Shown here piece after piece: positions 1 to 64,000 of a DNA stretch of 64,000 nucleotides. How positions within the stretch are numbered: the first letter of the stretch is position 1; each line of letters begins with the position of its first letter. This DNA comes from an uncultured Trueperaceae bacterium (GTDB lineage Bacteria; Deinococcota; Deinococci; Deinococcales; Trueperaceae), in the NCBI GenBank assembly GCA_963727505.1, contig CAVSGP010000002.1, positions 192,001 to 256,000 of the forward strand, written 5' to 3'. A program made the position numbers and the translations under genes. Below the pieces are notes generated by a model. The model saw only the letters and a list, made by a program, of their open reading frames with translations. It ran no database searches and was not told where the DNA came from.

Positions 1-83
1 GACGTTCCGTCGTCGAGGCCGAGACCTTCGCGATGGGGTGCACCGTCAAGTGGAAGCCGGGCAACTTTCCCGAGGTGGCCTGA
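1..83 (+). CDS. 3' end of a thioredoxin/AhpC-TSA (peroxiredoxin-like) family protein, partial
   Basis: The frame from base 3 reads ...ETFAMGCTVKWKPGNFPEVA*; GCxxKW is the typical C-terminal motif of this family. Confidence 0.65.
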   Translation, partial: RSVVEAETFAMGCTVKWKPGNFPEVA

Positions 84-168
84 GGATCGGCGGTCATGCC
101 GGAATCGACCGGGACCGCCAACGCGCCCACGAGCGCGTAGCGAACGGAGCGTCATGGGAGACACGATC

Positions 169-648
169 ATGCGAGACAACGTCATCCGCCAGCAACTCGA
201 GGGGCTGGTGCGCGGGGAGGGCGCGCACGTGAGCGTCGACGGGTCGCTCGAGGGGCTCCCCGAGGCGCTCCGCGGGCGCGTGCCCGACGGCCTGGCCCAC
301 AGCGCCTGGCAACTGCTCGAGCACATGCGCATCGCCCAGGAGGACCTGCTCCAGTACGCGCTCGATCCCGATTGGACGTCGCCGTCTTGGCCCGACGGCT
401 ACTGGCCGGCCGACCCGCGGCCGGCCTCGGACGCCGCCTGGCAGGACAGCGTGCGCGCCTTCGAGCGTGGACGCGAACTGGCGCTCTCGCTGGTGCGCGA
501 CGCCGAGCGGGACCTCACCGCGCCCCTGGCGCACACGCCCGGGCACACGCTGCTGCGCCAGCTCCTGCTGCTCGCCGACCACAACGCCTACCATGGCGCC
601 CAGCTCGTCGACGTCCGGCGCGCGCTGGGGGCGTGGCCGCCCGCCTGA
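169..648 (+). CDS. DinB family protein
   Basis: AHxxx...HSAWQLLEHMRIAQ...YWP...ADHNAYH His motifs; GGGAG RBS before ATG169 (ATG154 is an alternative). Confidence 0.85.
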   Translation: MRDNVIRQQLEGLVRGEGAHVSVDGSLEGLPEALRGRVPDGLAHSAWQLLEHMRIAQEDLLQYALDPDWTSPSWPDGYWPADPRPASDAAWQDSVRAFERGRELALSLVRDAERDLTAPLAHTPGHTLLRQLLLLADHNAYHGAQLVDVRRALGAWPPA

Positions 649-705
649 TCGAACGCGCCGGATCACACCCTACGGATCACACCTGCCGCATCAAGACCTG
701 CCGCA

Positions 706-2394
706 TCAGACCTGGAAGACCCCTACGCGGAACGGCGGCGGCTCGCTGTCCAGAGCGCATGCCTCCAGCGCCCGGATGAGGCGGTGCCGCAGTTCGAGCG
801 GCATCACAACGGCGTCGACCCACAGCCGAGCCGCACCGTAGCGGATATCGAGGGCATGCTCGTAGCCGGCGCGGATGCGCTCGAAGAGCTCAGCCAGGGT
901 GTCCTCGTCGGGCTCGGTGCCGGCGCGAGCGAGCTGTGCCGCCTGGATGTCGAGGATGGTCTTGGCCGCCTGCTGACCGCCCATCACGGCGTAGCGCGCA
1001 CTCGGCAGCGCGAACAGGAAGCGTGGCGCGTAGGCCTTGCCGCTCATGGCGTAGTGCCCGGCGCCGTAGGAACCTCCGAGGATGACGCTGAGGCGAGGCA
1101 CGACGCTGTTGCTGACCGCGTTGACCAGCTTGGCGCCGCGCCGGATGATGCCGTCCTGCTCGCTGTCGACCCCCACCATGAAACCGTTGACGTCGTGCAG
1201 GAACACGATGGGGATGCCCATCTGGTTGCAGTTGAGCACGAAGCGCGCTGCCTTGTCGGCCGCCTCGGCGTAGATGACACCGCCGACCTCGAGCCGGCCG
1301 CGGTTCTTCACCACCCGCTTCTGGTTCGCCACGATCCCCACCGGGAAACCACCCAGACGGGCGGTGCCGCACACCAGGGTGCGGCCGTAGCGTGCCTTGT
1401 ACTCGTCGAACTCCGCTCCGTCGACGAGGCGGGCGATGATCTCGCGGGTCTCGTAGGGCTGGCTCCCGCCGTCGACCGGCAGCAGGCCCTCGAGGTCCTC
1501 GGCCTTCTCGGCCGGCTCCACGCTCTCGCGCCGGTCGCGCGCCCAGGCGGCCAGGGGACGTGGTGCGTAGCTCGCGGCGAGCCGGCGCAGGCGCAGCAGG
1601 GCATGGGCGTCGTCGGGTTCGAGGAAGTCGACCGTGCCCGACACCTCGGCGTGCATCACGGCACCGCCCAGATCCTCGCTCGACACCGTCTGGCCGATCG
1701 CCGCCTTCACCAACGCCGGCCCGGCCAGGTAGAGGCCGGAGCCTTCGGTCATGACCAGGGTGTCGCACATGACCGGCAGGTAGGCCCCGCCGGCCACGCA
1801 GTTTCCCATGATGGCCGCCATCTGCGGGATGCCTAGCGCGCTCATGCGCGCGTTGAGGTAGAACACACGACCGAAGTCGTCCTGGTCAGGGAAGATCTCG
1901 TCCTGCATGGGAAGGTAGACCCCGGCGGAGTCCACCAGATAGACCGTCGGAAGGCGGTTCTCGAGCGCGATCGTCTGGGCCCGGATCACCTTCTTGGCGG
2001 TGATCGGGAAGAACGCGCCGGCCTTGACGGTGGCGTCGTTGGCGACCACCATCCAGGGGCGGCCGTCGATGCTTCCGATCCCCGTCACCACGCCCCCGCC
2101 GGGCGCGCCGCCCTCGGCCTGGTACATCTCCCAGCCGGCGAAGGTCATCAGCTCGTCGAAGGGAGCGCCGTCGTCGAGCAGCTTCGCCACACGCTCGCGC
2201 GCCGTCCACCGGCCCTTGTCGTGCTGGCGCTTGCGCGCCTTGAGCCCGCCACCTTCCGCGACCGCCGCACGCTGCTCGAGGAGCGTCGCGCCCGCCTCCT
2301 TCCAGTCCTTGCGGTTGGGGCGGTAGGGGGAGCGACGGCGGTCCTCCAGCGTGATCTCCGTAGCGATGCGATAGGACGCGCGTTTGCCGCGCAC
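706..2394 (-). CDS. Acyl-CoA carboxylase carboxyltransferase (beta) subunit, methylcrotonyl-CoA carboxylase-like
   Basis: NDATVKAG, LVDSAG, GNCVAGGAY, AGPALVKAA, GFMVG and GGSYGAG motifs. Start codon uncertain. Confidence 0.92.
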   Translation of the reverse strand: MRGKRASYRIATEITLEDRRRSPYRPNRKDWKEAGATLLEQRAAVAEGGGLKARKRQHDKGRWTARERVAKLLDDGAPFDELMTFAGWEMYQAEGGAPGGGVVTGIGSIDGRPWMVVANDATVKAGAFFPITAKKVIRAQTIALENRLPTVYLVDSAGVYLPMQDEIFPDQDDFGRVFYLNARMSALGIPQMAAIMGNCVAGGAYLPVMCDTLVMTEGSGLYLAGPALVKAAIGQTVSSEDLGGAVMHAEVSGTVDFLEPDDAHALLRLRRLAASYAPRPLAAWARDRRESVEPAEKAEDLEGLLPVDGGSQPYETREIIARLVDGAEFDEYKARYGRTLVCGTARLGGFPVGIVANQKRVVKNRGRLEVGGVIYAEAADKAARFVLNCNQMGIPIVFLHDVNGFMVGVDSEQDGIIRRGAKLVNAVSNSVVPRLSVILGGSYGAGHYAMSGKAYAPRFLFALPSARYAVMGGQQAAKTILDIQAAQLARAGTEPDEDTLAELFERIRAGYEHALDIRYGAARLWVDAVVMPLELRHRLIRALEACALDSEPPPFRVGVFQV

Positions 2395-2395
2395 G

Positions 2396-2704
2396 TTAAC
2401 GGACGTGGGTTGCCAGGACCACCAACAGGCCGCCGCCCGCGTTCTCCAGATGGTGGCGCGTACCGGCCGGCACGCTGACGAGTTTGCCGGTGCCCACGCG
2501 GTCGCTGCCGGCGTCGTGACGGAGCAGCACCTCGCCCTCGAGCACCTGGTACAGGCAGCTCGCGTCGTACGTGTGGTCCTCGTCGCGTTGCCCCGCCTCG
2601 AAGCAGTGCAGCGTCACGCTCAGGTCCCCTTCCGTCACCAACTCGCGGTTCTGGACGGTGTCGAGCGAGAAACGGCGAGCGTCGGCGATGGTCACGATGT
2701 TCAC
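2396..2704 (-). CDS. Cupin domain protein
   Basis: HT..xxYQVLEGE and VPAGTRHHLEN cupin motifs; GGGAGG RBS. Confidence 0.8.
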   Translation of the reverse strand: MNIVTIADARRFSLDTVQNRELVTEGDLSVTLHCFEAGQRDEDHTYDASCLYQVLEGEVLLRHDAGSDRVGTGKLVSVPAGTRHHLENAGGGLLVVLATHVR

Positions 2705-2792
2705 GGTGCTAGACCTCCCTCAGGTCCCTGCGTCCGGCCCACGTCCCCCGTGGTGCCGGAATTGCGCCCTGGTCGACGACCATTGTGCGCTG

Positions 2793-2998
2793 TGTGGATA
2801 ACCAATGCAATCTGTGGATAACTCGGGTCCCTTGACAAGACCCCGGAAGGTCTGGTAAATGCTCCGCGCATTCCGCCGGACGGAGAAAGAACGTTCTGGA
2901 CGCCCTTTCTGACACCTCGCCCGCCAGCATCGGGCTCTCCGACGCGCACGCGGCACTTCTCCACATGCTTGTGGAGAACTCCGCTCGCCTGTGGAAAA
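2793..2998. promoter_or_regulatory. Cluster of five DnaA boxes
   Basis: Perfect TGTGGATAA at 2793-2801 and 2813-2821; one-mismatch boxes TTCTCCACA 2957-2965, TGTGGAGAA 2970-2978 and TGTGGAAAA 2990-2998. Confidence 0.8.
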
Positions 2999-3006
2999 GG
3001 TTGCCT

Positions 3007-3621
3007 TCACGCCTCACGCACGGCCTGGACGAAGGCCCGGACACGCTCGGCGTCCTTGATGCCTGGCTCCGACTCCACCCCGGAGGCGACGTCGACGGCG
3101 TACGGGCGCAGCGCCCGCACCCCCTCCCCCACCGTTCCCGGGTCGAGGCCGCCGGCCAGCACCAGCCGCGGGTGCCCTCGCCAGGACCCGGCGTCCGCCC
3201 AGCGGAAGGGCCGCCCCGATCCCGGCGTGGGAGCGTCGAGCAGGAACGCATCGGCCGGGTAGTCCTCCAGCGATGCGGGGGTGAGGTTCGGCTCGAACGC
3301 CATCGCCCGGACCACCATCACGTCGCCCCGCAGCGCCGCAGCGTAGCTGGCGGGCTCGTCGCCGTGGAGTTGCACGGCCCCCAGCTTGAGGCGGTGCACG
3401 GCGGCGCGCACGGTGTCGAGCGGCGCGTCCACGAACACCCCGACGCGCGTGATGAAGGGGCCGAGGCCCGACACGATGCCGGCAGCGGCCGCCAGGCTGA
3501 CCCTGCGCTTGGAGCGCTCGGCGAAGATCAGGCCGACCGCGTCGGCTCCCGCTCGTTCGGCTGCACGCGCGTCCTCGGCCCGCGTGATGCCGCAGATCTT
3601 GATCCGTACACGCCCGTCCAT
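3007..3621 (-). CDS. trpF: Phosphoribosylanthranilate isomerase
   Basis: RIKICGIT, ADAVGLIF, VGVFVD, VQLHGDE, LAGGL and VDVASGVE motifs in the last 204 aa of the 3007..5481 ORF. Confidence 0.95.
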   Translation of the reverse strand: MDGRVRIKICGITRAEDARAAERAGADAVGLIFAERSKRRVSLAAAAGIVSGLGPFITRVGVFVDAPLDTVRAAVHRLKLGAVQLHGDEPASYAAALRGDVMVVRAMAFEPNLTPASLEDYPADAFLLDAPTPGSGRPFRWADAGSWRGHPRLVLAGGLDPGTVGEGVRALRPYAVDVASGVESEPGIKDAERVRAFVQAVREA

Positions 3622-3647
3622 GGCTCCATTATGGTCCCGCCCCGCCA

Positions 3648-5162
3648 TCATGCCCGTCCGTAGCCCGCGACCACCTCGACGCTCACGCCGAGCGACGCAG
3701 CCATGAGGTCGGAGCGGGCGGCGGCCTCCCGGATCTCGATCTCGGCGTCGCCGTCGGCGAGCGCCTCCACCTGTAGGTAGCCAGCGCCCAGGTGGCAGCG
3801 CACGGCGCGCACGCGCTGCGCTTTGCTGCGCTCCAGGTACTCCGCCAGTCGCAGCATTCCGGCCAGGCGCGCGAGCCGGTCCAGGTCGCCCTCCTCGAGG
3901 ACGACACCGTAGCCCTGGTCGCCAGGGGAGCCACGACGGTGATAACGCACCAGCAGGGCGACGAGCACCTGCTCGCGGTGACTGAACCCGGGCATGGCAC
4001 GCCCCATCACCAGATACATGCCGTGCTTGTGGTGAGCGTAGTAGTCCACCGCCATGCCGATGTCGTGCACCAGCGCGGCGGCCGCCAGCAACGCGCGCTC
4101 CCACGCGCCCATGCCGTGAAGGCTCGCGAGCTGGTCGAAGAGCTGCAGCGCAAGGTGACGCACGTGCAGGTTGTGCGGTGCGTTGTCGTAGTACTCCCGC
4201 ATCAGGTTGAGGGCGCTGAACTCTCGCACGTCGGGAGCGAGATGGTCTCCCTTCGGGAACAGGAAGGGGTAGAACAGCCCCTCGCGCAGGCCCTGCCCGC
4301 TGATGCTCACCTCGTCGACCTTCAGCGCGGCCAACGCCTCGGCGATCACGACGCCGCCGGCCACGATGATGTCCGCCCGGTCGCGGTTGAGGCCCTTGAC
4401 GTCGCGGCGCCGCTGCAACGGCCGGCGCGCCAGGTCCGCCACCAGCTCCTCCAACACCTCGCGCTGCAGGCGGTAACCGTGCAGCAGGTCGGGCCGATAG
4501 TCGGTGCGCGACTGCACGATGTTGGCGAGGTTGCGCACGGTCCCACCCATACCCACCACCGGCAGGCCCGCCGGCAACTCGGCGAGCCGAGGCGCCAGCT
4601 GCTCGCGGACGTGCTGCCGCAACGCCTTGAGCTCGCGGCTCCTGGGCGGGTCGCTGGTGAGGAAGGCCTCGGTGGTGCGCACCGCGCCCAGCGGCAGGGC
4701 GCCGCCCTGCTCGAAGCGGCGCTCGCGCAGCCGGCTGAGCTGCATGCTGCCGCCCCCGAGATCGAAGACGACGGCGTCCTGAACGTCGAAACTGTTGGCG
4801 ACCGCGAGCGCCCCGTACTCCGCTTCCTGATGGCCGGTGAGGACCTCGAGCTCGACCCCGGCTCGCTGTCGCGCCGCTTCGACGAACGCCTCGCCGTTGA
4901 CGGCGGCGCGCACTGCACTGGTAGCAGTGGCGCGCAGATCGTCGATGCCGACGGCGTCGCAGTAGCCTCGGAACGTGCGGAGCGCCTCCAGGCCGCGCTC
5001 GAACGGCTCGGCGCGGAGGATGCGCGAAGGCCCCATCCCCTCGGACAACCGCACCACCTCCCGCAGCTCGTCGAGCAGCTGGAAACGGTAGTCGGCGCGA
5101 TAGAGCAGCACCACCAGGCGGGCGGTATTGCTGCCGAGATCGATGATGCCGACGCTGCGCAC
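3648..5162 (-). CDS. ppx: Ppx/GppA family exopolyphosphatase with C-terminal HD domain
   Basis: IDLGSNT, ATSAVR, DLGGGS, GGTVRN, GLREG and LVHDIG..HHKH motifs. Confidence 0.93.
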   Translation of the reverse strand: MRSVGIIDLGSNTARLVVLLYRADYRFQLLDELREVVRLSEGMGPSRILRAEPFERGLEALRTFRGYCDAVGIDDLRATATSAVRAAVNGEAFVEAARQRAGVELEVLTGHQEAEYGALAVANSFDVQDAVVFDLGGGSMQLSRLRERRFEQGGALPLGAVRTTEAFLTSDPPRSRELKALRQHVREQLAPRLAELPAGLPVVGMGGTVRNLANIVQSRTDYRPDLLHGYRLQREVLEELVADLARRPLQRRRDVKGLNRDRADIIVAGGVVIAEALAALKVDEVSISGQGLREGLFYPFLFPKGDHLAPDVREFSALNLMREYYDNAPHNLHVRHLALQLFDQLASLHGMGAWERALLAAAALVHDIGMAVDYYAHHKHGMYLVMGRAMPGFSHREQVLVALLVRYHRRGSPGDQGYGVVLEEGDLDRLARLAGMLRLAEYLERSKAQRVRAVRCHLGAGYLQVEALADGDAEIEIREAAARSDLMAASLGVSVEVVAGYGRA

Positions 5163-5224
5163 GAAGGCAGTATGGCACGCGTCGCGAACCCGGCCGGCCC
5201 CGCCGGGGCGGGCCGAGCGCGATG

Positions 5225-5584
5225 TCAGAGGACGTCGCGCAGGTGCTCGAGGCGGGCCGCGCCTTCTTCTCCGAGCACCACGATGGCGTCGAAGCGCGTG
5301 CGCACGTCGGGATCGCCGAGGCGCCTCGCCAGGTAGTGGCGCGCCGTTCGCCGCAAGCGCTCGAGCTTGCGGCGATCGAGGGTCTCGGCTGGATGCCCGT
5401 AGCGTTCGCTGCGACGCTGGCGCACTTCGACGAAAACGACCGTGGCGCCGTCGCGGACGATGAGATCGATCTCGCCGGCACGCACGGCGTAGTTGGTCTC
5501 CAGCACCACCCAGCCCAGGCCTTCCAGGTGGCGCCGAGCGAGTGCCTCGGCCCAGTGCCGCAGCGGTGCCTCCCCGGGCGCCAA
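5225..5584 (-). CDS. yraN: YraN (UPF0102) family putative nuclease
   Basis: E..A..HL..GW.VLETNY...GEIDLIVRDG..VVFVEVR..RFD motif; probable TTG start at 5584. Confidence 0.88.
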   Translation of the reverse strand: MAPGEAPLRHWAEALARRHLEGLGWVVLETNYAVRAGEIDLIVRDGATVVFVEVRQRRSERYGHPAETLDRRKLERLRRTARHYLARRLGDPDVRTRFDAIVVLGEEGAARLEHLRDVL

Positions 5585-5592
5585 GATCCGCC

Positions 5593-5979
5593 TCAGGCGG
5601 GCGTGACCTGCACCCGACGCGCGTCGGCCCAGAGTCCCTCGATGTCGTAGAAGGAGCGGGCCTCGGGGCTCATGATGTGAGCGACGATGCCACCGAAGTC
5701 GATGAGGACCCAGCGGTCGCTGGGGCCCTCCACGCCGCGCGGGGGGAAGCCGTGCTGCTTGAGGCGCTCCCGCACGGCGTCCTCCAGCGCGCGAAGCTGG
5801 AGGTGCGACTCCCCGGTGGCGACGATGAAGTAATCGAGCGTGGCCGAGACCTCGGTGAGGTCCAGCACGACGATGTCCTTGGCGCGGCGGTCGTCGAGCG
5901 CATCGACGATGAGCTGCACCTCCTGCGGTACGGCGGTACTCTTCTGCAACGTCCCTCCCTCGCTGGCGGGCCCGGTCAT
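5593..5979 (-). CDS. rsfS: Ribosome silencing factor
   Basis: KDIVVLDL, DYFIVATG, WVLIDFG and R.FYDIEGLW motifs; ATGA overlap with the LCP gene. TTG at 5949 is an alternative start. Confidence 0.93.
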   Translation of the reverse strand: MTGPASEGGTLQKSTAVPQEVQLIVDALDDRRAKDIVVLDLTEVSATLDYFIVATGESHLQLRALEDAVRERLKQHGFPPRGVEGPSDRWVLIDFGGIVAHIMSPEARSFYDIEGLWADARRVQVTPA

Positions 5980-7289
5980 CGGGCGCTCGCCGCCTGTGCC
6001 ACGTCCACCCCGGTGGGGACCATGGTCGTGGCGTCCGTGCCGAGCACGAGCTCCAGGTCCACGGAGCGCCCCCGATAGGCGTCGAGATGGTCCACCTGTT
6101 GCTTGCTGGCGTGGAGCAGCGAGGCGTAGTACTCGGCATCTCGCCAGCCGGGCAGCGTCGCCAGCAGCCGGCTGGGCGTCGGGTCGACCGTGCCCTCTTC
6201 GCGGACCAGGATATCCTTCGCGGGCACCCCCATCGCCTCCAAACGCTTCTGGAACCACGCGCCGAGTTGCGGCGTGCCGCTCCGGTTGGTGATCAGAAGC
6301 GTCGCCGTCGGCGCCTGGCTGAAGGTGCGCGGCGTGCCACCGAAGGTGTCGGCAAGGAAGTGGTTGACCTGTTGCGGATCGACCTTCAGCACCGTGCCGA
6401 CGTCCGGGATCTCGACCTCCTCGGTGGGCAGGGTGGCGGTCTCCTTGAGCTGCAAGCTGCCTACGCGCGACGCGAGTTGGCGCGCCAGCGCGGGGCTGGC
6501 GTTGGTCTGTACATCCTGGAAGAAGGTGTCGACCAGACCCGGGACCTTGGTGACCGCCCGCACGTTCAGCTCCTTCACCTTCGCCATCAGGGCGTAGGCG
6601 AGGCGTTTGACGTTGTCGAGGCGATCGATGTCGCCGCGCAAGGTGTGGCGGTAACGCACGAAGTCGGCCGCCTGCTGCCCGTCGATATGCTGTGGGCCGG
6701 CGGAGAAGTGGATGTGCAGGTTGCCCGCGTTGTCGTCGTAGTTCATGGCGTACGGCACGTTGACGTTCACGCCTCCCAGGGCGTCGACCAGGTGCTTGAA
6801 GATATCGAGCTTGATGATGGCGTAGTAGTCGACCGGTACTCCCAGGATCGCCGACACCCTGCGCCGCAGCGCGTCGGGCCCCCCGCGCGCGAACACGCCG
6901 TTGATGCGGTAGCCGGCGTCGGACAGCCAGATGTCGCGCGGAAGCGCGATCATGGTGATGGCGTCGCCGGTGATGTCGACGTAGAGGATGGTGTCGGTAT
7001 TGATGCCGGCGGTGCTGCGCGTGCCCTTGTAGTTCCAACCGACGATCGTCCCGCCCTTGCCGTAGATCGGATCGGCCTCGGCCTTGGAGTAGAAGATGTC
7101 GCGGCCGGCGACCACGAAGCTGACGTGGAAGGCGTTGCCCTTGATTCCCAGGAGTTGGCGCTGCTCGCGGCTGAGCGGCGAGCGGTGCACGTCGCGGGTC
7201 AACCAGTAACCCGCCAGACCGGCCAGGGCGAGGAGCACACCGGCCAGCATGAGGATACGCGCGTTACGAACGGTCAACAATCTGCTCAT
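5976..7289 (-). CDS. LCP (LytR/CpsA/Psr) family cell-envelope phosphotransferase with LytR_C-like tail
   Basis: N-terminal TM helix; NTDTIL, LPRD, LVDALGGV, VRYR and GDIDR motifs. Confidence 0.9.
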   Translation of the reverse strand: MSRLLTVRNARILMLAGVLLALAGLAGYWLTRDVHRSPLSREQRQLLGIKGNAFHVSFVVAGRDIFYSKAEADPIYGKGGTIVGWNYKGTRSTAGINTDTILYVDITGDAITMIALPRDIWLSDAGYRINGVFARGGPDALRRRVSAILGVPVDYYAIIKLDIFKHLVDALGGVNVNVPYAMNYDDNAGNLHIHFSAGPQHIDGQQAADFVRYRHTLRGDIDRLDNVKRLAYALMAKVKELNVRAVTKVPGLVDTFFQDVQTNASPALARQLASRVGSLQLKETATLPTEEVEIPDVGTVLKVDPQQVNHFLADTFGGTPRTFSQAPTATLLITNRSGTPQLGAWFQKRLEAMGVPAKDILVREEGTVDPTPSRLLATLPGWRDAEYYASLLHASKQQVDHLDAYRGRSVDLELVLGTDATTMVPTGVDVAQAASAR

Positions 7290-7860
7290 ACACCCTCAGG
7301 GTGGCGGGGTGGACGGCCTTCCCCTTGGAACGGAGATAGCGCACCTTCGAATCCACGGAGCGCGCATAGGCGGCGTCGAGATCCCTCAGGGCCAGGGCCC
7401 GGATGTCGTCGTTGACGCCCCGGCCCGGCTCGCACACGTCGGCGATATAGACGGCGACGCCGACGCGGTTGCCCGGAGCGACCCCGAAGACGTGGCCCTC
7501 GACCGCTTCCAGCACGTCCGCCTCGTGCACGCCCCAGCGCTCGGCGATGACGCGCGCGGCGCGTCCGTGCACCGACAGCGGATGCCCTTCCTCCGTGGCG
7601 TTCTCGGGCGGGGCCAGCTCGAACAGCTCCTCGGATGACAGGTCCCGCGCGGCGTCGTGCAGCACCGCGGCAAGACATACGGCTTCGATCTCGGGCGGGG
7701 TGAAGTGGTTGGCGCTGGCGATCGACTCGGCCAGCCTCGCCACGCGCAACACGTGCTGGAAGCGCTCCAAAGAGACCATCGCCCGCACCCGCACGCAGTA
7801 CGCGCTGAGCTCGGGGCGGCTGCAGAGGTCCGTTTCGGGCAGCGGGTTGGGTTCGGCCAT
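7264..7860 (-). CDS. yqeK: HD-domain Ap4A hydrolase YqeK
   Basis: RFQHVLRV, LHDAAR, HG..A, H.FG and YIADVCEPGR motifs; GAGGA RBS before ATG7860; conserved position next to LCP/rsfS. Confidence 0.88.
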   Translation of the reverse strand: MAEPNPLPETDLCSRPELSAYCVRVRAMVSLERFQHVLRVARLAESIASANHFTPPEIEAVCLAAVLHDAARDLSSEELFELAPPENATEEGHPLSVHGRAARVIAERWGVHEADVLEAVEGHVFGVAPGNRVGVAVYIADVCEPGRGVNDDIRALALRDLDAAYARSVDSKVRYLRSKGKAVHPATLRVYEQIVDRS

Positions 7861-8027
7861 CGTTCCTCGGTTCGTCGCAGGGACGGTCGCGAGCGCCTCC
7901 GAGCGCGCCCGGTCACCCCCGACCGCCGGCTGGCGGCACCGACCATTCAACCACATGAAGGTGAGAGCCTGCGGTCTGTCGGCCGACGGCGAGGGTGGGC
8001 TCGCGGCACGCCTCTGTCGAGAACCCG

Positions 8028-9314
8028 TCACCCTTCCGCGTCGGGCGTGCCTTCCCCGTGGTCTTCGGAGAAGTACTCGAACACGGCGTCGCCGATGCGC
8101 ACGTCGTCGCCGTCCCGGGCGCCCGAGCGCTTCAGCAGACGATCGATGCCGTAGGTCTTGAAGTAGCGCTGCAGATAGTTCACGGCCTCGGCGTTGGATG
8201 CATCGAAGCGGTCGACGAGCGCCTCGATCTCGCTGCCGCGGACCACCCAGCCCTCGCCGCTGGCGTCGCGGCCGACTTCCAGCGCACGGACCTCCACGCG
8301 CCGTTCCGGCGCCTCCCGGCCCACCGCTTCGGGCCGCGCGGGCAGCACCGCGAAGAGCGCCGAGACGAGGTCGCCCAGCCCCGCGCCCTCCAGCGCGGAC
8401 ACGCTCACCACCGGCAACCCGGCCGCGCTCAAGGCGCGCTCGGCTTCGGCCACCTCCGCGGGTGCCGCCAGGTCGGTCTTGTTCAGCGCCAGCAGCGCCG
8501 GCCGCTCCAGCAGCCCCGGGTCGAAGCTCACCAGCTCGCGCCGCAACGCCTCCAGCGTGGCCATGGGATCGGACGCGATATCCAGCACGAAGACGAGCAG
8601 GCGGGTCCGCGAGATATGTCGCAGGAAGTCGAGTCCCAGCCCCTTCCCGAGATGCGCGTCCTCGATGATGCCGGGGATGTCGGCGATCGTGAAGCGCTCC
8701 ATGTCCCGCTCCACCACCCCGAGGTTGGGGCTCAGCGTGGTGAACGGGTACTCCGCGATGACCGGCCGGGCGTTGGAGAGCGCGGCCAGCAGGCTCGACT
8801 TGCCGGCGTTGGGGTAGCCCACCAGCCCGACGTCCGCGATGGTCATGAGCTCGAGCCGCAACCGCCGGCGCTCCCCCGCAGTGCCGTACTCGGCGAAGCG
8901 CGGGGCCTGACGCTGGGCGCCAGCGAACGAGGCGTTGCCGCGCCCTCCTTCACCCCCTTGCGCCACCTGCACCGTCTGCCCGACCGTGATCAGGTCGGCC
9001 ACCAGCTCGCCACTGTCGAGATCGACCGCGGTGGTGCCGACGGGGACCTCGAGCACCATGTCCTCTCCGCCCTGCCCGGAGCGGTTGCGCCCCTCTCCCT
9101 GCTGACCGGTGTCCGCCTTGTAGCGACGGCGCGGCACCAACCGGTCGAGCGAGGAGACGTCGTCGATCGCCCGCAAGTAGACGCTCCCGCCGGCACCGCC
9201 GTGGCCGCCGTCGGGGCCTCCCTTGGGTATGTACTTGAGGCGCAGGAAGGACAGGGCACCGTCGCCGCCCTTGCCCCCCTCCACCGTGATGTCGAGCACG
9301 TCTCGAAAGGGCAT
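8028..9314 (-). CDS. obgE: GTPase ObgE/CgtA
   Basis: [29 protein letters not shown] and NKTD motifs plus the C-terminal OCT domain. Confidence 0.97.
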
Positions 9315-9339
9315 CGTTCACTCCCGTAGGCCCCAGCAG

Positions 9340-9370
9340 CGTGGGCGCGGCCATGTTGGCCGCGCCCACG
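9340..9370. terminator. Perfect 14-bp hairpin between rpmA and obgE (terminator, attenuator or mRNA stabiliser)
   Basis: CGTGGGCGCGGCCA-TGT-TGGCCGCGCCCACG; no U-tract. Confidence 0.45.
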
Positions 9371-9410
9371 CACCATTTCGTCGCTCGTACCGCCGTACCG
9401 ATGGGGTCGG

Positions 9411-9710
9411 TCAGTCCGCCGGGATCGCCTCGTCCGCGCCCGACACGGCTGCCGCCTGCTCCGCCTCGATGCGGATGAAGCGGCCCTTGCGACCCTTGTC
9501 GGCGAAGCGCACCACGCCGTCTCTCAGCGCGAAGAGGGTCCAGTCGCTGCCGACGCCGACGTTCAACCCGGGCTTGAACTTGCTGCCCCGCTGCCGCACC
9601 AGGATATTGCCGGCGCTGACCACCTGTCCGTCGAAACGCTTGACGCCCAGTCGCTTCGACTGGCTGTCGCGACCGTTCTTGGAGCTGCCTACGCCTTTCT
9701 TGTGAGCCAT
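9411..9710 (-). CDS. rpmA: 50S ribosomal protein L27
   Basis: [24 protein letters not shown]; short acidic C-terminal extension. Confidence 0.98.
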
Positions 9711-9733
9711 CTCGCTCTACTCCTTCGGTGTGC

Positions 9734-10039
9734 TCAGCCCTGGATCTTGGTGACCCGGACGTCGGTGTACGGCTGGCGGTGGCCGCGGTGGCGGCGGTAG
9801 TTGTTCTTCGCCTTGAACTTGTAGATATCGATCTTGGGCCCGCGGCCATGGCCGACGACCTCGGCCTTGACCGTGGCGCCGTCGACGTGGGGCGTTCCGA
9901 CCTTGACCTCGTCGCCGCCGAGCAGGAGCACCGGGAGCTCCACCGTCTCGCCCGCCTCGACGGCGAGCTTCTCGACGCGCACGACGTCACCTTCCGCGAC
10001 GCGGTACTGCTTGCCGCCCGTTCTCACGATTGCGAACAT
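9734..10039 (-). CDS. rplU: 50S ribosomal protein L21
   Basis: [14 protein letters not shown]...GHRQPYT; GGAGG RBS. Confidence 0.98.
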
Positions 10040-10211
10040 CGTCAACCTCCCGCGGCCCGCACCCTCAGTGGGTCGGCCGCCTCACCTGCACCTGCATCGG
10101 GTGCGCCTTCCACCAGCACGCGCCGGAGCCGCCCCTTGCAGGACCGCCCGGCGCCGATCAGCGCTCGATTCAGCGGAGGCGGCCCCTCGGGCGCCATCCA
10201 CCAGAACCGTC

Positions 10212-10240
10212 ATTATAGGCGAGGCTTCCCGCACACGCAA
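10212..10240 (-). promoter_or_regulatory. Sigma70 promoter of the rplU operon
   Basis: TTGCGT-N17-TATAAT on the minus strand. Confidence 0.75.
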
Positions 10241-10273
10241 GCGGCGGCGCGCCAACGCTACAATCGCCCTGCC

Positions 10274-10795
10274 ATGCCCGAGCCCCACCACCCCGGGAAC
10301 CTCCGCGCCCGCGCTTCGGCCGGCGAGGTCGAGCGCTACCTGGCCGAGCACATCCCGCTGGCGCGGGCGCTCGGCGCCCGGGTGGAACGCTACGACGCTC
10401 GCGAGCTACGGATCTCCGCGCCGCTGACGCCCAACCTCAACCACCGGGACACCGCCTTCGGCGGCAGCCTCTCGGCCCTGGCCATTCTCGCCGGCTGGGC
10501 CAGGGTGGCCTTCGACTTGCGCGCGCGGGGCGTAAGCGCGCACGTGGTCGTCCAACGCAGCACCGTCGACTTCGATGCGCCGGTGGAGAGCGCGTTCGAG
10601 GTCCGCATCGCGGCCTTCGACGAGGCCGTCTGGGCCACATTCCAACGCACGCTGGCGAGGCGCCGCAAGGCGCGCATCGTTGTCCAGGGCACGCTGCTGG
10701 CCAACGGGGAGCCGGTAGCCCGCTTCGACGCGCGCTACGTGGCGCTCTCCGGCGACGCCGGCACGGCCTCCTCCCGACCGCGCTCGAAGAGGTAG
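10274..10795 (+). CDS. YiiD C-terminal-like hotdog thioesterase
   Basis: HIPLARALG...[18 protein letters not shown] motif; TACAAT 9 nt upstream of ATG10274. Confidence 0.85.
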
Positions 10796-13700
10796 AACGC
10801 CGCTGGGACCACGAAGAACGTGAGCAGCGCCGAGACCAGGATGCCACCGAGCATCACCAGGGCGATGCCGTGGTTGAACTCCGATCCCGCGCCGCGTCCC
10901 AACAACAGCGGGAAACTGATGACCAGCACCGTCAGCGTCGTCATGACGATGGGGCGGAAGCGAAGCCGCGCCGACTCGACCATCGCCTGCTTGAACGGCA
11001 TCTTGCCGATACGCTCGACCACGAACTCCAGGTAGAGGATGGCGTTCTTCGCCGACAGGCCGATCAGCAGCAACATCCCCATGAGGCTGAAGATGTCGAG
11101 CGACTGGCCCTGCACCACCAGGAACCACACCGCCCCGGCCACCGCCAGCGGCACCGGCAACAGCAGATAGATGGGGTAGCGGAAGGAGTTGAACTGCGCT
11201 CCCATCACCAGGTAGGCGAGCAGCAGTGCCAGTGCGAACACCCGCGGCCCCAGGGTACCGAGCTGCCGGGACAGCCCGGCGCGACCGAAGCTGTCCCCGG
11301 CGCCCAGCGTGACGTGGCTGTCCAGCACTCCGGCCTGGGTGAGCTGCTCGGTGATCTGGCGCTGGAACTCGATCGGGCTCGGCGCATCGGCGCTGGGCGT
11401 GATGGAGAAGCGCGCGCTGTACAGGCGGTTGCTGCGGCTGATGCTGATCGGCGCCTGCCTCTCGACGATGGCGCCGAGCTGACTGATCTGGAGGTTGGTG
11501 TGCAACGACGGCGCGTAGATGGGCAACGACAGCAGCGACTGCGCGTCGTGGAGATAGGTGGGATCGAGCTGGACGACGATGCTGTCGCTCTCGCCACCGG
11601 TCTGCACGGCACCGGCGGTGCTGCCGCCGGTGAAGGCGCGCAACGTCTGCGCGACGCTGTTGGCGGAGATGCCGGTGCCGGAGAGCAAGTCGGGATTGGG
11701 CACGAACACGGACTCCGGCGAGGACTGCTGGTTGCCGGCGTCGACGCTCAGCACGTCCGGGTCCCCCGACAGCACCGCCGACACCCGTTGCAGTCGCTGG
11801 TTGAGCAGGGCGTAGTCGGTCGACAGCAGGTCGAACGACACGGCCGAGCCCTGGCCGCGGAAGCCGCCGCCCGTGCGCACGAACACCCGGGCCCCGGGGA
11901 TGGCGCTCGCCGCGCTCTGCAGCGCACCCTGGTACTCGGCGCCGAGCGCGTAGATGCTGGGCCGCTGGGTGACGGGCGCGAGCTGTGCTTGCACGCTGAC
12001 GTCGTTGCTGCTCACACTCGTCTGAACGGTGCGCACCGCCTTCTGCGCCAGCAGGTAGCGCTCCACATTGCCGGCCACCTGGTTGGCGGCGGCCAGGGTG
12101 GTACCGGAGGGCAACCGGGCGCCGATCTGCATCAGGCCGGAGTCGGTCTGCGGCACGAAGTTGAGCGACACCCTGGGGCCCACCACGAACAGCGTGAGCG
12201 CCAGGAAGGCGCCCGCACCCAGAAGGACCAAGGCGCTGAACGGGAGCATCCGTTCGAGCAACGCGGCATAACCATCGCGCGTCCGGCGCAGCCCCGCCTC
12301 GGTCCAACCGTGCAGGGTGGTCGTGAGCGCCTCCAGCGTCGTGAAGACCGCCCTCACCAGATAGGCAAGGACCATCAGCGCCGGCGGGAAGAGCACCAGC
12401 GCGAGCAGGGACAGCGGGGACGCGAAGCGCCACAGAGCATAGGCGCCGGCCGCCACCGCGAGCAACCCGAGCGGCCGACGCCAGGCACGCCAACCCCAGC
12501 GCACGGCGTCGCCGAAGGCGACCAGGCTGCGGCCGGCGTCGCGCCAGCCACGGGGCGGCGCGTCGCCGATGTAGGCCATGCGGACCGTCAGGAACAGGAG
12601 CGCCTCGAGCCAGGAGAGGAACACCGCGGCCGCCAGTCCCAGCCCGAACTGGCGCAGGTAGGCTCCGGCGAAGCCGCCCATGAAGCTCACCGGGATGAGC
12701 ACCGCCAGGATCGACAGCGACGCCGCCGTGACAGCGCCGAACACCTCGCTGGCGCCGCGTAGCACGGCGGTGCGGCGGTCCAGGCCCATCGCGCGGTAGC
12801 GCTCCACGTTCTCGGCAACCACGATGGAGTCGTCGACCACGATGCCGATCGCCACGATGAGCGCCAGCAGCGACACCTCGTTGAAGGTGAAGCCCATCAA
12901 GCCGTAGAGCACGGGCGCGGCGGAGAGCGCGATGGGGATGGCCAGGATCACCGTGAAGGCGGTGTTGAGCCGCCCCAGGAAGAGCAGCACGATGATCGCC
13001 ACCACGATGGCGGTGATCCACAGCTCGTGGAAGGTGGACTGCACCGAAGCCACGATGGGGCCGGTGGTGTCGTTGCTGACCGTGACGCTGTAGCCCGTGG
13101 GCAGCACGGTGCGCTGGAGGTAGGCACGCACGCCGTTCGCCACGGCCACGGCGTTGCTGCCCGACGCCTGCTGGACCGACAGCAGCACTGCCGGCTTACC
13201 GTTGACACGGGTATAGGAGTTGGCGATGGAAGCCTGCTGCACCCGGCCGAGATCCTGCACGCGGACGTTGCGGCTGTTGTCGACCACCATGGTGGCGATG
13301 TCCTGCACGCCGGTGGGCTGGGTGCGGGTGGAGAAGGTGAGGACGTCGTTCTGGCGCGTGATCGAACCGATCGGCTGGTTGACGATGGATGCCCCGATGG
13401 CCTGGCTGACCTGCTGGGGCGCAAGGTTGTAGTAGCTCAACTTGGCGGGGTCGAGCAGCACCTGGTAGCGGCGGCTCGAGCCGCCCGAGACGTTGACGTT
13501 GGCCACGCCGGGCACGAGTTGCAGGGCGGGAACCAGGATGTTGTTGGCGTAGGCGTAGACGTCGTCCATGTTGGCGCCGTTGCCCTGCAGGCCCAGCTCC
13601 AGGATGGGTTGCGCGTTCGGATCGAAGGTCCGCACGATCGGTGAGTTGGCGTCGCTGGGGAGGCCGCGCAGGGCGGCGACCTGTGCCGCCACGGCGTTGG

Positions 13701-14094
13701 CGATGGCGGCCTGGTTGGTATCGGTGCCGAATTGCAGGATCACGCGGCTCGAGCCGGTGCCGCTGTTCGAGCTGATGCTGGTGATGCCGCCCACGGTCGA
13801 AACCGCGGACTCCACCACCTGCGTGACCTGCTGGTCCACCACCGCCGGCGACGCGCCGGGGTAGCTGGTGCTCACCATCACCACCGGGATGTTGGTGGTG
13901 GGCAGCAGATCCACGCCCAGGCGGCTGGCCTCGATCAATCCGAAGACGACCACGCCCACGAAGATGCCAATGGACAGCACGTAGCGAGCCACCGACAACC
14001 CCACCAGCGGGTTGACGCGCGTGGCGACCACCGCGCTGGCTTCCTCGCCCGCACCCCGCGAGGCGGCGGGTTCCCGATCGTCCTCGCCCATCAC
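10735..14094 (-). CDS. RND efflux permease (HAE1/AcrB-like), operon 1
   Basis: [29 protein letters not shown] and RFRPIVMTT motifs. Confidence 0.95.
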
Positions 14095-15745
14095 TGGCCT
14101 CCGCCGGCCGGCGGAGGCCCGCTGCCGCCGGTGGGGCCGCCCGCAGGCAAGCTACGACGGCCCGAAGGGGCCGTTCCGCCGGGCGCCGTACCACTCGGTG
14201 CAGGACTGCCGGGCGCAGGACTGCCGGGCGCAGCCGCGCCGGCGGCCGCGCCACCGTTCCCGTTCGGGACGCCCGCTCCCCGTGCGCTCCGTGCCGAGGG
14301 TGCGCTGCGGTCGCTCGGAGCGCCACCGGCCGACCCGCTGCGGGCCGCCGTGCTGACCTCGGAGCCGTCGAGCAGCCCGGGTGGGGGCTGATCGATGACC
14401 GTCGCCCCCGACGGGACTCCGCTGACGGCTGCGTCGCTGCCGGCCTGCGCCAGGATGGTCAGATCGGTCTGCACCGCCTTGCCGCCCTCGATCAGGAACA
14501 CGAAGGTATTGGTGCCGTCGTTCTGGATGGCGCTGATCGGCACGAGCGTGGCCGTGGCCAGGGTGACCCGGTAGGGCACGGTGCCCACGACGCCGATGGC
14601 GAGCGAGCCGGCCGGCGCCCCCCGCCGCGCCGCCCGTCGGCGCGTCCTGTGCAGTGGAGTGCTGTGCAGCGGAGTCCTGTGCAGTGGCGTCGAAACGGGC
14701 GGTCACTGCGACTCCCTGGTTGACAGGGACACCGGGCCGCTGGGTGACGGTGATCGGGTACTGCGCCACGCCGGTATCGAACGACAGGCGCGTGCCTGCG
14801 GTGAACGCGGCCGCGTCGGAGGGCGGCACCGACATCTGCACCTGCCGCTGCCCGCTGACGAGCATCGCCACCGCCGTGGACGGCCCCACGTACTCGCCGG
14901 GGGCCACGTTGAAGGCAGCGACTTGTCCTGCGAAGGGAGCTCGGATGGTGGCGTTCGCGAGGTTCATCTCCGCCTGCTTGACGCCGTTCTGGGACTGCGA
15001 CACCGCCAGCCGCAACTGCTGCAGGCTTCCGGTCTGGGCGCGCTGGTTCTGCGACGCGTTGTTCTCCGCCGAGGCGACGTTCGCCCGGGCCTGGTCGAGC
15101 TGACTCCTGGCGCTGTCCACGCTGGACTTGGAAGTGCCGCCCAGCGCGTAGACCTTCTGCGCCGAGGCGTAATTCGCCTCCGCCGCCGACAGCGCAGACT
15201 TGGCTGCCTCCAGCTGGTGGTCGAGCTGCGCGACCGCCTGCTCGGTGTTCGTCTGCTGTGTGCTCAGATTGATCTCCGCATTGCTGAGCGACGTCTTGGC
15301 GTTGGCGAGCGCCAGCTCCAGGTTATCGGTGGCAAGCTGCATGATCGGCTGCTGGGCGTGGACCTCGTCCCCCGCAGCCACCAACAGCGTCTTCACGGTG
15401 CCGCTGGCCTGCGCCGCGACGTTGCTCTGCATCACCGCGGCCACCGTCCCCGTCGCGGTGCGGTCGGCCACCAGCGGACCGCTCTTCACCGTGACCGCCT
15501 GTACCTCGACGGTAGCGCCGGTGCCGCCGCCCCCTGCGAACCCGCCACCCGGGGAGCCTCCCGCTCCGCCGCGCGAGAACCCGCCGGCGCCGCCGCGTCC
15601 GCCGCCGGGAAACGCGCCGCCGGGTGCAGCACTGCCGGCGCCGCCGGCGGCGCACCGGAGTGCCCGTGCTACCCCGGAGTGCGTAGCCACCGAAGCCCGC
15701 AGCGACCACCAGGATGATCAGGAGCGCCCAGCCGCGGGCTCTCAC
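14091..15745 (-). pseudogene. RND periplasmic adaptor (MFP), operon 1, split by two +1 frameshifts (real or sequencing artefact)
   Basis: The TM anchor (GTG15745, VRARGWALLIIL), the lipoyl/hairpin core (SGTV..V..GDEV, TIRAPFAGQV) and the C-terminal domain (LVPISAI..VFLIEGGKAV) lie in three different frames. The span is 1655 nt. Confidence 0.8.
14644..14688. repeat. 15-bp tandem repeat x3 inside the MFP (TAQDS/AAQHS/TAQDA)
   Basis: GTCCTGTGCAGTGGA / GTGCTGTGCAGCGGA / GTCCTGTGCAGTGGC. Confidence 0.85.
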
Positions 15746-16845
15746 GGAGCGCCTCCCGACCCCGGCGTCGCCGGCCCCACCAGGCCTGTGAGGTCCTGCC
15801 CGGCCGAGACGGAGAGCGTCACGAGCGCGTTGCGGTAGCCGTCGACGGCCTGCAGCAGGCTGTAGGTCGAAGAGGCGACCGCGACCCCATCGGACTGGAC
15901 CTGGAGGGCGGAAACCGTGCCCGCCTCGAGGGCCGCCCGGTCCTGCTGCAAGACCTGACGGACGTTGTCGAGGTTCTGCTGCGCGATGGCGATGCGGGCA
16001 TCGGCGTCGTGCGCCGCCTGGTAGGCGTTCGCCAGGCTGGTGGCGGCGTTCTGCCGGGCGGTGTCCAGACTTCTCTGGGCATTGTCCAGCGACGTCTTGG
16101 CCGTCTGGTAGGTCATGCGGGGGGTGTAGTCGTTGTCGTAGAGCTTGACCTGGAGCGTGTAGAGCTCGACCGACTGCCGCGCCTGGACCACCGATGGCAA
16201 GCGCTGCAGCAGTCCCTTCTCGAGGTCGGCAAGCTTCGCGGTCACTTGCGGCAGGTCGGGCGGAGCGGAGACCGTCACCGATCCCAGGTCGGTCACGCCG
16301 AGCAGCGTAGCGAGCTGCGCGCCGGCCGCGGGCACCTTGGCCTGGGCGTTGGCAAGGGTCTGTTGGGCGCTCTGCAGCGCGGTCCTGGCCTTGGAGACAT
16401 CGAGTGAGGTGGCATTCCCGTCGCCGAACTTCGCCTGCGCCACCTGCAGATCGCGATCCGCCAGGTCGCGCTGGGCCTGCGCCACCGTTACGTTCTGCTG
16501 TGCCTCGTACAGCGACAGGTAGGCGTTGACGACGCTCTGGAGCACCTGGAGCCGGGTTGCTTCCAGCCCGACCCGGCTCTGCGCGGCCGCCTGCTGCGCC
16601 TGCGTCTTCTGCAGTACCAGCGCCGACGGATCGGCCTGCACCGCCTTGAGCTGGAGCCCCGCGTTGGCCAGGTTGGTCTGGGCGCTGGCCAGCGCGGCGC
16701 CCTGCCCGTAGGCGCGTGCCAGCGCCTGGGGAAGATCGAGGGTGGCGGCCTTCGCCGTCGACGAGGGCTGAGGCGGAACGACGCTCTGCTGCGCCGACGC
16801 CGTCGCGACGAGCAGAGCGACGAGGAGGAACGTGCGGATTCTCAT
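15742..16845 (-). CDS. TolC/OMF-like protein lacking beta-strand segments, operon 1
   Basis: Sec signal MRIRTFLLVALLVATASA; two OEP-type helical repeats (V.NAY..L, F..G.ATSLDV, LEAGTVSALQV); short turns where beta-hairpins normally lie. Confidence 0.85.
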   Translation of the reverse strand: MRIRTFLLVALLVATASAQQSVVPPQPSSTAKAATLDLPQALARAYGQGAALASAQTNLANAGLQLKAVQADPSALVLQKTQAQQAAAQSRVGLEATRLQVLQSVVNAYLSLYEAQQNVTVAQAQRDLADRDLQVAQAKFGDGNATSLDVSKARTALQSAQQTLANAQAKVPAAGAQLATLLGVTDLGSVTVSAPPDLPQVTAKLADLEKGLLQRLPSVVQARQSVELYTLQVKLYDNDYTPRMTYQTAKTSLDNAQRSLDTARQNAATSLANAYQAAHDADARIAIAQQNLDNVRQVLQQDRAALEAGTVSALQVQSDGVAVASSTYSLLQAVDGYRNALVTLSVSAGQDLTGLVGPATPGSGGAP

Positions 16846-18338
16846 GGGAGCCCTCCGGGGGTTGCAGTGAGCTCCCCCAGCGCGTTGCGCAGTTGGAGCA
16901 AAGCCAGGTAGTACGCGTTCTGATCCGACTCCACGGAACGTTGCGCCTGGTCGTAAGCGACGCGAGCGTCGCCGACATCCAGTGCGGTGGCGAGGCCCGC
17001 GGCGAGGCGCGCCTGCGCCGTAGCGAGCGCCTGCTGTGAAGCGGCCAGCGACGCCCGGTCGGCGGCCAGCGACCCCTCGATCGCCTGCCACGTCGCGTAG
17101 CGCTGACGGATGTCGAGCGCAGCGGAGCGCCGGGTGGCCGCCAGCGCCGCCTCGGCGCTGGCCAGCGCGGTGCGGGCAGAGCCCACGGCCGCGTCCGACG
17201 AAGGCGCGTCCAACGGGATGCTCACCGAGGCACCGATGCTGAGCTGGGTGGTGACCGCCCCCGACGCTCCCGGAGCGATGGGATAGGAGACGCTGCCGCT
17301 AGCGACGCCCTTCTGGAAGTCGAGCCCGGCGTTCACGCCGAGGCCTACCTGCGTGCCGCTGGCATCGTGGCTCGTCACCCCGAGGGCGAGGCTGGCGCTC
17401 GGGATCCAGCGCTGCGCGGCACTCACAGACAGTGAGCCCTGGGCCTGCCGGACCCGGATCTGCGCCACCTGCACGTCGTCGCGTCGGGGCACGCCCGCCT
17501 GCACGAGATCGGCGAGCGATCCGGCTGGAGCCGTGGGCTGCGGCGCCACCGTGGTCAAGGGAGCATCGGTCAGGGGCATGCCGAGGGTGTCGAAGAGCGT
17601 GCGGCGAGCGAGGTCGAGCGTGCCGGCCGCCTGGGCCAGGGCGGCCTGGGCTCCCGCCAGCGCCGCCTGCGCCTGGGCCAGCCCCTGATCGCTGAGCTGT
17701 CCCTGGGCGTGTTGCGCCTGGGCCGCGCTCAGCTTCGCCTGCGCCTGCCGGGCCGCGGCCTGGGCCGCGTCGTTGGCGGTGGCCGCCAGACGGGCCGCGA
17801 AGTACTGCTGCTCGACGGTGAGGCGCAGTCCCGCCCGGGCGCTGTCGCGGTTGAGGGCGGCCACGGCGAGCCCGGCCTCGGAATTGGCGATCGAGGCGTC
17901 GACCGGCGCCCACGGCAAGACCGTGGCGGAGGCCGAAACGGAGACCTTGGCGGTCGCTCCGGTGCGGCCGCCCGTGCCCGCCAGGGTGTCGGTGCGGTCG
18001 TAACTGCCGCCGGCCGCCACCTGCAATCCGGCGTTGGCCCGGGCGGCGGCCAGCGCGTCCGCCGCGCTCCGGTAGTCGAGGTCGGCCTTCTGCCAGCCGG
18101 GCGCCTGGGGAAGCGCAGCGAGTGCGTCCGCGAGGGTGAATCCGGGCGCCTCCGCAGGGGCTTGGGCGGGTGGCTGGGCTGGCGTTTCGGCCGGCGTCTC
18201 GGCCGGCGTCTGGGCCGGCGTCTCGGCCGGCGTCTGGGTGGACGCCTGTGCGCGCGCCGGCGGGCCGAGCAGGAACGGGACCAGTACGAGCGCCAGGACG
18301 AGGACCGCCCCCGACGCCCGCATGCGGTTGGGGCTCAT
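16842..18338 (-). CDS. TolC/OMF family outer membrane protein, operon 1
   Basis: Signal peptide, TLADAL start of the OEP fold, VEQQYF, RLAAGLATALDV, and amphipathic beta segments. Start is 18338 or 18323. Confidence 0.88.
   Translation of the reverse strand: MSPNRMRASGAVLVLALVLVPFLLGPPARAQASTQTPAETPAQTPAETPAETPAQPPAQAPAEAPGFTLADALAALPQAPGWQKADLDYRSAADALAAARANAGLQVAAGGSYDRTDTLAGTGGRTGATAKVSVSASATVLPWAPVDASIANSEAGLAVAALNRDSARAGLRLTVEQQYFAARLAATANDAAQAAARQAQAKLSAAQAQHAQGQLSDQGLAQAQAALAGAQAALAQAAGTLDLARRTLFDTLGMPLTDAPLTTVAPQPTAPAGSLADLVQAGVPRRDDVQVAQIRVRQAQGSLSVSAAQRWIPSASLALGVTSHDASGTQVGLGVNAGLDFQKGVASGSVSYPIAPGASGAVTTQLSIGASVSIPLDAPSSDAAVGSARTALASAEAALAATRRSAALDIRQRYATWQAIEGSLAADRASLAASQQALATAQARLAAGLATALDVGDARVAYDQAQRSVESDQNAYYLALLQLRNALGELTATPGGLP
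18165..18237. repeat. 12-bp coding tandem repeat (TPAE/TPAQ linker)
   Basis: GGCCGGCGTCT(C/G) units after the signal peptide. Confidence 0.8.
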
Positions 18339-18470
18339 GTCGCCAAGCGTTCGCCAGGGGCGTGCAGGACTGGCGCGGATCATGTGCAGCTCATGTGCAG
18401 ATGTGCCGATGGCCCGCCGGCGCGGCCGAGACTGGGGGCGGGGCCACAACGCGGCGCGGGACCTGGCTGC

Positions 18471-18501
18471 TACAATCGATAGTTGGCTATGATGAACTTT
18501 T
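18471..18501. promoter_or_regulatory. Divergent promoter region with a candidate MarR operator
   Basis: TACAAT at 18471 followed by AT-rich imperfect inverted repeats (ATAG-TTGG-CTAT; AGTT-N10-AACT). Confidence 0.5.
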
Positions 18502-18583
18502 CGGAAACGCCAATTGTTCTCGCGAGTCGCTCGCCACGAGCGCCGTCGAGCGGGCCCGTGTTCCGTCCCGACCGAAAGCGGTC

Positions 18584-19021
18584 ATGAAGGACGCCCGCTC
18601 GGACACGCGCGCCGGTCTGCTATCCGAGCTTCACGAGACCACCTTCCGCATGATGCGGGTGCAGCGCCAGGTCGCCGACCGGGCCTTCTCGCCCCTCGGC
18701 CTGCGGCCGGTGCAGGCCTTCGCGCTCGCGCTGCTCGGGCATGAGGCCAGCTACCCGAAGGAGCTCGCGCACCTGCTCGACGCTCCGCCCTCGGTGGTCT
18801 CGGTCCTGCTGTCCGACCTCGAGGGGCGAGGGCTGGTGAGCCGAACGGTGGACCCGGCCGACCGGCGCCGGGTACGGCTCGAGCTCACCGCCGAAGGGCG
18901 CCGCACGCTCGATGCCGTCCAACACGCCTGGCTCGACGCCAACGCCCCCCGCCTCGCCCGACTCGGCACGGCAGACCTAGAAGCCCTGGTGCGCATCCAG
19001 AAGGCCCTGCTAGAGGAGTGA
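18584..19021 (+). CDS. MarR family transcriptional regulator
   Basis: ELA..L...PSVVS.LL.DLE.RGLV.R..DP.DRRRV.L.LT.EG motif. Confidence 0.92.
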   Translation: MKDARSDTRAGLLSELHETTFRMMRVQRQVADRAFSPLGLRPVQAFALALLGHEASYPKELAHLLDAPPSVVSVLLSDLEGRGLVSRTVDPADRRRVRLELTAEGRRTLDAVQHAWLDANAPRLARLGTADLEALVRIQKALLEE

Positions 19022-19025
19022 CGCC

Positions 19026-20357
19026 ATGAAACGAACGCTCTTGCTCGCCTTCCTCCTCCTCTTGCCGACGGTCACCGCCCAGTCGGGGCAGGACACACCC
19101 ACGCTGAGCACCTTCCTCGCCCCCCTCGCCGACCAGCCGTCGCTACGGGCGGTGGGCGAGCAGGTGGCCTCGGCCGAGGCCCAGCTGCGGGCGGCCTACG
19201 ACCCGGTCTCGCTGCAGGCGTCGGGGGGGTACACCGCCTTCGACACCACCTCGGTCGATATCAACCCCGCCCAGTCCGGCGTGCAGAACCTGCCGGCCAG
19301 TGGCGGACAGATCTCGGCCGCCGTGACCGTACGCCCCTGGCTTTTCGGCGACACCGCCGACCAGGCCGACAAGAGCCGCCTCCAGCTCGACCAGACCCGG
19401 CTCGACTACCGCGACGCCCTGACCGGCCTCCAGATCCAGGCGGTGCAAGCCGCCTACGGCGTGCAACTCGCCCGCGAGTCGCTGGCCTCGGCCCAGGAGG
19501 GCGAGAAGGTCGCCCAGGCTGCGCTCGACGCCACCCGCTTGCGGAACGACAAGGGAGCGGCCAGCGACCGCGACCTTCGCAGCGCCCAGACCGGGCTCGA
19601 GCAGGCCCGCCAGTACGTGGCCAACGCCAAGGGGGGGCTGGCGCTCGCGCAGACCACGCTCGAGAGCCTGGTCGGCCCCACCGCCGCGCCCGACGTGGCG
19701 GCGTTGACGCTCGAGGTCCCCGACGGCACCGCTCTTTCGGTCCAGAAGGCGCGCCTGAGCGCGAGCCTGGCCGGTGTCTCGGTGCGCAACGCCACCCGCT
19801 CGGTCTACCCCGTCGTGCAGGCCGGTTACACCTGGAACGTCGACAGCAAGGACAGCGTCGGCGTGTCGATCGAGTCGCGCACGCTCCAACCCAAGGTCAG
19901 CTACGGCTTCCAGAGTCCGGGGAGCTCCTTCCCCCAGGACCAGATCAACGGCAGCTTCCAGATCGGCGTGTCGATGACCATCTCCCCCGGTGTCATCGAC
20001 GGCCTGCGGGCCACCCATGCACAGCTCCGCGCCGCCCAGGACGGCGTCGATGCTGCGGTGCGCAGCGCCGCGGTACAGAAGGCGTCGCTCGACAACGATC
20101 TCGCTCAGGCCAAGCGCGCGTTGAGCCTTGCGCAGCGCCAACTCGACGATGCGCACGCCACCCTCCAGGAGGACCAGACCCGCGAGAGGCTCGGCCTGGG
20201 AACCCCCCTGACCACGCAACAGGCGGCGCTGGACCTCACCCAGCGCCAACTCGACCTACAGCAGGCCCGCCAGGACACCCTCGCCAAGACCCTGGCGTAC
20301 TACCGCTTCTACGCCCACCCCCTGGTGAGCCAGACCCCGTCGGAGGTCCAGCCGTGA
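19026..20357 (+). CDS. TolC/OMF family outer membrane protein, operon 2
   Basis: Signal peptide, two OEP helical repeats (AVQAAY, KGAASDRDL, LGLGTPL) and amphipathic beta segments. Confidence 0.87.
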   Translation: MKRTLLLAFLLLLPTVTAQSGQDTPTLSTFLAPLADQPSLRAVGEQVASAEAQLRAAYDPVSLQASGGYTAFDTTSVDINPAQSGVQNLPASGGQISAAVTVRPWLFGDTADQADKSRLQLDQTRLDYRDALTGLQIQAVQAAYGVQLARESLASAQEGEKVAQAALDATRLRNDKGAASDRDLRSAQTGLEQARQYVANAKGGLALAQTTLESLVGPTAAPDVAALTLEVPDGTALSVQKARLSASLAGVSVRNATRSVYPVVQAGYTWNVDSKDSVGVSIESRTLQPKVSYGFQSPGSSFPQDQINGSFQIGVSMTISPGVIDGLRATHAQLRAAQDGVDAAVRSAAVQKASLDNDLAQAKRALSLAQRQLDDAHATLQEDQTRERLGLGTPLTTQQAALDLTQRQLDLQQARQDTLAKTLAYYRFYAHPLVSQTPSEVQP

Positions 20358-21469
20358 AACGCCTCATCTTCGCTCTCGTCGGCGTGTTGCCGCTGCTCCT
20401 GCCCGCCGCGCACGCATTCGGATTCCAGGACGCCCTGCAGGCCGCGCAGACGCGGCCCGACGCCGTGACCAAGCGGCTCGAGCTCCTCAACGACAGCAAC
20501 GAGCTGGTGCGTGTGCAGGGCGATCCCCTCGCCCTCAAGATGGACCTCGTCAAGGCTCAGCAGGCGGTCGCGCTCGATCGCGCCGAACTCGAGAAGGCCT
20601 ACGACGACGCCCTCGTGACCATCGCCCAGGCCTACACGGGCGTCCTCGAGGCGCGCGAGCAGGCGGCACTTGCGGACAAGGGCGTCGAGGTGAGCAAGGC
20701 GTCGCTCGACATCGCCAAGATCCGCCGCACCAACGGCAGCGGCACCGACCTCGACGTGCAGGACGCCCAGGTGTCGCTCGACAACGCCACCAAGAACACG
20801 CAGACCGCCCACAAGAGCCTGGCGATCGCCGAAGCCAATCTGGAGGGCCTGGTCGGGCAGACCCTCGACCCAGGCGCGCTCGAGCCGATCCCCGATGTCT
20901 TCCTGGTGGACGTGCCGTCGACCGACACCGCCACCCAGGCGCTGCCCCACACGCCGCAGCTGCTGCAGTCCCAGCAGGGCCTGGTGCTGGCCCGGCTCGG
21001 GGTCCAGATGCTCGACCCGAGCTACGCATCGGCGTCGCAGATCGAGTCCGCCAAGACGCAGTTACAGACCACCGAGAAGCTCGTCGCCGAAGCGCAGCGC
21101 GGCCTCCAGATCCAGGCCAGGAACCTGGTGGTGCAGGCCCAGAGCGCAGCCGAGTCCTTCCGCATCGAGCAGGACAACCTGGCCAACGCCAACCAGCGGC
21201 TCGGGTTCGCCTCGGACCGGCTGAACGCCGGCCTGATCCCCAAGATCCAGTTCCAGAAGGCGGAGCTCGACCAGCTCCAGGCCAAGCTCTCTGCGTTGCA
21301 GGCGCGCGACGGCTACGTGGTGGCGCTGCTCCAGCTCCAGGCCGGCACCCAGCTCCAGCTGCAGGGCCCGAGCGTCTACGATTTCGCGGCCACCGTGGGA
21401 CCTCTACCCGGCGATGCCGGCGTTGCACCCAGCGGAGGCGCAGGGAACGGTTCCAGCAATGGGCAGTAG
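20354..21469 (+). CDS. TolC/OMF-like protein lacking beta-strand segments, operon 2
   Basis: Sec signal ending AHA; IAQAY..VLEA, NGSGTDLDV and RLNAGLIPK motifs; no beta-hairpins; GTGA overlap with the upstream gene. Confidence 0.85.
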   Translation: MKRLIFALVGVLPLLLPAAHAFGFQDALQAAQTRPDAVTKRLELLNDSNELVRVQGDPLALKMDLVKAQQAVALDRAELEKAYDDALVTIAQAYTGVLEAREQAALADKGVEVSKASLDIAKIRRTNGSGTDLDVQDAQVSLDNATKNTQTAHKSLAIAEANLEGLVGQTLDPGALEPIPDVFLVDVPSTDTATQALPHTPQLLQSQQGLVLARLGVQMLDPSYASASQIESAKTQLQTTEKLVAEAQRGLQIQARNLVVQAQSAAESFRIEQDNLANANQRLGFASDRLNAGLIPKIQFQKAELDQLQAKLSALQARDGYVVALLQLQAGTQLQLQGPSVYDFAATVGPLPGDAGVAPSGGAGNGSSNGQ

Positions 21470-22754
21470 GCCGGCCCGTCACGCGCTCACGGCCCTGCTG
21501 CTGACGCTGGTGCTGGTCCCGCTGACGGCGTGCGGTGGCCGCAAGGCGAGCGACCAGAGCGGGACCCAGCCGGCCGCCGGAACGACCGCCACGCAGACGG
21601 CGGCCGGATCGGCGGGGGCCGCCAGCGACGTGCGCAAGGTACGCGTCGTCCAGCCCCGTCAGGGTCAGCTCACAGCGCAGCGCAGCGCCTCGGTGACCAT
21701 CGACCCGGCCCGCTCGTCGATGGTCGCGGCCGGCACCTCCGGACAAGTGGCGAGCGTGCTCCACCGTGAAGGCGCCACCGTGAAGGCGGGCGAGACGGTC
21801 GTGCAGCTCGACACCACCTCGCTGCAGCTCCAGGTCCAGAACGCCCAGACGGCCCTGGAGAGCGCGAAGGTCAACCTCTCCAAGGCCCAGCAGTCGGCCA
21901 GAGACGGCCTGGCGCAGACCCAGGCCGCGCTCGACGCCGCCCAGCAGAACCTGTCGCTGGCCCAGAGGCAGGTCGACAACGGCAAGAACCTCTACGCCGC
22001 CGGCGGCATCTCCGCCACCGACCTGCAGAGCCTGCAGGCGCAGCTCGCCCAGGCCCAGTCGAGCTACCAGCAGGCCAGGGACGCGGTCGACCAGGCGCAG
22101 CGCGCCGAGACCGAGGACCTCCAGCTCCAGCGGTTGCAGGTGCAGCAGGCCCAGACCCAGCTCGACCAGGCGCGGCACACCCTGGCCGAGGCCACCATCA
22201 CCGCGCCGTTCGACGGCCAGATCGCCGACATGCGGGTCTCCGAAGGCGAGTTCGTGGCGACCGGTAGCCCCGTGTTCCGGCTCGTCTCCGTACGGACCCA
22301 GCTCGCCAAGTTCGATGTACCCCCACAGGACGCGCAGCAGCTCTCCGACAAGGGCGTGGTGTACGTGAGCTACGGTGGCCTCGACTACGCCGCCAAGATC
22401 GTGCGCAGCACCACCGTAACGGGATCGTCGCGGCAAGTGGAGCTTACCGCCAGCGTGTACGCCTCCAAGCACCCCATGCCGATCGGTGCGACCGGCCAGG
22501 TCAACTACCAGGTGACGCTGGCGACCGGTCTGTTGCTCCCGTCCGACGCGCTCAAGACCGACAGCGGCGAGAGCACGGTGCTGGTGGTCAAGGATGGCGT
22601 CGCGACACAGACGAAGGTACAGCTCCAGGCCGAGGTCGGGGGTACCGCCGCGATCCAGGGCCTGCCGGCCGGCAGTCAGGTCGTCTACCCCGTCCCCGGT
22701 GACCTCCTGGCAGGCTCCAAGGTCCAGGTCGTGGGGGGCGCCACGTCGCCATGA
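21459..22754 (+). CDS. RND periplasmic adaptor (MFP) lipoprotein, operon 2
   Basis: Lipobox LTAC; SGQV..V..EGATVKAG, a long coiled-coil hairpin, TITAPFDGQI and LLPSDAL. Confidence 0.92.
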   Translation: MGSRPARHALTALLLTLVLVPLTACGGRKASDQSGTQPAAGTTATQTAAGSAGAASDVRKVRVVQPRQGQLTAQRSASVTIDPARSSMVAAGTSGQVASVLHREGATVKAGETVVQLDTTSLQLQVQNAQTALESAKVNLSKAQQSARDGLAQTQAALDAAQQNLSLAQRQVDNGKNLYAAGGISATDLQSLQAQLAQAQSSYQQARDAVDQAQRAETEDLQLQRLQVQQAQTQLDQARHTLAEATITAPFDGQIADMRVSEGEFVATGSPVFRLVSVRTQLAKFDVPPQDAQQLSDKGVVYVSYGGLDYAAKIVRSTTVTGSSRQVELTASVYASKHPMPIGATGQVNYQVTLATGLLLPSDALKTDSGESTVLVVKDGVATQTKVQLQAEVGGTAAIQGLPAGSQVVYPVPGDLLAGSKVQVVGGATSP

Positions 22755-25700
22755 GACGCCTGGTCCAGTTCTTCGTCAACAACTACGTCCTGACCATCAG
22801 CGTCTTCGGGGCACTGGTGCTGTTCGGCGCCGTGAGCACCCTGAGCCGCGGCATCGAGCTGTTCCCGCCCATCACCGTGCCGGTCATCGCCGTCACCACC
22901 AGCTACAGCGGGGCGGGACCGGAGGAGGTGTCGCGTCAGGTGGCGCAGGCCGAGGAGGGCGCCCTCACCACGCTCCCCGGCATCAGCTCCGTCAGCTCGG
23001 TCAGCTACGAGGGCTACGCCATCGTCATCGCCCAGTTCAACGCCAACGCCGACATCAATCAGGCCGCCATCGACGTGAGCCAGCGTATCTCCCAGATCGG
23101 CAACCAGCTCCCCGACGGCGCCGGCAACCCGACGGTCCAGAAGTTCAACCCCAACGACCAGCCGATCCTCAGCGTGGCGGTCTCAGCGCCCGGTCAGGAC
23201 CTGATGGCCGTACAGAACTACGCCGAGAACACGCTGCAACCCGCCATCGAGAGGGTCAACGGGGTGGCAGACGTGACCGTGGTGGGGCCGGCCAAGGAGC
23301 AGGTGCAGGTCCTGCTCGATCCCAACGCGCTTGCCAACTTCGGCCTGACCCCCCAGCAAGTGTCGAACGCCATCCAGGCGTCGGCGCTCGACGTGCCGGC
23401 CGGCAGCCTGGATTTCGCCAACAGCCGCGTTCTGCTCACGGCGCGCGCCACCCCGACCGATGTCGCGCAGGTGGCGTCGATCCCGGTCGATCCCTCACGC
23501 GGTCTCAGCGTTTCCGATGTCGCCACGGTGCGCGACACCACCGCCAAGCCCACCTCCTACGCGCGCCTCGACGGCGAGCCGGTGGTGCTGCTGCAGGTGC
23601 GCAAGCTGTCGGACAGCAACGCCGTGGCGACCGCCAACGACCTGCGTGCCGCGCTGAAGAAGCTCGACCTGCCGGCCGGCTACAGCACGCAGATCGTGGG
23701 CGATACCACCACCTACGTGGCGTCCAGCGTCTACGACACCCTCCAGGAGATGCTGATCGCAGCGCTCGCCGTCTCCCTGGTCGTGCTGATGTTCGTCGGC
23801 CGGCTCGGCTCGGTGTTCGCCGTGGTACTCGCGATCCCGGTGGCGCTGTCGGGCGCACTGGTGATGTTCTGGCTGTTCAACTACAGCTTCAACATCATCA
23901 CGCTCCTCGCCCTCACCGTCGCCATCGGCCTGGTGGTCGACGACGCCATCGTGGTGGCCGAGAACATCGACCGCTACCGGGAGATGGGGTACGCGCGCCA
24001 CGAGGCGGTGCTCAAGGGCGCCAGCGAAGTCTCAACGGCGGTCCTGGCGGCGACCATGTCGCTGCTGGCGGTGTTCCTGCCGATCTCGTTCCTGCCCGGC
24101 ATCATCGGCCAGTTCTTCGCCCAGTTCGGCATCACCCTGGCGGCCACCGTGGCCTTCAGCTACTTGGAGGCGATGTTCTTCCTGACGGTCCGCCTGGCGC
24201 TGTCGCCAGATCCTTTCCCGCCGTCGTGGCGCGACCTCCCGGCTGCGCTGCGAGCGACGCGCAACGATCTCCGGTGGGGCCTGCACTTCTACCGCAGCGT
24301 CTGGTTCTGGCTCATCGCCCTGGCCGCGGGTGCCGGCCTCGTGCGGGGCCTTGGCGTGCGCTACCTAGCGCTACTGGTGCTTCTGCCGCTGCTGCTGGTG
24401 CTGCTCCGCATGCTCCTGCGCGTTGTGCTCGCGGTGCTCGGGGCGCTCTCGCTCAATCTCTTCCAGGTGGGCGACTTCCTGATCACGCGCACCCGCGACG
24501 CCTACGTGGCGGCGCTGTCGCGCCTGCTCCCGCGATCCTGGATCGTCCTCGTCACGGCCGCGCTGCTGTTCGCCAGCCTGTTCTGGGTGTTCCCGCGCAT
24601 CGGCTTCAACTTCCAGCCGCCGTCGGACACGGGCCAGCTCGTCGTCGACGCCCGTCTACCGGTGGGGACCAGCCTGGCGCGCACCAACCAGGTGGCCACA
24701 CAGATCGAGGCCAACCTGTTGGCCGACCCCATGGTGACGACCGTGCAGACGACGGTCGGCTCCGGCACCCAGGTCGGCGGCGCACTGCCCGAGGACGCCA
24801 GCCTGACCCTGCAGCTCGTCGACAAGAGCCAGCGCAACCGCACCACCAGCGAGCTGGCGGTGGCCGTCCAGGACCGCTTGCGCACGATGTTCGCCAGCCA
24901 CCCGGAGATCCGCATCAGCGTCGGCAGCTCCGACCCCAGCAACGCCCCCACCAACGCCGGCTACGACCTGACGCTGGCGTCGACCAACCTGGACGCGCTG
25001 CGTCAGCACTCCGACCAGGCGGTGGTCGTGCTGCAGAGCGACCCGCAGCTCCGCAACGTCCGCTCCGACGTGTCCTCCAGCTCAACCGAGCGCGTCTTCG
25101 TGGCGGACGCCGCGCAACTGGCGGGCACCGGCCTGACCCGCGCACAGATCTTCCAGGCACTGCGCACCTACAACGTCGGCACCCATGCCGCAACCATGCG
25201 CAAGTCGGGCGTGGAGATCCCCATCCAGGTGATGGCCGATCCCCGCAATCTCGTGAACGAGCAGACCATCCTCAGCCTGCCGCTGTACGCGCCCGGCCTG
25301 CAGACCACCGTCACGCTGGGCGACCTCGGTCACTTCGAGACCCGCCTCGCCCCCGCTGTGATCCGCCGCACCAACCAGTCCTACAGCTCCGACGTGACCG
25401 CTGACCTGGCGCCGGGCGTGACCCAGTCCGAGGCGAAGCAGCAGGCGCACCAGCTGTTGGTGGCTGCCGGGGTGCTCGACGCGCAAGTGGTGCAGACCAC
25501 CAGCGGGAACCTCGACCTGCTGGGCGACCTGCTCAAGTACGGTCCGATCGCGTTCGCACTGGCGCTGCTGCTGAACTACCTGGCCATCGGTAGCCAGTTC
25601 AACTCCTTCAAGTATCCGCTCTACCTGTTGCTGACGGTCCCGCTGGCGCTGGTCGGAGCGATCTGGCTGTTCTACTTCACCGGCAACTCGCTCGACGTGA

Positions 25701-26269
25701 TCAGCATCCTGGGGGTGGTGATGCTGGTGGGTCTGGTCACCAAGAACGCCATCCTGCTCCTGGACGTGACCATGCGGCGGGCCTCCGAAGGGGACGACCT
25801 CTACGCCGCTCTGGTGGAGGCCGGGCGTGTGCGCTTCCGGCCCATCGTGATGACCACCCTCACCGTCGTGGTCATCAGCATCCCGTTGATGGTCGGCGCC
25901 TCGCAGGGAGCGGAGTTCCGCTTCCCGCTGGGTCTGGTCATCGTGGGGGGCGTGCTCAGCTCGGCGCTGCTGACCTTCTTCGTCGTGCCTGCCGCCTTCT
26001 ACCAGTTCGAGCGCAAGCGCTACGAGCGACTGGGGGCGGCGGCCGTCCCGCGTGGCGGCGCGGCCCCGGACGCCTCACCCAGCGGCGGCGGCGCGGGTGG
26101 CCCGGTAGAGCGCGGGCAAGACCGCTCCCCCCGGAGCGGTGGACCCGGCCCCTCGCAGCGACGTCCGAGCAGCGCGAGCCCGCACACCGGTAGCCCGAAC
26201 ACCGCCACCGAACGCAGTCGCGCACGCACCGAGCCCGGAAACCCCGACGAGGCGACCGGGGGCCGCTAG
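22751..26269 (+). CDS. RND efflux permease (HAE1/AcrB-like), operon 2
   Basis: YSGAGPEEV, IGLVVDDAIVVAEN, GLVTKNAIL and RFRPIVMTT motifs. Confidence 0.95.
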   Translation: MRRLVQFFVNNYVLTISVFGALVLFGAVSTLSRGIELFPPITVPVIAVTTSYSGAGPEEVSRQVAQAEEGALTTLPGISSVSSVSYEGYAIVIAQFNANADINQAAIDVSQRISQIGNQLPDGAGNPTVQKFNPNDQPILSVAVSAPGQDLMAVQNYAENTLQPAIERVNGVADVTVVGPAKEQVQVLLDPNALANFGLTPQQVSNAIQASALDVPAGSLDFANSRVLLTARATPTDVAQVASIPVDPSRGLSVSDVATVRDTTAKPTSYARLDGEPVVLLQVRKLSDSNAVATANDLRAALKKLDLPAGYSTQIVGDTTTYVASSVYDTLQEMLIAALAVSLVVLMFVGRLGSVFAVVLAIPVALSGALVMFWLFNYSFNIITLLALTVAIGLVVDDAIVVAENIDRYREMGYARHEAVLKGASEVSTAVLAATMSLLAVFLPISFLPGIIGQFFAQFGITLAATVAFSYLEAMFFLTVRLALSPDPFPPSWRDLPAALRATRNDLRWGLHFYRSVWFWLIALAAGAGLVRGLGVRYLALLVLLPLLLVLLRMLLRVVLAVLGALSLNLFQVGDFLITRTRDAYVAALSRLLPRSWIVLVTAALLFASLFWVFPRIGFNFQPPSDTGQLVVDARLPVGTSLARTNQVATQIEANLLADPMVTTVQTTVGSGTQVGGALPEDASLTLQLVDKSQRNRTTSELAVAVQDRLRTMFASHPEIRISVGSSDPSNAPTNAGYDLTLASTNLDALRQHSDQAVVVLQSDPQLRNVRSDVSSSSTERVFVADAAQLAGTGLTRAQIFQALRTYNVGTHAATMRKSGVEIPIQVMADPRNLVNEQTILSLPLYAPGLQTTVTLGDLGHFETRLAPAVIRRTNQSYSSDVTADLAPGVTQSEAKQQAHQLLVAAGVLDAQVVQTTSGNLDLLGDLLKYGPIAFALALLLNYLAIGSQFNSFKYPLYLLLTVPLALVGAIWLFYFTGNSLDVISILGVVMLVGLVTKNAILLLDVTMRRASEGDDLYAALVEAGRVRFRPIVMTTLTVVVISIPLMVGASQGAEFRFPLGLVIVGGVLSSALLTFFVVPAAFYQFERKRYERLGAAAVPRGGAAPDASPSGGGAGGPVERGQDRSPRSGGPGPSQRRPSSASPHTGSPNTATERSRARTEPGNPDEATGGR

Positions 26270-26295
26270 ATGCCAGAGCGTAGGATGGGACCACC

Positions 26296-27117
26296 ATGAC
26301 CGCCAGCACGCCGAACGCGACCATCGCCCTGCTCACGGACTTCGGGCTGCGCGATACCTACGTGGCCATGCTGAAGGCCGTGATCCAGGGCATCGCCCCC
26401 AACGCGGCCGTCATCGACCTCACCCACCAGGTGGCGGCGCACGACGTGCGCGAAGGCGCGTTCGACCTGTTCGTCTCGCACGCCTTCTTCCCGGCCGGTA
26501 CGGTGTTCTGCTGCGTGGTCGACCCTGGCGTCGGCTCGAGCCGGCGCGCGGTGGCGCTGCGCCTGCGACGCGGCAACGGCCACCCCTACCGGTTCGTCGG
26601 GCCCGACAACGGCCTGTTCACGTCCGTCCTCGATGGCGCCACGGTGGAAGCGGCCGCCAGCCTCGACGACCCCGCCTACCAACTCTCATTCGTGAGCAGC
26701 ACCTTCCATGGCCGCGACGTCTTCGCCCCCGCCGCCGCCCACCTGGCGCGCGGCGTGGGCATCGAGGCGCTCGGGGCGGCGGTCGACCCGGACTCCCTGG
26801 TCCGGCTGCCGTGGGACCAACCCAGGCGTTCAGGCGACGGCTGGGAGGCCGACCTCATCCACCGTGACCCCTTCGGCAACCTGATCAGCAACCTGCCGAG
26901 CCAGGCGTTGCAACCCGACCTCTCGCGCTGGCGCGTGTTCCTGGACCGCTTCGAGATCGGTCCCATCCGGCACGCCTTCTCCGACGTGCCGGTGGGCCGC
27001 CCGCTCGCCTTCGTCGGCAGCAGCGGCCTGCTCGAGATCGCGGTGCGCGACGGCCGGGCCGCAGACGTGCTCAGTGTGAGCAAGAGCAGCGTGGTGCGGG
27101 TGCGACCCGCCACCTGA
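26296..27117 (+). CDS. SAM hydroxide adenosyltransferase (DUF62, halogenase superfamily)
   Basis: LLTDFG, VVDPGVGSSRR, GPDNG, STFHGRDVFAP and DPFGNL motifs; the Asp-Arg-His triad of the hydrolase type is present. Confidence 0.9.
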   Translation: MTASTPNATIALLTDFGLRDTYVAMLKAVIQGIAPNAAVIDLTHQVAAHDVREGAFDLFVSHAFFPAGTVFCCVVDPGVGSSRRAVALRLRRGNGHPYRFVGPDNGLFTSVLDGATVEAAASLDDPAYQLSFVSSTFHGRDVFAPAAAHLARGVGIEALGAAVDPDSLVRLPWDQPRRSGDGWEADLIHRDPFGNLISNLPSQALQPDLSRWRVFLDRFEIGPIRHAFSDVPVGRPLAFVGSSGLLEIAVRDGRAADVLSVSKSSVVRVRPAT

Positions 27118-27136
27118 ACACCGCCCGGCACACACC

Positions 27137-28189
27137 TCAGGCCACCGTCACCTCGTCGGACAGGTAGACGTCCTGGATGAGGTGGAGCAGCTCCACGCCC
27201 TCCTCGAAGGGGCGCTGGAAGGCCTTGCGCCCGCTGATCAGGCCGCTGCCACCACCGCGCTTGTTCACGACCGCGGTGGTGACGGCCTCGGCGAAATCGT
27301 TCGCGCCCGAGGCGCCTCCGGAGTTGATGAGCCCCACGCGGCCCATGTAGCCGTTCGCGACCTGCCAGCGGACCCATTCGATGGGGTGATCGGGCACCAG
27401 CTCGCCGTACATGCGCGGGTCGCTTCGGCCGAACCCGATGGCCGTGAAGCCTCCGTTGACCGTCGGGAGCTTCTGCTTGACGATGTCGGCCTGGATGGTC
27501 ACGCCGAGGTGGTTGGCCTGGGCGGTGAGGTCGGCGGCGGTGTGGTAGTCGGTGCCGTCCTTCTTGAAGCCCTCGTTGCGCGTGTAGCACCACAGGATGG
27601 TGGCCATGCCGAGCTCGTGCGCGTGCGCGAAGGCCTCGGCGATCTCGATGAGCTGCCGGTCGGACTCGTCGCTGCCGAAGTAGATGGTGGCGCCGACCGC
27701 CACGGCCCCCATGTTCCAGGCCTCCTCGACGGTCCCGAAGAGGATCTGGTCGTAGGTCTGTGGGTAGGTCATGAGCTCGTTGTGGTTGAGCTTCACGATG
27801 AAGGGGATGCGGTGCGCGTAGCGCCGAGCCACCGCACCCAGCACGCCGAAGGTCGAAGCCACGGCGTTGCAGCCACCTTGGATCGCCAGCTCCACGATCA
27901 TGCGGGGGTCGAAGTAGTCGGGGTTGGGCGCGAAGGAGGCGCCCGCGGTGTGCTCGATGCCTTGATCCACCGGCAGGATCGAGAGGTACCCGGTCCCCCC
28001 CAGGCGGCCGTGGCCGTAGAGCTGCTGCAGGCTGCGCAGCGTCTGCGGGTTGCGATCGGTGTCGAGGAAGGCGCGCTCGATGAAGTCCGGTCCCGGCAAC
28101 GTGAGCCGCTCCTTGGCGATCCCCGTTGCGCGGTAGTTGAGCAGCGCTTCGGCCTGGTCACCGAGGTGTTCTAGGTAGGTCTGGGCCAT
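27137..28189 (-). CDS. fbaB: Class I fructose-bisphosphate aldolase (DhnA type)
   Basis: [29 protein letters not shown] and [10 protein letters not shown] motifs. Confidence 0.95.
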
Positions 28190-28388
28190 GCTCGGCTCCT
28201 TTCACAACGGCGGCGCGGCGCGCCGCCGGAGCTCGCGTTCCTCGGGTCGCGCCCGCCTCGCTCCTCGTGCGATCCGGGCCCGAGCGCCGGTCGTGCCTCC
28301 AGGGTACGTGACGAGCGCGCCTGCCGCCGTTCGCACGCCTCCCGGCGGACCGGCGCACGCGGAAGGGCGTACCCCTTCACACAAATCA

Positions 28389-28423
28389 CCCGGCGGTCGC
28401 AAGAAACCTCATCGACCGCCGGG
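28389..28423. terminator. 11-bp inverted repeat, possible terminator
   Basis: CCCGGCGGTCG-N13-CGACCGCCGGG, followed on the minus strand by TGATTTGT. Confidence 0.5.
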
Positions 28424-28627
28424 ACTCGTAAGAGGGTTCGTAGGTGCCATCTCAGGCATGCATCTACGATCTCTCCTATGGGAAGCCCATCATAGGCATC
28501 GGCGCCGCACTTGGGAAGGGACAGATGTCCCGTCAGGGAGAGGGATCCTTGGCTCGCGAGGCCGTCCGCCTCCGGCCCGCGACGTACGCCGAACGGCCCG
28601 GCCGCGAGCGCCCGGCCAGAATGGGGC

Positions 28628-28879
28628 ATGTCAGCTCCTACCGCCACCCTCCTCCCCCTGTACGGCCTCACCACCCGCATCGCGCTCGCCGTCGGAGTGC
28701 TCGCCCTCTTCGTGGTCGTCAACCTGATCCTGCAGGCGGTGCTGGCCCGGGCCCTGCGCAATCGATCGGTCCATCCAGGCCTGGTGGTGCTGGTCCCCAA
28801 CCAGACCATCTTCACCAGCGCGGTCGTGGTGACCCCGCCGGCGCCCCCCACGGCGGCCAGGGACGCCGCTCCGACCTGA
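28628..28879 (+). CDS. Small hypothetical membrane protein
   Basis: One TM helix (IALAVGVLALFVVVNLIL), GC3-rich codons, CAGAAT 5 nt before the ATG. Confidence 0.55.
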   Translation: MSAPTATLLPLYGLTTRIALAVGVLALFVVVNLILQAVLARALRNRSVHPGLVVLVPNQTIFTSAVVVTPPAPPTAARDAAPT

Positions 28880-29002
28880 GGGCGCGTGCGTTCGGCGCCC
28901 GGCGGCGCGCCCTGCCAGCGCCGTGCGCTAGCATGACCGCACCCAGCAGGAGATCGGGGAACAGCGGCCGGCTCGCCTGCCGGTCGTGGGAGGGGGAGCA
29001 CG

Positions 29003-29398
29003 GTGGAGACGACCTGGGGAACCTTTCTGTGGGCCGCCGGCGGTGGGCTGGCGGCGGAGGCACTGCGCTGGTGGCGCCTGATCCGCGCCCAGCAGCAGGG
29101 AACGACCCTCAACCTGCCGGTCTACGCCCGCAGCCCGCTCTACTGGGGGCTCACGGTGGTCATCGTGCTGGCGGGCGGCATGCTGGCGGTGGCATACGTG
29201 GCCTCGGGCCAACGGCTGGGGCCCATCCTGGCGATCAACGTCGGTGCCAGCGCGCCGCTCATCATCCAGGGGTTGGCGGCCAGCGCGCCGGATGGCCTTC
29301 GGCCCGCCCCTGCGCCGGCCGGTACACGGCAACACGCGAGCGACGGCACGCCTCCCGTGGGCGCGCCGTCGCTCGTGAACTTCCTGCGGGGGCGGTGA
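29003..29398 (+). CDS. Hypothetical three-TM membrane protein
   Basis: GGGGAG RBS; three hydrophobic segments; GC3-rich codons. Confidence 0.7.
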   Translation: METTWGTFLWAAGGGLAAEALRWWRLIRAQQQGTTLNLPVYARSPLYWGLTVVIVLAGGMLAVAYVASGQRLGPILAINVGASAPLIIQGLAASAPDGLRPAPAPAGTRQHASDGTPPVGAPSLVNFLRGR

Positions 29399-29437
29399 GC
29401 CAGCGGACCGCGCCGCCTCACCGCCCCCTGCGTTCGC

Positions 29438-31174
29438 TCAGGTGTCGGCGTCCGCTGGCGTGAACCGGGCAGGATTCGGCGCGACGCCGCCTCGCGGGGT
29501 CCCGTTCGCGGCTTCGGGCGCCGGAGCCGGCGCGTTCCCGCCGCGATCCAGCGGAGCGTCGTCGCCCTCGAAGAACTCGTCGTGCTTCAGGCCGATCTCG
29601 GGCAGCAGGAAGGTGGTCAGGAAGGCCAGGATCGCGACCACCAGGCCCACCGTGAAGATCTCGCCCATGCCGTGGCTGAGGCCGACGCGCACGGCGTGCA
29701 CGAACTGGTCGTAGAACGTCTGGCCCTGTGCGCCGAAGCGGGCGAAGCTGGACCGGATGGCGTCCTGCGCCTGCGCCGTGATCAATCCCTGCGGGTTGTC
29801 CAGCGCGGCCTGCTGCTGCGGCGGCAGCGCGGCCAGCATCGCCCGGAGCGGGCCGGGCAGCGCCTGGTGGAAATGGCTGGAGAAACTGCGGGCCAGCACG
29901 GTGCCGAGGATCGGCGCGATGATGACGCCACCGAGCGAGCGCACGAACTGCTGGGTGGCGTTCACCACGCCCATGATCTTGTAGGGAAAGGCGTTCTGTA
30001 CCGCCACGTTGAGTAGAGGCAGCAGCGTGCCGATGCCGATCCCCATGACGATCATGTTGCGCACGACGGTGGGCCAGGTCGTGGACACGCCCATGAAGTT
30101 GAACAGCGCCATGCCGCCCACCATGAACGCCGCCCCGATGATGGCCAGCACCTTGTAGCGGCCGGTGCGCGTCATGAGCCAGCCGGAACCGACGCTCCCG
30201 ACGATGAAGCTCAGCATCATGGGCGTGAGTACCTCGCCGGAGCTCTGGGCCGACAGGCCCACGACCCCCTGCACGTAGAGCGGCAGGAACATGAGCGTTC
30301 CGAACATGCCCATCGTCGCGAAGAGCGCGATGACGACCGTGGTCGTGAAGATGGGCTTGGCGAAGAGCTGCGGGTCGAGGATCGGCTCCGCCGCGCGGCG
30401 CTCGTTCCACACGAACAGGCCGAGGAAGATGACCGCCGCAGCGAACATGCCGAGGATGAGCGGACTGCCCCAGGCGTACTGGCCGCCGGCCCAGGTGAGG
30501 GCCAGCAGGAGCGGTACCAGACCCAGGGCCATCAGCACGCTGCCCTGCCAGTCCAGCTTCACGCGGTGATCGACGCGCACCCGGGGCAGGGTGACCAGCA
30601 CGGCGACCAGCGCCACCACCGCCACCGGCAGGTTGACGTAGAAGACCCAGCGCCAACCCATATGGTCCGTGATCCAGCCGCCGACGGTGGGGCCGATGAT
30701 GCTGGAGATGCCAAAGGTCGCAGCGATCACGCCCATCCAGCGGCCGCGCTCGCGTGGGTTGAAGATGTCGCCGATGGTGGCGCGCGGCATGCTCATCAAG
30801 GCGCCGGCGCCGATGCCCTGAACGCCCCGTGCCAGGATCAGCTCGAGCATGGTGTGCGCCTGTCCGCTCACCGCCGAGCCCAGCATGAACACCACCAGGC
30901 CGAAGATGTAGAAGGGCTTGCGCCCGTAGATGTCGGAGAGCTTCCCGTAGATCGGCACCGTGATGGCCGACGCCATCATGTAGGCGGTGAACACCCAGGC
31001 GTAGATGGAGAGCCCCTTGAGGTCGCCGACGATGACCGGCAGCGCCGTCGACACCACGGTCTGGTCGAGCGACGCGAAGAACATCGACAGAAGCACCGCG
31101 CCGAGCGCCCACCAGCGGGCGTTCCCGGTGATGCGATTGGTGTTCTGCTGCGCGCGTGCTCCGGAGCGTCTCAT
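29438..31174 (-). CDS. MFS drug:H+ antiporter, DHA2 (EmrB/QacA) family
   Basis: LDQTVVSTALP, GKLSDIYGRK, RGVQGIG and WRWVFYVNLP motifs; 14-TM pattern. Confidence 0.94.
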   Translation of the reverse strand: MRRSGARAQQNTNRITGNARWWALGAVLLSMFFASLDQTVVSTALPVIVGDLKGLSIYAWVFTAYMMASAITVPIYGKLSDIYGRKPFYIFGLVVFMLGSAVSGQAHTMLELILARGVQGIGAGALMSMPRATIGDIFNPRERGRWMGVIAATFGISSIIGPTVGGWITDHMGWRWVFYVNLPVAVVALVAVLVTLPRVRVDHRVKLDWQGSVLMALGLVPLLLALTWAGGQYAWGSPLILGMFAAAVIFLGLFVWNERRAAEPILDPQLFAKPIFTTTVVIALFATMGMFGTLMFLPLYVQGVVGLSAQSSGEVLTPMMLSFIVGSVGSGWLMTRTGRYKVLAIIGAAFMVGGMALFNFMGVSTTWPTVVRNMIVMGIGIGTLLPLLNVAVQNAFPYKIMGVVNATQQFVRSLGGVIIAPILGTVLARSFSSHFHQALPGPLRAMLAALPPQQQAALDNPQGLITAQAQDAIRSSFARFGAQGQTFYDQFVHAVRVGLSHGMGEIFTVGLVVAILAFLTTFLLPEIGLKHDEFFEGDDAPLDRGGNAPAPAPEAANGTPRGGVAPNPARFTPADADT

Positions 31175-31644
31175 GCCGCGCCCCCGGCCGGCTGGGCAGC
31201 CTCGCTCGTCTCCATGACCTCGGCGAGAGCCTCCATGTCCTGGGCGATGCGGGCGAACGCTCCCTGCGGCACGTCGCGTAACGCGCGGTCGAGCACCTCC
31301 CCCAGCGCCGCCCAGCCGGCGGCACCGGCCTCGGCGCCCGCTTCGGTCACCACCACCACGATGCGCCGCCGGTCGACGGTGTCGGGCCGGCGTTCGACGT
31401 AACCAAGCTCGCTCAGGCGGTCGAGCGCACGTGTGATCAACGGGGCCGCGATCCCGGTGCGGTCCTTGAGCTCGTGAGGATGGGCCGAGCCCCCTTCGAA
31501 CGCGCGCAGCATCACCAGCTCCTTGGGCGAGAGGCCGCAGGCCTGCTCCACGGGTTCGGCGGCGACCGCGTGCAGGGCGCGCGCCATCCGCCGTGCCGCG
31601 CGGGTCGCCCGGAACAGATCGTCCATGATGACAGTCGTTTTCAC
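31171..31644 (-). CDS. MarR family transcriptional regulator
   Basis: ITRALDRL.ELGYVER..D..DRR motif; probable leaderless GTG start at 31644. Confidence 0.88.
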   Translation of the reverse strand: MKTTVIMDDLFRATRAARRMARALHAVAAEPVEQACGLSPKELVMLRAFEGGSAHPHELKDRTGIAAPLITRALDRLSELGYVERRPDTVDRRRIVVVVTEAGAEAGAAGWAALGEVLDRALRDVPQGAFARIAQDMEALAEVMETSEAAQPAGGAA

Positions 31645-31651
31645 GTGGAAC

Positions 31652-31680
31652 AATATAATCGAGAATAGTTACCTTGTCAA
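31652..31680 (-). promoter_or_regulatory. Consensus sigma70 promoter of marR-MFS
   Basis: TTGACA-N17-TATATT, with GTG 7 nt downstream. Confidence 0.8.
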
Positions 31681-31726
31681 TTGTTCACACGACCTCGATG
31701 TCCGGCAAACACGCAGCCGAGCGACG

Positions 31727-32652
31727 ATGGCCGCGAGGACCCGCAGCACCGCTCCTCGCGGACGTTGGGCGCCGGCCCGGCCGGTCGAGAGCGTGCGCGT
31801 GCCGAGCGCGCGCACGGCATCCCCCGCCTCAGCGCTGCGCTGGCGTTCTACACGGTGCTCTCGCTGGCCCCCCTGGTGGTGGTGGCGGTAGGGGTGGCGA
31901 GCCTGGTGTTCGCGCGACAACAGATCCAGAGCGAGATCGTTGCGCAGCTCCAGACGCTCGTCGGCCCGTCCGGGGGCCAGGTCGCCCGAACCCTGTTCGA
32001 CAACGCCTACCGCGCCTATCGGCCCAGTTCCGGCCTGGTGGCCTCTGCGATCGGCTTGGGCGCACTGTTGTTCGGGGCCTCGGCCGTGCTCGCTCAGCTC
32101 AAGAGCGCCCTCAACACCATCTGGGGCGGCTCCGACGCCGGCCGCGAAGGCGTGCTCGGGGCCGTGCTGGACAGGTTGCTGTCGTTCGCGCTGGTGTTCG
32201 CTTTGGGCTTCCTGCTACTGGCCTCGTTGCTGTTCAACACGCTCGTCACCGCCTTCAACCGCACCGTCAGCCGGGCGGCCGGGGTCCCTGCCGAGTTGCT
32301 CAGCGCCGTCAACGGCGTGGCCGCCCTCATCTTGACGGCCGTGCTGATGGCGGTGCTATACCGCTACCTGCCCGACACCTTGGTGCGCTGGCGCGACGTC
32401 GTACCGGGTGCGGGCATCGCCGCCGTGCTGTTCGCCGCCGGCAAGTGGCTCCTGGGCCGCTACCTCGGCCACAGCGCCATCGCCTCCGCCTACGGCGCGG
32501 CCGGAGCGCTGATCATCGTGCTGCTGTGGATCTACTACTCGGCGCAGATCTTCTTCCTGGGCGCCGAGCTGACGCGGGCGATCGCCCAGGAGCGGGCCGT
32601 TACGCGGCCGGGCTCGCCACCCGGTCGCACCCGGGACCCTGCCGGGCGTTGA
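31727..32652 (+). CDS. YihY/BrkB family membrane protein, 5' end probably frameshifted
   Basis: PRLSAALAFYTVLSLAP, ALNTIW and YGAAG.LI..LLWIYYSAQI.FLGAE motifs; no good in-frame start. Confidence 0.8.
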
Positions 32653-32761
32653 GCGGCATGGCGATCTCCGCGTCTGCCGCAGACTCGCCTGGCCTGCGGT
32701 CGTGCGGCCCGGGAACCATCCCGCGCCGCACGATCAGAGCGTGCTCGCCAGGGTGCGGCCG

Positions 32762-34291
32762 CTAGGGCGCGCTGGCGTCGGCGCCGGTCACCGTGAACGA
32801 CAGATCGAACGACGGCAGGCGCTCACCGGGATGGTCCACCACGTTCAGCATCGGCAGCAGGAGGTAGTTGGCGTTCGCCGTGCTCGTCGGCGCGCCCGGA
32901 CCCTTCAGATCCCCCTTGTAGATGGAGGGGTAGAGGCTGACGTAGTGCGTCCCGGCTTGCCCCGGCGCCTTGATGTGGATGACGACGTCACCCTGGCTGT
33001 TGAAACCGCAGGCGTAGCCGAAGTAGCCGTTGTCCATCACCAGCGTGTAGATGTTGGCGGTCGCGGTCCAGCCGACCCCTTTCAGGTGCACCGTGATGTC
33101 GCCACCGGGTGCCACGGTCCGCGGTGACACCTCGAAGACCGACGGCTTGATGGTGTAGTCGGCCTGCGCCCTGGCGTCCCCGGCGGTGGCGACGATGTGG
33201 TGCACACCACCCAGGTCGTCGGGCGTGTCGAACCGGTACTCGAAGGCGCCGTCGGCGCCGGCCGTGACGCTGGCGAAGGGCCGCGTCGACTCCTGCCAGC
33301 CGGCTCCGGAGATGCGGTTGCCGACCACGGTGCTCCAGGTGAGGTTCACCTCGGAGCCGGCCGGGAAGCCGCGGCCGCGCAACACCGTCGGGCTTCCGAC
33401 CGCGCCGGTGGAGTAGTCGAGCGCCAGCGAGGGCGACGCGCCACCGCCTGCCGACGCAGCGGTGCCGGGCTCACGGTTCAACCCCTGCGTAGCGGCCGGC
33501 GCCGAGGGCACGGCGGGCCCCGGCGTGATGGTGAAGACGGCGCTCTCCACCAGCGGGACCTGCGGGATGTAGATGGGCGCCTGCTGCTCGTTGAGGTAGG
33601 GAGCGGCGTGGGTGCCCACGATGGCCTGTAGGGTGTGCGGGCCGACGGCTCCGGTGGCGGGGATGGTGACGTCCGCGGTGCCGCGGGTGCTCAGCGCAGA
33701 CAGCATGCCGGTATCGGCGCCGTCGTACTTGAGGTGCCACACCAGGTGGTAGAAGCGGTAGCCGAGCCCCGTGAAGCGGATGTGGATGGGCGTGCCTACC
33801 GGCCCCGAGGCGGGCGACATGGTGAGGTGCGGCGAGACGACGAAGCCCTGGCGCGCCACCTTGTCGCCACCGCCATCGAGCAGGAAGACGTTGTGCGTGT
33901 AGCCGTAGTCACCGGGCACGGTGAAATGGAGCGTCAACGTGCCGTCCGCGCCGGCCACGCCGTTGGCCAGCGTGTGCTGCACCGTCGTGGCCGCGATACC
34001 GTTGAAGTCGGCGCCATCGACCTGCCAGGAAGCATCCGCGGTCTCCCACGACAGCGCGACCTTCGCGCCCGGCGTGAGGCCGGTGGCCTGCGCCGTCACC
34101 GCCGTGCCGACCGGCCCGTAGGCGGGCGTGAACTCGAGTCGGGCCGCGGCCTGCGCCCGGGCACCGAACATCCCCAGCGCCAGGAGGCCGGCGACCAGGG
34201 CGGCCAGAAGAGTGCGCGCGCGCTGGCCGGCGCGCCGCGGCGGCGCGCCGGCCAGGACGCCGTTTGCCATCGCTTGCCGAGTGTCTACCAT
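32762..34291 (-). CDS. Secreted protein with four Ig/IPT-like domains, (AB)2 architecture
   Basis: GAGG RBS; signal peptide ending ARA; repeated P..GPVGT.V...TG and FT(V/I)(P/T) motifs. Confidence 0.8.
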   Translation of the reverse strand: MVDTRQAMANGVLAGAPPRRAGQRARTLLAALVAGLLALGMFGARAQAAARLEFTPAYGPVGTAVTAQATGLTPGAKVALSWETADASWQVDGADFNGIAATTVQHTLANGVAGADGTLTLHFTVPGDYGYTHNVFLLDGGGDKVARQGFVVSPHLTMSPASGPVGTPIHIRFTGLGYRFYHLVWHLKYDGADTGMLSALSTRGTADVTIPATGAVGPHTLQAIVGTHAAPYLNEQQAPIYIPQVPLVESAVFTITPGPAVPSAPAATQGLNREPGTAASAGGGASPSLALDYSTGAVGSPTVLRGRGFPAGSEVNLTWSTVVGNRISGAGWQESTRPFASVTAGADGAFEYRFDTPDDLGGVHHIVATAGDARAQADYTIKPSVFEVSPRTVAPGGDITVHLKGVGWTATANIYTLVMDNGYFGYACGFNSQGDVVIHIKAPGQAGTHYVSLYPSIYKGDLKGPGAPTSTANANYLLLPMLNVVDHPGERLPSFDLSFTVTGADASAP

Positions 34292-34468
34292 GATCCACCT
34301 CACGTTCTTCGCGTTCTGCGGAACGACCGCACGGTCCTTCGCACCGGCCGCCTTCGACCCACTCGCGGCGACCGTTCGATCCGCCCGGCGTCCGAAACAA
34401 CGACGGCTGCGGCCCCACGCCAAGGGTGGAGCCGCAGCCACAGTGTTGCCTTCGTTATGCGGACGGGC

Positions 34469-34951
34469 TCAGGACTGCGGTTTGGCAATCGTGAGCTGGT
34501 TGAGCCCGACGCCCTGCCCGATCGGCGTGAACGAATCCTTGTGCCCCGCGCCGTCGGTCACCGTGAGCGTCCAGTTGTAGGTCCCAGTTGCCACGTCGGC
34601 GGGGATGTCCCAGGCACCGGTCCAGAAGTGCTCCTGGTTGCTGGCAGGGGCACTCGGGGGGTGCGCCCCGTAATTCATGTCGACGGTGTCGCCGTTGTCG
34701 AGCGTGACCTGGAGCTTGATCCCGCGCGCCTTGATGGCGTCCGGCGTGAGACGGCCGCCCGTTACGGCGTCGAAGACGTAGGCCTGCCATACCACAGCCT
34801 CGCCAGGTTGGAACACGGTGTTGGAGACGCACACCGGACCCTTGGCGTTGGTCCCGCCTCGGATCGTCGCCATCTGTACGAAGTACGTGTTGGCGAAGGC
34901 CGACGTGGCCAGCACCGCCACAAGCACGATCAACCACTTTGCGTAACGCAT
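34469..34951 (-). CDS. Secreted single Ig-like (MG2-like) hypothetical protein
   Basis: GGAGGGAG RBS; signal MRYAKWLIVLVAVLATSAFA; F.PGE.V.W, YGAHPP and W.IP.D..TG.Y motifs. Confidence 0.8.
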   Translation of the reverse strand: MRYAKWLIVLVAVLATSAFANTYFVQMATIRGGTNAKGPVCVSNTVFQPGEAVVWQAYVFDAVTGGRLTPDAIKARGIKLQVTLDNGDTVDMNYGAHPPSAPASNQEHFWTGAWDIPADVATGTYNWTLTVTDGAGHKDSFTPIGQGVGLNQLTIAKPQS

Positions 34952-35002
34952 GGTTCTCCCTCCGAATGCTGCCCATGAACGAACCATCTGGCTTCATCTT
35001 CG

Positions 35003-35048
35003 AGAGTAGCATCGAACGGGACGTTCGTACCCATAGGACGAATGTCCC
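35003..35048. promoter_or_regulatory. -10 element (TACTCT, minus strand) with tandem GGGAC-N4-GTCCC-like boxes
   Basis: GGGACGTTCGTACC at 35018-35031 and AGGACGAATGTCCC at 35035-35048. Confidence 0.55.
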
Positions 35049-35165
35049 GGCAGCGGCCGCGGTACCGCACGCGTCCCCAGCGTTATCACGTCAGGCTCAA
35101 CCGTTTCATGCGACCGACGCTCACCATGGCCGACGGCCCCCTCACGGGGCCGGAAGGAGATCGGC

Positions 35166-35780
35166 ATGCGCATGCCTACCAGGATCCTGACCGGCGCCAT
35201 CGTGCTGCTGGCGGGCGCGACGTTCGCCCAGCAGATGCCAAGCACCCCGGTGAGCCAGGAGTTCCCGCACGTTCTCGCCACGGTGGACCTGCAGCCCGGC
35301 CAGTCCGCTTCCATCACCGTTCCGGACGCCTACTTCACGGGCGCGGCCCCCGGGGAGATGACGATCTACATCCCGACGGACGCCTTCCGGGATCCCGTCC
35401 GCTTCCAGGTGCTGGCATCGTCCAACAGCCGCTGGGACGGCATGGTGAAGAGCGGCCTGAAGGTGGTCGCGAACTTCGCCTACCGCGTGGTCGACACCAG
35501 GACCGGGCAGCCCGTCCAGGCCTTCCAGGCGCCCGCGCAATACACGGTATCCGACGGCATGATCGACGGACACAGCGTGTACTGGGCCGTCAAACCGGGC
35601 GGCTCCCCCCAGATCATCGACGCCAACGCCCACAGCACCGTCCACGGCAACGTGCTCTCCCACCCCACGCCGACGGCGGCGGTGGGCTGGATCATCACCA
35701 CACCCAAGGCCGACCTGGCGAGCACGATGAAGAGCGGGGCTTCCAACGGCGGCTCGGGCTCGGGCGGCAACGGCATGTAG
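35166..35780 (+). CDS. Secreted beta-rich hypothetical protein
   Basis: GGAAGGAG RBS; signal peptide ending TFA; GC3-rich codons; Gly/Ser tail. Confidence 0.78.
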   Translation: MRMPTRILTGAIVLLAGATFAQQMPSTPVSQEFPHVLATVDLQPGQSASITVPDAYFTGAAPGEMTIYIPTDAFRDPVRFQVLASSNSRWDGMVKSGLKVVANFAYRVVDTRTGQPVQAFQAPAQYTVSDGMIDGHSVYWAVKPGGSPQIIDANAHSTVHGNVLSHPTPTAAVGWIITTPKADLASTMKSGASNGGSGSGGNGM

Positions 35781-35935
35781 CTCCGTCCGACCCTCACGAG
35801 CCCCGCGCGACCGCCGCACTCCGAGTCGCCTTACGTCGGCCCTGGCGCGGGGCTCAAGCCCCGCCCGGACCCGGACGGCGCCTGAGCGCGGGGCCGCGCG
35901 CACGCTCCGGCGCCCGCGGGCGCCGGAGCGCCGCC

Positions 35936-37030
35936 TCAGCCCTCGCGGTAGAAGCGACTGTTGCGGTAGTACGCGTCGAACAACAGCTTGGCGAAGCCCA
36001 TCAGCGGAACGGCCAGCAGCGCCCCCAGAACGCCGGCGAAGTGCAGGCCCAGCAGCAGCGCGATGACGACGGTGGTGGGGTGGAGGCGCACCGTACGCCC
36101 CAGCACCAGCGGCTCCAGCACGTGCCCCTCGAGCTGGTTCGCGACGGTATAGACGATCAGCACCCCCATCACCGTCCACCACCCCAACGGCGCCGCCAGC
36201 AACAACGCCGGCGTGATGGCGATGATGGGCCCGAGGTAGGGCACGAGGTCGAACAACCCGCCCAGGAACCCCAGAGACAAGGCCAGGGGCACGCCCAGGA
36301 CGGCGAGCCCCAGCCCGGTGACCGCGCCGACGATGCCCGCGACGATGAGCTGACCGCGGAAGTAGCCGCCTACGGCGTGCTCGAACTTGTCGATCACGTC
36401 GGCGACGGTGGCCTGGTAGGGCTCCGGGGCGGCGAGTTGGAGGCTGCGGGTCACGCGCTGGAAGTCCGCCAGCAGGTAGGCGGTGAGCGCGAGCAGCCCG
36501 AGGAGCCGCACGACATCGCCGACGAGCGTACGCAGGGTATGGAACAGCCCGCCCCCCGTGACGTAGGTGGCGAACTGGTCCAGGAAGTGGCTGGCCCACT
36601 GACTGACCTGAACATGGAGCGCGCCGTAGGCGTTGCTCAGGGGGACCTTCACGGACTGCGGCAGGGGGGCGTCCCGGATGAGCCCCGGAACGCTCTGTGT
36701 GACGGTGGTGGCCTGCTGGATCAGGGCGGGGAGCTGGTCCGGCAGCCCCGAGAGCTGCTCGAAAAGGTCGAAGAACAACAGCGCGAACAGGGCGAGCACC
36801 GCCAGAACAGCGAGCACCGACACGACCAGACCCACCCAGCGCACATGGAAGCGGCGCCGGCTCCAACGCACCAACGGGTGGAGCAGATAGGCCAGCACGA
36901 AGGCGGTCACCACGATGAACCACACGCCGCGGGTGACCACCACGAACCAGACGACGCCGGCGAGAAGCGCCAGCGCCACGAGGACCCGCGCCAGCGGGCG
37001 ACGCCACAGGCTCTGGATCGCGTCACGCAT
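35936..37030 (-). CDS. AI-2E (PerM) family transporter
   Basis: AFVLAYLLHPLV, GYFRGQL, DLVPYLGP and QLEGHVLEP..LG...LHP motifs. Confidence 0.92.
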   Translation of the reverse strand: MRDAIQSLWRRPLARVLVALALLAGVVWFVVVTRGVWFIVVTAFVLAYLLHPLVRWSRRRFHVRWVGLVVSVLAVLAVLALFALLFFDLFEQLSGLPDQLPALIQQATTVTQSVPGLIRDAPLPQSVKVPLSNAYGALHVQVSQWASHFLDQFATYVTGGGLFHTLRTLVGDVVRLLGLLALTAYLLADFQRVTRSLQLAAPEPYQATVADVIDKFEHAVGGYFRGQLIVAGIVGAVTGLGLAVLGVPLALSLGFLGGLFDLVPYLGPIIAITPALLLAAPLGWWTVMGVLIVYTVANQLEGHVLEPLVLGRTVRLHPTTVVIALLLGLHFAGVLGALLAVPLMGFAKLLFDAYYRNSRFYREG

Positions 37031-37371
37031 GCTCTCGCCCCCTTCCCTCCGGCTCGGTCCCGGCCCGTCCGGGACGCCCACCGGCAATCTACCGCGCGGC
37101 GAAGGCCGTTCAGGACGCACCCCCGACGTGCGGAGCGCTCGGGCGGCACGCGGGGGCGCTGTGCACAAGCCCTTGGAGTGGTGTGTACCGCCGTGGTACA
37201 CTTGCGCCGTTTGGCGGCGGCACACTGCCTCGTCACGCCCCCCGCCAGCACGACGTCGATCACGCGGCCGACCCGGACCGGGGCCGGCGCGCGTTCACGC
37301 TCGGGCACGCTCGGGGCGGGTCGCCCGAAGCCGCGCGGGACGGGGGACGGCCGCCGGCCGGAGATGATTCC

Positions 37372-38424
37372 ATGACCAGATCCCCGATCCAGGAGCAACA
37401 CGACCACGAACACGAGCACGATCCCCTCGACCAAGACACCGTCCGTGACCAGGACCCGGGGGAGGGGCAGGCGAGCGCTCAAGCCGCGCAGCGGAACACC
37501 GCGGATGACGGCAACGACCTTCAGCGCTACCTCAGCGAGATCGGACGGGTTCCCCTGCTCGCTCGCGACGAAGAGGTGGCACTGGCGCGCCGCGTCGACA
37601 GCGGCAGGGAAGCCGAGGCCCGGCTCGCGGCCGAGGGGGACGCTCTCGACCCGCGCGAGCACCGGCGTCTGACGCGCCAGATCGAGGACGCCGAGCGCGC
37701 GCGCCAGGATCTTATCGAGGCCAATCTGCGGCTGGTGGTGTCGGTCGCCAAGCGCTATCGCGCCCGCGGTCTGTCCCTGCTAGATCTCATCCAGGAAGGC
37801 AACGCCGGGCTCATGCATGCGGTCGAGAAGTACGACGTCAGCACCGGGTACAAGTTCTCGACCTACGCGGTGTGGTGGATCCGTCAGGCCGTGGCGCGTT
37901 CGCTGGCGAACGCCTCGCGCACCATCCGCCTGCCGGTGCACTTCCAGGAGACGCTCAGCAAGCTACGCTCCAACGCCGAACGGCTCGAGCAGGAGCTGGG
38001 CCGTCCCCCGAGCCGCGAGGAGATCGCCGGCGTGATGGGCGAGGGCTGGACCGTGGAACGTGTCGACCACACCCTGCGTCAGGCGCGCGACACCCTTTCG
38101 CTCGAACGGCCCATCGGCGAGGAGCAGGACACTACCCTCGGCGAGATGCTGCCCGACACCGATGCCGACGCACCCGTCGAGCTCGCCAGCGAGACCGCCC
38201 TCTCCGACCAGCTGAGGCGCCTGCTCGGGCGCCTCTCCGAGCGGGAAGCCAACGTACTGAGGCTGCGCTTCGGCCTGGTCGACGGGGAGCAGCACACCCT
38301 CGAGGACATCGGGCGGCACTACGGCATCACCCGCGAGGCGGTGCGCCAGGGCGAGGCCCGCGCGCTGCGAAAGTTGCAGTACCTGGCGCGCCGTGACGTC
38401 TCGCTGCGCGACTTCCTCGACTGA
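37372..38424 (+). CDS. RpoD-like (group 2) sigma-70 factor lacking region 1.1
   Basis: D.LQRYLSEIG.VPLL, ANLRLVVSVAKRY, DLIQEGN.GL, KFSTYA.WWIRQ, RTIRLPVH and TLEDIG..YGITRE.VRQ motifs. Confidence 0.92.
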   Translation: MTRSPIQEQHDHEHEHDPLDQDTVRDQDPGEGQASAQAAQRNTADDGNDLQRYLSEIGRVPLLARDEEVALARRVDSGREAEARLAAEGDALDPREHRRLTRQIEDAERARQDLIEANLRLVVSVAKRYRARGLSLLDLIQEGNAGLMHAVEKYDVSTGYKFSTYAVWWIRQAVARSLANASRTIRLPVHFQETLSKLRSNAERLEQELGRPPSREEIAGVMGEGWTVERVDHTLRQARDTLSLERPIGEEQDTTLGEMLPDTDADAPVELASETALSDQLRRLLGRLSEREANVLRLRFGLVDGEQHTLEDIGRHYGITREAVRQGEARALRKLQYLARRDVSLRDFLD

Positions 38425-38450
38425 GCCCCGGGAGCGGTGGGGGCCATGCC

Positions 38451-38678
38451 GTGCAACGAGCACAGGCGTGCAACGAGCACAGGACCTTCATCCTGCGGGT
38501 CTGGCTGGAGCGTGGGCACCCAGACCAAGGAGCATGCTGGCGCGCCTCGCTCACCTCGCTCACCGACGAGAGCGACCGTCGAGAGCGACCGTGCGAGACG
38601 CAGTCTTTCTCGTCCCTGACAATGCTCCTAGCCTATCTGCGCGACCCGCTCGCGCCCCTGACGGGGTGGCCGGCATGA
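38451..38678 (+). CDS. Small conserved-looking protein (FILRVW...WRAS...FSSL..LL.YL), possibly disrupted at the 5' end
   Basis: Three-strand plus helix pattern; a 17-bp duplication separates ATG38446 from this frame. Confidence 0.6.
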   Translation: MQRAQACNEHRTFILRVWLERGHPDQGACWRASLTSLTDESDRRERPCETQSFSSLTMLLAYLRDPLAPLTGWPA

Positions 38679-38842
38679 GCCCCCACCCCTTGCAGGCGCC
38701 CCCAAGCGAGCGCTATACTTGACGTCCGATATAGACCTTTGCGCTGTCTTTTCGAGAACAGGCTTGCCGCATCTCACCGCACGGGTGAACGTCGCACCGA
38801 ACCCCTGAGCACATCCTGGAGCGGAAAACCCACAGGAGTTGC

Positions 38843-39091
38843 ATGATGGTTCGCGAGAGCGCGCGTATCTTCGCACCGATCACGGGCGGTCGAGGGGTCC
38901 GTCCCGTGACCCCCATCTCCCCCAACCGCTGGAAGGGTGAATCGGACTGCATCGTCGGTCCGTTCTCGAACCGCGGGCTGGCCTTCGGCTTCGCCAACGT
39001 GACCACCGACTTTGGTCAGTACGGCGGAGTCCGCTTCCACATCTTCGCCAAGCGCGACTCCTGGTACGTCGAGGTGGAGTTGCAGGGCTGA
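38843..39091 (+). CDS. Small hypothetical protein (82 aa)
   Basis: AGGAG RBS; GC3-rich codons; TATACT at 38714 upstream. Confidence 0.6.
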   Translation: MMVRESARIFAPITGGRGVRPVTPISPNRWKGESDCIVGPFSNRGLAFGFANVTTDFGQYGGVRFHIFAKRDSWYVEVELQG

Positions 39092-39275
39092 CGCCTCCGG
39101 ACCCGGGTCGGGGCGCCGGCCGGAACAGGGAGTCGAAGGCGCGTGCCACAAGCACGCGCCTTCGTTCGTGGTGGTCCCGTGGGAGCCCGGGCAGCCTCGC
39201 GGCCGCCGATGTCATCGCCGACACCTCGGCGGCGCGCGGGCACACCGTGGCCACCTTCGGTCGAGGGCCGCCCCG

Positions 39276-39818
39276 TCAGTAGGCGGTGGGGAGCTCGAGC
39301 ACCATCCGCACGAACGCCCGCGTGCCCGCCCGGTTCAACGTCAGGCGCACGGCCGTGAGTTGGTTCTCCTGACAGGAGCACGTGAAGACGTAGGCGTTGC
39401 CGCCGAACAGCTCCTGGCTGGGCGTGAACCCGAGCGCCGGAAGGCGCTGGTGGAAGTAGCTCAGGACGTCGTAGGGATCGGTGGTGGCGAGATCGAAGGG
39501 GATCTCGATGCCACGCTCGGAGACGTCGATGCCGATCACCGCGCGCGCAACGCTGCGCGTCACACCCACCACCGCCGCCCGGTCGGCCTCGGTGGTGGTG
39601 AAGCGCAGCCCGCCCTCCACCTCACCGGGCATGAGGGCCACCTTCACGGTATTCGTGCCCATGTTGCGCGTGAAGATCAGCGAGCCGACGACGTCGCCGG
39701 CGTAGTTGAAGGCGCTGTCGTCGAAGACGAGGGAAGGCGCCACGAACCGCGTGGACTGGGCAAGCGCGATGCCGGCGAACGCGCCGCACAGGGCAAGGGC
39801 GGCAAACAGTCTGCGCAT
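39276..39818 (-). CDS. Secreted hypothetical protein
   Basis: GGAG RBS; signal MRRLFAALALCGAFAGIALA; GC3-rich codons. Confidence 0.72.
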   Translation of the reverse strand: MRRLFAALALCGAFAGIALAQSTRFVAPSLVFDDSAFNYAGDVVGSLIFTRNMGTNTVKVALMPGEVEGGLRFTTTEADRAAVVGVTRSVARAVIGIDVSERGIEIPFDLATTDPYDVLSYFHQRLPALGFTPSQELFGGNAYVFTCSCQENQLTAVRLTLNRAGTRAFVRMVLELPTAY

Positions 39819-40043
39819 AGCGTGCTCCAATGCCGACAGCCAGGGACTTCGATCGCCGTGGGCGGCAGCTTCTCACCTCCCTGGGGAGCGCTCGATCGCG
39901 CCCGCTAGACCTCGGCCCCCGGCCGTTCGGCCGACACGAAGTGCCGCGGCGTCCGCTGGAGAGGTCGCACAGTGAGAGGGGACGGTTGCGCTGGCTCCGC
40001 CCCGAGTGTGAGCCAGGGAAGGGCATCCCGCTAGAGCCAAACG

Positions 40044-40676
40044 TCACCGCGCGAGCCCGGCCGCCGCCCCACCGATGGCCTCACCGAGGCCCTCGGTGGC
40101 GACCACCCTCGCCAGCTCCGGGCGGGGCGTCAGGGCGCTCAGGAAGGCTTCGTCTGCCTGGCCCGTTCCCACGGCGATCACCCGGATTCCGGCGGAGCGC
40201 GCCGCGGCGGCGGCATCCAGGGTGGCCTCACGGCTGTCGGGCATGCCGTCGGTGATGAGCAGGATCACGCGGCGCCCGCTGCGCAGGCGCAGCCGACCCG
40301 CCGCCATGCGCAGCGCCCGGGCCATATCGGTGCGCCCGTTGGGCATGAGCCCGGTGATGCTCCTCTGGAAGCGGTACGGGTTGCGCGTCGCACCAGTGAG
40401 TACCCGCGCCGTGGAACCGAAACCGATGACGCCGACGGCGTAGTTCCGCCGCCACGCCTCGTAGAAGAAGCGGATGGAGCCCCGCAGGAGCTGCGGCATC
40501 TTGCCCGGGTCGGCCATGCTCGCCGACAGGTCGAGGCACAGGTAGACGGTGCCGGTCAGCCGCGCCCGGCGCCCCACCAGCGCGTCGACCACGCGGCTCG
40601 CCAGCGAAGCCGGCGCGCCGTCGCGGCCGGGACGAACGGCCGGCGGCCCGGCCGGCCTCGATCGGTCGTCCACCAT
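40044..40676 (-). CDS. Stand-alone von Willebrand A domain protein
   Basis: MIDAS motif DLSAS...GRTDM...LLITDG; VIAVGTG. Confidence 0.85.
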   Translation of the reverse strand: MVDDRSRPAGPPAVRPGRDGAPASLASRVVDALVGRRARLTGTVYLCLDLSASMADPGKMPQLLRGSIRFFYEAWRRNYAVGVIGFGSTARVLTGATRNPYRFQRSITGLMPNGRTDMARALRMAAGRLRLRSGRRVILLITDGMPDSREATLDAAAAARSAGIRVIAVGTGQADEAFLSALTPRPELARVVATEGLGEAIGGAAAGLAR

Positions 40677-40732
40677 GACCTACTCTAGCGCCGCTCGGTA
40701 CACCCTCCCGCCCAGGCGTATGCTTCGGAGCG

Positions 40733-41638
40733 ATGGTCCTCGATACCCCTACCGGCCACCTGCACGGCACCCTGGAGCTTCCCGAGGGGCCGGGGCCCTT
40801 CCCGGTCGCGCTCGTCATCGCGGGCTCCGGCCCCACCGACCGCGACGGCAACTCCACCCTCCTCCCCGGACGCAACGACAGCTTGAAGCTCGTGGCCCGG
40901 GCGCTAGCCGAAGCCGGAGTGGCGTCGCTGCGCTACGACAAGCGCGCCATCGGCGAGAGCCGCGAAGCCGGCCTCGACGAGGCCGCCATGACCTTCGACC
41001 TGGCGGTGCAGGACGCCGTACGCTGGCTACGCCAGCTCGACGACGACACGCGGTTCGCACGGACGCTGGTCGTCGGTCACAGCGAAGGTTCGCTGGTCGG
41101 CATGCTCGCTACGGGCCCGGCCGGCGCCTCCGCCCTCGTGTCGCTGGAGGGTGCAGGGCGCCCCGCGGCCGACGTGCTGCGCTCGCAGCTGCGAGGCCAG
41201 CTCCCCGCCGAGCTGATGGACGAGGTCGACCAGGTGCTGCGCGAGCTGGAGGCCGGGCGAACGGTGGACACGCTGCCGCCCGGCATCGCGGCAGTGCCCC
41301 AGATCGGGCAGGCGCTGTTCCGGCAGAGCGTGCAGCCCTACCTGGTGAGCTGGTTCCGGCACGACCCGGCGCGCGTCCTGGCCGAGCTCGAGGTTCCGAG
41401 CCTGGTGGTGCAGGGCACGACCGACCTGCAGGTGCCGGTATCGGACGGCGAACGCCTGGCCGCGGCCGGGAAGCATGCCACGCTGGCGCGCATCGAGGGG
41501 ATGAACCACGTGCTCAAGGCCGCGCCTGCCGAACAGGCCGCCAACCTGGCGGCCTACTCCGATCCTGCGCTGCCGTTGGCGCCGGGATTAGCGCTGGCGC
41601 TGCGGAGCTTCCTGAAGGAGGCGGGCCTCACTCCCTAG
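40733..41638 (+). CDS. Alpha/beta hydrolase
   Basis: GSGPTDRDGN, RYDKR, nucleophile elbow GHSEG, D.QV and GMNH motifs. Confidence 0.9.
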   Translation: MVLDTPTGHLHGTLELPEGPGPFPVALVIAGSGPTDRDGNSTLLPGRNDSLKLVARALAEAGVASLRYDKRAIGESREAGLDEAAMTFDLAVQDAVRWLRQLDDDTRFARTLVVGHSEGSLVGMLATGPAGASALVSLEGAGRPAADVLRSQLRGQLPAELMDEVDQVLRELEAGRTVDTLPPGIAAVPQIGQALFRQSVQPYLVSWFRHDPARVLAELEVPSLVVQGTTDLQVPVSDGERLAAAGKHATLARIEGMNHVLKAAPAEQAANLAAYSDPALPLAPGLALALRSFLKEAGLTP

Positions 41639-41662
41639 GCTCGTAGGGTGCGCGGAGCGCTC

Positions 41663-42067
41663 TCAGGCGTCGTCGAGACGGTCTCCACGACGGGCAAACA
41701 GGACCAGGCCCAGGAAGATCAGCAGCAACGGGCCCATGACGTTCCAGGACAGCCCGAACAGGAACACGGCCGATACCAGCAGCAGAACCACACCGGGGAT
41801 GACCTGGCGCGACACCTCGCGATCGAAGGTGCCGCTCGCCTGGTAGGCCTGGTAGGCCCGGTAGAGGAACGCCGCGGCGGGGATCAGGAGGAAGACGACC
41901 CACCAGTTCTGGAACGCCACGCCGAAGCTGTCGCGCAGCAGCAAGATGCCGCCGACCACGACCAGCAGCAGACCCAGGGCGTAACGGTCGCGAGGCTTGC
42001 GGTTCGCGCGACGCTCGCGCCGAAGGGACCGATCCGACGACGACTCGGGGGAAGGGTTGGCTTTCAC
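41663..42067 (-). CDS. Small four-TM membrane protein (LiaF/LiaI-TM-like)
   Basis: GLLLVVVGGILLL...NWW..FLLIPA...W..MGPLLLIFLG pattern. Start is 42067 or 42109. Confidence 0.7.
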   Translation of the reverse strand: MKANPSPESSSDRSLRRERRANRKPRDRYALGLLLVVVGGILLLRDSFGVAFQNWWVVFLLIPAAAFLYRAYQAYQASGTFDREVSRQVIPGVVLLLVSAVFLFGLSWNVMGPLLLIFLGLVLFARRGDRLDDA

Positions 42068-42136
42068 GAATGCCTCGACTCGAAGGGGCCCAACGTGCGC
42101 CCACCTCACGAAGACTCTACAGCCGCGGCGACCGGC

Positions 42137-42928
42137 TCAACCGCGCAGATGTACCAGCCATCCGATGAGCGATGAGCCCAACACCAGCTGGATGCCGGTC
42201 AGGATCAGCAGCACGTAGATCGCGAGCGTGAACCCGCGCTCCTGGACGGTGCGGTTGAGCCAAACGCCGAGCGCGGCACCGGCGAACGCCAGCGGCAACA
42301 GCAGCACGGCGACCAGCAGGTTGTCGACGTTCAGCAGCCCCAGCCAGGCGTAGGGCACCAGCTTCACGACGTTGACGATGAAGAAGAACCAGGCCGCGGT
42401 GCCCACGAACAGCTCACGCCGCAGGCCACGGGGCAGCAGGTAGATCGCCACCGGCGGGCCGCCAACGTGCGCCAGCGTCGAGGTGAAGCCGGCGACACCG
42501 CCCAGCACGGCGCCCCACAGGCGTGACGGCGGGCTCTGCTGTAGCGCGCGCAGCACCCGGGCCCGCACCGCCTGCCAGCCGACGAACCCCAGTGCCAGCA
42601 CACCGATGCCGACCTCCAGGGCGCGCCCGTGCGGCGCCAGCAGGTCGAAGGCGAGCGCCCCCAGGACGATCCCCACCAGCGCGCTCGGCAGCAACAGTCG
42701 CAGGTCGCGCACGCTGGCGGTGCGACGGTAGTGCCATACCGCGAAGACGTCCGCGCCGATGAGCACCGGCAGGAGCAGCGCGGCCGCCTGCGGCACCGGC
42801 AGCGTCAGTGCGACCAGCGGGGTGGCGATGACGCCGGAACCGGCGCCGAAGCCCGCCTTGGCGACGCCGACCAGCAGGGCGGCCGCCGCGGCCGCCGCGA
42901 GCGCCTCGGGCGGAAGGCCCAGGATCAT
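42137..42928 (-). CDS. Sulfite exporter TauE/SafE family protein
   Basis: GVAKAGFG, LLLPVLI..D, GFTSTLAHVGGPP and N..KLVPY motifs. Confidence 0.9.
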   Translation of the reverse strand: MILGLPPEALAAAAAAALLVGVAKAGFGAGSGVIATPLVALTLPVPQAAALLLPVLIGADVFAVWHYRRTASVRDLRLLLPSALVGIVLGALAFDLLAPHGRALEVGIGVLALGFVGWQAVRARVLRALQQSPPSRLWGAVLGGVAGFTSTLAHVGGPPVAIYLLPRGLRRELFVGTAAWFFFIVNVVKLVPYAWLGLLNVDNLLVAVLLLPLAFAGAALGVWLNRTVQERGFTLAIYVLLILTGIQLVLGSSLIGWLVHLRG

Positions 42929-42967
42929 GCCGGACGCCGGCGGGAGCGTCGCGAAAACAGCGGCCGT

Positions 42968-44494
42968 TCAGGTGACACGGGCCGAGAACGTCGGGCGCCG
43001 CCGCACCTGCGTCGCCTGCTCGAAGGCGTGCGCGAAGCCGATCAGCCGCCCCTCGGCGTAGGCGCCGGCGAAGAACGAGAGCCCCACGGGCAGCCCGTGG
43101 ACGTGGCCCGCGGGGAGCGTCACGTGCGGATAGCCCGCCATGGCCGCGGGCGTGGCGCAGCCTCCGAGCCGCTTGTCGCCGTCGATGGGATCGATGGTCC
43201 AGGCGGGCACCATGGTGGGCGCCACGAGGGCGTCGAGCCGGTGCGCGGCGAGGGCACGGTCGATGCCTTCGTCGCGTGCCAGGCGGTGGCAGGTCTCGCG
43301 CACCTCGCGGTAGCGCGCTTCGTCGACCACGCCGTCGGTGAGCGCCCGCTCGAGCAGCTCCTGCCCGAAGTAGGGCAGCACGGCATCAGCATGCAGCCGG
43401 TTGAAGGCCACCACCTCCTCCAGGCTCCGGACCTTCGCGCGGGGGTGCTCGGCCAGGTAGGCGTCCACGCCGGCCTTGATCTCGATCAACATCAACTCGA
43501 GCTCGGGCGCCTCGTTCATGCGCTCGCGGCCCAGCTCGACCGGGTCGACGATCTCGGCGCCCAGCGCGCGCAACGTGCCCAGCGCCGCCTCCACGACGGC
43601 GTCGGCACCCTCGTGCCGGCCGAAGCAGTCGCGCGCCACGCCCAGACGCGCCCCCTCGAGCGCGCGGGGATCGAGGAACTGCATGTAGTCCAGCATCGGC
43701 GCCTGCGCGGTCGCCTCGTCGCGCGGGTCGGGACCGGCGATGGCCGTGAGCAGGGCGGCGGCGTCCGCGACCGTGCGCGCCATCGGCCCGGCGGTGTCCT
43801 GCGAGGCGGCGACCGGGATGATGCCGGCGCGGCTCACCAGCCCGACGGTGGGTTTGATGCCCACCACGCCGTTGGCCGAGGAGGGGCTCACGATGGAGCC
43901 GTCGGTCTCGGTGCCGATGGCGCCGGCGCACAGGCTGGCGGCAACCGCCACCCCCGAGCCGGAGCTCGAGCCGCTCGGCGTGCGGTCGAGCGAATAGGGG
44001 TTGCGCGTCTGCCCTCCGCGGCTGCTCCAGCCGCTGCAACCGCGCGTCGAGCGGAAGTAGGCCCACTCGCTCAGGTTGGTCTTGCCCAGCACCACGGCGC
44101 CCGCGGTGCGCAGACGCTCGACCACGCCGGCGTCGCGCGGCGCGATGTTGCCCGCAAGCGCCAGCGAGCCGGCCGTCGTCTGCATGCGGTCGCCGGTATC
44201 GATGTTGTCCTTGACCATCACGGGCACGCCGTGCAGCGGCCCGCGCGGGCCTCGCTCGCGGCGCTCGCGGTCGAGCTCGGCGGCCGTCTGAAGCGCGTCC
44301 GGGTTGATCTCGATGACGGCGTTCAGCTCCGGCCCGCTGGCATCGATCGCGGCGATCCTCTCCAGGTAACCGCGCGCGATCTCCAGCGCGCTGGTCTCCC
44401 CCGAGGCCATGGCCGCCTGCAGCTCGGCGATCCCCTTGTCCTGGTCCTCCACGTTCGGTTCCTCCACCTCGGCGGTCCCCACCGCCGCGCTCAC
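42968..44494 (-). CDS. Amidase signature family enzyme
   Basis: GPLHGVPVMVKDNI, GKTNLSEWA, SGSSSGS and GTETDGSI motifs (Lys-cisSer-Ser triad). Confidence 0.94.
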   Translation of the reverse strand: MSAAVGTAEVEEPNVEDQDKGIAELQAAMASGETSALEIARGYLERIAAIDASGPELNAVIEINPDALQTAAELDRERRERGPRGPLHGVPVMVKDNIDTGDRMQTTAGSLALAGNIAPRDAGVVERLRTAGAVVLGKTNLSEWAYFRSTRGCSGWSSRGGQTRNPYSLDRTPSGSSSGSGVAVAASLCAGAIGTETDGSIVSPSSANGVVGIKPTVGLVSRAGIIPVAASQDTAGPMARTVADAAALLTAIAGPDPRDEATAQAPMLDYMQFLDPRALEGARLGVARDCFGRHEGADAVVEAALGTLRALGAEIVDPVELGRERMNEAPELELMLIEIKAGVDAYLAEHPRAKVRSLEEVVAFNRLHADAVLPYFGQELLERALTDGVVDEARYREVRETCHRLARDEGIDRALAAHRLDALVAPTMVPAWTIDPIDGDKRLGGCATPAAMAGYPHVTLPAGHVHGLPVGLSFFAGAYAEGRLIGFAHAFEQATQVRRRPTFSARVT

Positions 44495-44668
44495 GGCGTT
44501 CGTTCAGCGTATGCAAGCGTACCCCGTGGCCCGACCCCGGCGTCGCCCGCGCGGCACCTGCTCACGGCGAGAACGCGAAGCGGAAGCCTGAACAGGCGCA
44601 CGGCTGTCGTGGTGCTAGAATCGCGCCCACAGAAGTCGTGGGCAACGAGCTGTTGGGGGTTGGTCTAG

Positions 44669-45075
44669 GTGGAACCATCCGTGGAACCATCCCTGGAACC
44701 ATCCCAGGAGGAGGCCCTGTTCGGGCGTCGGCTGAAGAGCCGGCGGACGGTCCTGGGGCTGACCCAGGAGGAGCTGGCCCGACGCGCGGGCGGTTCCACG
44801 GCGACGGTGCGCATGCTCGAGGCGGAGGAACACCGGCCCTCGCCCGAAGCAGCGAGGGCGCTGGCCGAGGTCCTGGGCGTCCCCGCCGGGGAACGGCGCG
44901 CCCGCGAGCGGCCGGACGCGGCTCCGAACGGGACGCTCGAGCGCCACGGCGCCTGGCGTCTGCGGCTCCTGGGGGAGACGGCCGAGCTGACAGGACCATC
45001 GACGCGCTGGCGGCCACCCAGGACCGCCGCGCTCATCCTCGCGTTCCTGGCCCTGGAAGGGGCCACGCCTCCGGG
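44669..45075 (+). pseudogene. Truncated XRE-HTH plus SARP-type regulator remnant
   Basis: FGRRLKSRR..LGLTQEELA (XRE), then WRLRLLG...AALILAFLALEG (start of a SARP/BTAD module); similarity ends abruptly. Confidence 0.6.
44670..44705. repeat. 12-bp tandem repeat x3
   Basis: TGGAACCATCC(G/C) x3. Confidence 0.9.
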
Positions 45076-45165
45076 CGTGCCCCTTCCCACGTCTCGCTCC
45101 CTTCGACCTCTGCGCGACCCATCCTCCGCGCAACCCATCCTCCCCGCAACCCGGCCACCCCCCGG

Positions 45166-45450
45166 TCAGGCGTCGTCGGGGAGCGGGCCCCAGGGGCTCG
45201 TCCGAGAAGACCCTGGCCGCGAGGATCGCGCCACGCTCGCGCCGGTCCTCGGCGCTCCCACCTGCGGGTCACGCGCTGCACGAAGCTGCCGCCATGCCTG
45301 CGGCCACAATCCGAGCAACAGCCGCGACCAGATGGTCCCGGGGCGTGCACCGGCCGTCGCCTGGCGCATGCGCCGCTCCCGCGCCGCATCCCGCATAAGA
45401 TCCGCGTACCGCTCCCGTGCCGCTCGTTCACTGTTCCAGGAACCTTGCAT
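45166..45450 (-). CDS. Small basic helical protein divergent from the STAND regulator
   Basis: AGGGAGG RBS; MQGSWNSERAARERYADLMRDAARERR... Confidence 0.6.
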   Translation of the reverse strand: MQGSWNSERAARERYADLMRDAARERRMRQATAGARPGTIWSRLLLGLWPQAWRQLRAARDPQVGAPRTGASVARSSRPGSSRTSPWGPLPDDA

Positions 45451-45521
45451 GTCCGCCTCCCTCTCCCTGCCGGGCTTCCGTTGTCGGCTGGAGCCATTGC
45501 AGCGGATATGGAGTGGTCCGT

Positions 45522-45581
45522 GGTCACGGCGAGCGCCACGACGGGCGCTACTGCGAGCGCTACTGCAGGCGTTACGGCGAA
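45522..45581. repeat. Five degenerate 12-bp direct repeats in the divergent promoter region
   Basis: GGTCACGGCGAG CGCCACGACGGG CGCTACTGCGAG CGCTACTGCAGG CGTTACGGCGAA. Confidence 0.6.
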
Positions 45582-45648
45582 CGTCCCAGGCGGTGGTAGA
45601 ATCGCCCCTACAACCGTCTTGCAGCCGTCTCGCAGGAAGGCCGCCACG

Positions 45649-48600
45649 TTGGAAGCGCCCCGTGACGATGCCGTGTTCGGGCGCTGGTTGCACAAGCGCC
45701 GGAAGACGCTCGACCTGACCCAGAAGGAGCTAGCGAAGCGGGTGGGCTGCTCGCCCGCCACCATCCGCAAGCTCGAGGCCGACGAGCGTCGCCCCTCGAA
45801 ACGCGTGGCGCAGTCCGTGGCCGAGGCGCTCGGCGTGCCCAGCGAGGAGCGCGGGGCCTTCGTGCGGTTCGCCCGTAGCGGCTGGGCCGACGAGCCCCCC
45901 CGTCAGCGACCGCCCGACCTGGAGCGCCCCTGGCTCGACCCCAGCACCGATCGGCCTGCGCCCCGCGCCGCGCCTCCCGCCGCCTCCGTGACGCCGCCCC
46001 GCGTGGCCGCCTCTAGCGAGCCCGTGGCCCCACCCGTCCCCCGCCTGCTGGCGCGCGAGCGCGAGCTCGAGCCCCTCGAGGCGGCCTTGCGGCAGGCCAC
46101 AACGGAGCGTGGAAGCGTCCTGCTCGTCTCCGGGCAGGCGGGGCAGGGTAAGACCGCGTTGCTGACCTCCTTCGCTACCCGCGCCCAGGAGCTCGAGCCC
46201 GACCTGCTCGTCGGGATCGGGACGTGCAACGCCTACACCGGCAGCGGCGACCCCTTCCACCCGTTCCGCGAGATCCTGCTGCAGCTCACCGGCGACGTCG
46301 CCCTGGGCACCGACCCGAGCGCCTTCGAGCAGACGCGCGCATCACGCCTTTGGCGCTTCATGGGTCGCGGGGGCCGGGCCCTGATCGAGCACGGGCCCCA
46401 CCTCCTCGACCGGCTGGTTGCGAGCCGTCCGCTCCGTTCGCGCTTGCTGGACGCAGGCGTCTCCCTGCCGGGCGCGAACGGCCCGGCCGCCCACAGCTCG
46501 CCCACCTCGCTCTCCGAGGGCCAGGGGGCCTACGGTCAGGAGGCGCTACGAAGCGAGATCATCGCCGTGCTGACGGCACTGGCGCAGCAGGCGCCGCTGC
46601 TGTTGCTGCTGGACGATCTGCAGTGGGCGGACGGCAGCTCCCTCGAGCTGCTCTTACAACTGGGCAGGACCGTACCCCGACACCCGATCCTGCTGGTGGG
46701 CGCCTTCCGACCCGCCGACGTGGCGCCCACGCCCGAGGGCCGGCGCCATCCCCTGGAAAGCGTTCTGAACGAGCTGACCCGGCTCTCCGGCGACGCCGCA
46801 CGAATCGACCTCGACCTGGCCGACGGCCGCGCGTTCGTCAACGCGTTTCTGGATGCCGAGCCGAACCGGCTCGACGCTAGGTTCCGCGAGGCGCTGCTTC
46901 AGCAGACCGCTGGCCAGCCCCTGTTCACGATCGAGCTGCTGCGCGCCCTGCAGGAGCGTGGCGACCTCGTGCGCGACGACGACGAGCGCTGGACGCAGGC
47001 CGCCAGCATGCGCTGGGACGCCCTTCCCGCCCGCGTGGCCGGCGCCATCGCGGAGCGTATCGCACGGCTCGAACCGGCCACACGCGAGGCGCTTCGGGCG
47101 GCGAGCGTGGAAGGGGACGTCTTCACCGTCGAAGTCGTCGCACGGGTGGTGGAGCGCGATCCCCGAGCCGTCGTCCGTGAGGTCGCGGGCGCGCTCGACC
47201 GACACGAGCTCGTCGCCGGGATCGACGTTCGGCGCGCCCCCAGGGGGCTCGTCTCGCGCTACCGGTTCCGCCACGAGCTGATCCAGCGCTTCCTGTACGA
47301 CCAGCTCGACGAGAGCGAACGCGCCTACCTCCACGAAGCTGTGGCGGAGGCGCTGAAGGCGGTCCTCGGCGACGAAGCAGACCCCGGCGCGCTCGCCTTC
47401 CACTACCTGCAGGCGCACGCTCCGCAGCGCGCCGCCCCCCACCTCCGCAGCGCCGGCGATCGCGCCAGGCGATCGGCGGCGCTGGCGGAGGCGGTCGACT
47501 TCTACACGCGCGCACTGTCCGCCTGGCCCGAGCAGGATGCCACCGGGCGCGCCACGCTGCTGCGCGACCTGGGCGAGTGCGAATGGCTCCGGGGCCGGCT
47601 CGAGCGGGCGGAGAACATCCTCGGCCAGGCGCGCGCCGCCTTCGACGCGCTGGGGGATCACGCCGCTGCGAGCACGGTGCAGCTCTCGCTGGGACGCGTG
47701 TACTACGAGCTCGGGGACTTCGAGCGCTCGCTCCAGGCCAGCATGGAAGCCCTCGCCATGTTCGACGGCCAGGCCGAGACCGAGGGCCTCGCTAGGGCCC
47801 AGAGCACCGTCTCCCAGCTCCACATGCTGGCGTCGAACGACGCCGAGGCGCTCCACTGGGGCCGCCGGGCCCTCGACCTGGCCGAGCGGCTCCATGCCGA
47901 CGACATACGGACGCACGCCTTGAACAACGTCGGCATCGTAGTGGCTCACTCCGGTTCGGAGCACCACGACGAAGGCCTCGGCATGCTGGAGCAGAGCTGG
48001 CGGCTGGCCGATCGGCTGGGACTCGCTCACGACGGCTGTCGGGCCCTGTACAACCGTGCCGCCCTGCTACAGGCGTTCGGGAGGGTGCGCGAGGCCGAGG
48101 CGGCCTGGCGCCACCTCATCGATTACGCCCAGAACCAACAGATCCTCGTGTTAGAGCTTTCGGCGAGGCTGGCGCTGTCGAAGCTCGAGTGGGACCTTGG
48201 TCGTTGGTCCGACACGCACCAACAGCTGGATCGACTGTATCAACACAAGCGAGGTTTCGACGGACCAGGCGGTAACCCCAAGCGCGTGCGCGTGGGGCTC
48301 GCGCTGGCATCGGCCGAGCTCGATCTGGGGCGTGTCGGCCATGCGCAGACCATCCTGCTCGAACACCGGAGCGCCCTCGAACGGCTCGACGAGGAGCAGC
48401 TTCGCGCCCCTTACCTTCGAGATCGGCTCCGCGCCGCAGCCGCTTCGGGAGAGAGCAGCGAAGCCGATGCCTGCGCCCGTGCGCTGCTCGACACGGTCAC
48501 CGCCCACCCCACCCACTCCGAGGATGTCCTCGCTCCTCTCCTGACCGCCGTCCGATGGCTCTCGACGCACCCGGCAACGGACACCGGCTCCCTGCTCGAG

Positions 48601-48969
48601 GCCAGCCTGCGCGCCGCCGAGGTGACGGAGGCGCAGTACGGGTCGGCCGACGCCGGCGCCACCCTCGCGGCCGTGCGGGCCACCGCTGCCGGCGCCGCAG
48701 GCGACGGAACGGCTGCGGCCACGCTGTGGCTACGGGCGGCCGAGCTGTGGCGGGACTGTGGGTTCGTCCTGAACGAGGCGCGCGCCAGGTGCGTGGGCGC
48801 TCGCGCCCTGGCGCATGCCGGGCGCGACGCGGACGCAGGGCAAGCCCGCGACCGCGCACGCGCATTGTTGGCCGACCTCGAAAGCAGGCTGCCTACGCCC
48901 GAGCTGGTGGCATCGTTCGCCCGGGTGCAGGCCACCCTGCTGAGCTCCGCGGAAAGCACTAGCGCGTGA
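45649..48969 (+). CDS. XRE-HTH / STAND (AAA_16) NTPase / TPR transcriptional regulator
   Basis: FGRWL..RRK.LDLTQKELA, Walker A GQAGQGKT, Walker B LLLDDLQWAD, T.GQPLF, YRFRHELI and TPR-like helices; AGGAAGG RBS before TTG45649. Confidence 0.9.
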   Translation: MEAPRDDAVFGRWLHKRRKTLDLTQKELAKRVGCSPATIRKLEADERRPSKRVAQSVAEALGVPSEERGAFVRFARSGWADEPPRQRPPDLERPWLDPSTDRPAPRAAPPAASVTPPRVAASSEPVAPPVPRLLARERELEPLEAALRQATTERGSVLLVSGQAGQGKTALLTSFATRAQELEPDLLVGIGTCNAYTGSGDPFHPFREILLQLTGDVALGTDPSAFEQTRASRLWRFMGRGGRALIEHGPHLLDRLVASRPLRSRLLDAGVSLPGANGPAAHSSPTSLSEGQGAYGQEALRSEIIAVLTALAQQAPLLLLLDDLQWADGSSLELLLQLGRTVPRHPILLVGAFRPADVAPTPEGRRHPLESVLNELTRLSGDAARIDLDLADGRAFVNAFLDAEPNRLDARFREALLQQTAGQPLFTIELLRALQERGDLVRDDDERWTQAASMRWDALPARVAGAIAERIARLEPATREALRAASVEGDVFTVEVVARVVERDPRAVVREVAGALDRHELVAGIDVRRAPRGLVSRYRFRHELIQRFLYDQLDESERAYLHEAVAEALKAVLGDEADPGALAFHYLQAHAPQRAAPHLRSAGDRARRSAALAEAVDFYTRALSAWPEQDATGRATLLRDLGECEWLRGRLERAENILGQARAAFDALGDHAAASTVQLSLGRVYYELGDFERSLQASMEALAMFDGQAETEGLARAQSTVSQLHMLASNDAEALHWGRRALDLAERLHADDIRTHALNNVGIVVAHSGSEHHDEGLGMLEQSWRLADRLGLAHDGCRALYNRAALLQAFGRVREAEAAWRHLIDYAQNQQILVLELSARLALSKLEWDLGRWSDTHQQLDRLYQHKRGFDGPGGNPKRVRVGLALASAELDLGRVGHAQTILLEHRSALERLDEEQLRAPYLRDRLRAAAASGESSEADACARALLDTVTAHPTHSEDVLAPLLTAVRWLSTHPATDTGSLLEASLRAAEVTEAQYGSADAGATLAAVRATAAGAAGDGTAAATLWLRAAELWRDCGFVLNEARARCVGARALAHAGRDADAGQARDRARALLADLESRLPTPELVASFARVQATLLSSAESTSA

Positions 48970-50621
48970 CCCCCGACGCCGACGTCATCGTGGTCGGAGC
49001 AGGACTGGCCGGCCTCGTCGCCGCCGCCGAGGCGGCCGACGCCGGCCTGCGGGTGACGTTGCTCGACCAGGAGGCGCGGGCCAACCTGGGCGGACAGGCC
49101 TTCTGGTCGTTCGGCGGCCTGTTCCTGGTGGACACGCCGGAGCAGCGCCGGCTCGGCATCCGCGACAGCCACGAGCTCGCCTGGCGCGACTGGCTCGCCA
49201 CGGCCGCGTTCGATCGCGACGACGACCGCTGGCCGCGGCGCTGGGCCGAGGCGTACGTCGCCTTCGCAGCCGGGGAGAAGCGCGCCTGGTTGCACGAGCA
49301 AGGCCTGCGCTTCTTCCCCATCGTCGGCTGGGCCGAGCGCGGCGTCGGCCGCGCCCAGGGAGCAGGCAACACCGTCCCCCGCTTCCACATCGCGTGGGGC
49401 ACCGGCCCCGCCATCGTCGAGGCGTTCGCACGGCGCGTGCGCGAGCACGAGCGCGACGGGCGCGTCCGCCTGCGGTTCCGCCACCGCGTGCGCGAACTGG
49501 TGGTCGAGGCGGGCGCCGTGACCGGCGTGGCCGGCGAGGTGCTCACCGACGACCCGTCCGAACGCGGCCAGCCGACCTCACGCGAGCCGGTCGGCACGTT
49601 CCAGCTCGGCGCGCCGGCGGTCGTGGTGGCCTCGGGCGGCATCGGCGGCGACCACCGGCTGGTGCGGCGCAACTGGCCGGGCGAACGCCTGGGGCCGCCG
49701 CCCGACGCCATGCTCACGGGCGTCCCCGCCCACGTGGACGGGCAGCTGCAGCAGGCGAGCGCCGCGGCGGGCGGGCGGCTGATCCACGCCGACCGCATGT
49801 GGCACTACACCGAGGGCGTGCGCAACTTCGCGCCGATCTGGCCGGGGCACGGCATCCGCATCCTGCCGGGTCCGAGCAGTCTGTGGCTCGACCCCGACGG
49901 CCGCCGCCTGCCTCCCCCCTACCTACCGGGCTTCAGCACCCTCGACACGCTGGGGCACATCGGCCGCGGCCGGTTCCCGCACACCTGGTTCGTGCTGGAC
50001 CGCCGGATCCTGCGACGGGAGTTCGCGCTCTCGGGTAGCGAGCAGAATCCCGACCTCACCGGCAAGAGCCTGACCGGCGTGGTGCGCGGCAGGCTCGCCG
50101 GGTTGCAGCCGCCGCTGCGGGCCTTCCTGGAGCGCGGGGAGGACTTCCTGACGGACGCCGCCCTGGAGGGCCTCGTACGGAAGATGAACGCCCTCGTCGG
50201 CGACGAACGCCTCGATCCGGCCGTCGTGGCCGACGCAGTGATCGCCCGCGACGAGCAGCTGGTGAGCGGCTTCGGCAAGGACTTCCAGGCGATGGCCATC
50301 CGCAACGCCCGGAGGTCGCTGGGCGACCGCCTGGTGCGCGTCGCGCGCCCGCACCGCCTGCTGGATTCGGCGGCGGGGCCGCTCGTGGCGGTGAGACTGC
50401 GGGTGCTCACCCGCAAGACCCTGGGCGGGCTCGAGACCGACCTGCTGGGACGCGTGCTGCGCGAAGACGGCGAGCCGCTGCCTGGACTGTACGCGGCCGG
50501 GGAGGTGGCCGGCTTCGGGGGCGGTGGCATGCACGGCTACCGTTCGCTGGAGGGGACCTTCCTCGGCGGCTGCCTGTTCAACGGGCGGGTGGTGGGGCGG
50601 GCGCTCGGCCGCGCCGGCTGA
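48966..50621 (+). CDS. FAD-binding dehydrogenase (KsdD-like, COG3573 type)
   Basis: DVIVVGAGLAGL, GGQAFWSFGGLF, RFHIAWGTGP, TRKTLGGL and LEGTFLGGC motifs; GTGA coupling to the regulator. Confidence 0.92.
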   Translation: MTPDADVIVVGAGLAGLVAAAEAADAGLRVTLLDQEARANLGGQAFWSFGGLFLVDTPEQRRLGIRDSHELAWRDWLATAAFDRDDDRWPRRWAEAYVAFAAGEKRAWLHEQGLRFFPIVGWAERGVGRAQGAGNTVPRFHIAWGTGPAIVEAFARRVREHERDGRVRLRFRHRVRELVVEAGAVTGVAGEVLTDDPSERGQPTSREPVGTFQLGAPAVVVASGGIGGDHRLVRRNWPGERLGPPPDAMLTGVPAHVDGQLQQASAAAGGRLIHADRMWHYTEGVRNFAPIWPGHGIRILPGPSSLWLDPDGRRLPPPYLPGFSTLDTLGHIGRGRFPHTWFVLDRRILRREFALSGSEQNPDLTGKSLTGVVRGRLAGLQPPLRAFLERGEDFLTDAALEGLVRKMNALVGDERLDPAVVADAVIARDEQLVSGFGKDFQAMAIRNARRSLGDRLVRVARPHRLLDSAAGPLVAVRLRVLTRKTLGGLETDLLGRVLREDGEPLPGLYAAGEVAGFGGGGMHGYRSLEGTFLGGCLFNGRVVGRALGRAG

Positions 50622-50820
50622 GCGAGCGCGGCCGAGCGAGCGCGGCCGAGCCGCCGCGCACACCGTCCGAACGCCCATCCCGCAGCGTCGTGCGCGGCCC
50701 GCCTGGGAAGGAAACAGTCGCGGTGGTGTGGCGGCGGTGGTGTGGCGGCGTCGGCACGGCGCCCCTCCACCGGCCACGGTAGACTCGGGACCACGCAACG
50801 AATCGCTAGGAGGAAGCGCG

Positions 50821-51510
50821 ATGCGCCACCTGGACTCGAACCGAAGCCCGATGGACCGCCCGCAAGCCCGTGTGTTGGCTCAGGCTCAGATCCGAGCCCG
50901 TGCCCGCAACCTCCGCCGAGCGACCCTCGTCGGGCTCTGTTTCGCCCTGCTCGCTCCCGCCTGGGCGGCAGCCCAGACCTTCACGGTCGTGACCGACCGG
51001 AGCCAGGCCAGCTACACCGTCAGCGAGAAGGTGGTGGGGCTGTCGCTGCCCCGCGACGCGGTCGGGGTCACCAAGCTCGTTACCGGCACGGTCGTCCTCG
51101 CGGCCGACGGCAGTGTCGCGGAGGGCTCCAAGCTCACGGTCGACCTTCGCGGCCTGACGAGCGACGCCGCCCGCCGCGACCGCTTCATCCAGGGCAACAC
51201 CCTGGAGACCGCGACCTACCCCGAAGCAGTGCTGGTGCCGACCGAGCTCCGGGGCCTGCCGTCGCCGCTGCCCACGAGCGGCAGCGTGAGCTTCCAGATC
51301 GTCGGCGACTTCACCGTCCATGGCACCACGAAGACGGTGACCTGGGACGCAACCGGTGACTTCTCGGCCGACGCCGTGACCGTCAAGGCCACCGCCGACG
51401 TGACCTTCGACGACTTCGGGTTGCGGCGGCCTGTGGTCGGGCCGATCCTGGCGGTCTCGGACCCTATCCACCTCGAGGTGGACGCCACCCTCCAGCGCAC
51501 CGCCAACTGA
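50821..51510 (+). CDS. YceI family periplasmic protein
   Basis: Signal ending AWA; S.ASYTV.E, VDL..LTSD..RRD, YP.A and GDFTVHGTTK motifs. Start uncertain. Confidence 0.85.
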   Translation: MRHLDSNRSPMDRPQARVLAQAQIRARARNLRRATLVGLCFALLAPAWAAAQTFTVVTDRSQASYTVSEKVVGLSLPRDAVGVTKLVTGTVVLAADGSVAEGSKLTVDLRGLTSDAARRDRFIQGNTLETATYPEAVLVPTELRGLPSPLPTSGSVSFQIVGDFTVHGTTKTVTWDATGDFSADAVTVKATADVTFDDFGLRRPVVGPILAVSDPIHLEVDATLQRTAN

Positions 51511-51709
51511 GCGCAACGCCGAGCACGACCGCGTGCGCGCAACAGCGTGCGCGTCGGGGGCCCGGCGAGGGGGTCCGCCGCGCCACCGTGTGCGCTACGC
51601 TGCACGCTTCTGCGCCGGCGCGGCTAGTCTGGGGGGCCGAACCCGCAGGCGCAGCCGGCACCACGTCGGCGCCCGCCGCGGGCCGCAGCAGCAGACACGG
51701 GAGGTCTTC

Positions 51710-52177
51710 ATGGCCATCCATCTCACGGTGAACATCCGTCGACCGAGCGGCGAGGTGTTCGACTACATCTCGGACCTCGGGCGGTTGTCGACCTGGCACC
51801 ACGCTATCGACTCGGTCGAGAAGATCACCGGCGGAGACAACGGTACCGGCGCCACCTACCAGGTGAAGCGCACACTCCCCAGTGGGCACGTCGAGAACCG
51901 CGTCAGCGTCACCGAGTTCGACCCCGCGAAGCGCTTCACCATCGAGAGCCAACCCGGCCCGAAACCGTTCGCCTACCGCTTCCGGCTGGCATCCACGCCC
52001 CAGGGCACGCGCGTCGACGTCGATGCAAGCCGTGACGGCCTCGATCTCGATCGCACGCCGACCGTCCCTCCCGCCCTGGCCTCGGCGCTGTTCCAGCGCC
52101 GCATGGCGGAGAGTCTGAGGCGCCTGAAGCACGAGCTCGAACGCGAGAAGCCGGCCGACGCCTGGCCCGTGAGCTAG
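51710..52177 (+). CDS. SRPBCC (START-like) family protein
   Basis: I.RP..EVFDYISD...W...VTEFDP...L.RLK..LE pattern; GGAGG RBS. Confidence 0.85.
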   Translation: MAIHLTVNIRRPSGEVFDYISDLGRLSTWHHAIDSVEKITGGDNGTGATYQVKRTLPSGHVENRVSVTEFDPAKRFTIESQPGPKPFAYRFRLASTPQGTRVDVDASRDGLDLDRTPTVPPALASALFQRRMAESLRRLKHELEREKPADAWPVS

Positions 52178-52355
52178 GCGCACCGGCCCCAACCCCATCC
52201 CGAAGTCCCTTCTTGAAAGCCCCTTCCGCCGTGCGGGTCAGTACCCGCGCGCATGATGTCCGTCGGGCCACCGGCGGGCCCTCCTTGGCATGGCACGGTG
52301 GTCGGTCGGAGACCGGCGGACGACCGCCGATACGTCCATGCCGAGGAGGGTCCCC

Positions 52356-53312
52356 ATGCCGCAGCACACCGAATCACAACACTGGCAGCGGCAGCGTCCG
52401 CGGCGCGCGTGGAGGGCAGCCTCGCGCCAGAGGCTGTGGCAGGGCCTCGTGGATCTCGTCCGACACGAGGGGGTCAACGCCTTCCTGCTCACAGCGGGCG
52501 CACTGGTGAACGCGCTGGCGTTCGATGTGTTCCTGGCGCCCGGGCACGTGGCGCCGGGAGGCCTGACCGGCCTGACGCTGGTGGTGACCCGCTGGTTGCC
52601 GTTCCCGAACGGCCTCGTGCTGTTGGTGCTCAACATCCCGCTGCTCGTGCTCGGCGCTTGGCAGCTCGGCGGAGCGAAGTTCTTCGCGCGCACGGTCTAC
52701 GTCATCGCCGTGACGGTCGTCGCCATCGACGGTTTCGCCCCCTTCGTGCCCGACGGAGGAGCCAGCCACGATCCGCTCCTGAACGCTCTCTACGGGGGCG
52801 CCGTCACCGGCATCGCAGCGGGGCTGGTGATCCGGGCGCGCGGCAACATCGGGGGGACCGGTATCCTCAGCCGCTTGCTGCAGCGGCGCACCGGCGTCCC
52901 GATGGGACAGGTCTACCTCATGACCGACGGTGCCATCGTGCTGCTCCTGGGCGCTGTCTTCGGCTGGGAGCGGGCGCTCTACTCGCTGGTGGCGCTGTTC
53001 GTGAACGGCATGGCGACCGATTACGCCACCGAGGGCCCCTCGCTGGTGCGCACCGTGTTCATCGTGACCGACCGTCCCAGCGACGTTGCCGCGGCGCTTC
53101 AGCAGCGCCTGCGCAGCGGCGTCACTGCCTGGCGCGGCGAAGGGATGTACCGGGGCGGACAACGCACGGTGCTGTTCTGCACGGTGAACCGTGCCGAGGT
53201 GCGCGAGGTCACGCAGGTGGTGCGCGAGACGGACCACCACGGCTTCCTGGTGGTGGGCCAGGGGCACAAGGCGCTGGGGGGCACGATCGGCAAGAGCGAC
53301 AGCGCCGGCTGA
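52356..53312 (+). CDS. YitT family membrane protein (DUF161+DUF2179), copy 1
   Basis: FLAP..VAPGGLTG, LNIPL, GGTGIL, GVT.W.GEGMY and D..GF motifs. Confidence 0.9.
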   Translation: MPQHTESQHWQRQRPRRAWRAASRQRLWQGLVDLVRHEGVNAFLLTAGALVNALAFDVFLAPGHVAPGGLTGLTLVVTRWLPFPNGLVLLVLNIPLLVLGAWQLGGAKFFARTVYVIAVTVVAIDGFAPFVPDGGASHDPLLNALYGGAVTGIAAGLVIRARGNIGGTGILSRLLQRRTGVPMGQVYLMTDGAIVLLLGAVFGWERALYSLVALFVNGMATDYATEGPSLVRTVFIVTDRPSDVAAALQQRLRSGVTAWRGEGMYRGGQRTVLFCTVNRAEVREVTQVVRETDHHGFLVVGQGHKALGGTIGKSDSAG

Positions 53313-53321
53313 GGGAGCGGT

Positions 53322-53984
53322 CTAGCTGCCTTGGGCGAGCAGGTGACGCACGTCCTTCACGATGTGTTCGGGGTGGGAGGCGAGGTCATCGCCGCCGTAG
53401 ATCAACCGCAGGCGTCGTTGCGGGTCCAACACGTAGACCGACGCCGTGTGACGCATGAAGTAGGCGTCCGGGCCGGTCTGGTCCGTCTTCTGGTAGCTCA
53501 CGAAGAACTGCTTCGCCACCGCGGCGATAGCTTCGGGCGAACCGGTCAGCCCGCGGAATGCCGGCGAGAACGCATGTGCATAGGTGGCCATCACCTCCGG
53601 CGTGTCGCGCTCCGGATCCACCGAGATCATGGCCACCGCGACGCGGCCGCGGTCCCTGGCCGGCAGCGAGGCATGGATCTTTGCTAGCTGCATCATCTCC
53701 GTCGGACACACGTCGGGGCAATGGGTGTAGCCGAAGAACAGCATCACGACGTCGCCGTCGAAGTCCGACAGGTGGACGGGCCCGGACCCGCTCAGCAACG
53801 TGAAGTCCGTGGCAACCGTGGGGTTGGAGAGCGGCTCGCTGAGGTACGTGTAGGGAACCGGCCGCACCACGTCCCACACGACGAGCACGGCGACCACCGT
53901 CAACAGCACGCCCACGAGGATCCAGAGCGGCCGCCGCGGCGCGCGTGGCTCCGCGACGGCCCCGGGGTCAACGGGCTCGGGCAT
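53322..53984 (-). CDS. SCO1/SenC family copper protein
   Basis: FFGYTHCPDVCP, ISVDPERD and conserved His (MRHT) motifs. Confidence 0.94.
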   Translation of the reverse strand: MPEPVDPGAVAEPRAPRRPLWILVGVLLTVVAVLVVWDVVRPVPYTYLSEPLSNPTVATDFTLLSGSGPVHLSDFDGDVVMLFFGYTHCPDVCPTEMMQLAKIHASLPARDRGRVAVAMISVDPERDTPEVMATYAHAFSPAFRGLTGSPEAIAAVAKQFFVSYQKTDQTGPDAYFMRHTASVYVLDPQRRLRLIYGGDDLASHPEHIVKDVRHLLAQGS

Positions 53985-54002
53985 GGTTCACCTCGACAGT
54001 CC

Positions 54003-54506
54003 TCACTTCCGCAGGACCGGTACGCTCACCGTGAGCGGGGCAGCGCCCTCGAACTGGAGGGTGATCTCGACATCGGCCCCTTCGGTCAGCGGGCCGTTCA
54101 ACCCCATCAACATCAGGTGGTCACCGCCCGGTTGCAGGGTCCGTCGGCCGTGCGCCGGGATGCTCAGCGCGTCCACCTTCACCATCGACACGACCGGCCC
54201 GGAGGGTGAACCCGTGTCCTCCTTGCGCGTCGTCATCGGCATGCACGACACCGCCAGGCCGGTGGTCGCCCCCACCAGCCGAACGACGCGGTCGGTCGGG
54301 TTGACGAGCACGCCGTAGAGCGCGGTGTTCGGAACAGGGGCGGGGATCCAGCGCACCCAGGCGTCTTCGAGCTTCAATGCCGGCGTCGCTACTGGTGTCG
54401 CTGCCGGTGTCGCTGCCGGTGTCGCTGCCAGCGTCGCCGACAGGACCATCAGGACCGCCGACCATGCCAGCCCGCGGGCTGCCACGGCCGTCCTTCGATG
54501 CCTCAT
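54003..54506 (-). CDS. Copper chaperone PCu(A)C
   Basis: DAWVR...TA.YG.L.N and M..M...LQPGGDHLMLMGL motifs; TPAA tandem linker; leaderless start. Confidence 0.9.
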   Translation of the reverse strand: MRHRRTAVAARGLAWSAVLMVLSATLAATPAATPAATPVATPALKLEDAWVRWIPAPVPNTALYGVLVNPTDRVVRLVGATTGLAVSCMPMTTRKEDTGSPSGPVVSMVKVDALSIPAHGRRTLQPGGDHLMLMGLNGPLTEGADVEITLQFEGAAPLTVSVPVLRK

Positions 54507-54625
54507 GCATGGCACTCTACCGCGGTGGTTCGACCTTCGGGCACGGTCGCGCCCACCGGCCTTCAAGCGTCCGTCGTCCGCGTGCGGCGGGCCCCAGCAT
54601 GACACCGCCCGCGGGACCCAGCGCC

Positions 54626-54679
54626 CCGGCCGCACCGGCCGCACCGGCCGCACCGGCCGCCCCGGCCGCACTGGCCGCA
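54626..54679. repeat. Intergenic 9-bp VNTR x6
   Basis: CCGGCCGCA units, two of them with single substitutions. Confidence 0.9.
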
Positions 54680-54748
54680 CCGGCGAGCGCGCGGACACGA
54701 GTGGCTCAGCTCATGGGACGCCGTCGGGGCCGACCGTACGATCGGTGC

Positions 54749-55258
54749 ATGCCGCTCCGCCTCCCGCTCCGGTACCCCTGGCGCAGGCTCGTCATCGCAA
54801 CGGCCACAGGCCTGCTCGCGACGAGCCTCTTGCTGGCCGGCTGCAACGTCGTGCCGCCACCGAGCCAGGCGTCGGAGTTGCTGAGCCTGGTCAATCAGGC
54901 GCGCAGCTCGGCACGGTCGTGCGGCAGCACGCCCTACGCAGCCGCCCCGCCCCTGGCGCTCGATGCCCGTCTCACGCGCGCCGCACAACTCCACAGCCTC
55001 GACATGCAAACGTCCGGGACGTTCAGCCACACGAGCTCCGACGGTCGTACGCTCGCCGACCGCGTGAACGCTCAGGGTTACACCTGGCGCCGCATCGGCG
55101 AGGACATCGCCGCGGGCTTCTCCACGTCCCAGGCGGTCGTACAGGCGTGGCTCAAGAGTCCGGGCCACTGCGCCAACATCATGGACCCGAGCTTCCAGGA
55201 CCTCGGCACGGGCGTTGCCGGCACCTACTGGACGCTCGACTTCGCAACGCCGCGCTGA
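54749..55258 (+). CDS. CAP/SCP domain lipoprotein
   Basis: Lipobox LAGC; LVNQAR, AAQ.HS.DM, FSH, GE.IA and W..SPGHC.NIM motifs. Confidence 0.9.
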   Translation: MPLRLPLRYPWRRLVIATATGLLATSLLLAGCNVVPPPSQASELLSLVNQARSSARSCGSTPYAAAPPLALDARLTRAAQLHSLDMQTSGTFSHTSSDGRTLADRVNAQGYTWRRIGEDIAAGFSTSQAVVQAWLKSPGHCANIMDPSFQDLGTGVAGTYWTLDFATPR

Positions 55259-55339
55259 GCCGTCCGCGGCGCGCACCGGCGGGGCCCCACCCGGGGCCCC
55301 ACCCTCGGTGGTGCGCGTAGCACGCGGCATGGATGCCCC

Positions 55340-55445
55340 GAGCGTTCCAAGGACCGCATGCGCGCCGAGTACGACGCCCGGACCTGGCTCAAGGCGGAGC
55401 TCGAGATCCGCATGCTCCACGAGAAGCTCGACCACGCCATCCGGT
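55340..55445 (+). pseudogene. DUF1003-family C-terminal remnant
   Basis: KDRMRAEYD..TWLKAELEIRMLHEKLD matches the coiled tail of DUF1003 proteins; no upstream TM region. Confidence 0.6.
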
Positions 55446-55592
55446 GCGGCCTGCTGCGGTCGTCGGTGAGCGAGCGGCCGCTAGCACGCCGCAACCGCGC
55501 ACGAGACCCTCACCGCTGCGGTAGCGTAGCCCAGTGCTGGCGGGGCGCGGCGACCGCCCCCGTCCGCACAGCCCCGCGCCCGGAGGATCGCG

Positions 55593-56591
55593 ATGAAGTC
55601 AGACCCCGAGCAACGTTCCGCGGAAGGACCGGAGGGCGCGGGTTCGGCGAGCGACCGGCTCGAGCCCGTCGCACCACCGTCGGCCAGACGCACCGATGCC
55701 GTGCTCCGCGCGACCCGGCGCAAGCTGACCGTCCTCTTCCGTCAGGAAGGCGGGAACGTCATCCTGATGACCGTCGGCGCGCTGCTCTACGCCGCCGCCT
55801 TCGACCTCTTCCTGGTCCCCAGCAACGTGGCGCCCGGCGGGCTGGGTGGGCTGACGCTCGTTATCACCCACTACCTGCCGCTGCCGAACGGCGTCGTGCT
55901 GTTCGTGCTGAACATCCCCCTGTTGCTGATCGGGGCGTGGCAGCTCGGCGGCCCGCCCTTCCTGGCCCGTACGCTCTACGTCGTCACCGCCGTCTTCATC
56001 GGCATCGACGCGTTGGCGCCCTACCTGCCGCGCGAGGGCGCGAGCCACGACCCCCTGCTCAACGCGCTGTACGGCGGGGCGCTCACCGGCATCGCCGGCG
56101 GGCTGGTCATCCGGGCGCACGGCAACATCGGCGGCACCGGCATCCTCAGCCGCGTGCTGCAGCGCCGCACCGGCATCCCGATGGGTCAGGTCTACATGGT
56201 GACCGACGGCATCATCGTGGCGCTGATGGGTGCGGCGTTCGGGTGGGACCGCGCGCTGTACTCGCTCGTCGCACTGTTCGTCAACGGCCTGGCCACCGAC
56301 TACGCGACCGAGGGCCCGTCCATCATCCGAACGGTGTTCATCGTGACCGACCGGCCCGAGGACATCGCCGCAGCGCTGCAGATGCGCATGCATACCGGCG
56401 TCACCGCCTGGCGCGGCGAAGGCATGTACAGCCGCGGCGAGCGCACGGTGCTCTTCTGCACCATCAACCGCACCGAGGTGCGCGAGCTGACTGGCATCGT
56501 GCGCGAGATCGACCACAAAGGCTTCCTGGTGGTCGGGCAGGGCCATCGGGCGCGCGGCGGAACGATCGGCAAGAGCAACAGCCCGGGGTAA
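55593..56591 (+). CDS. YitT family membrane protein, copy 2
   Basis: Same motifs as copy 1; long identical stretches such as GASHDPLLNALYGGA and RALYSLVALFVNG. Confidence 0.9.
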   Translation: MKSDPEQRSAEGPEGAGSASDRLEPVAPPSARRTDAVLRATRRKLTVLFRQEGGNVILMTVGALLYAAAFDLFLVPSNVAPGGLGGLTLVITHYLPLPNGVVLFVLNIPLLLIGAWQLGGPPFLARTLYVVTAVFIGIDALAPYLPREGASHDPLLNALYGGALTGIAGGLVIRAHGNIGGTGILSRVLQRRTGIPMGQVYMVTDGIIVALMGAAFGWDRALYSLVALFVNGLATDYATEGPSIIRTVFIVTDRPEDIAAALQMRMHTGVTAWRGEGMYSRGERTVLFCTINRTEVRELTGIVREIDHKGFLVVGQGHRARGGTIGKSNSPG

Positions 56592-56616
56592 GCGGCCGAC
56601 CCCGTATCATCGGAAC

Positions 56617-57249
56617 GTGAGCGACCCGTCCGAGCTTCTCGAACGCAACCGCGCCTGGGCCGGGCGCGTGGTCGGCGAGGACGCCGGCTACTTCCACCGC
56701 CTCGCCGCCCAGCAGAAACCCCGCTACCTGTGGATCGGCTGCGCCGACTCGCGCGTGCCGGCGAACGTCATCGCCGGGCTCGATCCCGGCGAGGTGTTCG
56801 TCCACCGCAACATCGCCAACGTCTTCTCCCACACCGATCTCAACGCCCTGACGGTGCTGGAGTACGCCGTGTCGGTGCTCCGGGTCGAGCACATCATCGT
56901 GTGCGGCCACTACGGCTGCGGCGGGGTGGGAGCCGCGCTCGACCAGCAGCGGCACGGCCTCATCGACAACTGGCTGCGCCTCATCAAGGACGTCGCGGCC
57001 AAGCACGAGCACACGCTGGCGGAAGCGCCCGACGACGCCGCGCGGGCCGACCGGCTGGCCGAACTCAACGCCGTCGAGCAGACCCGCAATGTCTGCACCA
57101 CCAGCATCGTCCAGGAGGCGTGGGCGCGCGGGCAGGCGCTCACCGTGCGCGCCTGGGTCTACGGCCTCAGCGACGGTCTGCTACGCGACCTGGGGTTCGT
57201 GGTGCGCGGCCCCGAAGAGGTCGACGCAGCGCACCGGCTCACGGTGTAG
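56617..57249 (+). CDS. can: Beta-class carbonic anhydrase
   Basis: WIGCADSRVP, GEVFVHRNIAN and CGHYGCGG Zn ligands. Confidence 0.95.
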   Translation: MSDPSELLERNRAWAGRVVGEDAGYFHRLAAQQKPRYLWIGCADSRVPANVIAGLDPGEVFVHRNIANVFSHTDLNALTVLEYAVSVLRVEHIIVCGHYGCGGVGAALDQQRHGLIDNWLRLIKDVAAKHEHTLAEAPDDAARADRLAELNAVEQTRNVCTTSIVQEAWARGQALTVRAWVYGLSDGLLRDLGFVVRGPEEVDAAHRLTV

Positions 57250-57254
57250 CGCCT

Positions 57255-57707
57255 TCAGGCGCCCGTCGGTGGGCGCTGGTTGGCAAGAAGGTCGCGGATC
57301 TCGGTCAGCAGCCGTTCCTCGGCGGGCAGCGGGGGTGGCTCGACAGGTTCGGACGGCTCCGTGCGCTTCTCGGACCGACGTTTCATCTCGTTGAAGGAAC
57401 GGATGATCATGAAGAGCACGAACGCGATGAGCAGGAAGTTGATGATCGTGTTCAGGAACGCCCCGTACTGGATGACGGGAGCGCCGGCCGCCACCGCATC
57501 CTTGACCGAAGCGTAGGTACCTCCGCCCTTCAGGATGACTCCCAGGTTGCCGAAGTCGACGCCACCGAGCGCCAGGCCGACCACCGGCATGATCACCTGG
57601 TTGACGAGCGACGTGGTGATGGCCCCGAACGCGGCGCCGATGATGACGGCGACCGCCAGGTCCAGCACATTGCCGCGACTGACGAACTCGCGGAACTCCT
57701 TGAGCAT
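57255..57707 (-). CDS. mscL: Large-conductance mechanosensitive channel
   Basis: MLKEFREF..RGNVLDLAVAVIIG, YG.FL..IINFL and LLTEIRDLL motifs. Confidence 0.97.
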   Translation of the reverse strand: MLKEFREFVSRGNVLDLAVAVIIGAAFGAITTSLVNQVIMPVVGLALGGVDFGNLGVILKGGGTYASVKDAVAAGAPVIQYGAFLNTIINFLLIAFVLFMIIRSFNEMKRRSEKRTEPSEPVEPPPLPAEERLLTEIRDLLANQRPPTGA

Positions 57708-57999
57708 GACGTCCTCCCTTGGGCCTTCACGATCACTCTACGCGAGTCGGAGACTCGGCACTGCCGTGGCCCGAAGCCGACGCCGACTCCGGGCGGGACG
57801 GTGTCCCGCCCGGACACGTGTAGCGCACGGGAGCTTGCTTCCATTCGGAACCGGTAGCATCGTGTGCGGGATCCAAACGGTCCCGGTAGAGGGCCCACGT
57901 GAAGCACATCCCCAACGACCAACCCGGACGGTCCCGTCGCGCCATGCGCGTGGTGGCGGCAGATCCCCTTGACCGCGCGCGACGGCTCGATCGCGCCGG

Positions 58000-59331
58000 A
58001 TGAACACGCCGAGCGGCTCGCCGCCCTACACGCCCCGCGGCTGGCGCCGCCTCGACCCCGTGGCTCGCGGGCTGATGTCGGCCCGGTTCCTGCGCAGCAT
58101 GGCGCAGGGCGCGCTGGTGGTCGACTTCGTGCTGTACCTCAAGGCGCTCGGTTGGGGCGCCCCGACCATCGGCCTCCTGCTCGGCGCGACCGGCGTGGTC
58201 GGCGCGGCGCTGCTGCTCGCCGCCGGCATGCTGAGCGACCGCTTCGGACGCAGGCCGTTCCTGATGGGCTACCAGCTCGCTTCTGCGGCCGGCGCGTTGG
58301 CCGTCGTCGTCTTCCCCCACTCCTGGGTCCTCGTGCTGACCGCGGTCTTGCTGGGCTACGGCCGCGGCGCCAACGGGGCGGCCGGGCCATTCGCGCCGGT
58401 GGAACAGGCATGGCTGGCGGCGAGCGTGTCGCCGGCGGCGCGCAGCCAGGCCTTCAGCCTCAACGCGGCCCTGGGGTTCCTCGGTATGGGCTTCGGCACC
58501 CTCATCGGCTCGGCCGTGCCGCTGTTCGAGCGCTTCCTGGCCGGCCCCGCGGCCTACGAGCCGCTGTTCGTGCTCAACCTGGTGGTTGCGCTCATCACCA
58601 CCTGGATGATCGCCCGACTGCGCGAGCCGCCCCGCCGCGCGACGCAACCGGCGAGCGAGGCGTCGATCCAGGCCGCGACGGGTGTCCCCGACCCCGCGAT
58701 GGCGGTCCGCGCGGAGAAGACCGGCCGCGCCCCGGTCGGAGCCGAAGACCCCGCTGGGATGACGCGCCGGGAGAACGTCGCGCTCACGCTGCTGACGGTG
58801 GTCAACTCGGTCAACGCCATCGGCATCGGGCTGATCGGCCCGCTGCTGCCCTACTGGTTCGCGGTGCGCTTCGGGGTAGGCCCTGAAGCCATCGGCTCGG
58901 TCTACGCCGTAACCTTCCTGCTGACCGCCGTGTCCTCGGTGGTGACCGGCGAGATGGGCGCGCGGGTGGGGGTGGTGCGCTCCATCGTCGGGCCGCGAAC
59001 GCTCGGTGTGCTCCTGCTGGTCGCCATGCCGCTCATGCCCGCCTACGGCTGGGCGGCGGCGATCTACGCCGTGCGCTCCATCCTCAACCGCGGCACTGCC
59101 GGGACGCGGCAGGCGTTCAGCATGGCGCTGGTGCGAGACGCGCGCCGGGGGCTGGCAGGTAGCCTCAACGCTCTGTCGTTCCGCCTGCCCTCGGCGGTCG
59201 GCGCGGCGGCGGCCGGTTGGCTGATCGGGCTGGGCTTCCTGGACCTGCCGTTCTTCATCGCCTCCGGCTTCCAGTTCGCCTACGTGGCGCTGTTCGGCAC
59301 GGTCTTGAGACGCTACGAGGACGGCACCTAG
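58000..59331 (+). CDS. MFS transporter
   Basis: Motif A GMLSDRFGRR; 12-TM pattern; GPF.PVEQA. Confidence 0.88.
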   Translation: MNTPSGSPPYTPRGWRRLDPVARGLMSARFLRSMAQGALVVDFVLYLKALGWGAPTIGLLLGATGVVGAALLLAAGMLSDRFGRRPFLMGYQLASAAGALAVVVFPHSWVLVLTAVLLGYGRGANGAAGPFAPVEQAWLAASVSPAARSQAFSLNAALGFLGMGFGTLIGSAVPLFERFLAGPAAYEPLFVLNLVVALITTWMIARLREPPRRATQPASEASIQAATGVPDPAMAVRAEKTGRAPVGAEDPAGMTRRENVALTLLTVVNSVNAIGIGLIGPLLPYWFAVRFGVGPEAIGSVYAVTFLLTAVSSVVTGEMGARVGVVRSIVGPRTLGVLLLVAMPLMPAYGWAAAIYAVRSILNRGTAGTRQAFSMALVRDARRGLAGSLNALSFRLPSAVGAAAAGWLIGLGFLDLPFFIASGFQFAYVALFGTVLRRYEDGT

Positions 59332-59621
59332 GGCGCACACCGCCTCGCTCATCGCGAGCCAGGGTCGCGGTCCTTCGAGACCGCGACCCTCTCCCGTCGG
59401 GGCAGGGAGTGTCGGGCCGAGCCGGCGCGCAGGCCCTCCGATCCACACAACCCGGACGTCGCGAGGCGGCGCAGCGAACCGGGCGCATGCGGCGCCAGCG
59501 TGCCGCGTCTTGACGCCGTTCCCTCCCGCCCGCATACTTGACGAACTCGACCCCAGGCATCGACACACCCGCGCCGCGACCCCCTCCGTTCTTCGCGCGC
59601 CAGACCGAAAGGGAGGTCATC

Positions 59622-60707
59622 GTGACGGATTCGCCGCGTTCCCCGTTCGTCGTCGCTGCCGTGCAAGCGGCGCCCGTGTTCCTGAACAAGCAGGCGACGC
59701 TGGAGAAGGCCTGCCGCCTCATCCACGAGGCGGGATCCAACGGCGCACGGCTCGCCGTGTTCCCCGAAGGCTTCATCCCCACCTATCCGATCTGGTCCTG
59801 GTTCATCCCGCCACACGCCAGCCGGGAGCTACGGCCGCTCTACGCCGAGCTCCTCGACAACGCGATCGACGTGCCGGGCCCGGAGACCGCGATCCTGGGC
59901 CGGGCCGCTCGTGATGCAGGCGTGCACGTGGTCATCGGCGTCAACGAGGTCAACCGCGAAGGCAGCCGCACCAGCCTGTTCAACACCGTGCTCGTGCTGG
60001 ACGCGGACGGGCGGCTCCGCTTGGGCCATCGCAAGCTCGTCCCGACCGTGGCGGAGCGCCTGGTGCACGCCAGAGGCGACGGCAGCACGCTCGACGTCGT
60101 CGACCTGGGCGAAGCCCGGGTCGCGAGCCTCATCTGCTGGGAGAACTACATGCCACTGGCGCGCTACGCGCTGTATGCCTGGGGCGCCGAGATCCTGGCG
60201 ATGCCGACCTGGGACCGCGGCGAGCCGTGGCTGAGCACGCTGCGCCACGTCGCCAAGGAGGGACGGGTGGTCGTCGTCAGCGTGTGCACGCCGTTCCATC
60301 GCGATCTCATCCCTGACAGCTACGGCTTCAAGCAGGGTTACCTTCCCGACACGGTGTGGCTCAACCCCGGAGACAGCGCCATCGTCGATCCGGACGGCAA
60401 GATGCTGGCAGGCCCGCTCCACGAGGAGGAAGGCATCCTCTACGCCGAGGTCGACCCCGCGGCGTGGCGAGGATCGCGCTACCAGCTCGACGTCGCAGGG
60501 CACTACGGGCGGCCCGACATCTTCGACCTTCACATCGACCGCAGCGCCCGGCCGCCCATACGCGTGGACAGCAAGCTGCACGGACCCGGGCCGTCGGCGA
60601 CAGGCCCTGACCTGGAGGTCGAAACCTCCCACGAGGACGCGAACGACGGCCTCCGGTCGGCGGTGTACGACGGTCGCCCGGTCGAGGATAGCGTCGACGG
60701 CGGGTGA
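59622..60707 (+). CDS. Nitrilase (carbon-nitrogen hydrolase, class 1)
   Basis: Catalytic E-K-C in FPEGF, HRKLVPT..ER and ICWENYMPL; LDVAGHY.RPD; GGGAGG RBS before GTG59622. Confidence 0.92.
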   Translation: MTDSPRSPFVVAAVQAAPVFLNKQATLEKACRLIHEAGSNGARLAVFPEGFIPTYPIWSWFIPPHASRELRPLYAELLDNAIDVPGPETAILGRAARDAGVHVVIGVNEVNREGSRTSLFNTVLVLDADGRLRLGHRKLVPTVAERLVHARGDGSTLDVVDLGEARVASLICWENYMPLARYALYAWGAEILAMPTWDRGEPWLSTLRHVAKEGRVVVVSVCTPFHRDLIPDSYGFKQGYLPDTVWLNPGDSAIVDPDGKMLAGPLHEEEGILYAEVDPAAWRGSRYQLDVAGHYGRPDIFDLHIDRSARPPIRVDSKLHGPGPSATGPDLEVETSHEDANDGLRSAVYDGRPVEDSVDGG

Positions 60708-60734
60708 CGCTGCCGGGTCATACCGGCGGCGGTC

Positions 60735-61715
60735 TTAAGCGCGCATCGGCGTGGGCTCGTGAGCAGCGTCCGACGCCGCGTCGAGGCGCTCGATCTCCTC
60801 GATGGAAAGCGTCACCCGCAGCGCCGCCGCTGCCTCGGCCGCGTGCGCCGGCTTGCTCGCTCCCGGGATGGCCACGACCGTGTCGCCGTGGGCTCGCACC
60901 AGCCATGCGAGCGCGATCTGCGATGGCGTGGCGCCGCGGTCCGCGGCGATCGCCTCGAGCGCCTCGATGACCGGCCGGCTCGTCTCCAGGCGCCGCCGGA
61001 GCATCGTGCGGCGACCGACCGGGGTGGCGTCCAGCAGACTCGGGTCGCGGTGGAACTTGCCCGTCAGCAGGCCGGAGTCGAGCGGCGAGTAGGCGATGAT
61101 GCTCACGCCCAGCTCCTTCGCCGCGTCCAGCACGCCGTTGCGCTCGATCTCGCGATGCAGCAGGCTGTAATGCACCTGGTTGGACGCCAGCGGCAGCCCG
61201 CGTCGAGCCAGCGCGGCGTGGGCGCGGCGCATCCGGCGCTCGTCGAAGTTGCTCACTCCCACCGCACGGATCTCGCCCGCCTCGACCAGATCCGCCATGG
61301 CGTCCATCTCCGCCTCCGGCGAGGAGAACGACCACGGCTGATGAACCTGGTAGAGGTCGATCCCGTAAGGGGCCAATGCGCTCGTGCGGCGCCCGATCGT
61401 GCGGGGCAAGTTCGCTGCGGTGCGCATCAACGGCATCCACTTGGTCGCCACACCCACGCTTCCGGGCTCGACCTCCAGCGCCTGCAAGGCCGCGGCCAGC
61501 CCGCGCTCGGAGCGGCCGCCGCCATACATCTCCGCCGTGTCGAACCAACCGATGCCGCCCTCGAGCGCGGTCCGCACGATGTCCGTCATCGCCGGCTGGT
61601 CGATGGACGGGAACATGAAGCGGAAGACGCCCGCCCCGCCCGCGAACTGCATGATGCCGAGGCCGATGGGAGTGATGCGGAGGTCGGTGCGTCCGAGCGT
61701 CCTGGTTGGCTCCAC
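60735..61715 (-). CDS. Aldo/keto reductase
   Basis: IGLG, FDTAEMYG, ATKW, IDLYQVH, GVSNF, SNQV.YSLL, YSPL and IPGA motifs. Confidence 0.94.
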   Translation of the reverse strand: MEPTRTLGRTDLRITPIGLGIMQFAGGAGVFRFMFPSIDQPAMTDIVRTALEGGIGWFDTAEMYGGGRSERGLAAALQALEVEPGSVGVATKWMPLMRTAANLPRTIGRRTSALAPYGIDLYQVHQPWSFSSPEAEMDAMADLVEAGEIRAVGVSNFDERRMRRAHAALARRGLPLASNQVHYSLLHREIERNGVLDAAKELGVSIIAYSPLDSGLLTGKFHRDPSLLDATPVGRRTMLRRRLETSRPVIEALEAIAADRGATPSQIALAWLVRAHGDTVVAIPGASKPAHAAEAAAALRVTLSIEEIERLDAASDAAHEPTPMRA

Positions 61716-62047
61716 CCTAGGTCCCCCTTCATTGAAGTCGTGGTGTGGGGAGCGCGGTCTTCCCTACCCTACTCCGGGTCCGCCGACGCATTCATGCGCG
61801 ACTGGGAAGCGCGGATGAACCATTACCTGGAGCACGGAACCATGCTGCGGGACGATCCGTCGGGAGGCTGATCGGCGCACGTCCGGTCGGACTGCCGACG
61901 CGGGGTGACCGGGCGCACGGCTTGACCGGTCGGCACGGGTCGGCTTACCCTTCCTAGACCCACAGCGCGAGAGACCCCCACGCTCCCGGACTCCAGGAAC
62001 GGACGGCCCCATGCGCCCATCGGCCCTCTACGACCGACACATACCCA

Positions 62048-63498
62048 TGCCCGCACGGAACCACCGGCGCCTCCTGCGCCAGATCGCGGCGCTCGTCCTG
62101 CTCGCGATCATGCTGGCAGGCGCCGCAACCGCGCAGTCGACGGCGACGCCGGAACCCGTAACCCCCGAGCTGCTCGCCACGTTCGTCCCGGCCACGTGGC
62201 ACGGCATCGAGGCCAGCGAGCACCGGGCCCGCTTCGACGCCTCCGGCGCGGCCACGGCCAGCGCGCACTACGACGACACCAGCGACGGCCGCAGTTCCCG
62301 CGACCTGTCGATGGCCATCACCGACCTGGGGCCGTACCGCGACGCCACGCTGCTGGTGGAGCGGGCGGACGTAGCCGAGGGACGCGCGACGGAGATCGAC
62401 GTCGGCGGCTATCCCGCCTTCGTCGCCACCGACTACGGTGGCCCCACGCTCGACGTGGTGGCCGGGCGCATGTGGATCCGCTCGCGCGCCTTCGGCGATC
62501 TGTTCAGCGCCGGCGACTTGAAAGATGCGGTGAAGGAACTGCCGCTCGACGCCGTCGCCGCGCTGTCGGAGGCGCCGATCGCCGAGGGCGCGAACTACCG
62601 GCCGCTGGGCTTCACCGCCGGTGCGCTGCGCCATTTCCTCCCCGAGAGTGTGCTCGGCCTCGACCGCGGCGACGGTTACTACGCCAAGCGTCACCCCGCC
62701 GGCGTCGCCTGGGGAGGCTTCCCGTATTCGGGAACGGAAGGCGGCCACGACGTTCGGGTCCGGCTCACGGTCTGGGATCTGGGGACACTCGCAGACGCCT
62801 CCCGCCAGCGCTTGTCCGCCCAGCCGGATGCCTGGAGCGCCTTCACGCGCGACGGCCACCCCGGCTTCGTCGAGAGAGGCACGCCCACGCCGCGCGTCCT
62901 GCTGTACGTCGGCCGCTTCCGACTGCAGGCCGAGGCGCGCGGTCAGCCCGGCACCTCCGCGACGTGGCTCCAGGGTGCGTTCGACGCTGTGCATGTCGAC
63001 CGCCTTGCGCGGCTCGCGGAGCTCGTCCCCGCCCCGGCTCCAGCACTCGATCCGCTCGCCGGCCAGCCCCAACTCCTCACCCCGGACAGCCTCGCCGAGG
63101 CGCTGCCCGCGTCGCTTGCCGGCATGCAGCGCAGCGACCTGAAGGCCGAGGTGACCAGCTCCCGGCGCGACCCCTTCGACACCGCCTATGCCCGCGCCAC
63201 CTACCGAGGCCAGAGCGGCGTCGCGCTGAACGTCATGGTCTTCGACCAGGGCATCGTGCCGCTGCGCGTGAAGGAGCGGCTTGCGAACATGCGGGCAGTG
63301 GACACGCAGGGACGCGTACTCTACCTGACCGACACGCCGCCGACCGCGATGGCCATCGTGGGTCGCCGCATCGTCGTGACCGTCACCCCGGCCCGCGACA
63401 GCGACCCCACGCCGACCGAGGCGGAGCTGCAAGGCGCGCTCGGCGGGCTGGGCCTGCCGGGGTTGACCAAGCTCGTAAAGAGCGCCCGCTCCGACTGA
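62048..63498 (+). CDS. Secreted protein with three tandem ~150-aa repeats
   Basis: Signal ending ATA; the pattern L...(L/V)P..(L/W).G...Y...D(L/Q)G...GR...L..A...L occurs three times. Start is 62011 or 62048. Confidence 0.8.
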
Positions 63499-63680
63499 AC
63501 GGCGTTCCCATCTACGCGAGGACTCCGCACCGGTCCGGGGTGTACGCTGGGGTTCCCTCCGGCACCACGGACGAACGACCGGCGTGGACGGTATTCGCGT
63601 TCCTCTCCGGAGCGTCGACGAGAGGTGTCGGCACGACCGCCGGGCCCCGACCGGGAACCGAGCCTCGAGGAGGCGACCGC

Positions 63681-64000
63681 ATGCCCACGGCCCCCATCCA
63701 CGGAACCACCCTGTTCTACACCGTCGTCGGGGAGGGTCTGCCCTGCCTGGTCATGCACGGCGGGCTCGGTCTCGACCATCACTACCTGACGCCGGGACTC
63801 GACCCACTCGCGGACGCGCTACAACTCATCTACTACGACCACCGGGGCAACGGTTCCTCCGGCCGGCCGGCCCGCCAGACCCTCACCCACGCCCAGCTCG
63901 CCGACGACGCCGCCGCCCTTGCCAGCTACCTCGGCCACGAGCGTGTTGCGGTGCTGGGGTTCTCCTATGGGGGCTTCATCGCGCTCGAGTTCGCGCTGCG
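63681..64000 (+). CDS. Alpha/beta hydrolase (proline iminopeptidase-like), runs off the window
   Basis: GAGGAGG RBS; MHGG.G, YYDHRGNG.S and GFSYGG motifs. Confidence 0.88.
   Translation, partial: MPTAPIHGTTLFYTVVGEGLPCLVMHGGLGLDHHYLTPGLDPLADALQLIYYDHRGNGSSGRPARQTLTHAQLADDAAALASYLGHERVAVLGFSYGGFIALEFAL

Follow-up and report, generated by a model that had tools for sequence, protein, structure and literature searches.

Paired six-strand and barrel-less TolC-family proteins in Deinococcota efflux operons: a candidate pump in series

Each of the two divergent efflux operons in the window, i.e., the 64,000-nucleotide stretch of an uncultured Trueperaceae bacterium (Deinococcota) analyzed here, encodes two types of outer membrane factor (OMF) alongside a periplasmic adaptor (MFP) and an RND transporter: a long OMF (L), predicted to have six strands per protomer, and a short OMF (S), predicted to be all-helical and barrel-less. 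The reading that we consider probable is a pump in series, in which an L homotrimer (L3) with 18 strands, an S homotrimer (S3), an adaptor hexamer and the transporter would follow one another.

In this arrangement, written L3-(S3)n-adaptor6-transporter with n of at least 1, the six-strand protomers of L would close an 18-strand outer-membrane barrel above a normal 12-helix tunnel, and S would be a separate soluble homotrimer, a double-ended α-barrel with a length of about 10 nm. The inner end of S3 would retain the OMF tips that accept the adaptor hexamer; at its outer end, in place of hairpins, six adaptor-mimicking helix-turn-helix tips would mesh with the inner end of either L3 or the next S3. 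Stacked S3 rings would extend the duct, for a presumed substrate, through a wide periplasm and thick peptidoglycan. It is put forward tentatively, at slightly short of an even chance, that several S3 rings stack head-to-tail across a periplasm of about 90 nm, for which about six would be needed. This width applies to D. radiodurans, compared with about 30 nm as typical (PMC8688812), and that of the host itself may differ; the length of MexAB-OprM is about 32 nm.

Gene organization of the two operons

The first-pass annotation had described two operons, each with a long OMF and a translationally coupled short OMF, and this organization was found as described, with L and S genes overlapping by 4 nt in both (Table 1). 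RND transporter, adaptor and OMF are encoded together, as in tripartite RND efflux pumps. The stop of the MarR-family regulator lies 4 nt 5' of operon-2 L. The reading frame of the operon-1 adaptor is broken by frameshifts, which are probably assembly errors, since base 14614 was absent from the contigs of three of four related runs (X1, X2 and X4) and base 15653 from one X1 contig. The true start of the operon-2 adaptor is probably a later ATG than the limit of its reading frame. Its hairpin, earlier estimated as very long (~130 aa), measured 130 aa (64+66), and 139 of 146 family rows fell between 130 and 149 aa.

Table 1. Features of the two operons, with positions in the window.
Feature	Position	Strand	Remarks
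Operon 1 RND transporter	10735..14094	-	PF00873, E 4.8e-183
Operon 1 periplasmic adaptor (MFP)	14091..15745	-	Reading frame split by apparent one-base insertions in the assembly
Operon 1 short barrel-less OMF (S)	15742..16845	-	367 aa; turns ADPSAL and DNDYTP
Operon 1 long OMF (L)	16842..18338	-	498 aa; TolC family; PF02321 twice
MarR-family regulator	18584..19021	+	Between the divergent operons; PF12802; start read from sequence
Operon 2 long OMF (L)	19026..20357	+	443 aa; six-strand protomer (AlphaFold2)
Four-strand repeat 2, operon-2 L	19812..19973	+	Mature residues 240-293; DSSP on model
Operon 2 short barrel-less OMF (S)	20354..21469	+	371 aa; all-helical (AlphaFold2)
S outer turn 1, operon 2	20516..20545	+	Mature residues 34-43; GDPLAL
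S inner tip 1, operon 2	20705..20755	+	Mature residues 97-113; H3-H4 turn with Gly107; covariation with outer turn 2
S outer turn 2, operon 2	21002..21037	+	Mature residues 196-207; LDPSYAS; adaptor-tip-like (hhalign)
S inner tip 2, operon 2	21200..21250	+	Mature residues 262-278; Gly272
Operon 2 adaptor (MFP)	21414..22754	+	ORF limits; TIGR01730 above cut-off; 130-aa hairpin
Operon 2 RND transporter	22751..26269	+	PF00873, E 3.1e-200

Folds of the long and the short OMF

In the AlphaFold2 model of operon-2 L (75-sequence alignment; pLDDT 91.4, pTM 0.84), DSSP assigned strands to mature residues 38-48, 69-79, 240-248, 253-260, 267-274 and 286-293, which reproduces the two strands in repeat 1 and four in repeat 2 that had been counted by eye. 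Structure models were those of operon-2 L and S; for operon-1 L, the strand segments listed in the first-pass annotation were recovered from the sequence by a rough amphipathic-strand counter. This counter, which overcalls (e.g., 3-4 strands on canonical repeat-1 windows), scored at least three strands in repeat 2 of 189 of the 199 L-profile proteins, the remaining 10 being database matches of canonical appearance. Furthermore, repeat 2 of L shows alternating hydropathy in the family; a strand-5 occupancy of 0.48 in the mixed L alignment was attributed to misalignment between L subfamilies. Canonical OMFs have four transmembrane strands per protomer and a 12-strand trimer barrel, according to PMC8277102, in contrast to the six of L, a number shared with Brachyspira-type TolC, and the zero of S. 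In other respects L resembles TolC/OprM, with Foldseek TM values of 0.65-0.70 (operon-2 model), helices H3 and H7 of 67 and 68 residues (about 67 aa in OMF long helices), and Gly in 84% and 99% of weighted sequences at the two periplasmic helix-turn-helix tips.

The strand count bears on an unlikely alternative, namely a 2:1 heterotrimer in which 6+6 strands come from two L, the tunnel of 12 helices being completed by one S. Its totals equal the 12 strands and 12 helices of TolC (PMC8277102), the helices of L and S are of equal length, and in Deinococcota the additional hairpin is found together with the barrel-less partner. However, with their 8-11 residues the strands of L are better suited to an 18-strand barrel, where the tilt is lower, than to a 12-strand barrel of the TolC type, the rise per 9 residues being 23.8 Å versus 18.6 Å in idealized geometry with assumed shear. 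Covariation within L (Neff 117-142) revealed no strand pair closing the barrel; its lower register, at 516-518, was close to the 518 expected for an L-L contact, the values being compared without a null, and its upper register was mismatched (345 versus 335 expected).

Operon-2 S was modeled (92 sequences; pLDDT 96.2, pTM 0.89) as eight helices and zero strands, in agreement with the earlier view that the short OMF keeps the helical repeats and has turns in place of hairpins. The barrel domain is thus missing from the model, as described for monoderm TolC-like proteins, and the long helices are of OMF length (H3 and H7, 65 residues each, operon-2 model). S matched TolC in 8zar with a VIA Z of 24.0 and an rmsd of 3.4 over 317 residues. 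Its model scored a TM of 0.81 to 9tg4, which we take to be pump-bound TolC, and 0.70 to 1ek9, unlike L (0.66 and 0.68, respectively), a hint that S resembles pump-bound TolC more than 1ek9. PDB sequence searches returned weak TolC/OprJ matches only, and the matches listed in the fold searches included no solved structure of an OMF with six strands or without a barrel.

PF02321 was found twice in all four OMFs (63-125 bits versus a gathering cut-off of 22), the best stretch of each S beginning at profile position 85-86, and scores fell below the TIGR01844 (TolC) and TIGR01845 (NodT) cut-offs (24-70 bits versus 210-225). In a quick tree, operon-1 S grouped with operon-2 S (SH-aLRT 96) and operon-1 L with L proteins. 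Among 518 non-monoderm S, the span across turn 1 was 31 or 33 residues in 503 and that across turn 2 was 33 residues in 507. These near-constant spans, together with the repeat-2 strand scores across the L family, argue that the strand/turn pattern of L and S is not due to chance. None of the four OMFs contains Cys, and signal peptides were judged by eye. The claim that S lacks a lipobox held, with 0 of 257 S-family proteins lipobox-like, but this is not special to S given that L is also Cys-free.

Gly occupies the two periplasmic helix-turn-helix tips of S in 82% and 95% of weighted sequences, the latter value at Gly272. The outer turns match the inner tips in conservation (entropy 2.0-2.1 versus 2.6), and outer turn 2 aligned in register with the hairpin tip of the MFP (82% by hhalign, positions 12-38 of one on 12-38 of the other); the likeness of outer turn 1 was weak (28%). 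The inner tips of L are as adaptor-like as those of S. The gate residues did not clearly distinguish the two types: at the sixth position past the second tip Gly, D/E occurred in 44% of S and 79% of L.

Distribution and covariation

S was present in 134 of 151 Deinococcota genomes, and an OMF gene lay directly upstream of 152 of the 155 distinct Deinococcota S (loci L103-L107 were excluded from pair counts, and L genes with frameshifts or truncations, as well as rows with >20-30% gaps, were left out of the alignments). The L+S pair, which is the rule in Deinococcota, recurs in diderm Bacillota, and pairs accompany RND or MacB transporters. This phylum-wide linkage supports the proposal, made at first pass, of a conserved, functional four-component pump. 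Several Bacillota partners of S, though, do not have the 2+4 pattern, their repeat 2 being two-stranded by eye, which speaks against the 2:1 heterotrimer. A six-strand-like OMF (strands by eye) was seen in two genomes in which the search revealed no S, and this counts in favor of the series reading. As regards L-S fusions, the sole long match among the best 150 representatives in near-length homologue searches was P0228; considered as an L-L-S fusion, it was rejected as a triple fusion of canonical-looking OMFs.

S also occurs without L, again contrary to the 2:1 heterotrimer. In a sample of 40 Bacillota genomes, selected for loci with a solitary S, Omp85 was absent from 38, the search being positive in Thermus and Deinococcus control genomes; the other two also carry a strand-bearing OMF. 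In 14 of the 38 Omp85-less genomes, none of 46 OEP matches began before profile position 66. An example of an S-only operon is MFP-RND-S-TetR. Since S occurs without a strand-bearing OMF in Omp85-less genomes, it is autonomous of L. Turn 1 of monoderm S is longer than that of Deinococcota S, and a quick 51-row tree placed the two apart, with deep forks open; the absence of a barrel in monoderm S may be a separate loss.

These solitary genes speak for an alternative in which S3, as presumably in monoderms, would be a terminal duct on the adaptor that releases substrate beyond the peptidoglycan, with L3 as a separate, co-expressed outer-membrane channel or alternative dock and no fixed L-S contact: S alone with MFP and RND suffices in Omp85-less genomes, one Deinococcota genome that scores as complete (G017) encodes S and an adaptor but no L, and the inner tips of L are no less adaptor-like. 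We nevertheless hold this to be improbable, if the least so of the alternatives, in view of the OMF gene upstream of nearly every Deinococcota S and the 4-nt overlaps, as well as of outer turns whose conservation and adaptor-tip likeness would be superfluous for free exit.

Side contacts of S were assessed by covariation in an S-only alignment of 427 rows (401 distinct, Neff 244), a full set of 550 and a new set of 149 added sequences. For the edge helices, the internal repeat predicts registers of 237 (H2-H7) and 374 (H4-H7); the observed peaks were at 236 and 374, and tree-based nulls, which treat sites as independent and cannot mimic subfamily-wide shifts, reached these scores in 1/165 and 5/165 simulations, respectively. 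The H2-H7 signal was repeated in the 149 new sequences (null 0/200). The H4-H7 register was not repeated there (188/200), reached 18/89 in the full set and was no better than a decoy by a second covariation method. Overall, S-only covariation favors an S-S side contact, and the 2:1 heterotrimer would leave S without an S neighbor.

The strongest unexplained covariation cluster in S connects outer turn 2 with inner tip 1, sites separated by about 95 Å within one monomer. It comprised 11 pairs with z>3, compared with a null mean of 3.2 (0/165), 9 pairs in the 550 sequences (0/89) and 6 pairs in the new set (4/200), and was upheld by the second method; across 10,647 overlapping blocks off known registers, the top 25 all fell in this region. 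The pair M198-S108 corresponds to MexA L100-OprM V200 (PMC6447562), and the 14 pairs mapped from MexA-OprM, a mapping made after the first signal was seen, had a mean z of 0.67 in the full set (3/89) and 0.0 in the new set. Of the four top-bottom blocks of S, one was enriched, as first noticed post hoc, and the four combined were not significant (7/89; 52/200). Covariation thus supports a head-to-tail contact of S, which the 2:1 heterotrimer would leave unexplained. A hint of several stacked rings, as given by this signal, was absent from the models of the first-pass annotation.

Neither a side-by-side nor a tip-to-tip L-S contact exceeded the null in paired alignments: the underpowered L-S set (194 rows, Neff 101) gave 11 S-top/L-tip pairs versus a null of 7.5 (48/306), and the S-L-adaptor set (124 rows, Neff 74) gave noise. 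Side contacts between L and S only are required by an interleaved L3S3 ring, with an 18-strand barrel above a widened 24-helix tunnel. Translational coupling suggests near 1:1 synthesis and C3 symmetry would be preserved, but S-S contacts are supported, the L-L lower register was seen, albeit without a null, and 12 tips would face a six-membered adaptor ring (known stoichiometry 3:6:3, tip-to-tip); we deem this ring very improbable. Among the three models initially proposed, the barrel-less trimer extending the tunnel is accordingly favored. The heterotrimer and the interleaved ring are disfavored, given S without L, the S-S register, 18-strand homotrimers modeled elsewhere and Bacillota partners without the 2+4 pattern.

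Precedents and implications of a pump in series

Similarly to TolC/OprM/CusC (PF02321), L and S share two OEP repeats, the eight-helix fold and tip glycines, and their operons also hold an adaptor and an RND or MacB-type ABC transporter. Unlike those pumps, of four strands per protomer, each operon here holds two OMF types and a proposed fourth component in series.

Precedents exist for both components: 18-strand TolC trimers have been predicted in Brachyspira, and barrel-deficient TolC is known in monoderms. The former, B. pilosicoli BP951000_RS05600 and RS09000, are AlphaFold3 homotrimers, models only, with six strands per protomer like L (preprint 10.1101/2025.01.03.631275); they are likened to it by strand count alone, and the available part of the preprint mentions no barrel-less partner. 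The S-only Bacillota loci look like the TolC-like group of monoderm Firmicutes, which lies in pump operons without BAM, was modeled by Phyre2 with an "omission" of the barrel domain, and was proposed to be an S-layer terminal duct (PMC8809574). That paper poses the assembly of these proteins as a question and, in its available text, does not mention pairing with a barrel-bearing OMF, Deinococcota or stacking, unlike the proposal made here. Treponema pallidum TP0966-TP0969 also represent several OMF paralogues per pump operon, but all four were modeled as four-stranded and proposed to act in parallel, unlike L and S (PMC8407342).

In the literature covered, which leaves most subscription journals outside, no paper was found that deals with L and S as a pair or with the stacking of OMFs. 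The rings of mycobacterial TiME (Rv3705c/MSMEG_6251) are octameric-type and not known to be related to pumps, and TiME was not among the fold matches listed for S. Like the proposed S3 rings, they stack to form a tube that spans a thick envelope, but as tail-to-tail pairs, with no OMF link in the available text, and the likeness is an analogy only (PMC8378821). Where PMC10665443 and the corresponding preprint use the term "barrel-less", it refers to MlaD.

Tripartite pumps are fixed at about 32 nm, compared with the D. radiodurans periplasm of about 90 nm. In its broadest form, which is possible but which we would not quite back at even odds, S3 would be a self-stacking pipe of adjustable length from the adaptor hexamer to L3, serving as the standard RND/MacB exit in Deinococcota and diderm Bacillota and crossing the wall in monoderms. 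If true, such a modular TolC-derived spacer would be a concrete answer to efflux or secretion across wide envelopes, would also account for the TolC-like proteins of monoderm Firmicutes, and as a soluble, stackable 10-nm protein tube would be a useful engineering part. S would likewise provide an extant, all-helical OMF in line with the idea of a helical periplasmic protein as the origin of the TolC barrel, and thousands of "TolC family" annotations may include non-membrane proteins.

Paired outer membrane factors of the two operons

In the window, a MarR gene is flanked by two divergent pump operons, both with the gene order long TolC-family outer membrane factor (OMF; L), short OMF (S), adaptor and RND transporter. 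Four-nucleotide overlaps were found between L and S in both operons, between S and adaptor in operon 1, and between adaptor and RND in operon 2. A genome search returned the L and S proteins of both operons as the only proteins with two OEP repeats (PF02321), the remaining OEP matches being adaptor hairpins; named homologues came from Deinococcales, Meiothermus, Calidithermus and Deinococcus. The operon-1 adaptor frame is broken in the assembly by two apparent one-base insertions, which are probably assembly errors; the population probably carries an intact copy, since contigs from related runs lack the extra bases (see table). The low-complexity linker of the operon-1 L differs in length among these runs.

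AlphaFold2 models of the operon-2 proteins agreed with the six-strand L and strandless S proposed in the first-pass annotation: in L, repeat 1 contributes two strands and repeat 2 four (pLDDT 91.4), S has eight helices and zero strands (pLDDT 96.2), and both keep the TolC helical fold. The very long adaptor hairpin noted there was likewise found, at 130 residues. The reported absence of a lipobox from S stands, as S has no Cys, but it is no mark of S, because Cys is absent from all four OMFs of the window. The stretches across the S turns hardly vary in length, being 31 or 33 residues across turn 1 in 503 of 518 non-monoderm sequences and 33 across turn 2 in 507 of them, and a rough strand counter gave at least three strands in repeat 2 for 189 of 199 L-profile proteins.

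With regard to the barrel, a bioRxiv preprint (10.1101/2025.01.03.631275) presents AlphaFold3 homotrimers with 18-strand barrels for two TolC proteins of Brachyspira, each protomer having six strands; in principle, therefore, L can do without a strandless partner. In idealised geometry with assumed shear, an 18-strand barrel has a radius of 16–18 Å, which fits the short L strands.

Coordinates of features in the window and in other Deinococcota and Bacillota loci
Feature	Sequence	Position	Strand
Apparent one-base insertion, operon-1 adaptor; absent from contigs of 3 of 4 related runs	window	14614	
Apparent one-base insertion, operon-1 adaptor; absent in 1 of 4 related runs	window	15653	
(TPAE/TPAQ)n linker after signal peptide, operon-1 L	window	18140-18250	minus
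Residue 1 of mature operon-2 S	window	20417	plus
TetR-S-adaptor locus, no L	L170 (G017:C4)	1536-2711	
Solo divergent OMF	L105 (G106)	228-2082	
Solo divergent OMF	L104 (G065)	168-2574	
Lone S locus, Bacillota	L352 (G316)	3721-7373	

Covariation within S and its probable contacts

Residues are numbered on the mature operon-2 S. In the TolC protomer, H2/H4 and H7 form opposite edges (PMC8277102), and therefore their covariation within a family marks a homo-oligomer, whose side-contact register the internal repeat predicts. When S was aligned by itself, the H2–H7 peak lay at register 236 (predicted, 237) and the H4–H7 peak at the predicted 374, with scores reached in 1 and 5 of 165 site-independent tree simulations, respectively. 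Among 149 newly added S sequences, H2–H7 was repeated (0/200 simulations) and the H4–H7 register was not (188/200); with all 550 S sequences the values were 0/89 and 18/89. An S–S side contact is moderately supported by these alignments.

A covariation cluster was also observed between outer turn 2 (196–207), where a barrel hairpin would be, and inner tip 1 (97–113), which would face the adaptor, at opposite ends of 65-residue helices (Y203–I99, Y203–I102, M198–S108, S205–S108, S202–S108 and P201–N106). This block, first found post hoc, held 11 pairs with z>3 against a tree-based null (mean 3.2, maximum 9; 0/165) that cannot reproduce subfamily shifts. Between 4 and 9 such pairs were present in both motif subfamilies and in six random halves, 9 in the 550 sequences (0/89), and 6, differing in identity, in the new set (4/200). 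The cluster was recovered by a pseudo-likelihood method and accounted for all 25 top blocks among 10,647 overlapping ones off known registers; against a contact, the other three top–bottom blocks were not enriched. With hhalign, outer turn 2 matched in register the hairpin tips of the adaptors from these operons (82%), turn 1 reaching only 28% and the inner tips 95–96%; an adaptor arm reached 85% off register, and therefore coiled-coil likeness contributes to the match. This register puts M198 at the L of the RLS motif, M198–S108 then corresponding to the MexA L100–OprM V200 contact (PMC6447562); also against a contact, 14 mapped MexA–OprM pairs scored zero in the new sequence set. The simplest physical reading would be that successive S trimers (S3) interlock, outer end to inner end, in the way that an adaptor hexamer does with TolC (for AcrA–TolC tips, see PMC5404916).

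Distribution of the pair and S without L

The S profile matched 134 of 151 Deinococcota genomes; 12 of the other 17 had no OEP match and five a single stretch (one L fragment, one unrelated fragment, one contig-end scrap and two solo divergent OMFs). An OMF frame lay directly upstream of 152 of the 155 distinct Deinococcota S, two exceptions being at contig ends and one, in G017, truly without L. This genome is scored 100% complete and has no further OEP match, and its locus represents either the decay of a pump or an S-only arrangement that occurs naturally. In other genomes, L or S genes are split into several frames, whether by sequencing error or by decay (L054, L099, L112, L161). Both solo OMFs, which by eye have four strands in repeat 2, lie beside a same-strand gene for a multi-heme cytochrome c, in genomes where the search found no S; relatives occurred in 5/5 family-f4 genomes tested, and a porin-cytochrome-like module is possible.

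The L–S–adaptor block is common to RND and MacB-type ABC transporters, and Limnochordia and 'Clostridiales' MAGs have the pair as well, arranged as adaptor–RND–S–L and, judged by eye, again with four strands in repeat 2. In a quick tree, the S of both operons clustered together and apart from the L proteins, and therefore the L/S split predates operon duplication; the monoderm S branch lay elsewhere, deep support being weak. A broad S profile matched 125 of 201 sampled Bacillota genomes, some matches being long OMFs. By eye, the long partners of S at L199, L201, L202, L292, L295, L313, L314 and L340 have two strands in repeat 2 and apparently extra ones in repeat 1, which suggests repeated gain of the extra hairpin. 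ESM Atlas clusters of 322–332 aa resemble S (commonest taxa, Spirochaetota and Pseudomonadota), from which barrel-less OMFs may be spread more widely. In the homologue P0228 (1246 aa; cluster of 3, Logan only), three canonical-looking OMF units, with six OEP repeats between them, are fused into one chain, which reads as a complete TolC trimer made as a single polypeptide.

Many Bacillota loci carry a lone S after adaptor and RND. Omp85 was searched in 70 possibly incomplete, interrelated genomes chosen from Bacillota S loci: it was absent in 38 of the 40 lone-S genomes, the other two also carrying a strand-bearing OMF, and present in all 30 with L or another OMF beside S at at least one locus, a few being unresolved. 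In 14 of the 38 Omp85-less genomes, every OEP match starts at profile position 66 or later. Judged from gene content, a barrel-less OMF evidently functions without a barrel-bearing partner, which an obligate 2:1 L–S heterotrimer contributing 6+6+0 strands fails to explain; we regard that heterotrimer as improbable. TolC-like proteins of monoderm Firmicutes whose barrel domain shows an omission have been reported and placed in the S-layer (PMC8809574). In the lone S of Omp85-less Bacillota, as at L352, turn 1 is lengthened by about 8–20 residues and turn 2 is of the YTPNVY type; downstream of S, L352 also encodes TetR and a secreted protein which, by eye, seems anchored to the S-layer.

A probable pump joined in series

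We consider it fairly likely that the parts are joined in series as L3–(S3)n–adaptor6–transporter; that several S3 rings are stacked is a somewhat less than even prospect. We infer L–S contact from gene linkage and the likeness of the L and S inner tips; paired L–S covariation gave nothing significant for tip-to-tip or side contact. An S3 forming an unconnected terminal duct is unlikely, and an interleaved L–S ring very improbable. Functionally, the nearest analogue of the proposed S3 stack would be mycobacterial TiME, a stacked tube (PMC8378821). The L+S pair and stacked OMFs were not found in a literature search, and the S6 figure of PMC8809574 or preprint supplements may hold an earlier description; the accessible portions of PMC8407342, PMC10665443 with its preprint, and 10.64898/2026.03.07.710327 had no bearing on the pair.

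MexAB-OprM is ~320 Å long (PMC6447562), and the D. radiodurans periplasm is given as ~90 nm versus ~30 nm typically (PMC8688812), the peptidoglycan measuring 44 nm and the SlpA layer 35 nm (PMC12088418). With roughly 5 nm gained from the long adaptor and ~10 nm from each S3, about six S3 rings would by arithmetic be needed there, and outer-membrane invaginations (PMC12088418) could allow fewer. L and S work like OMF parts yet fail the four-strand definition of an OMF.
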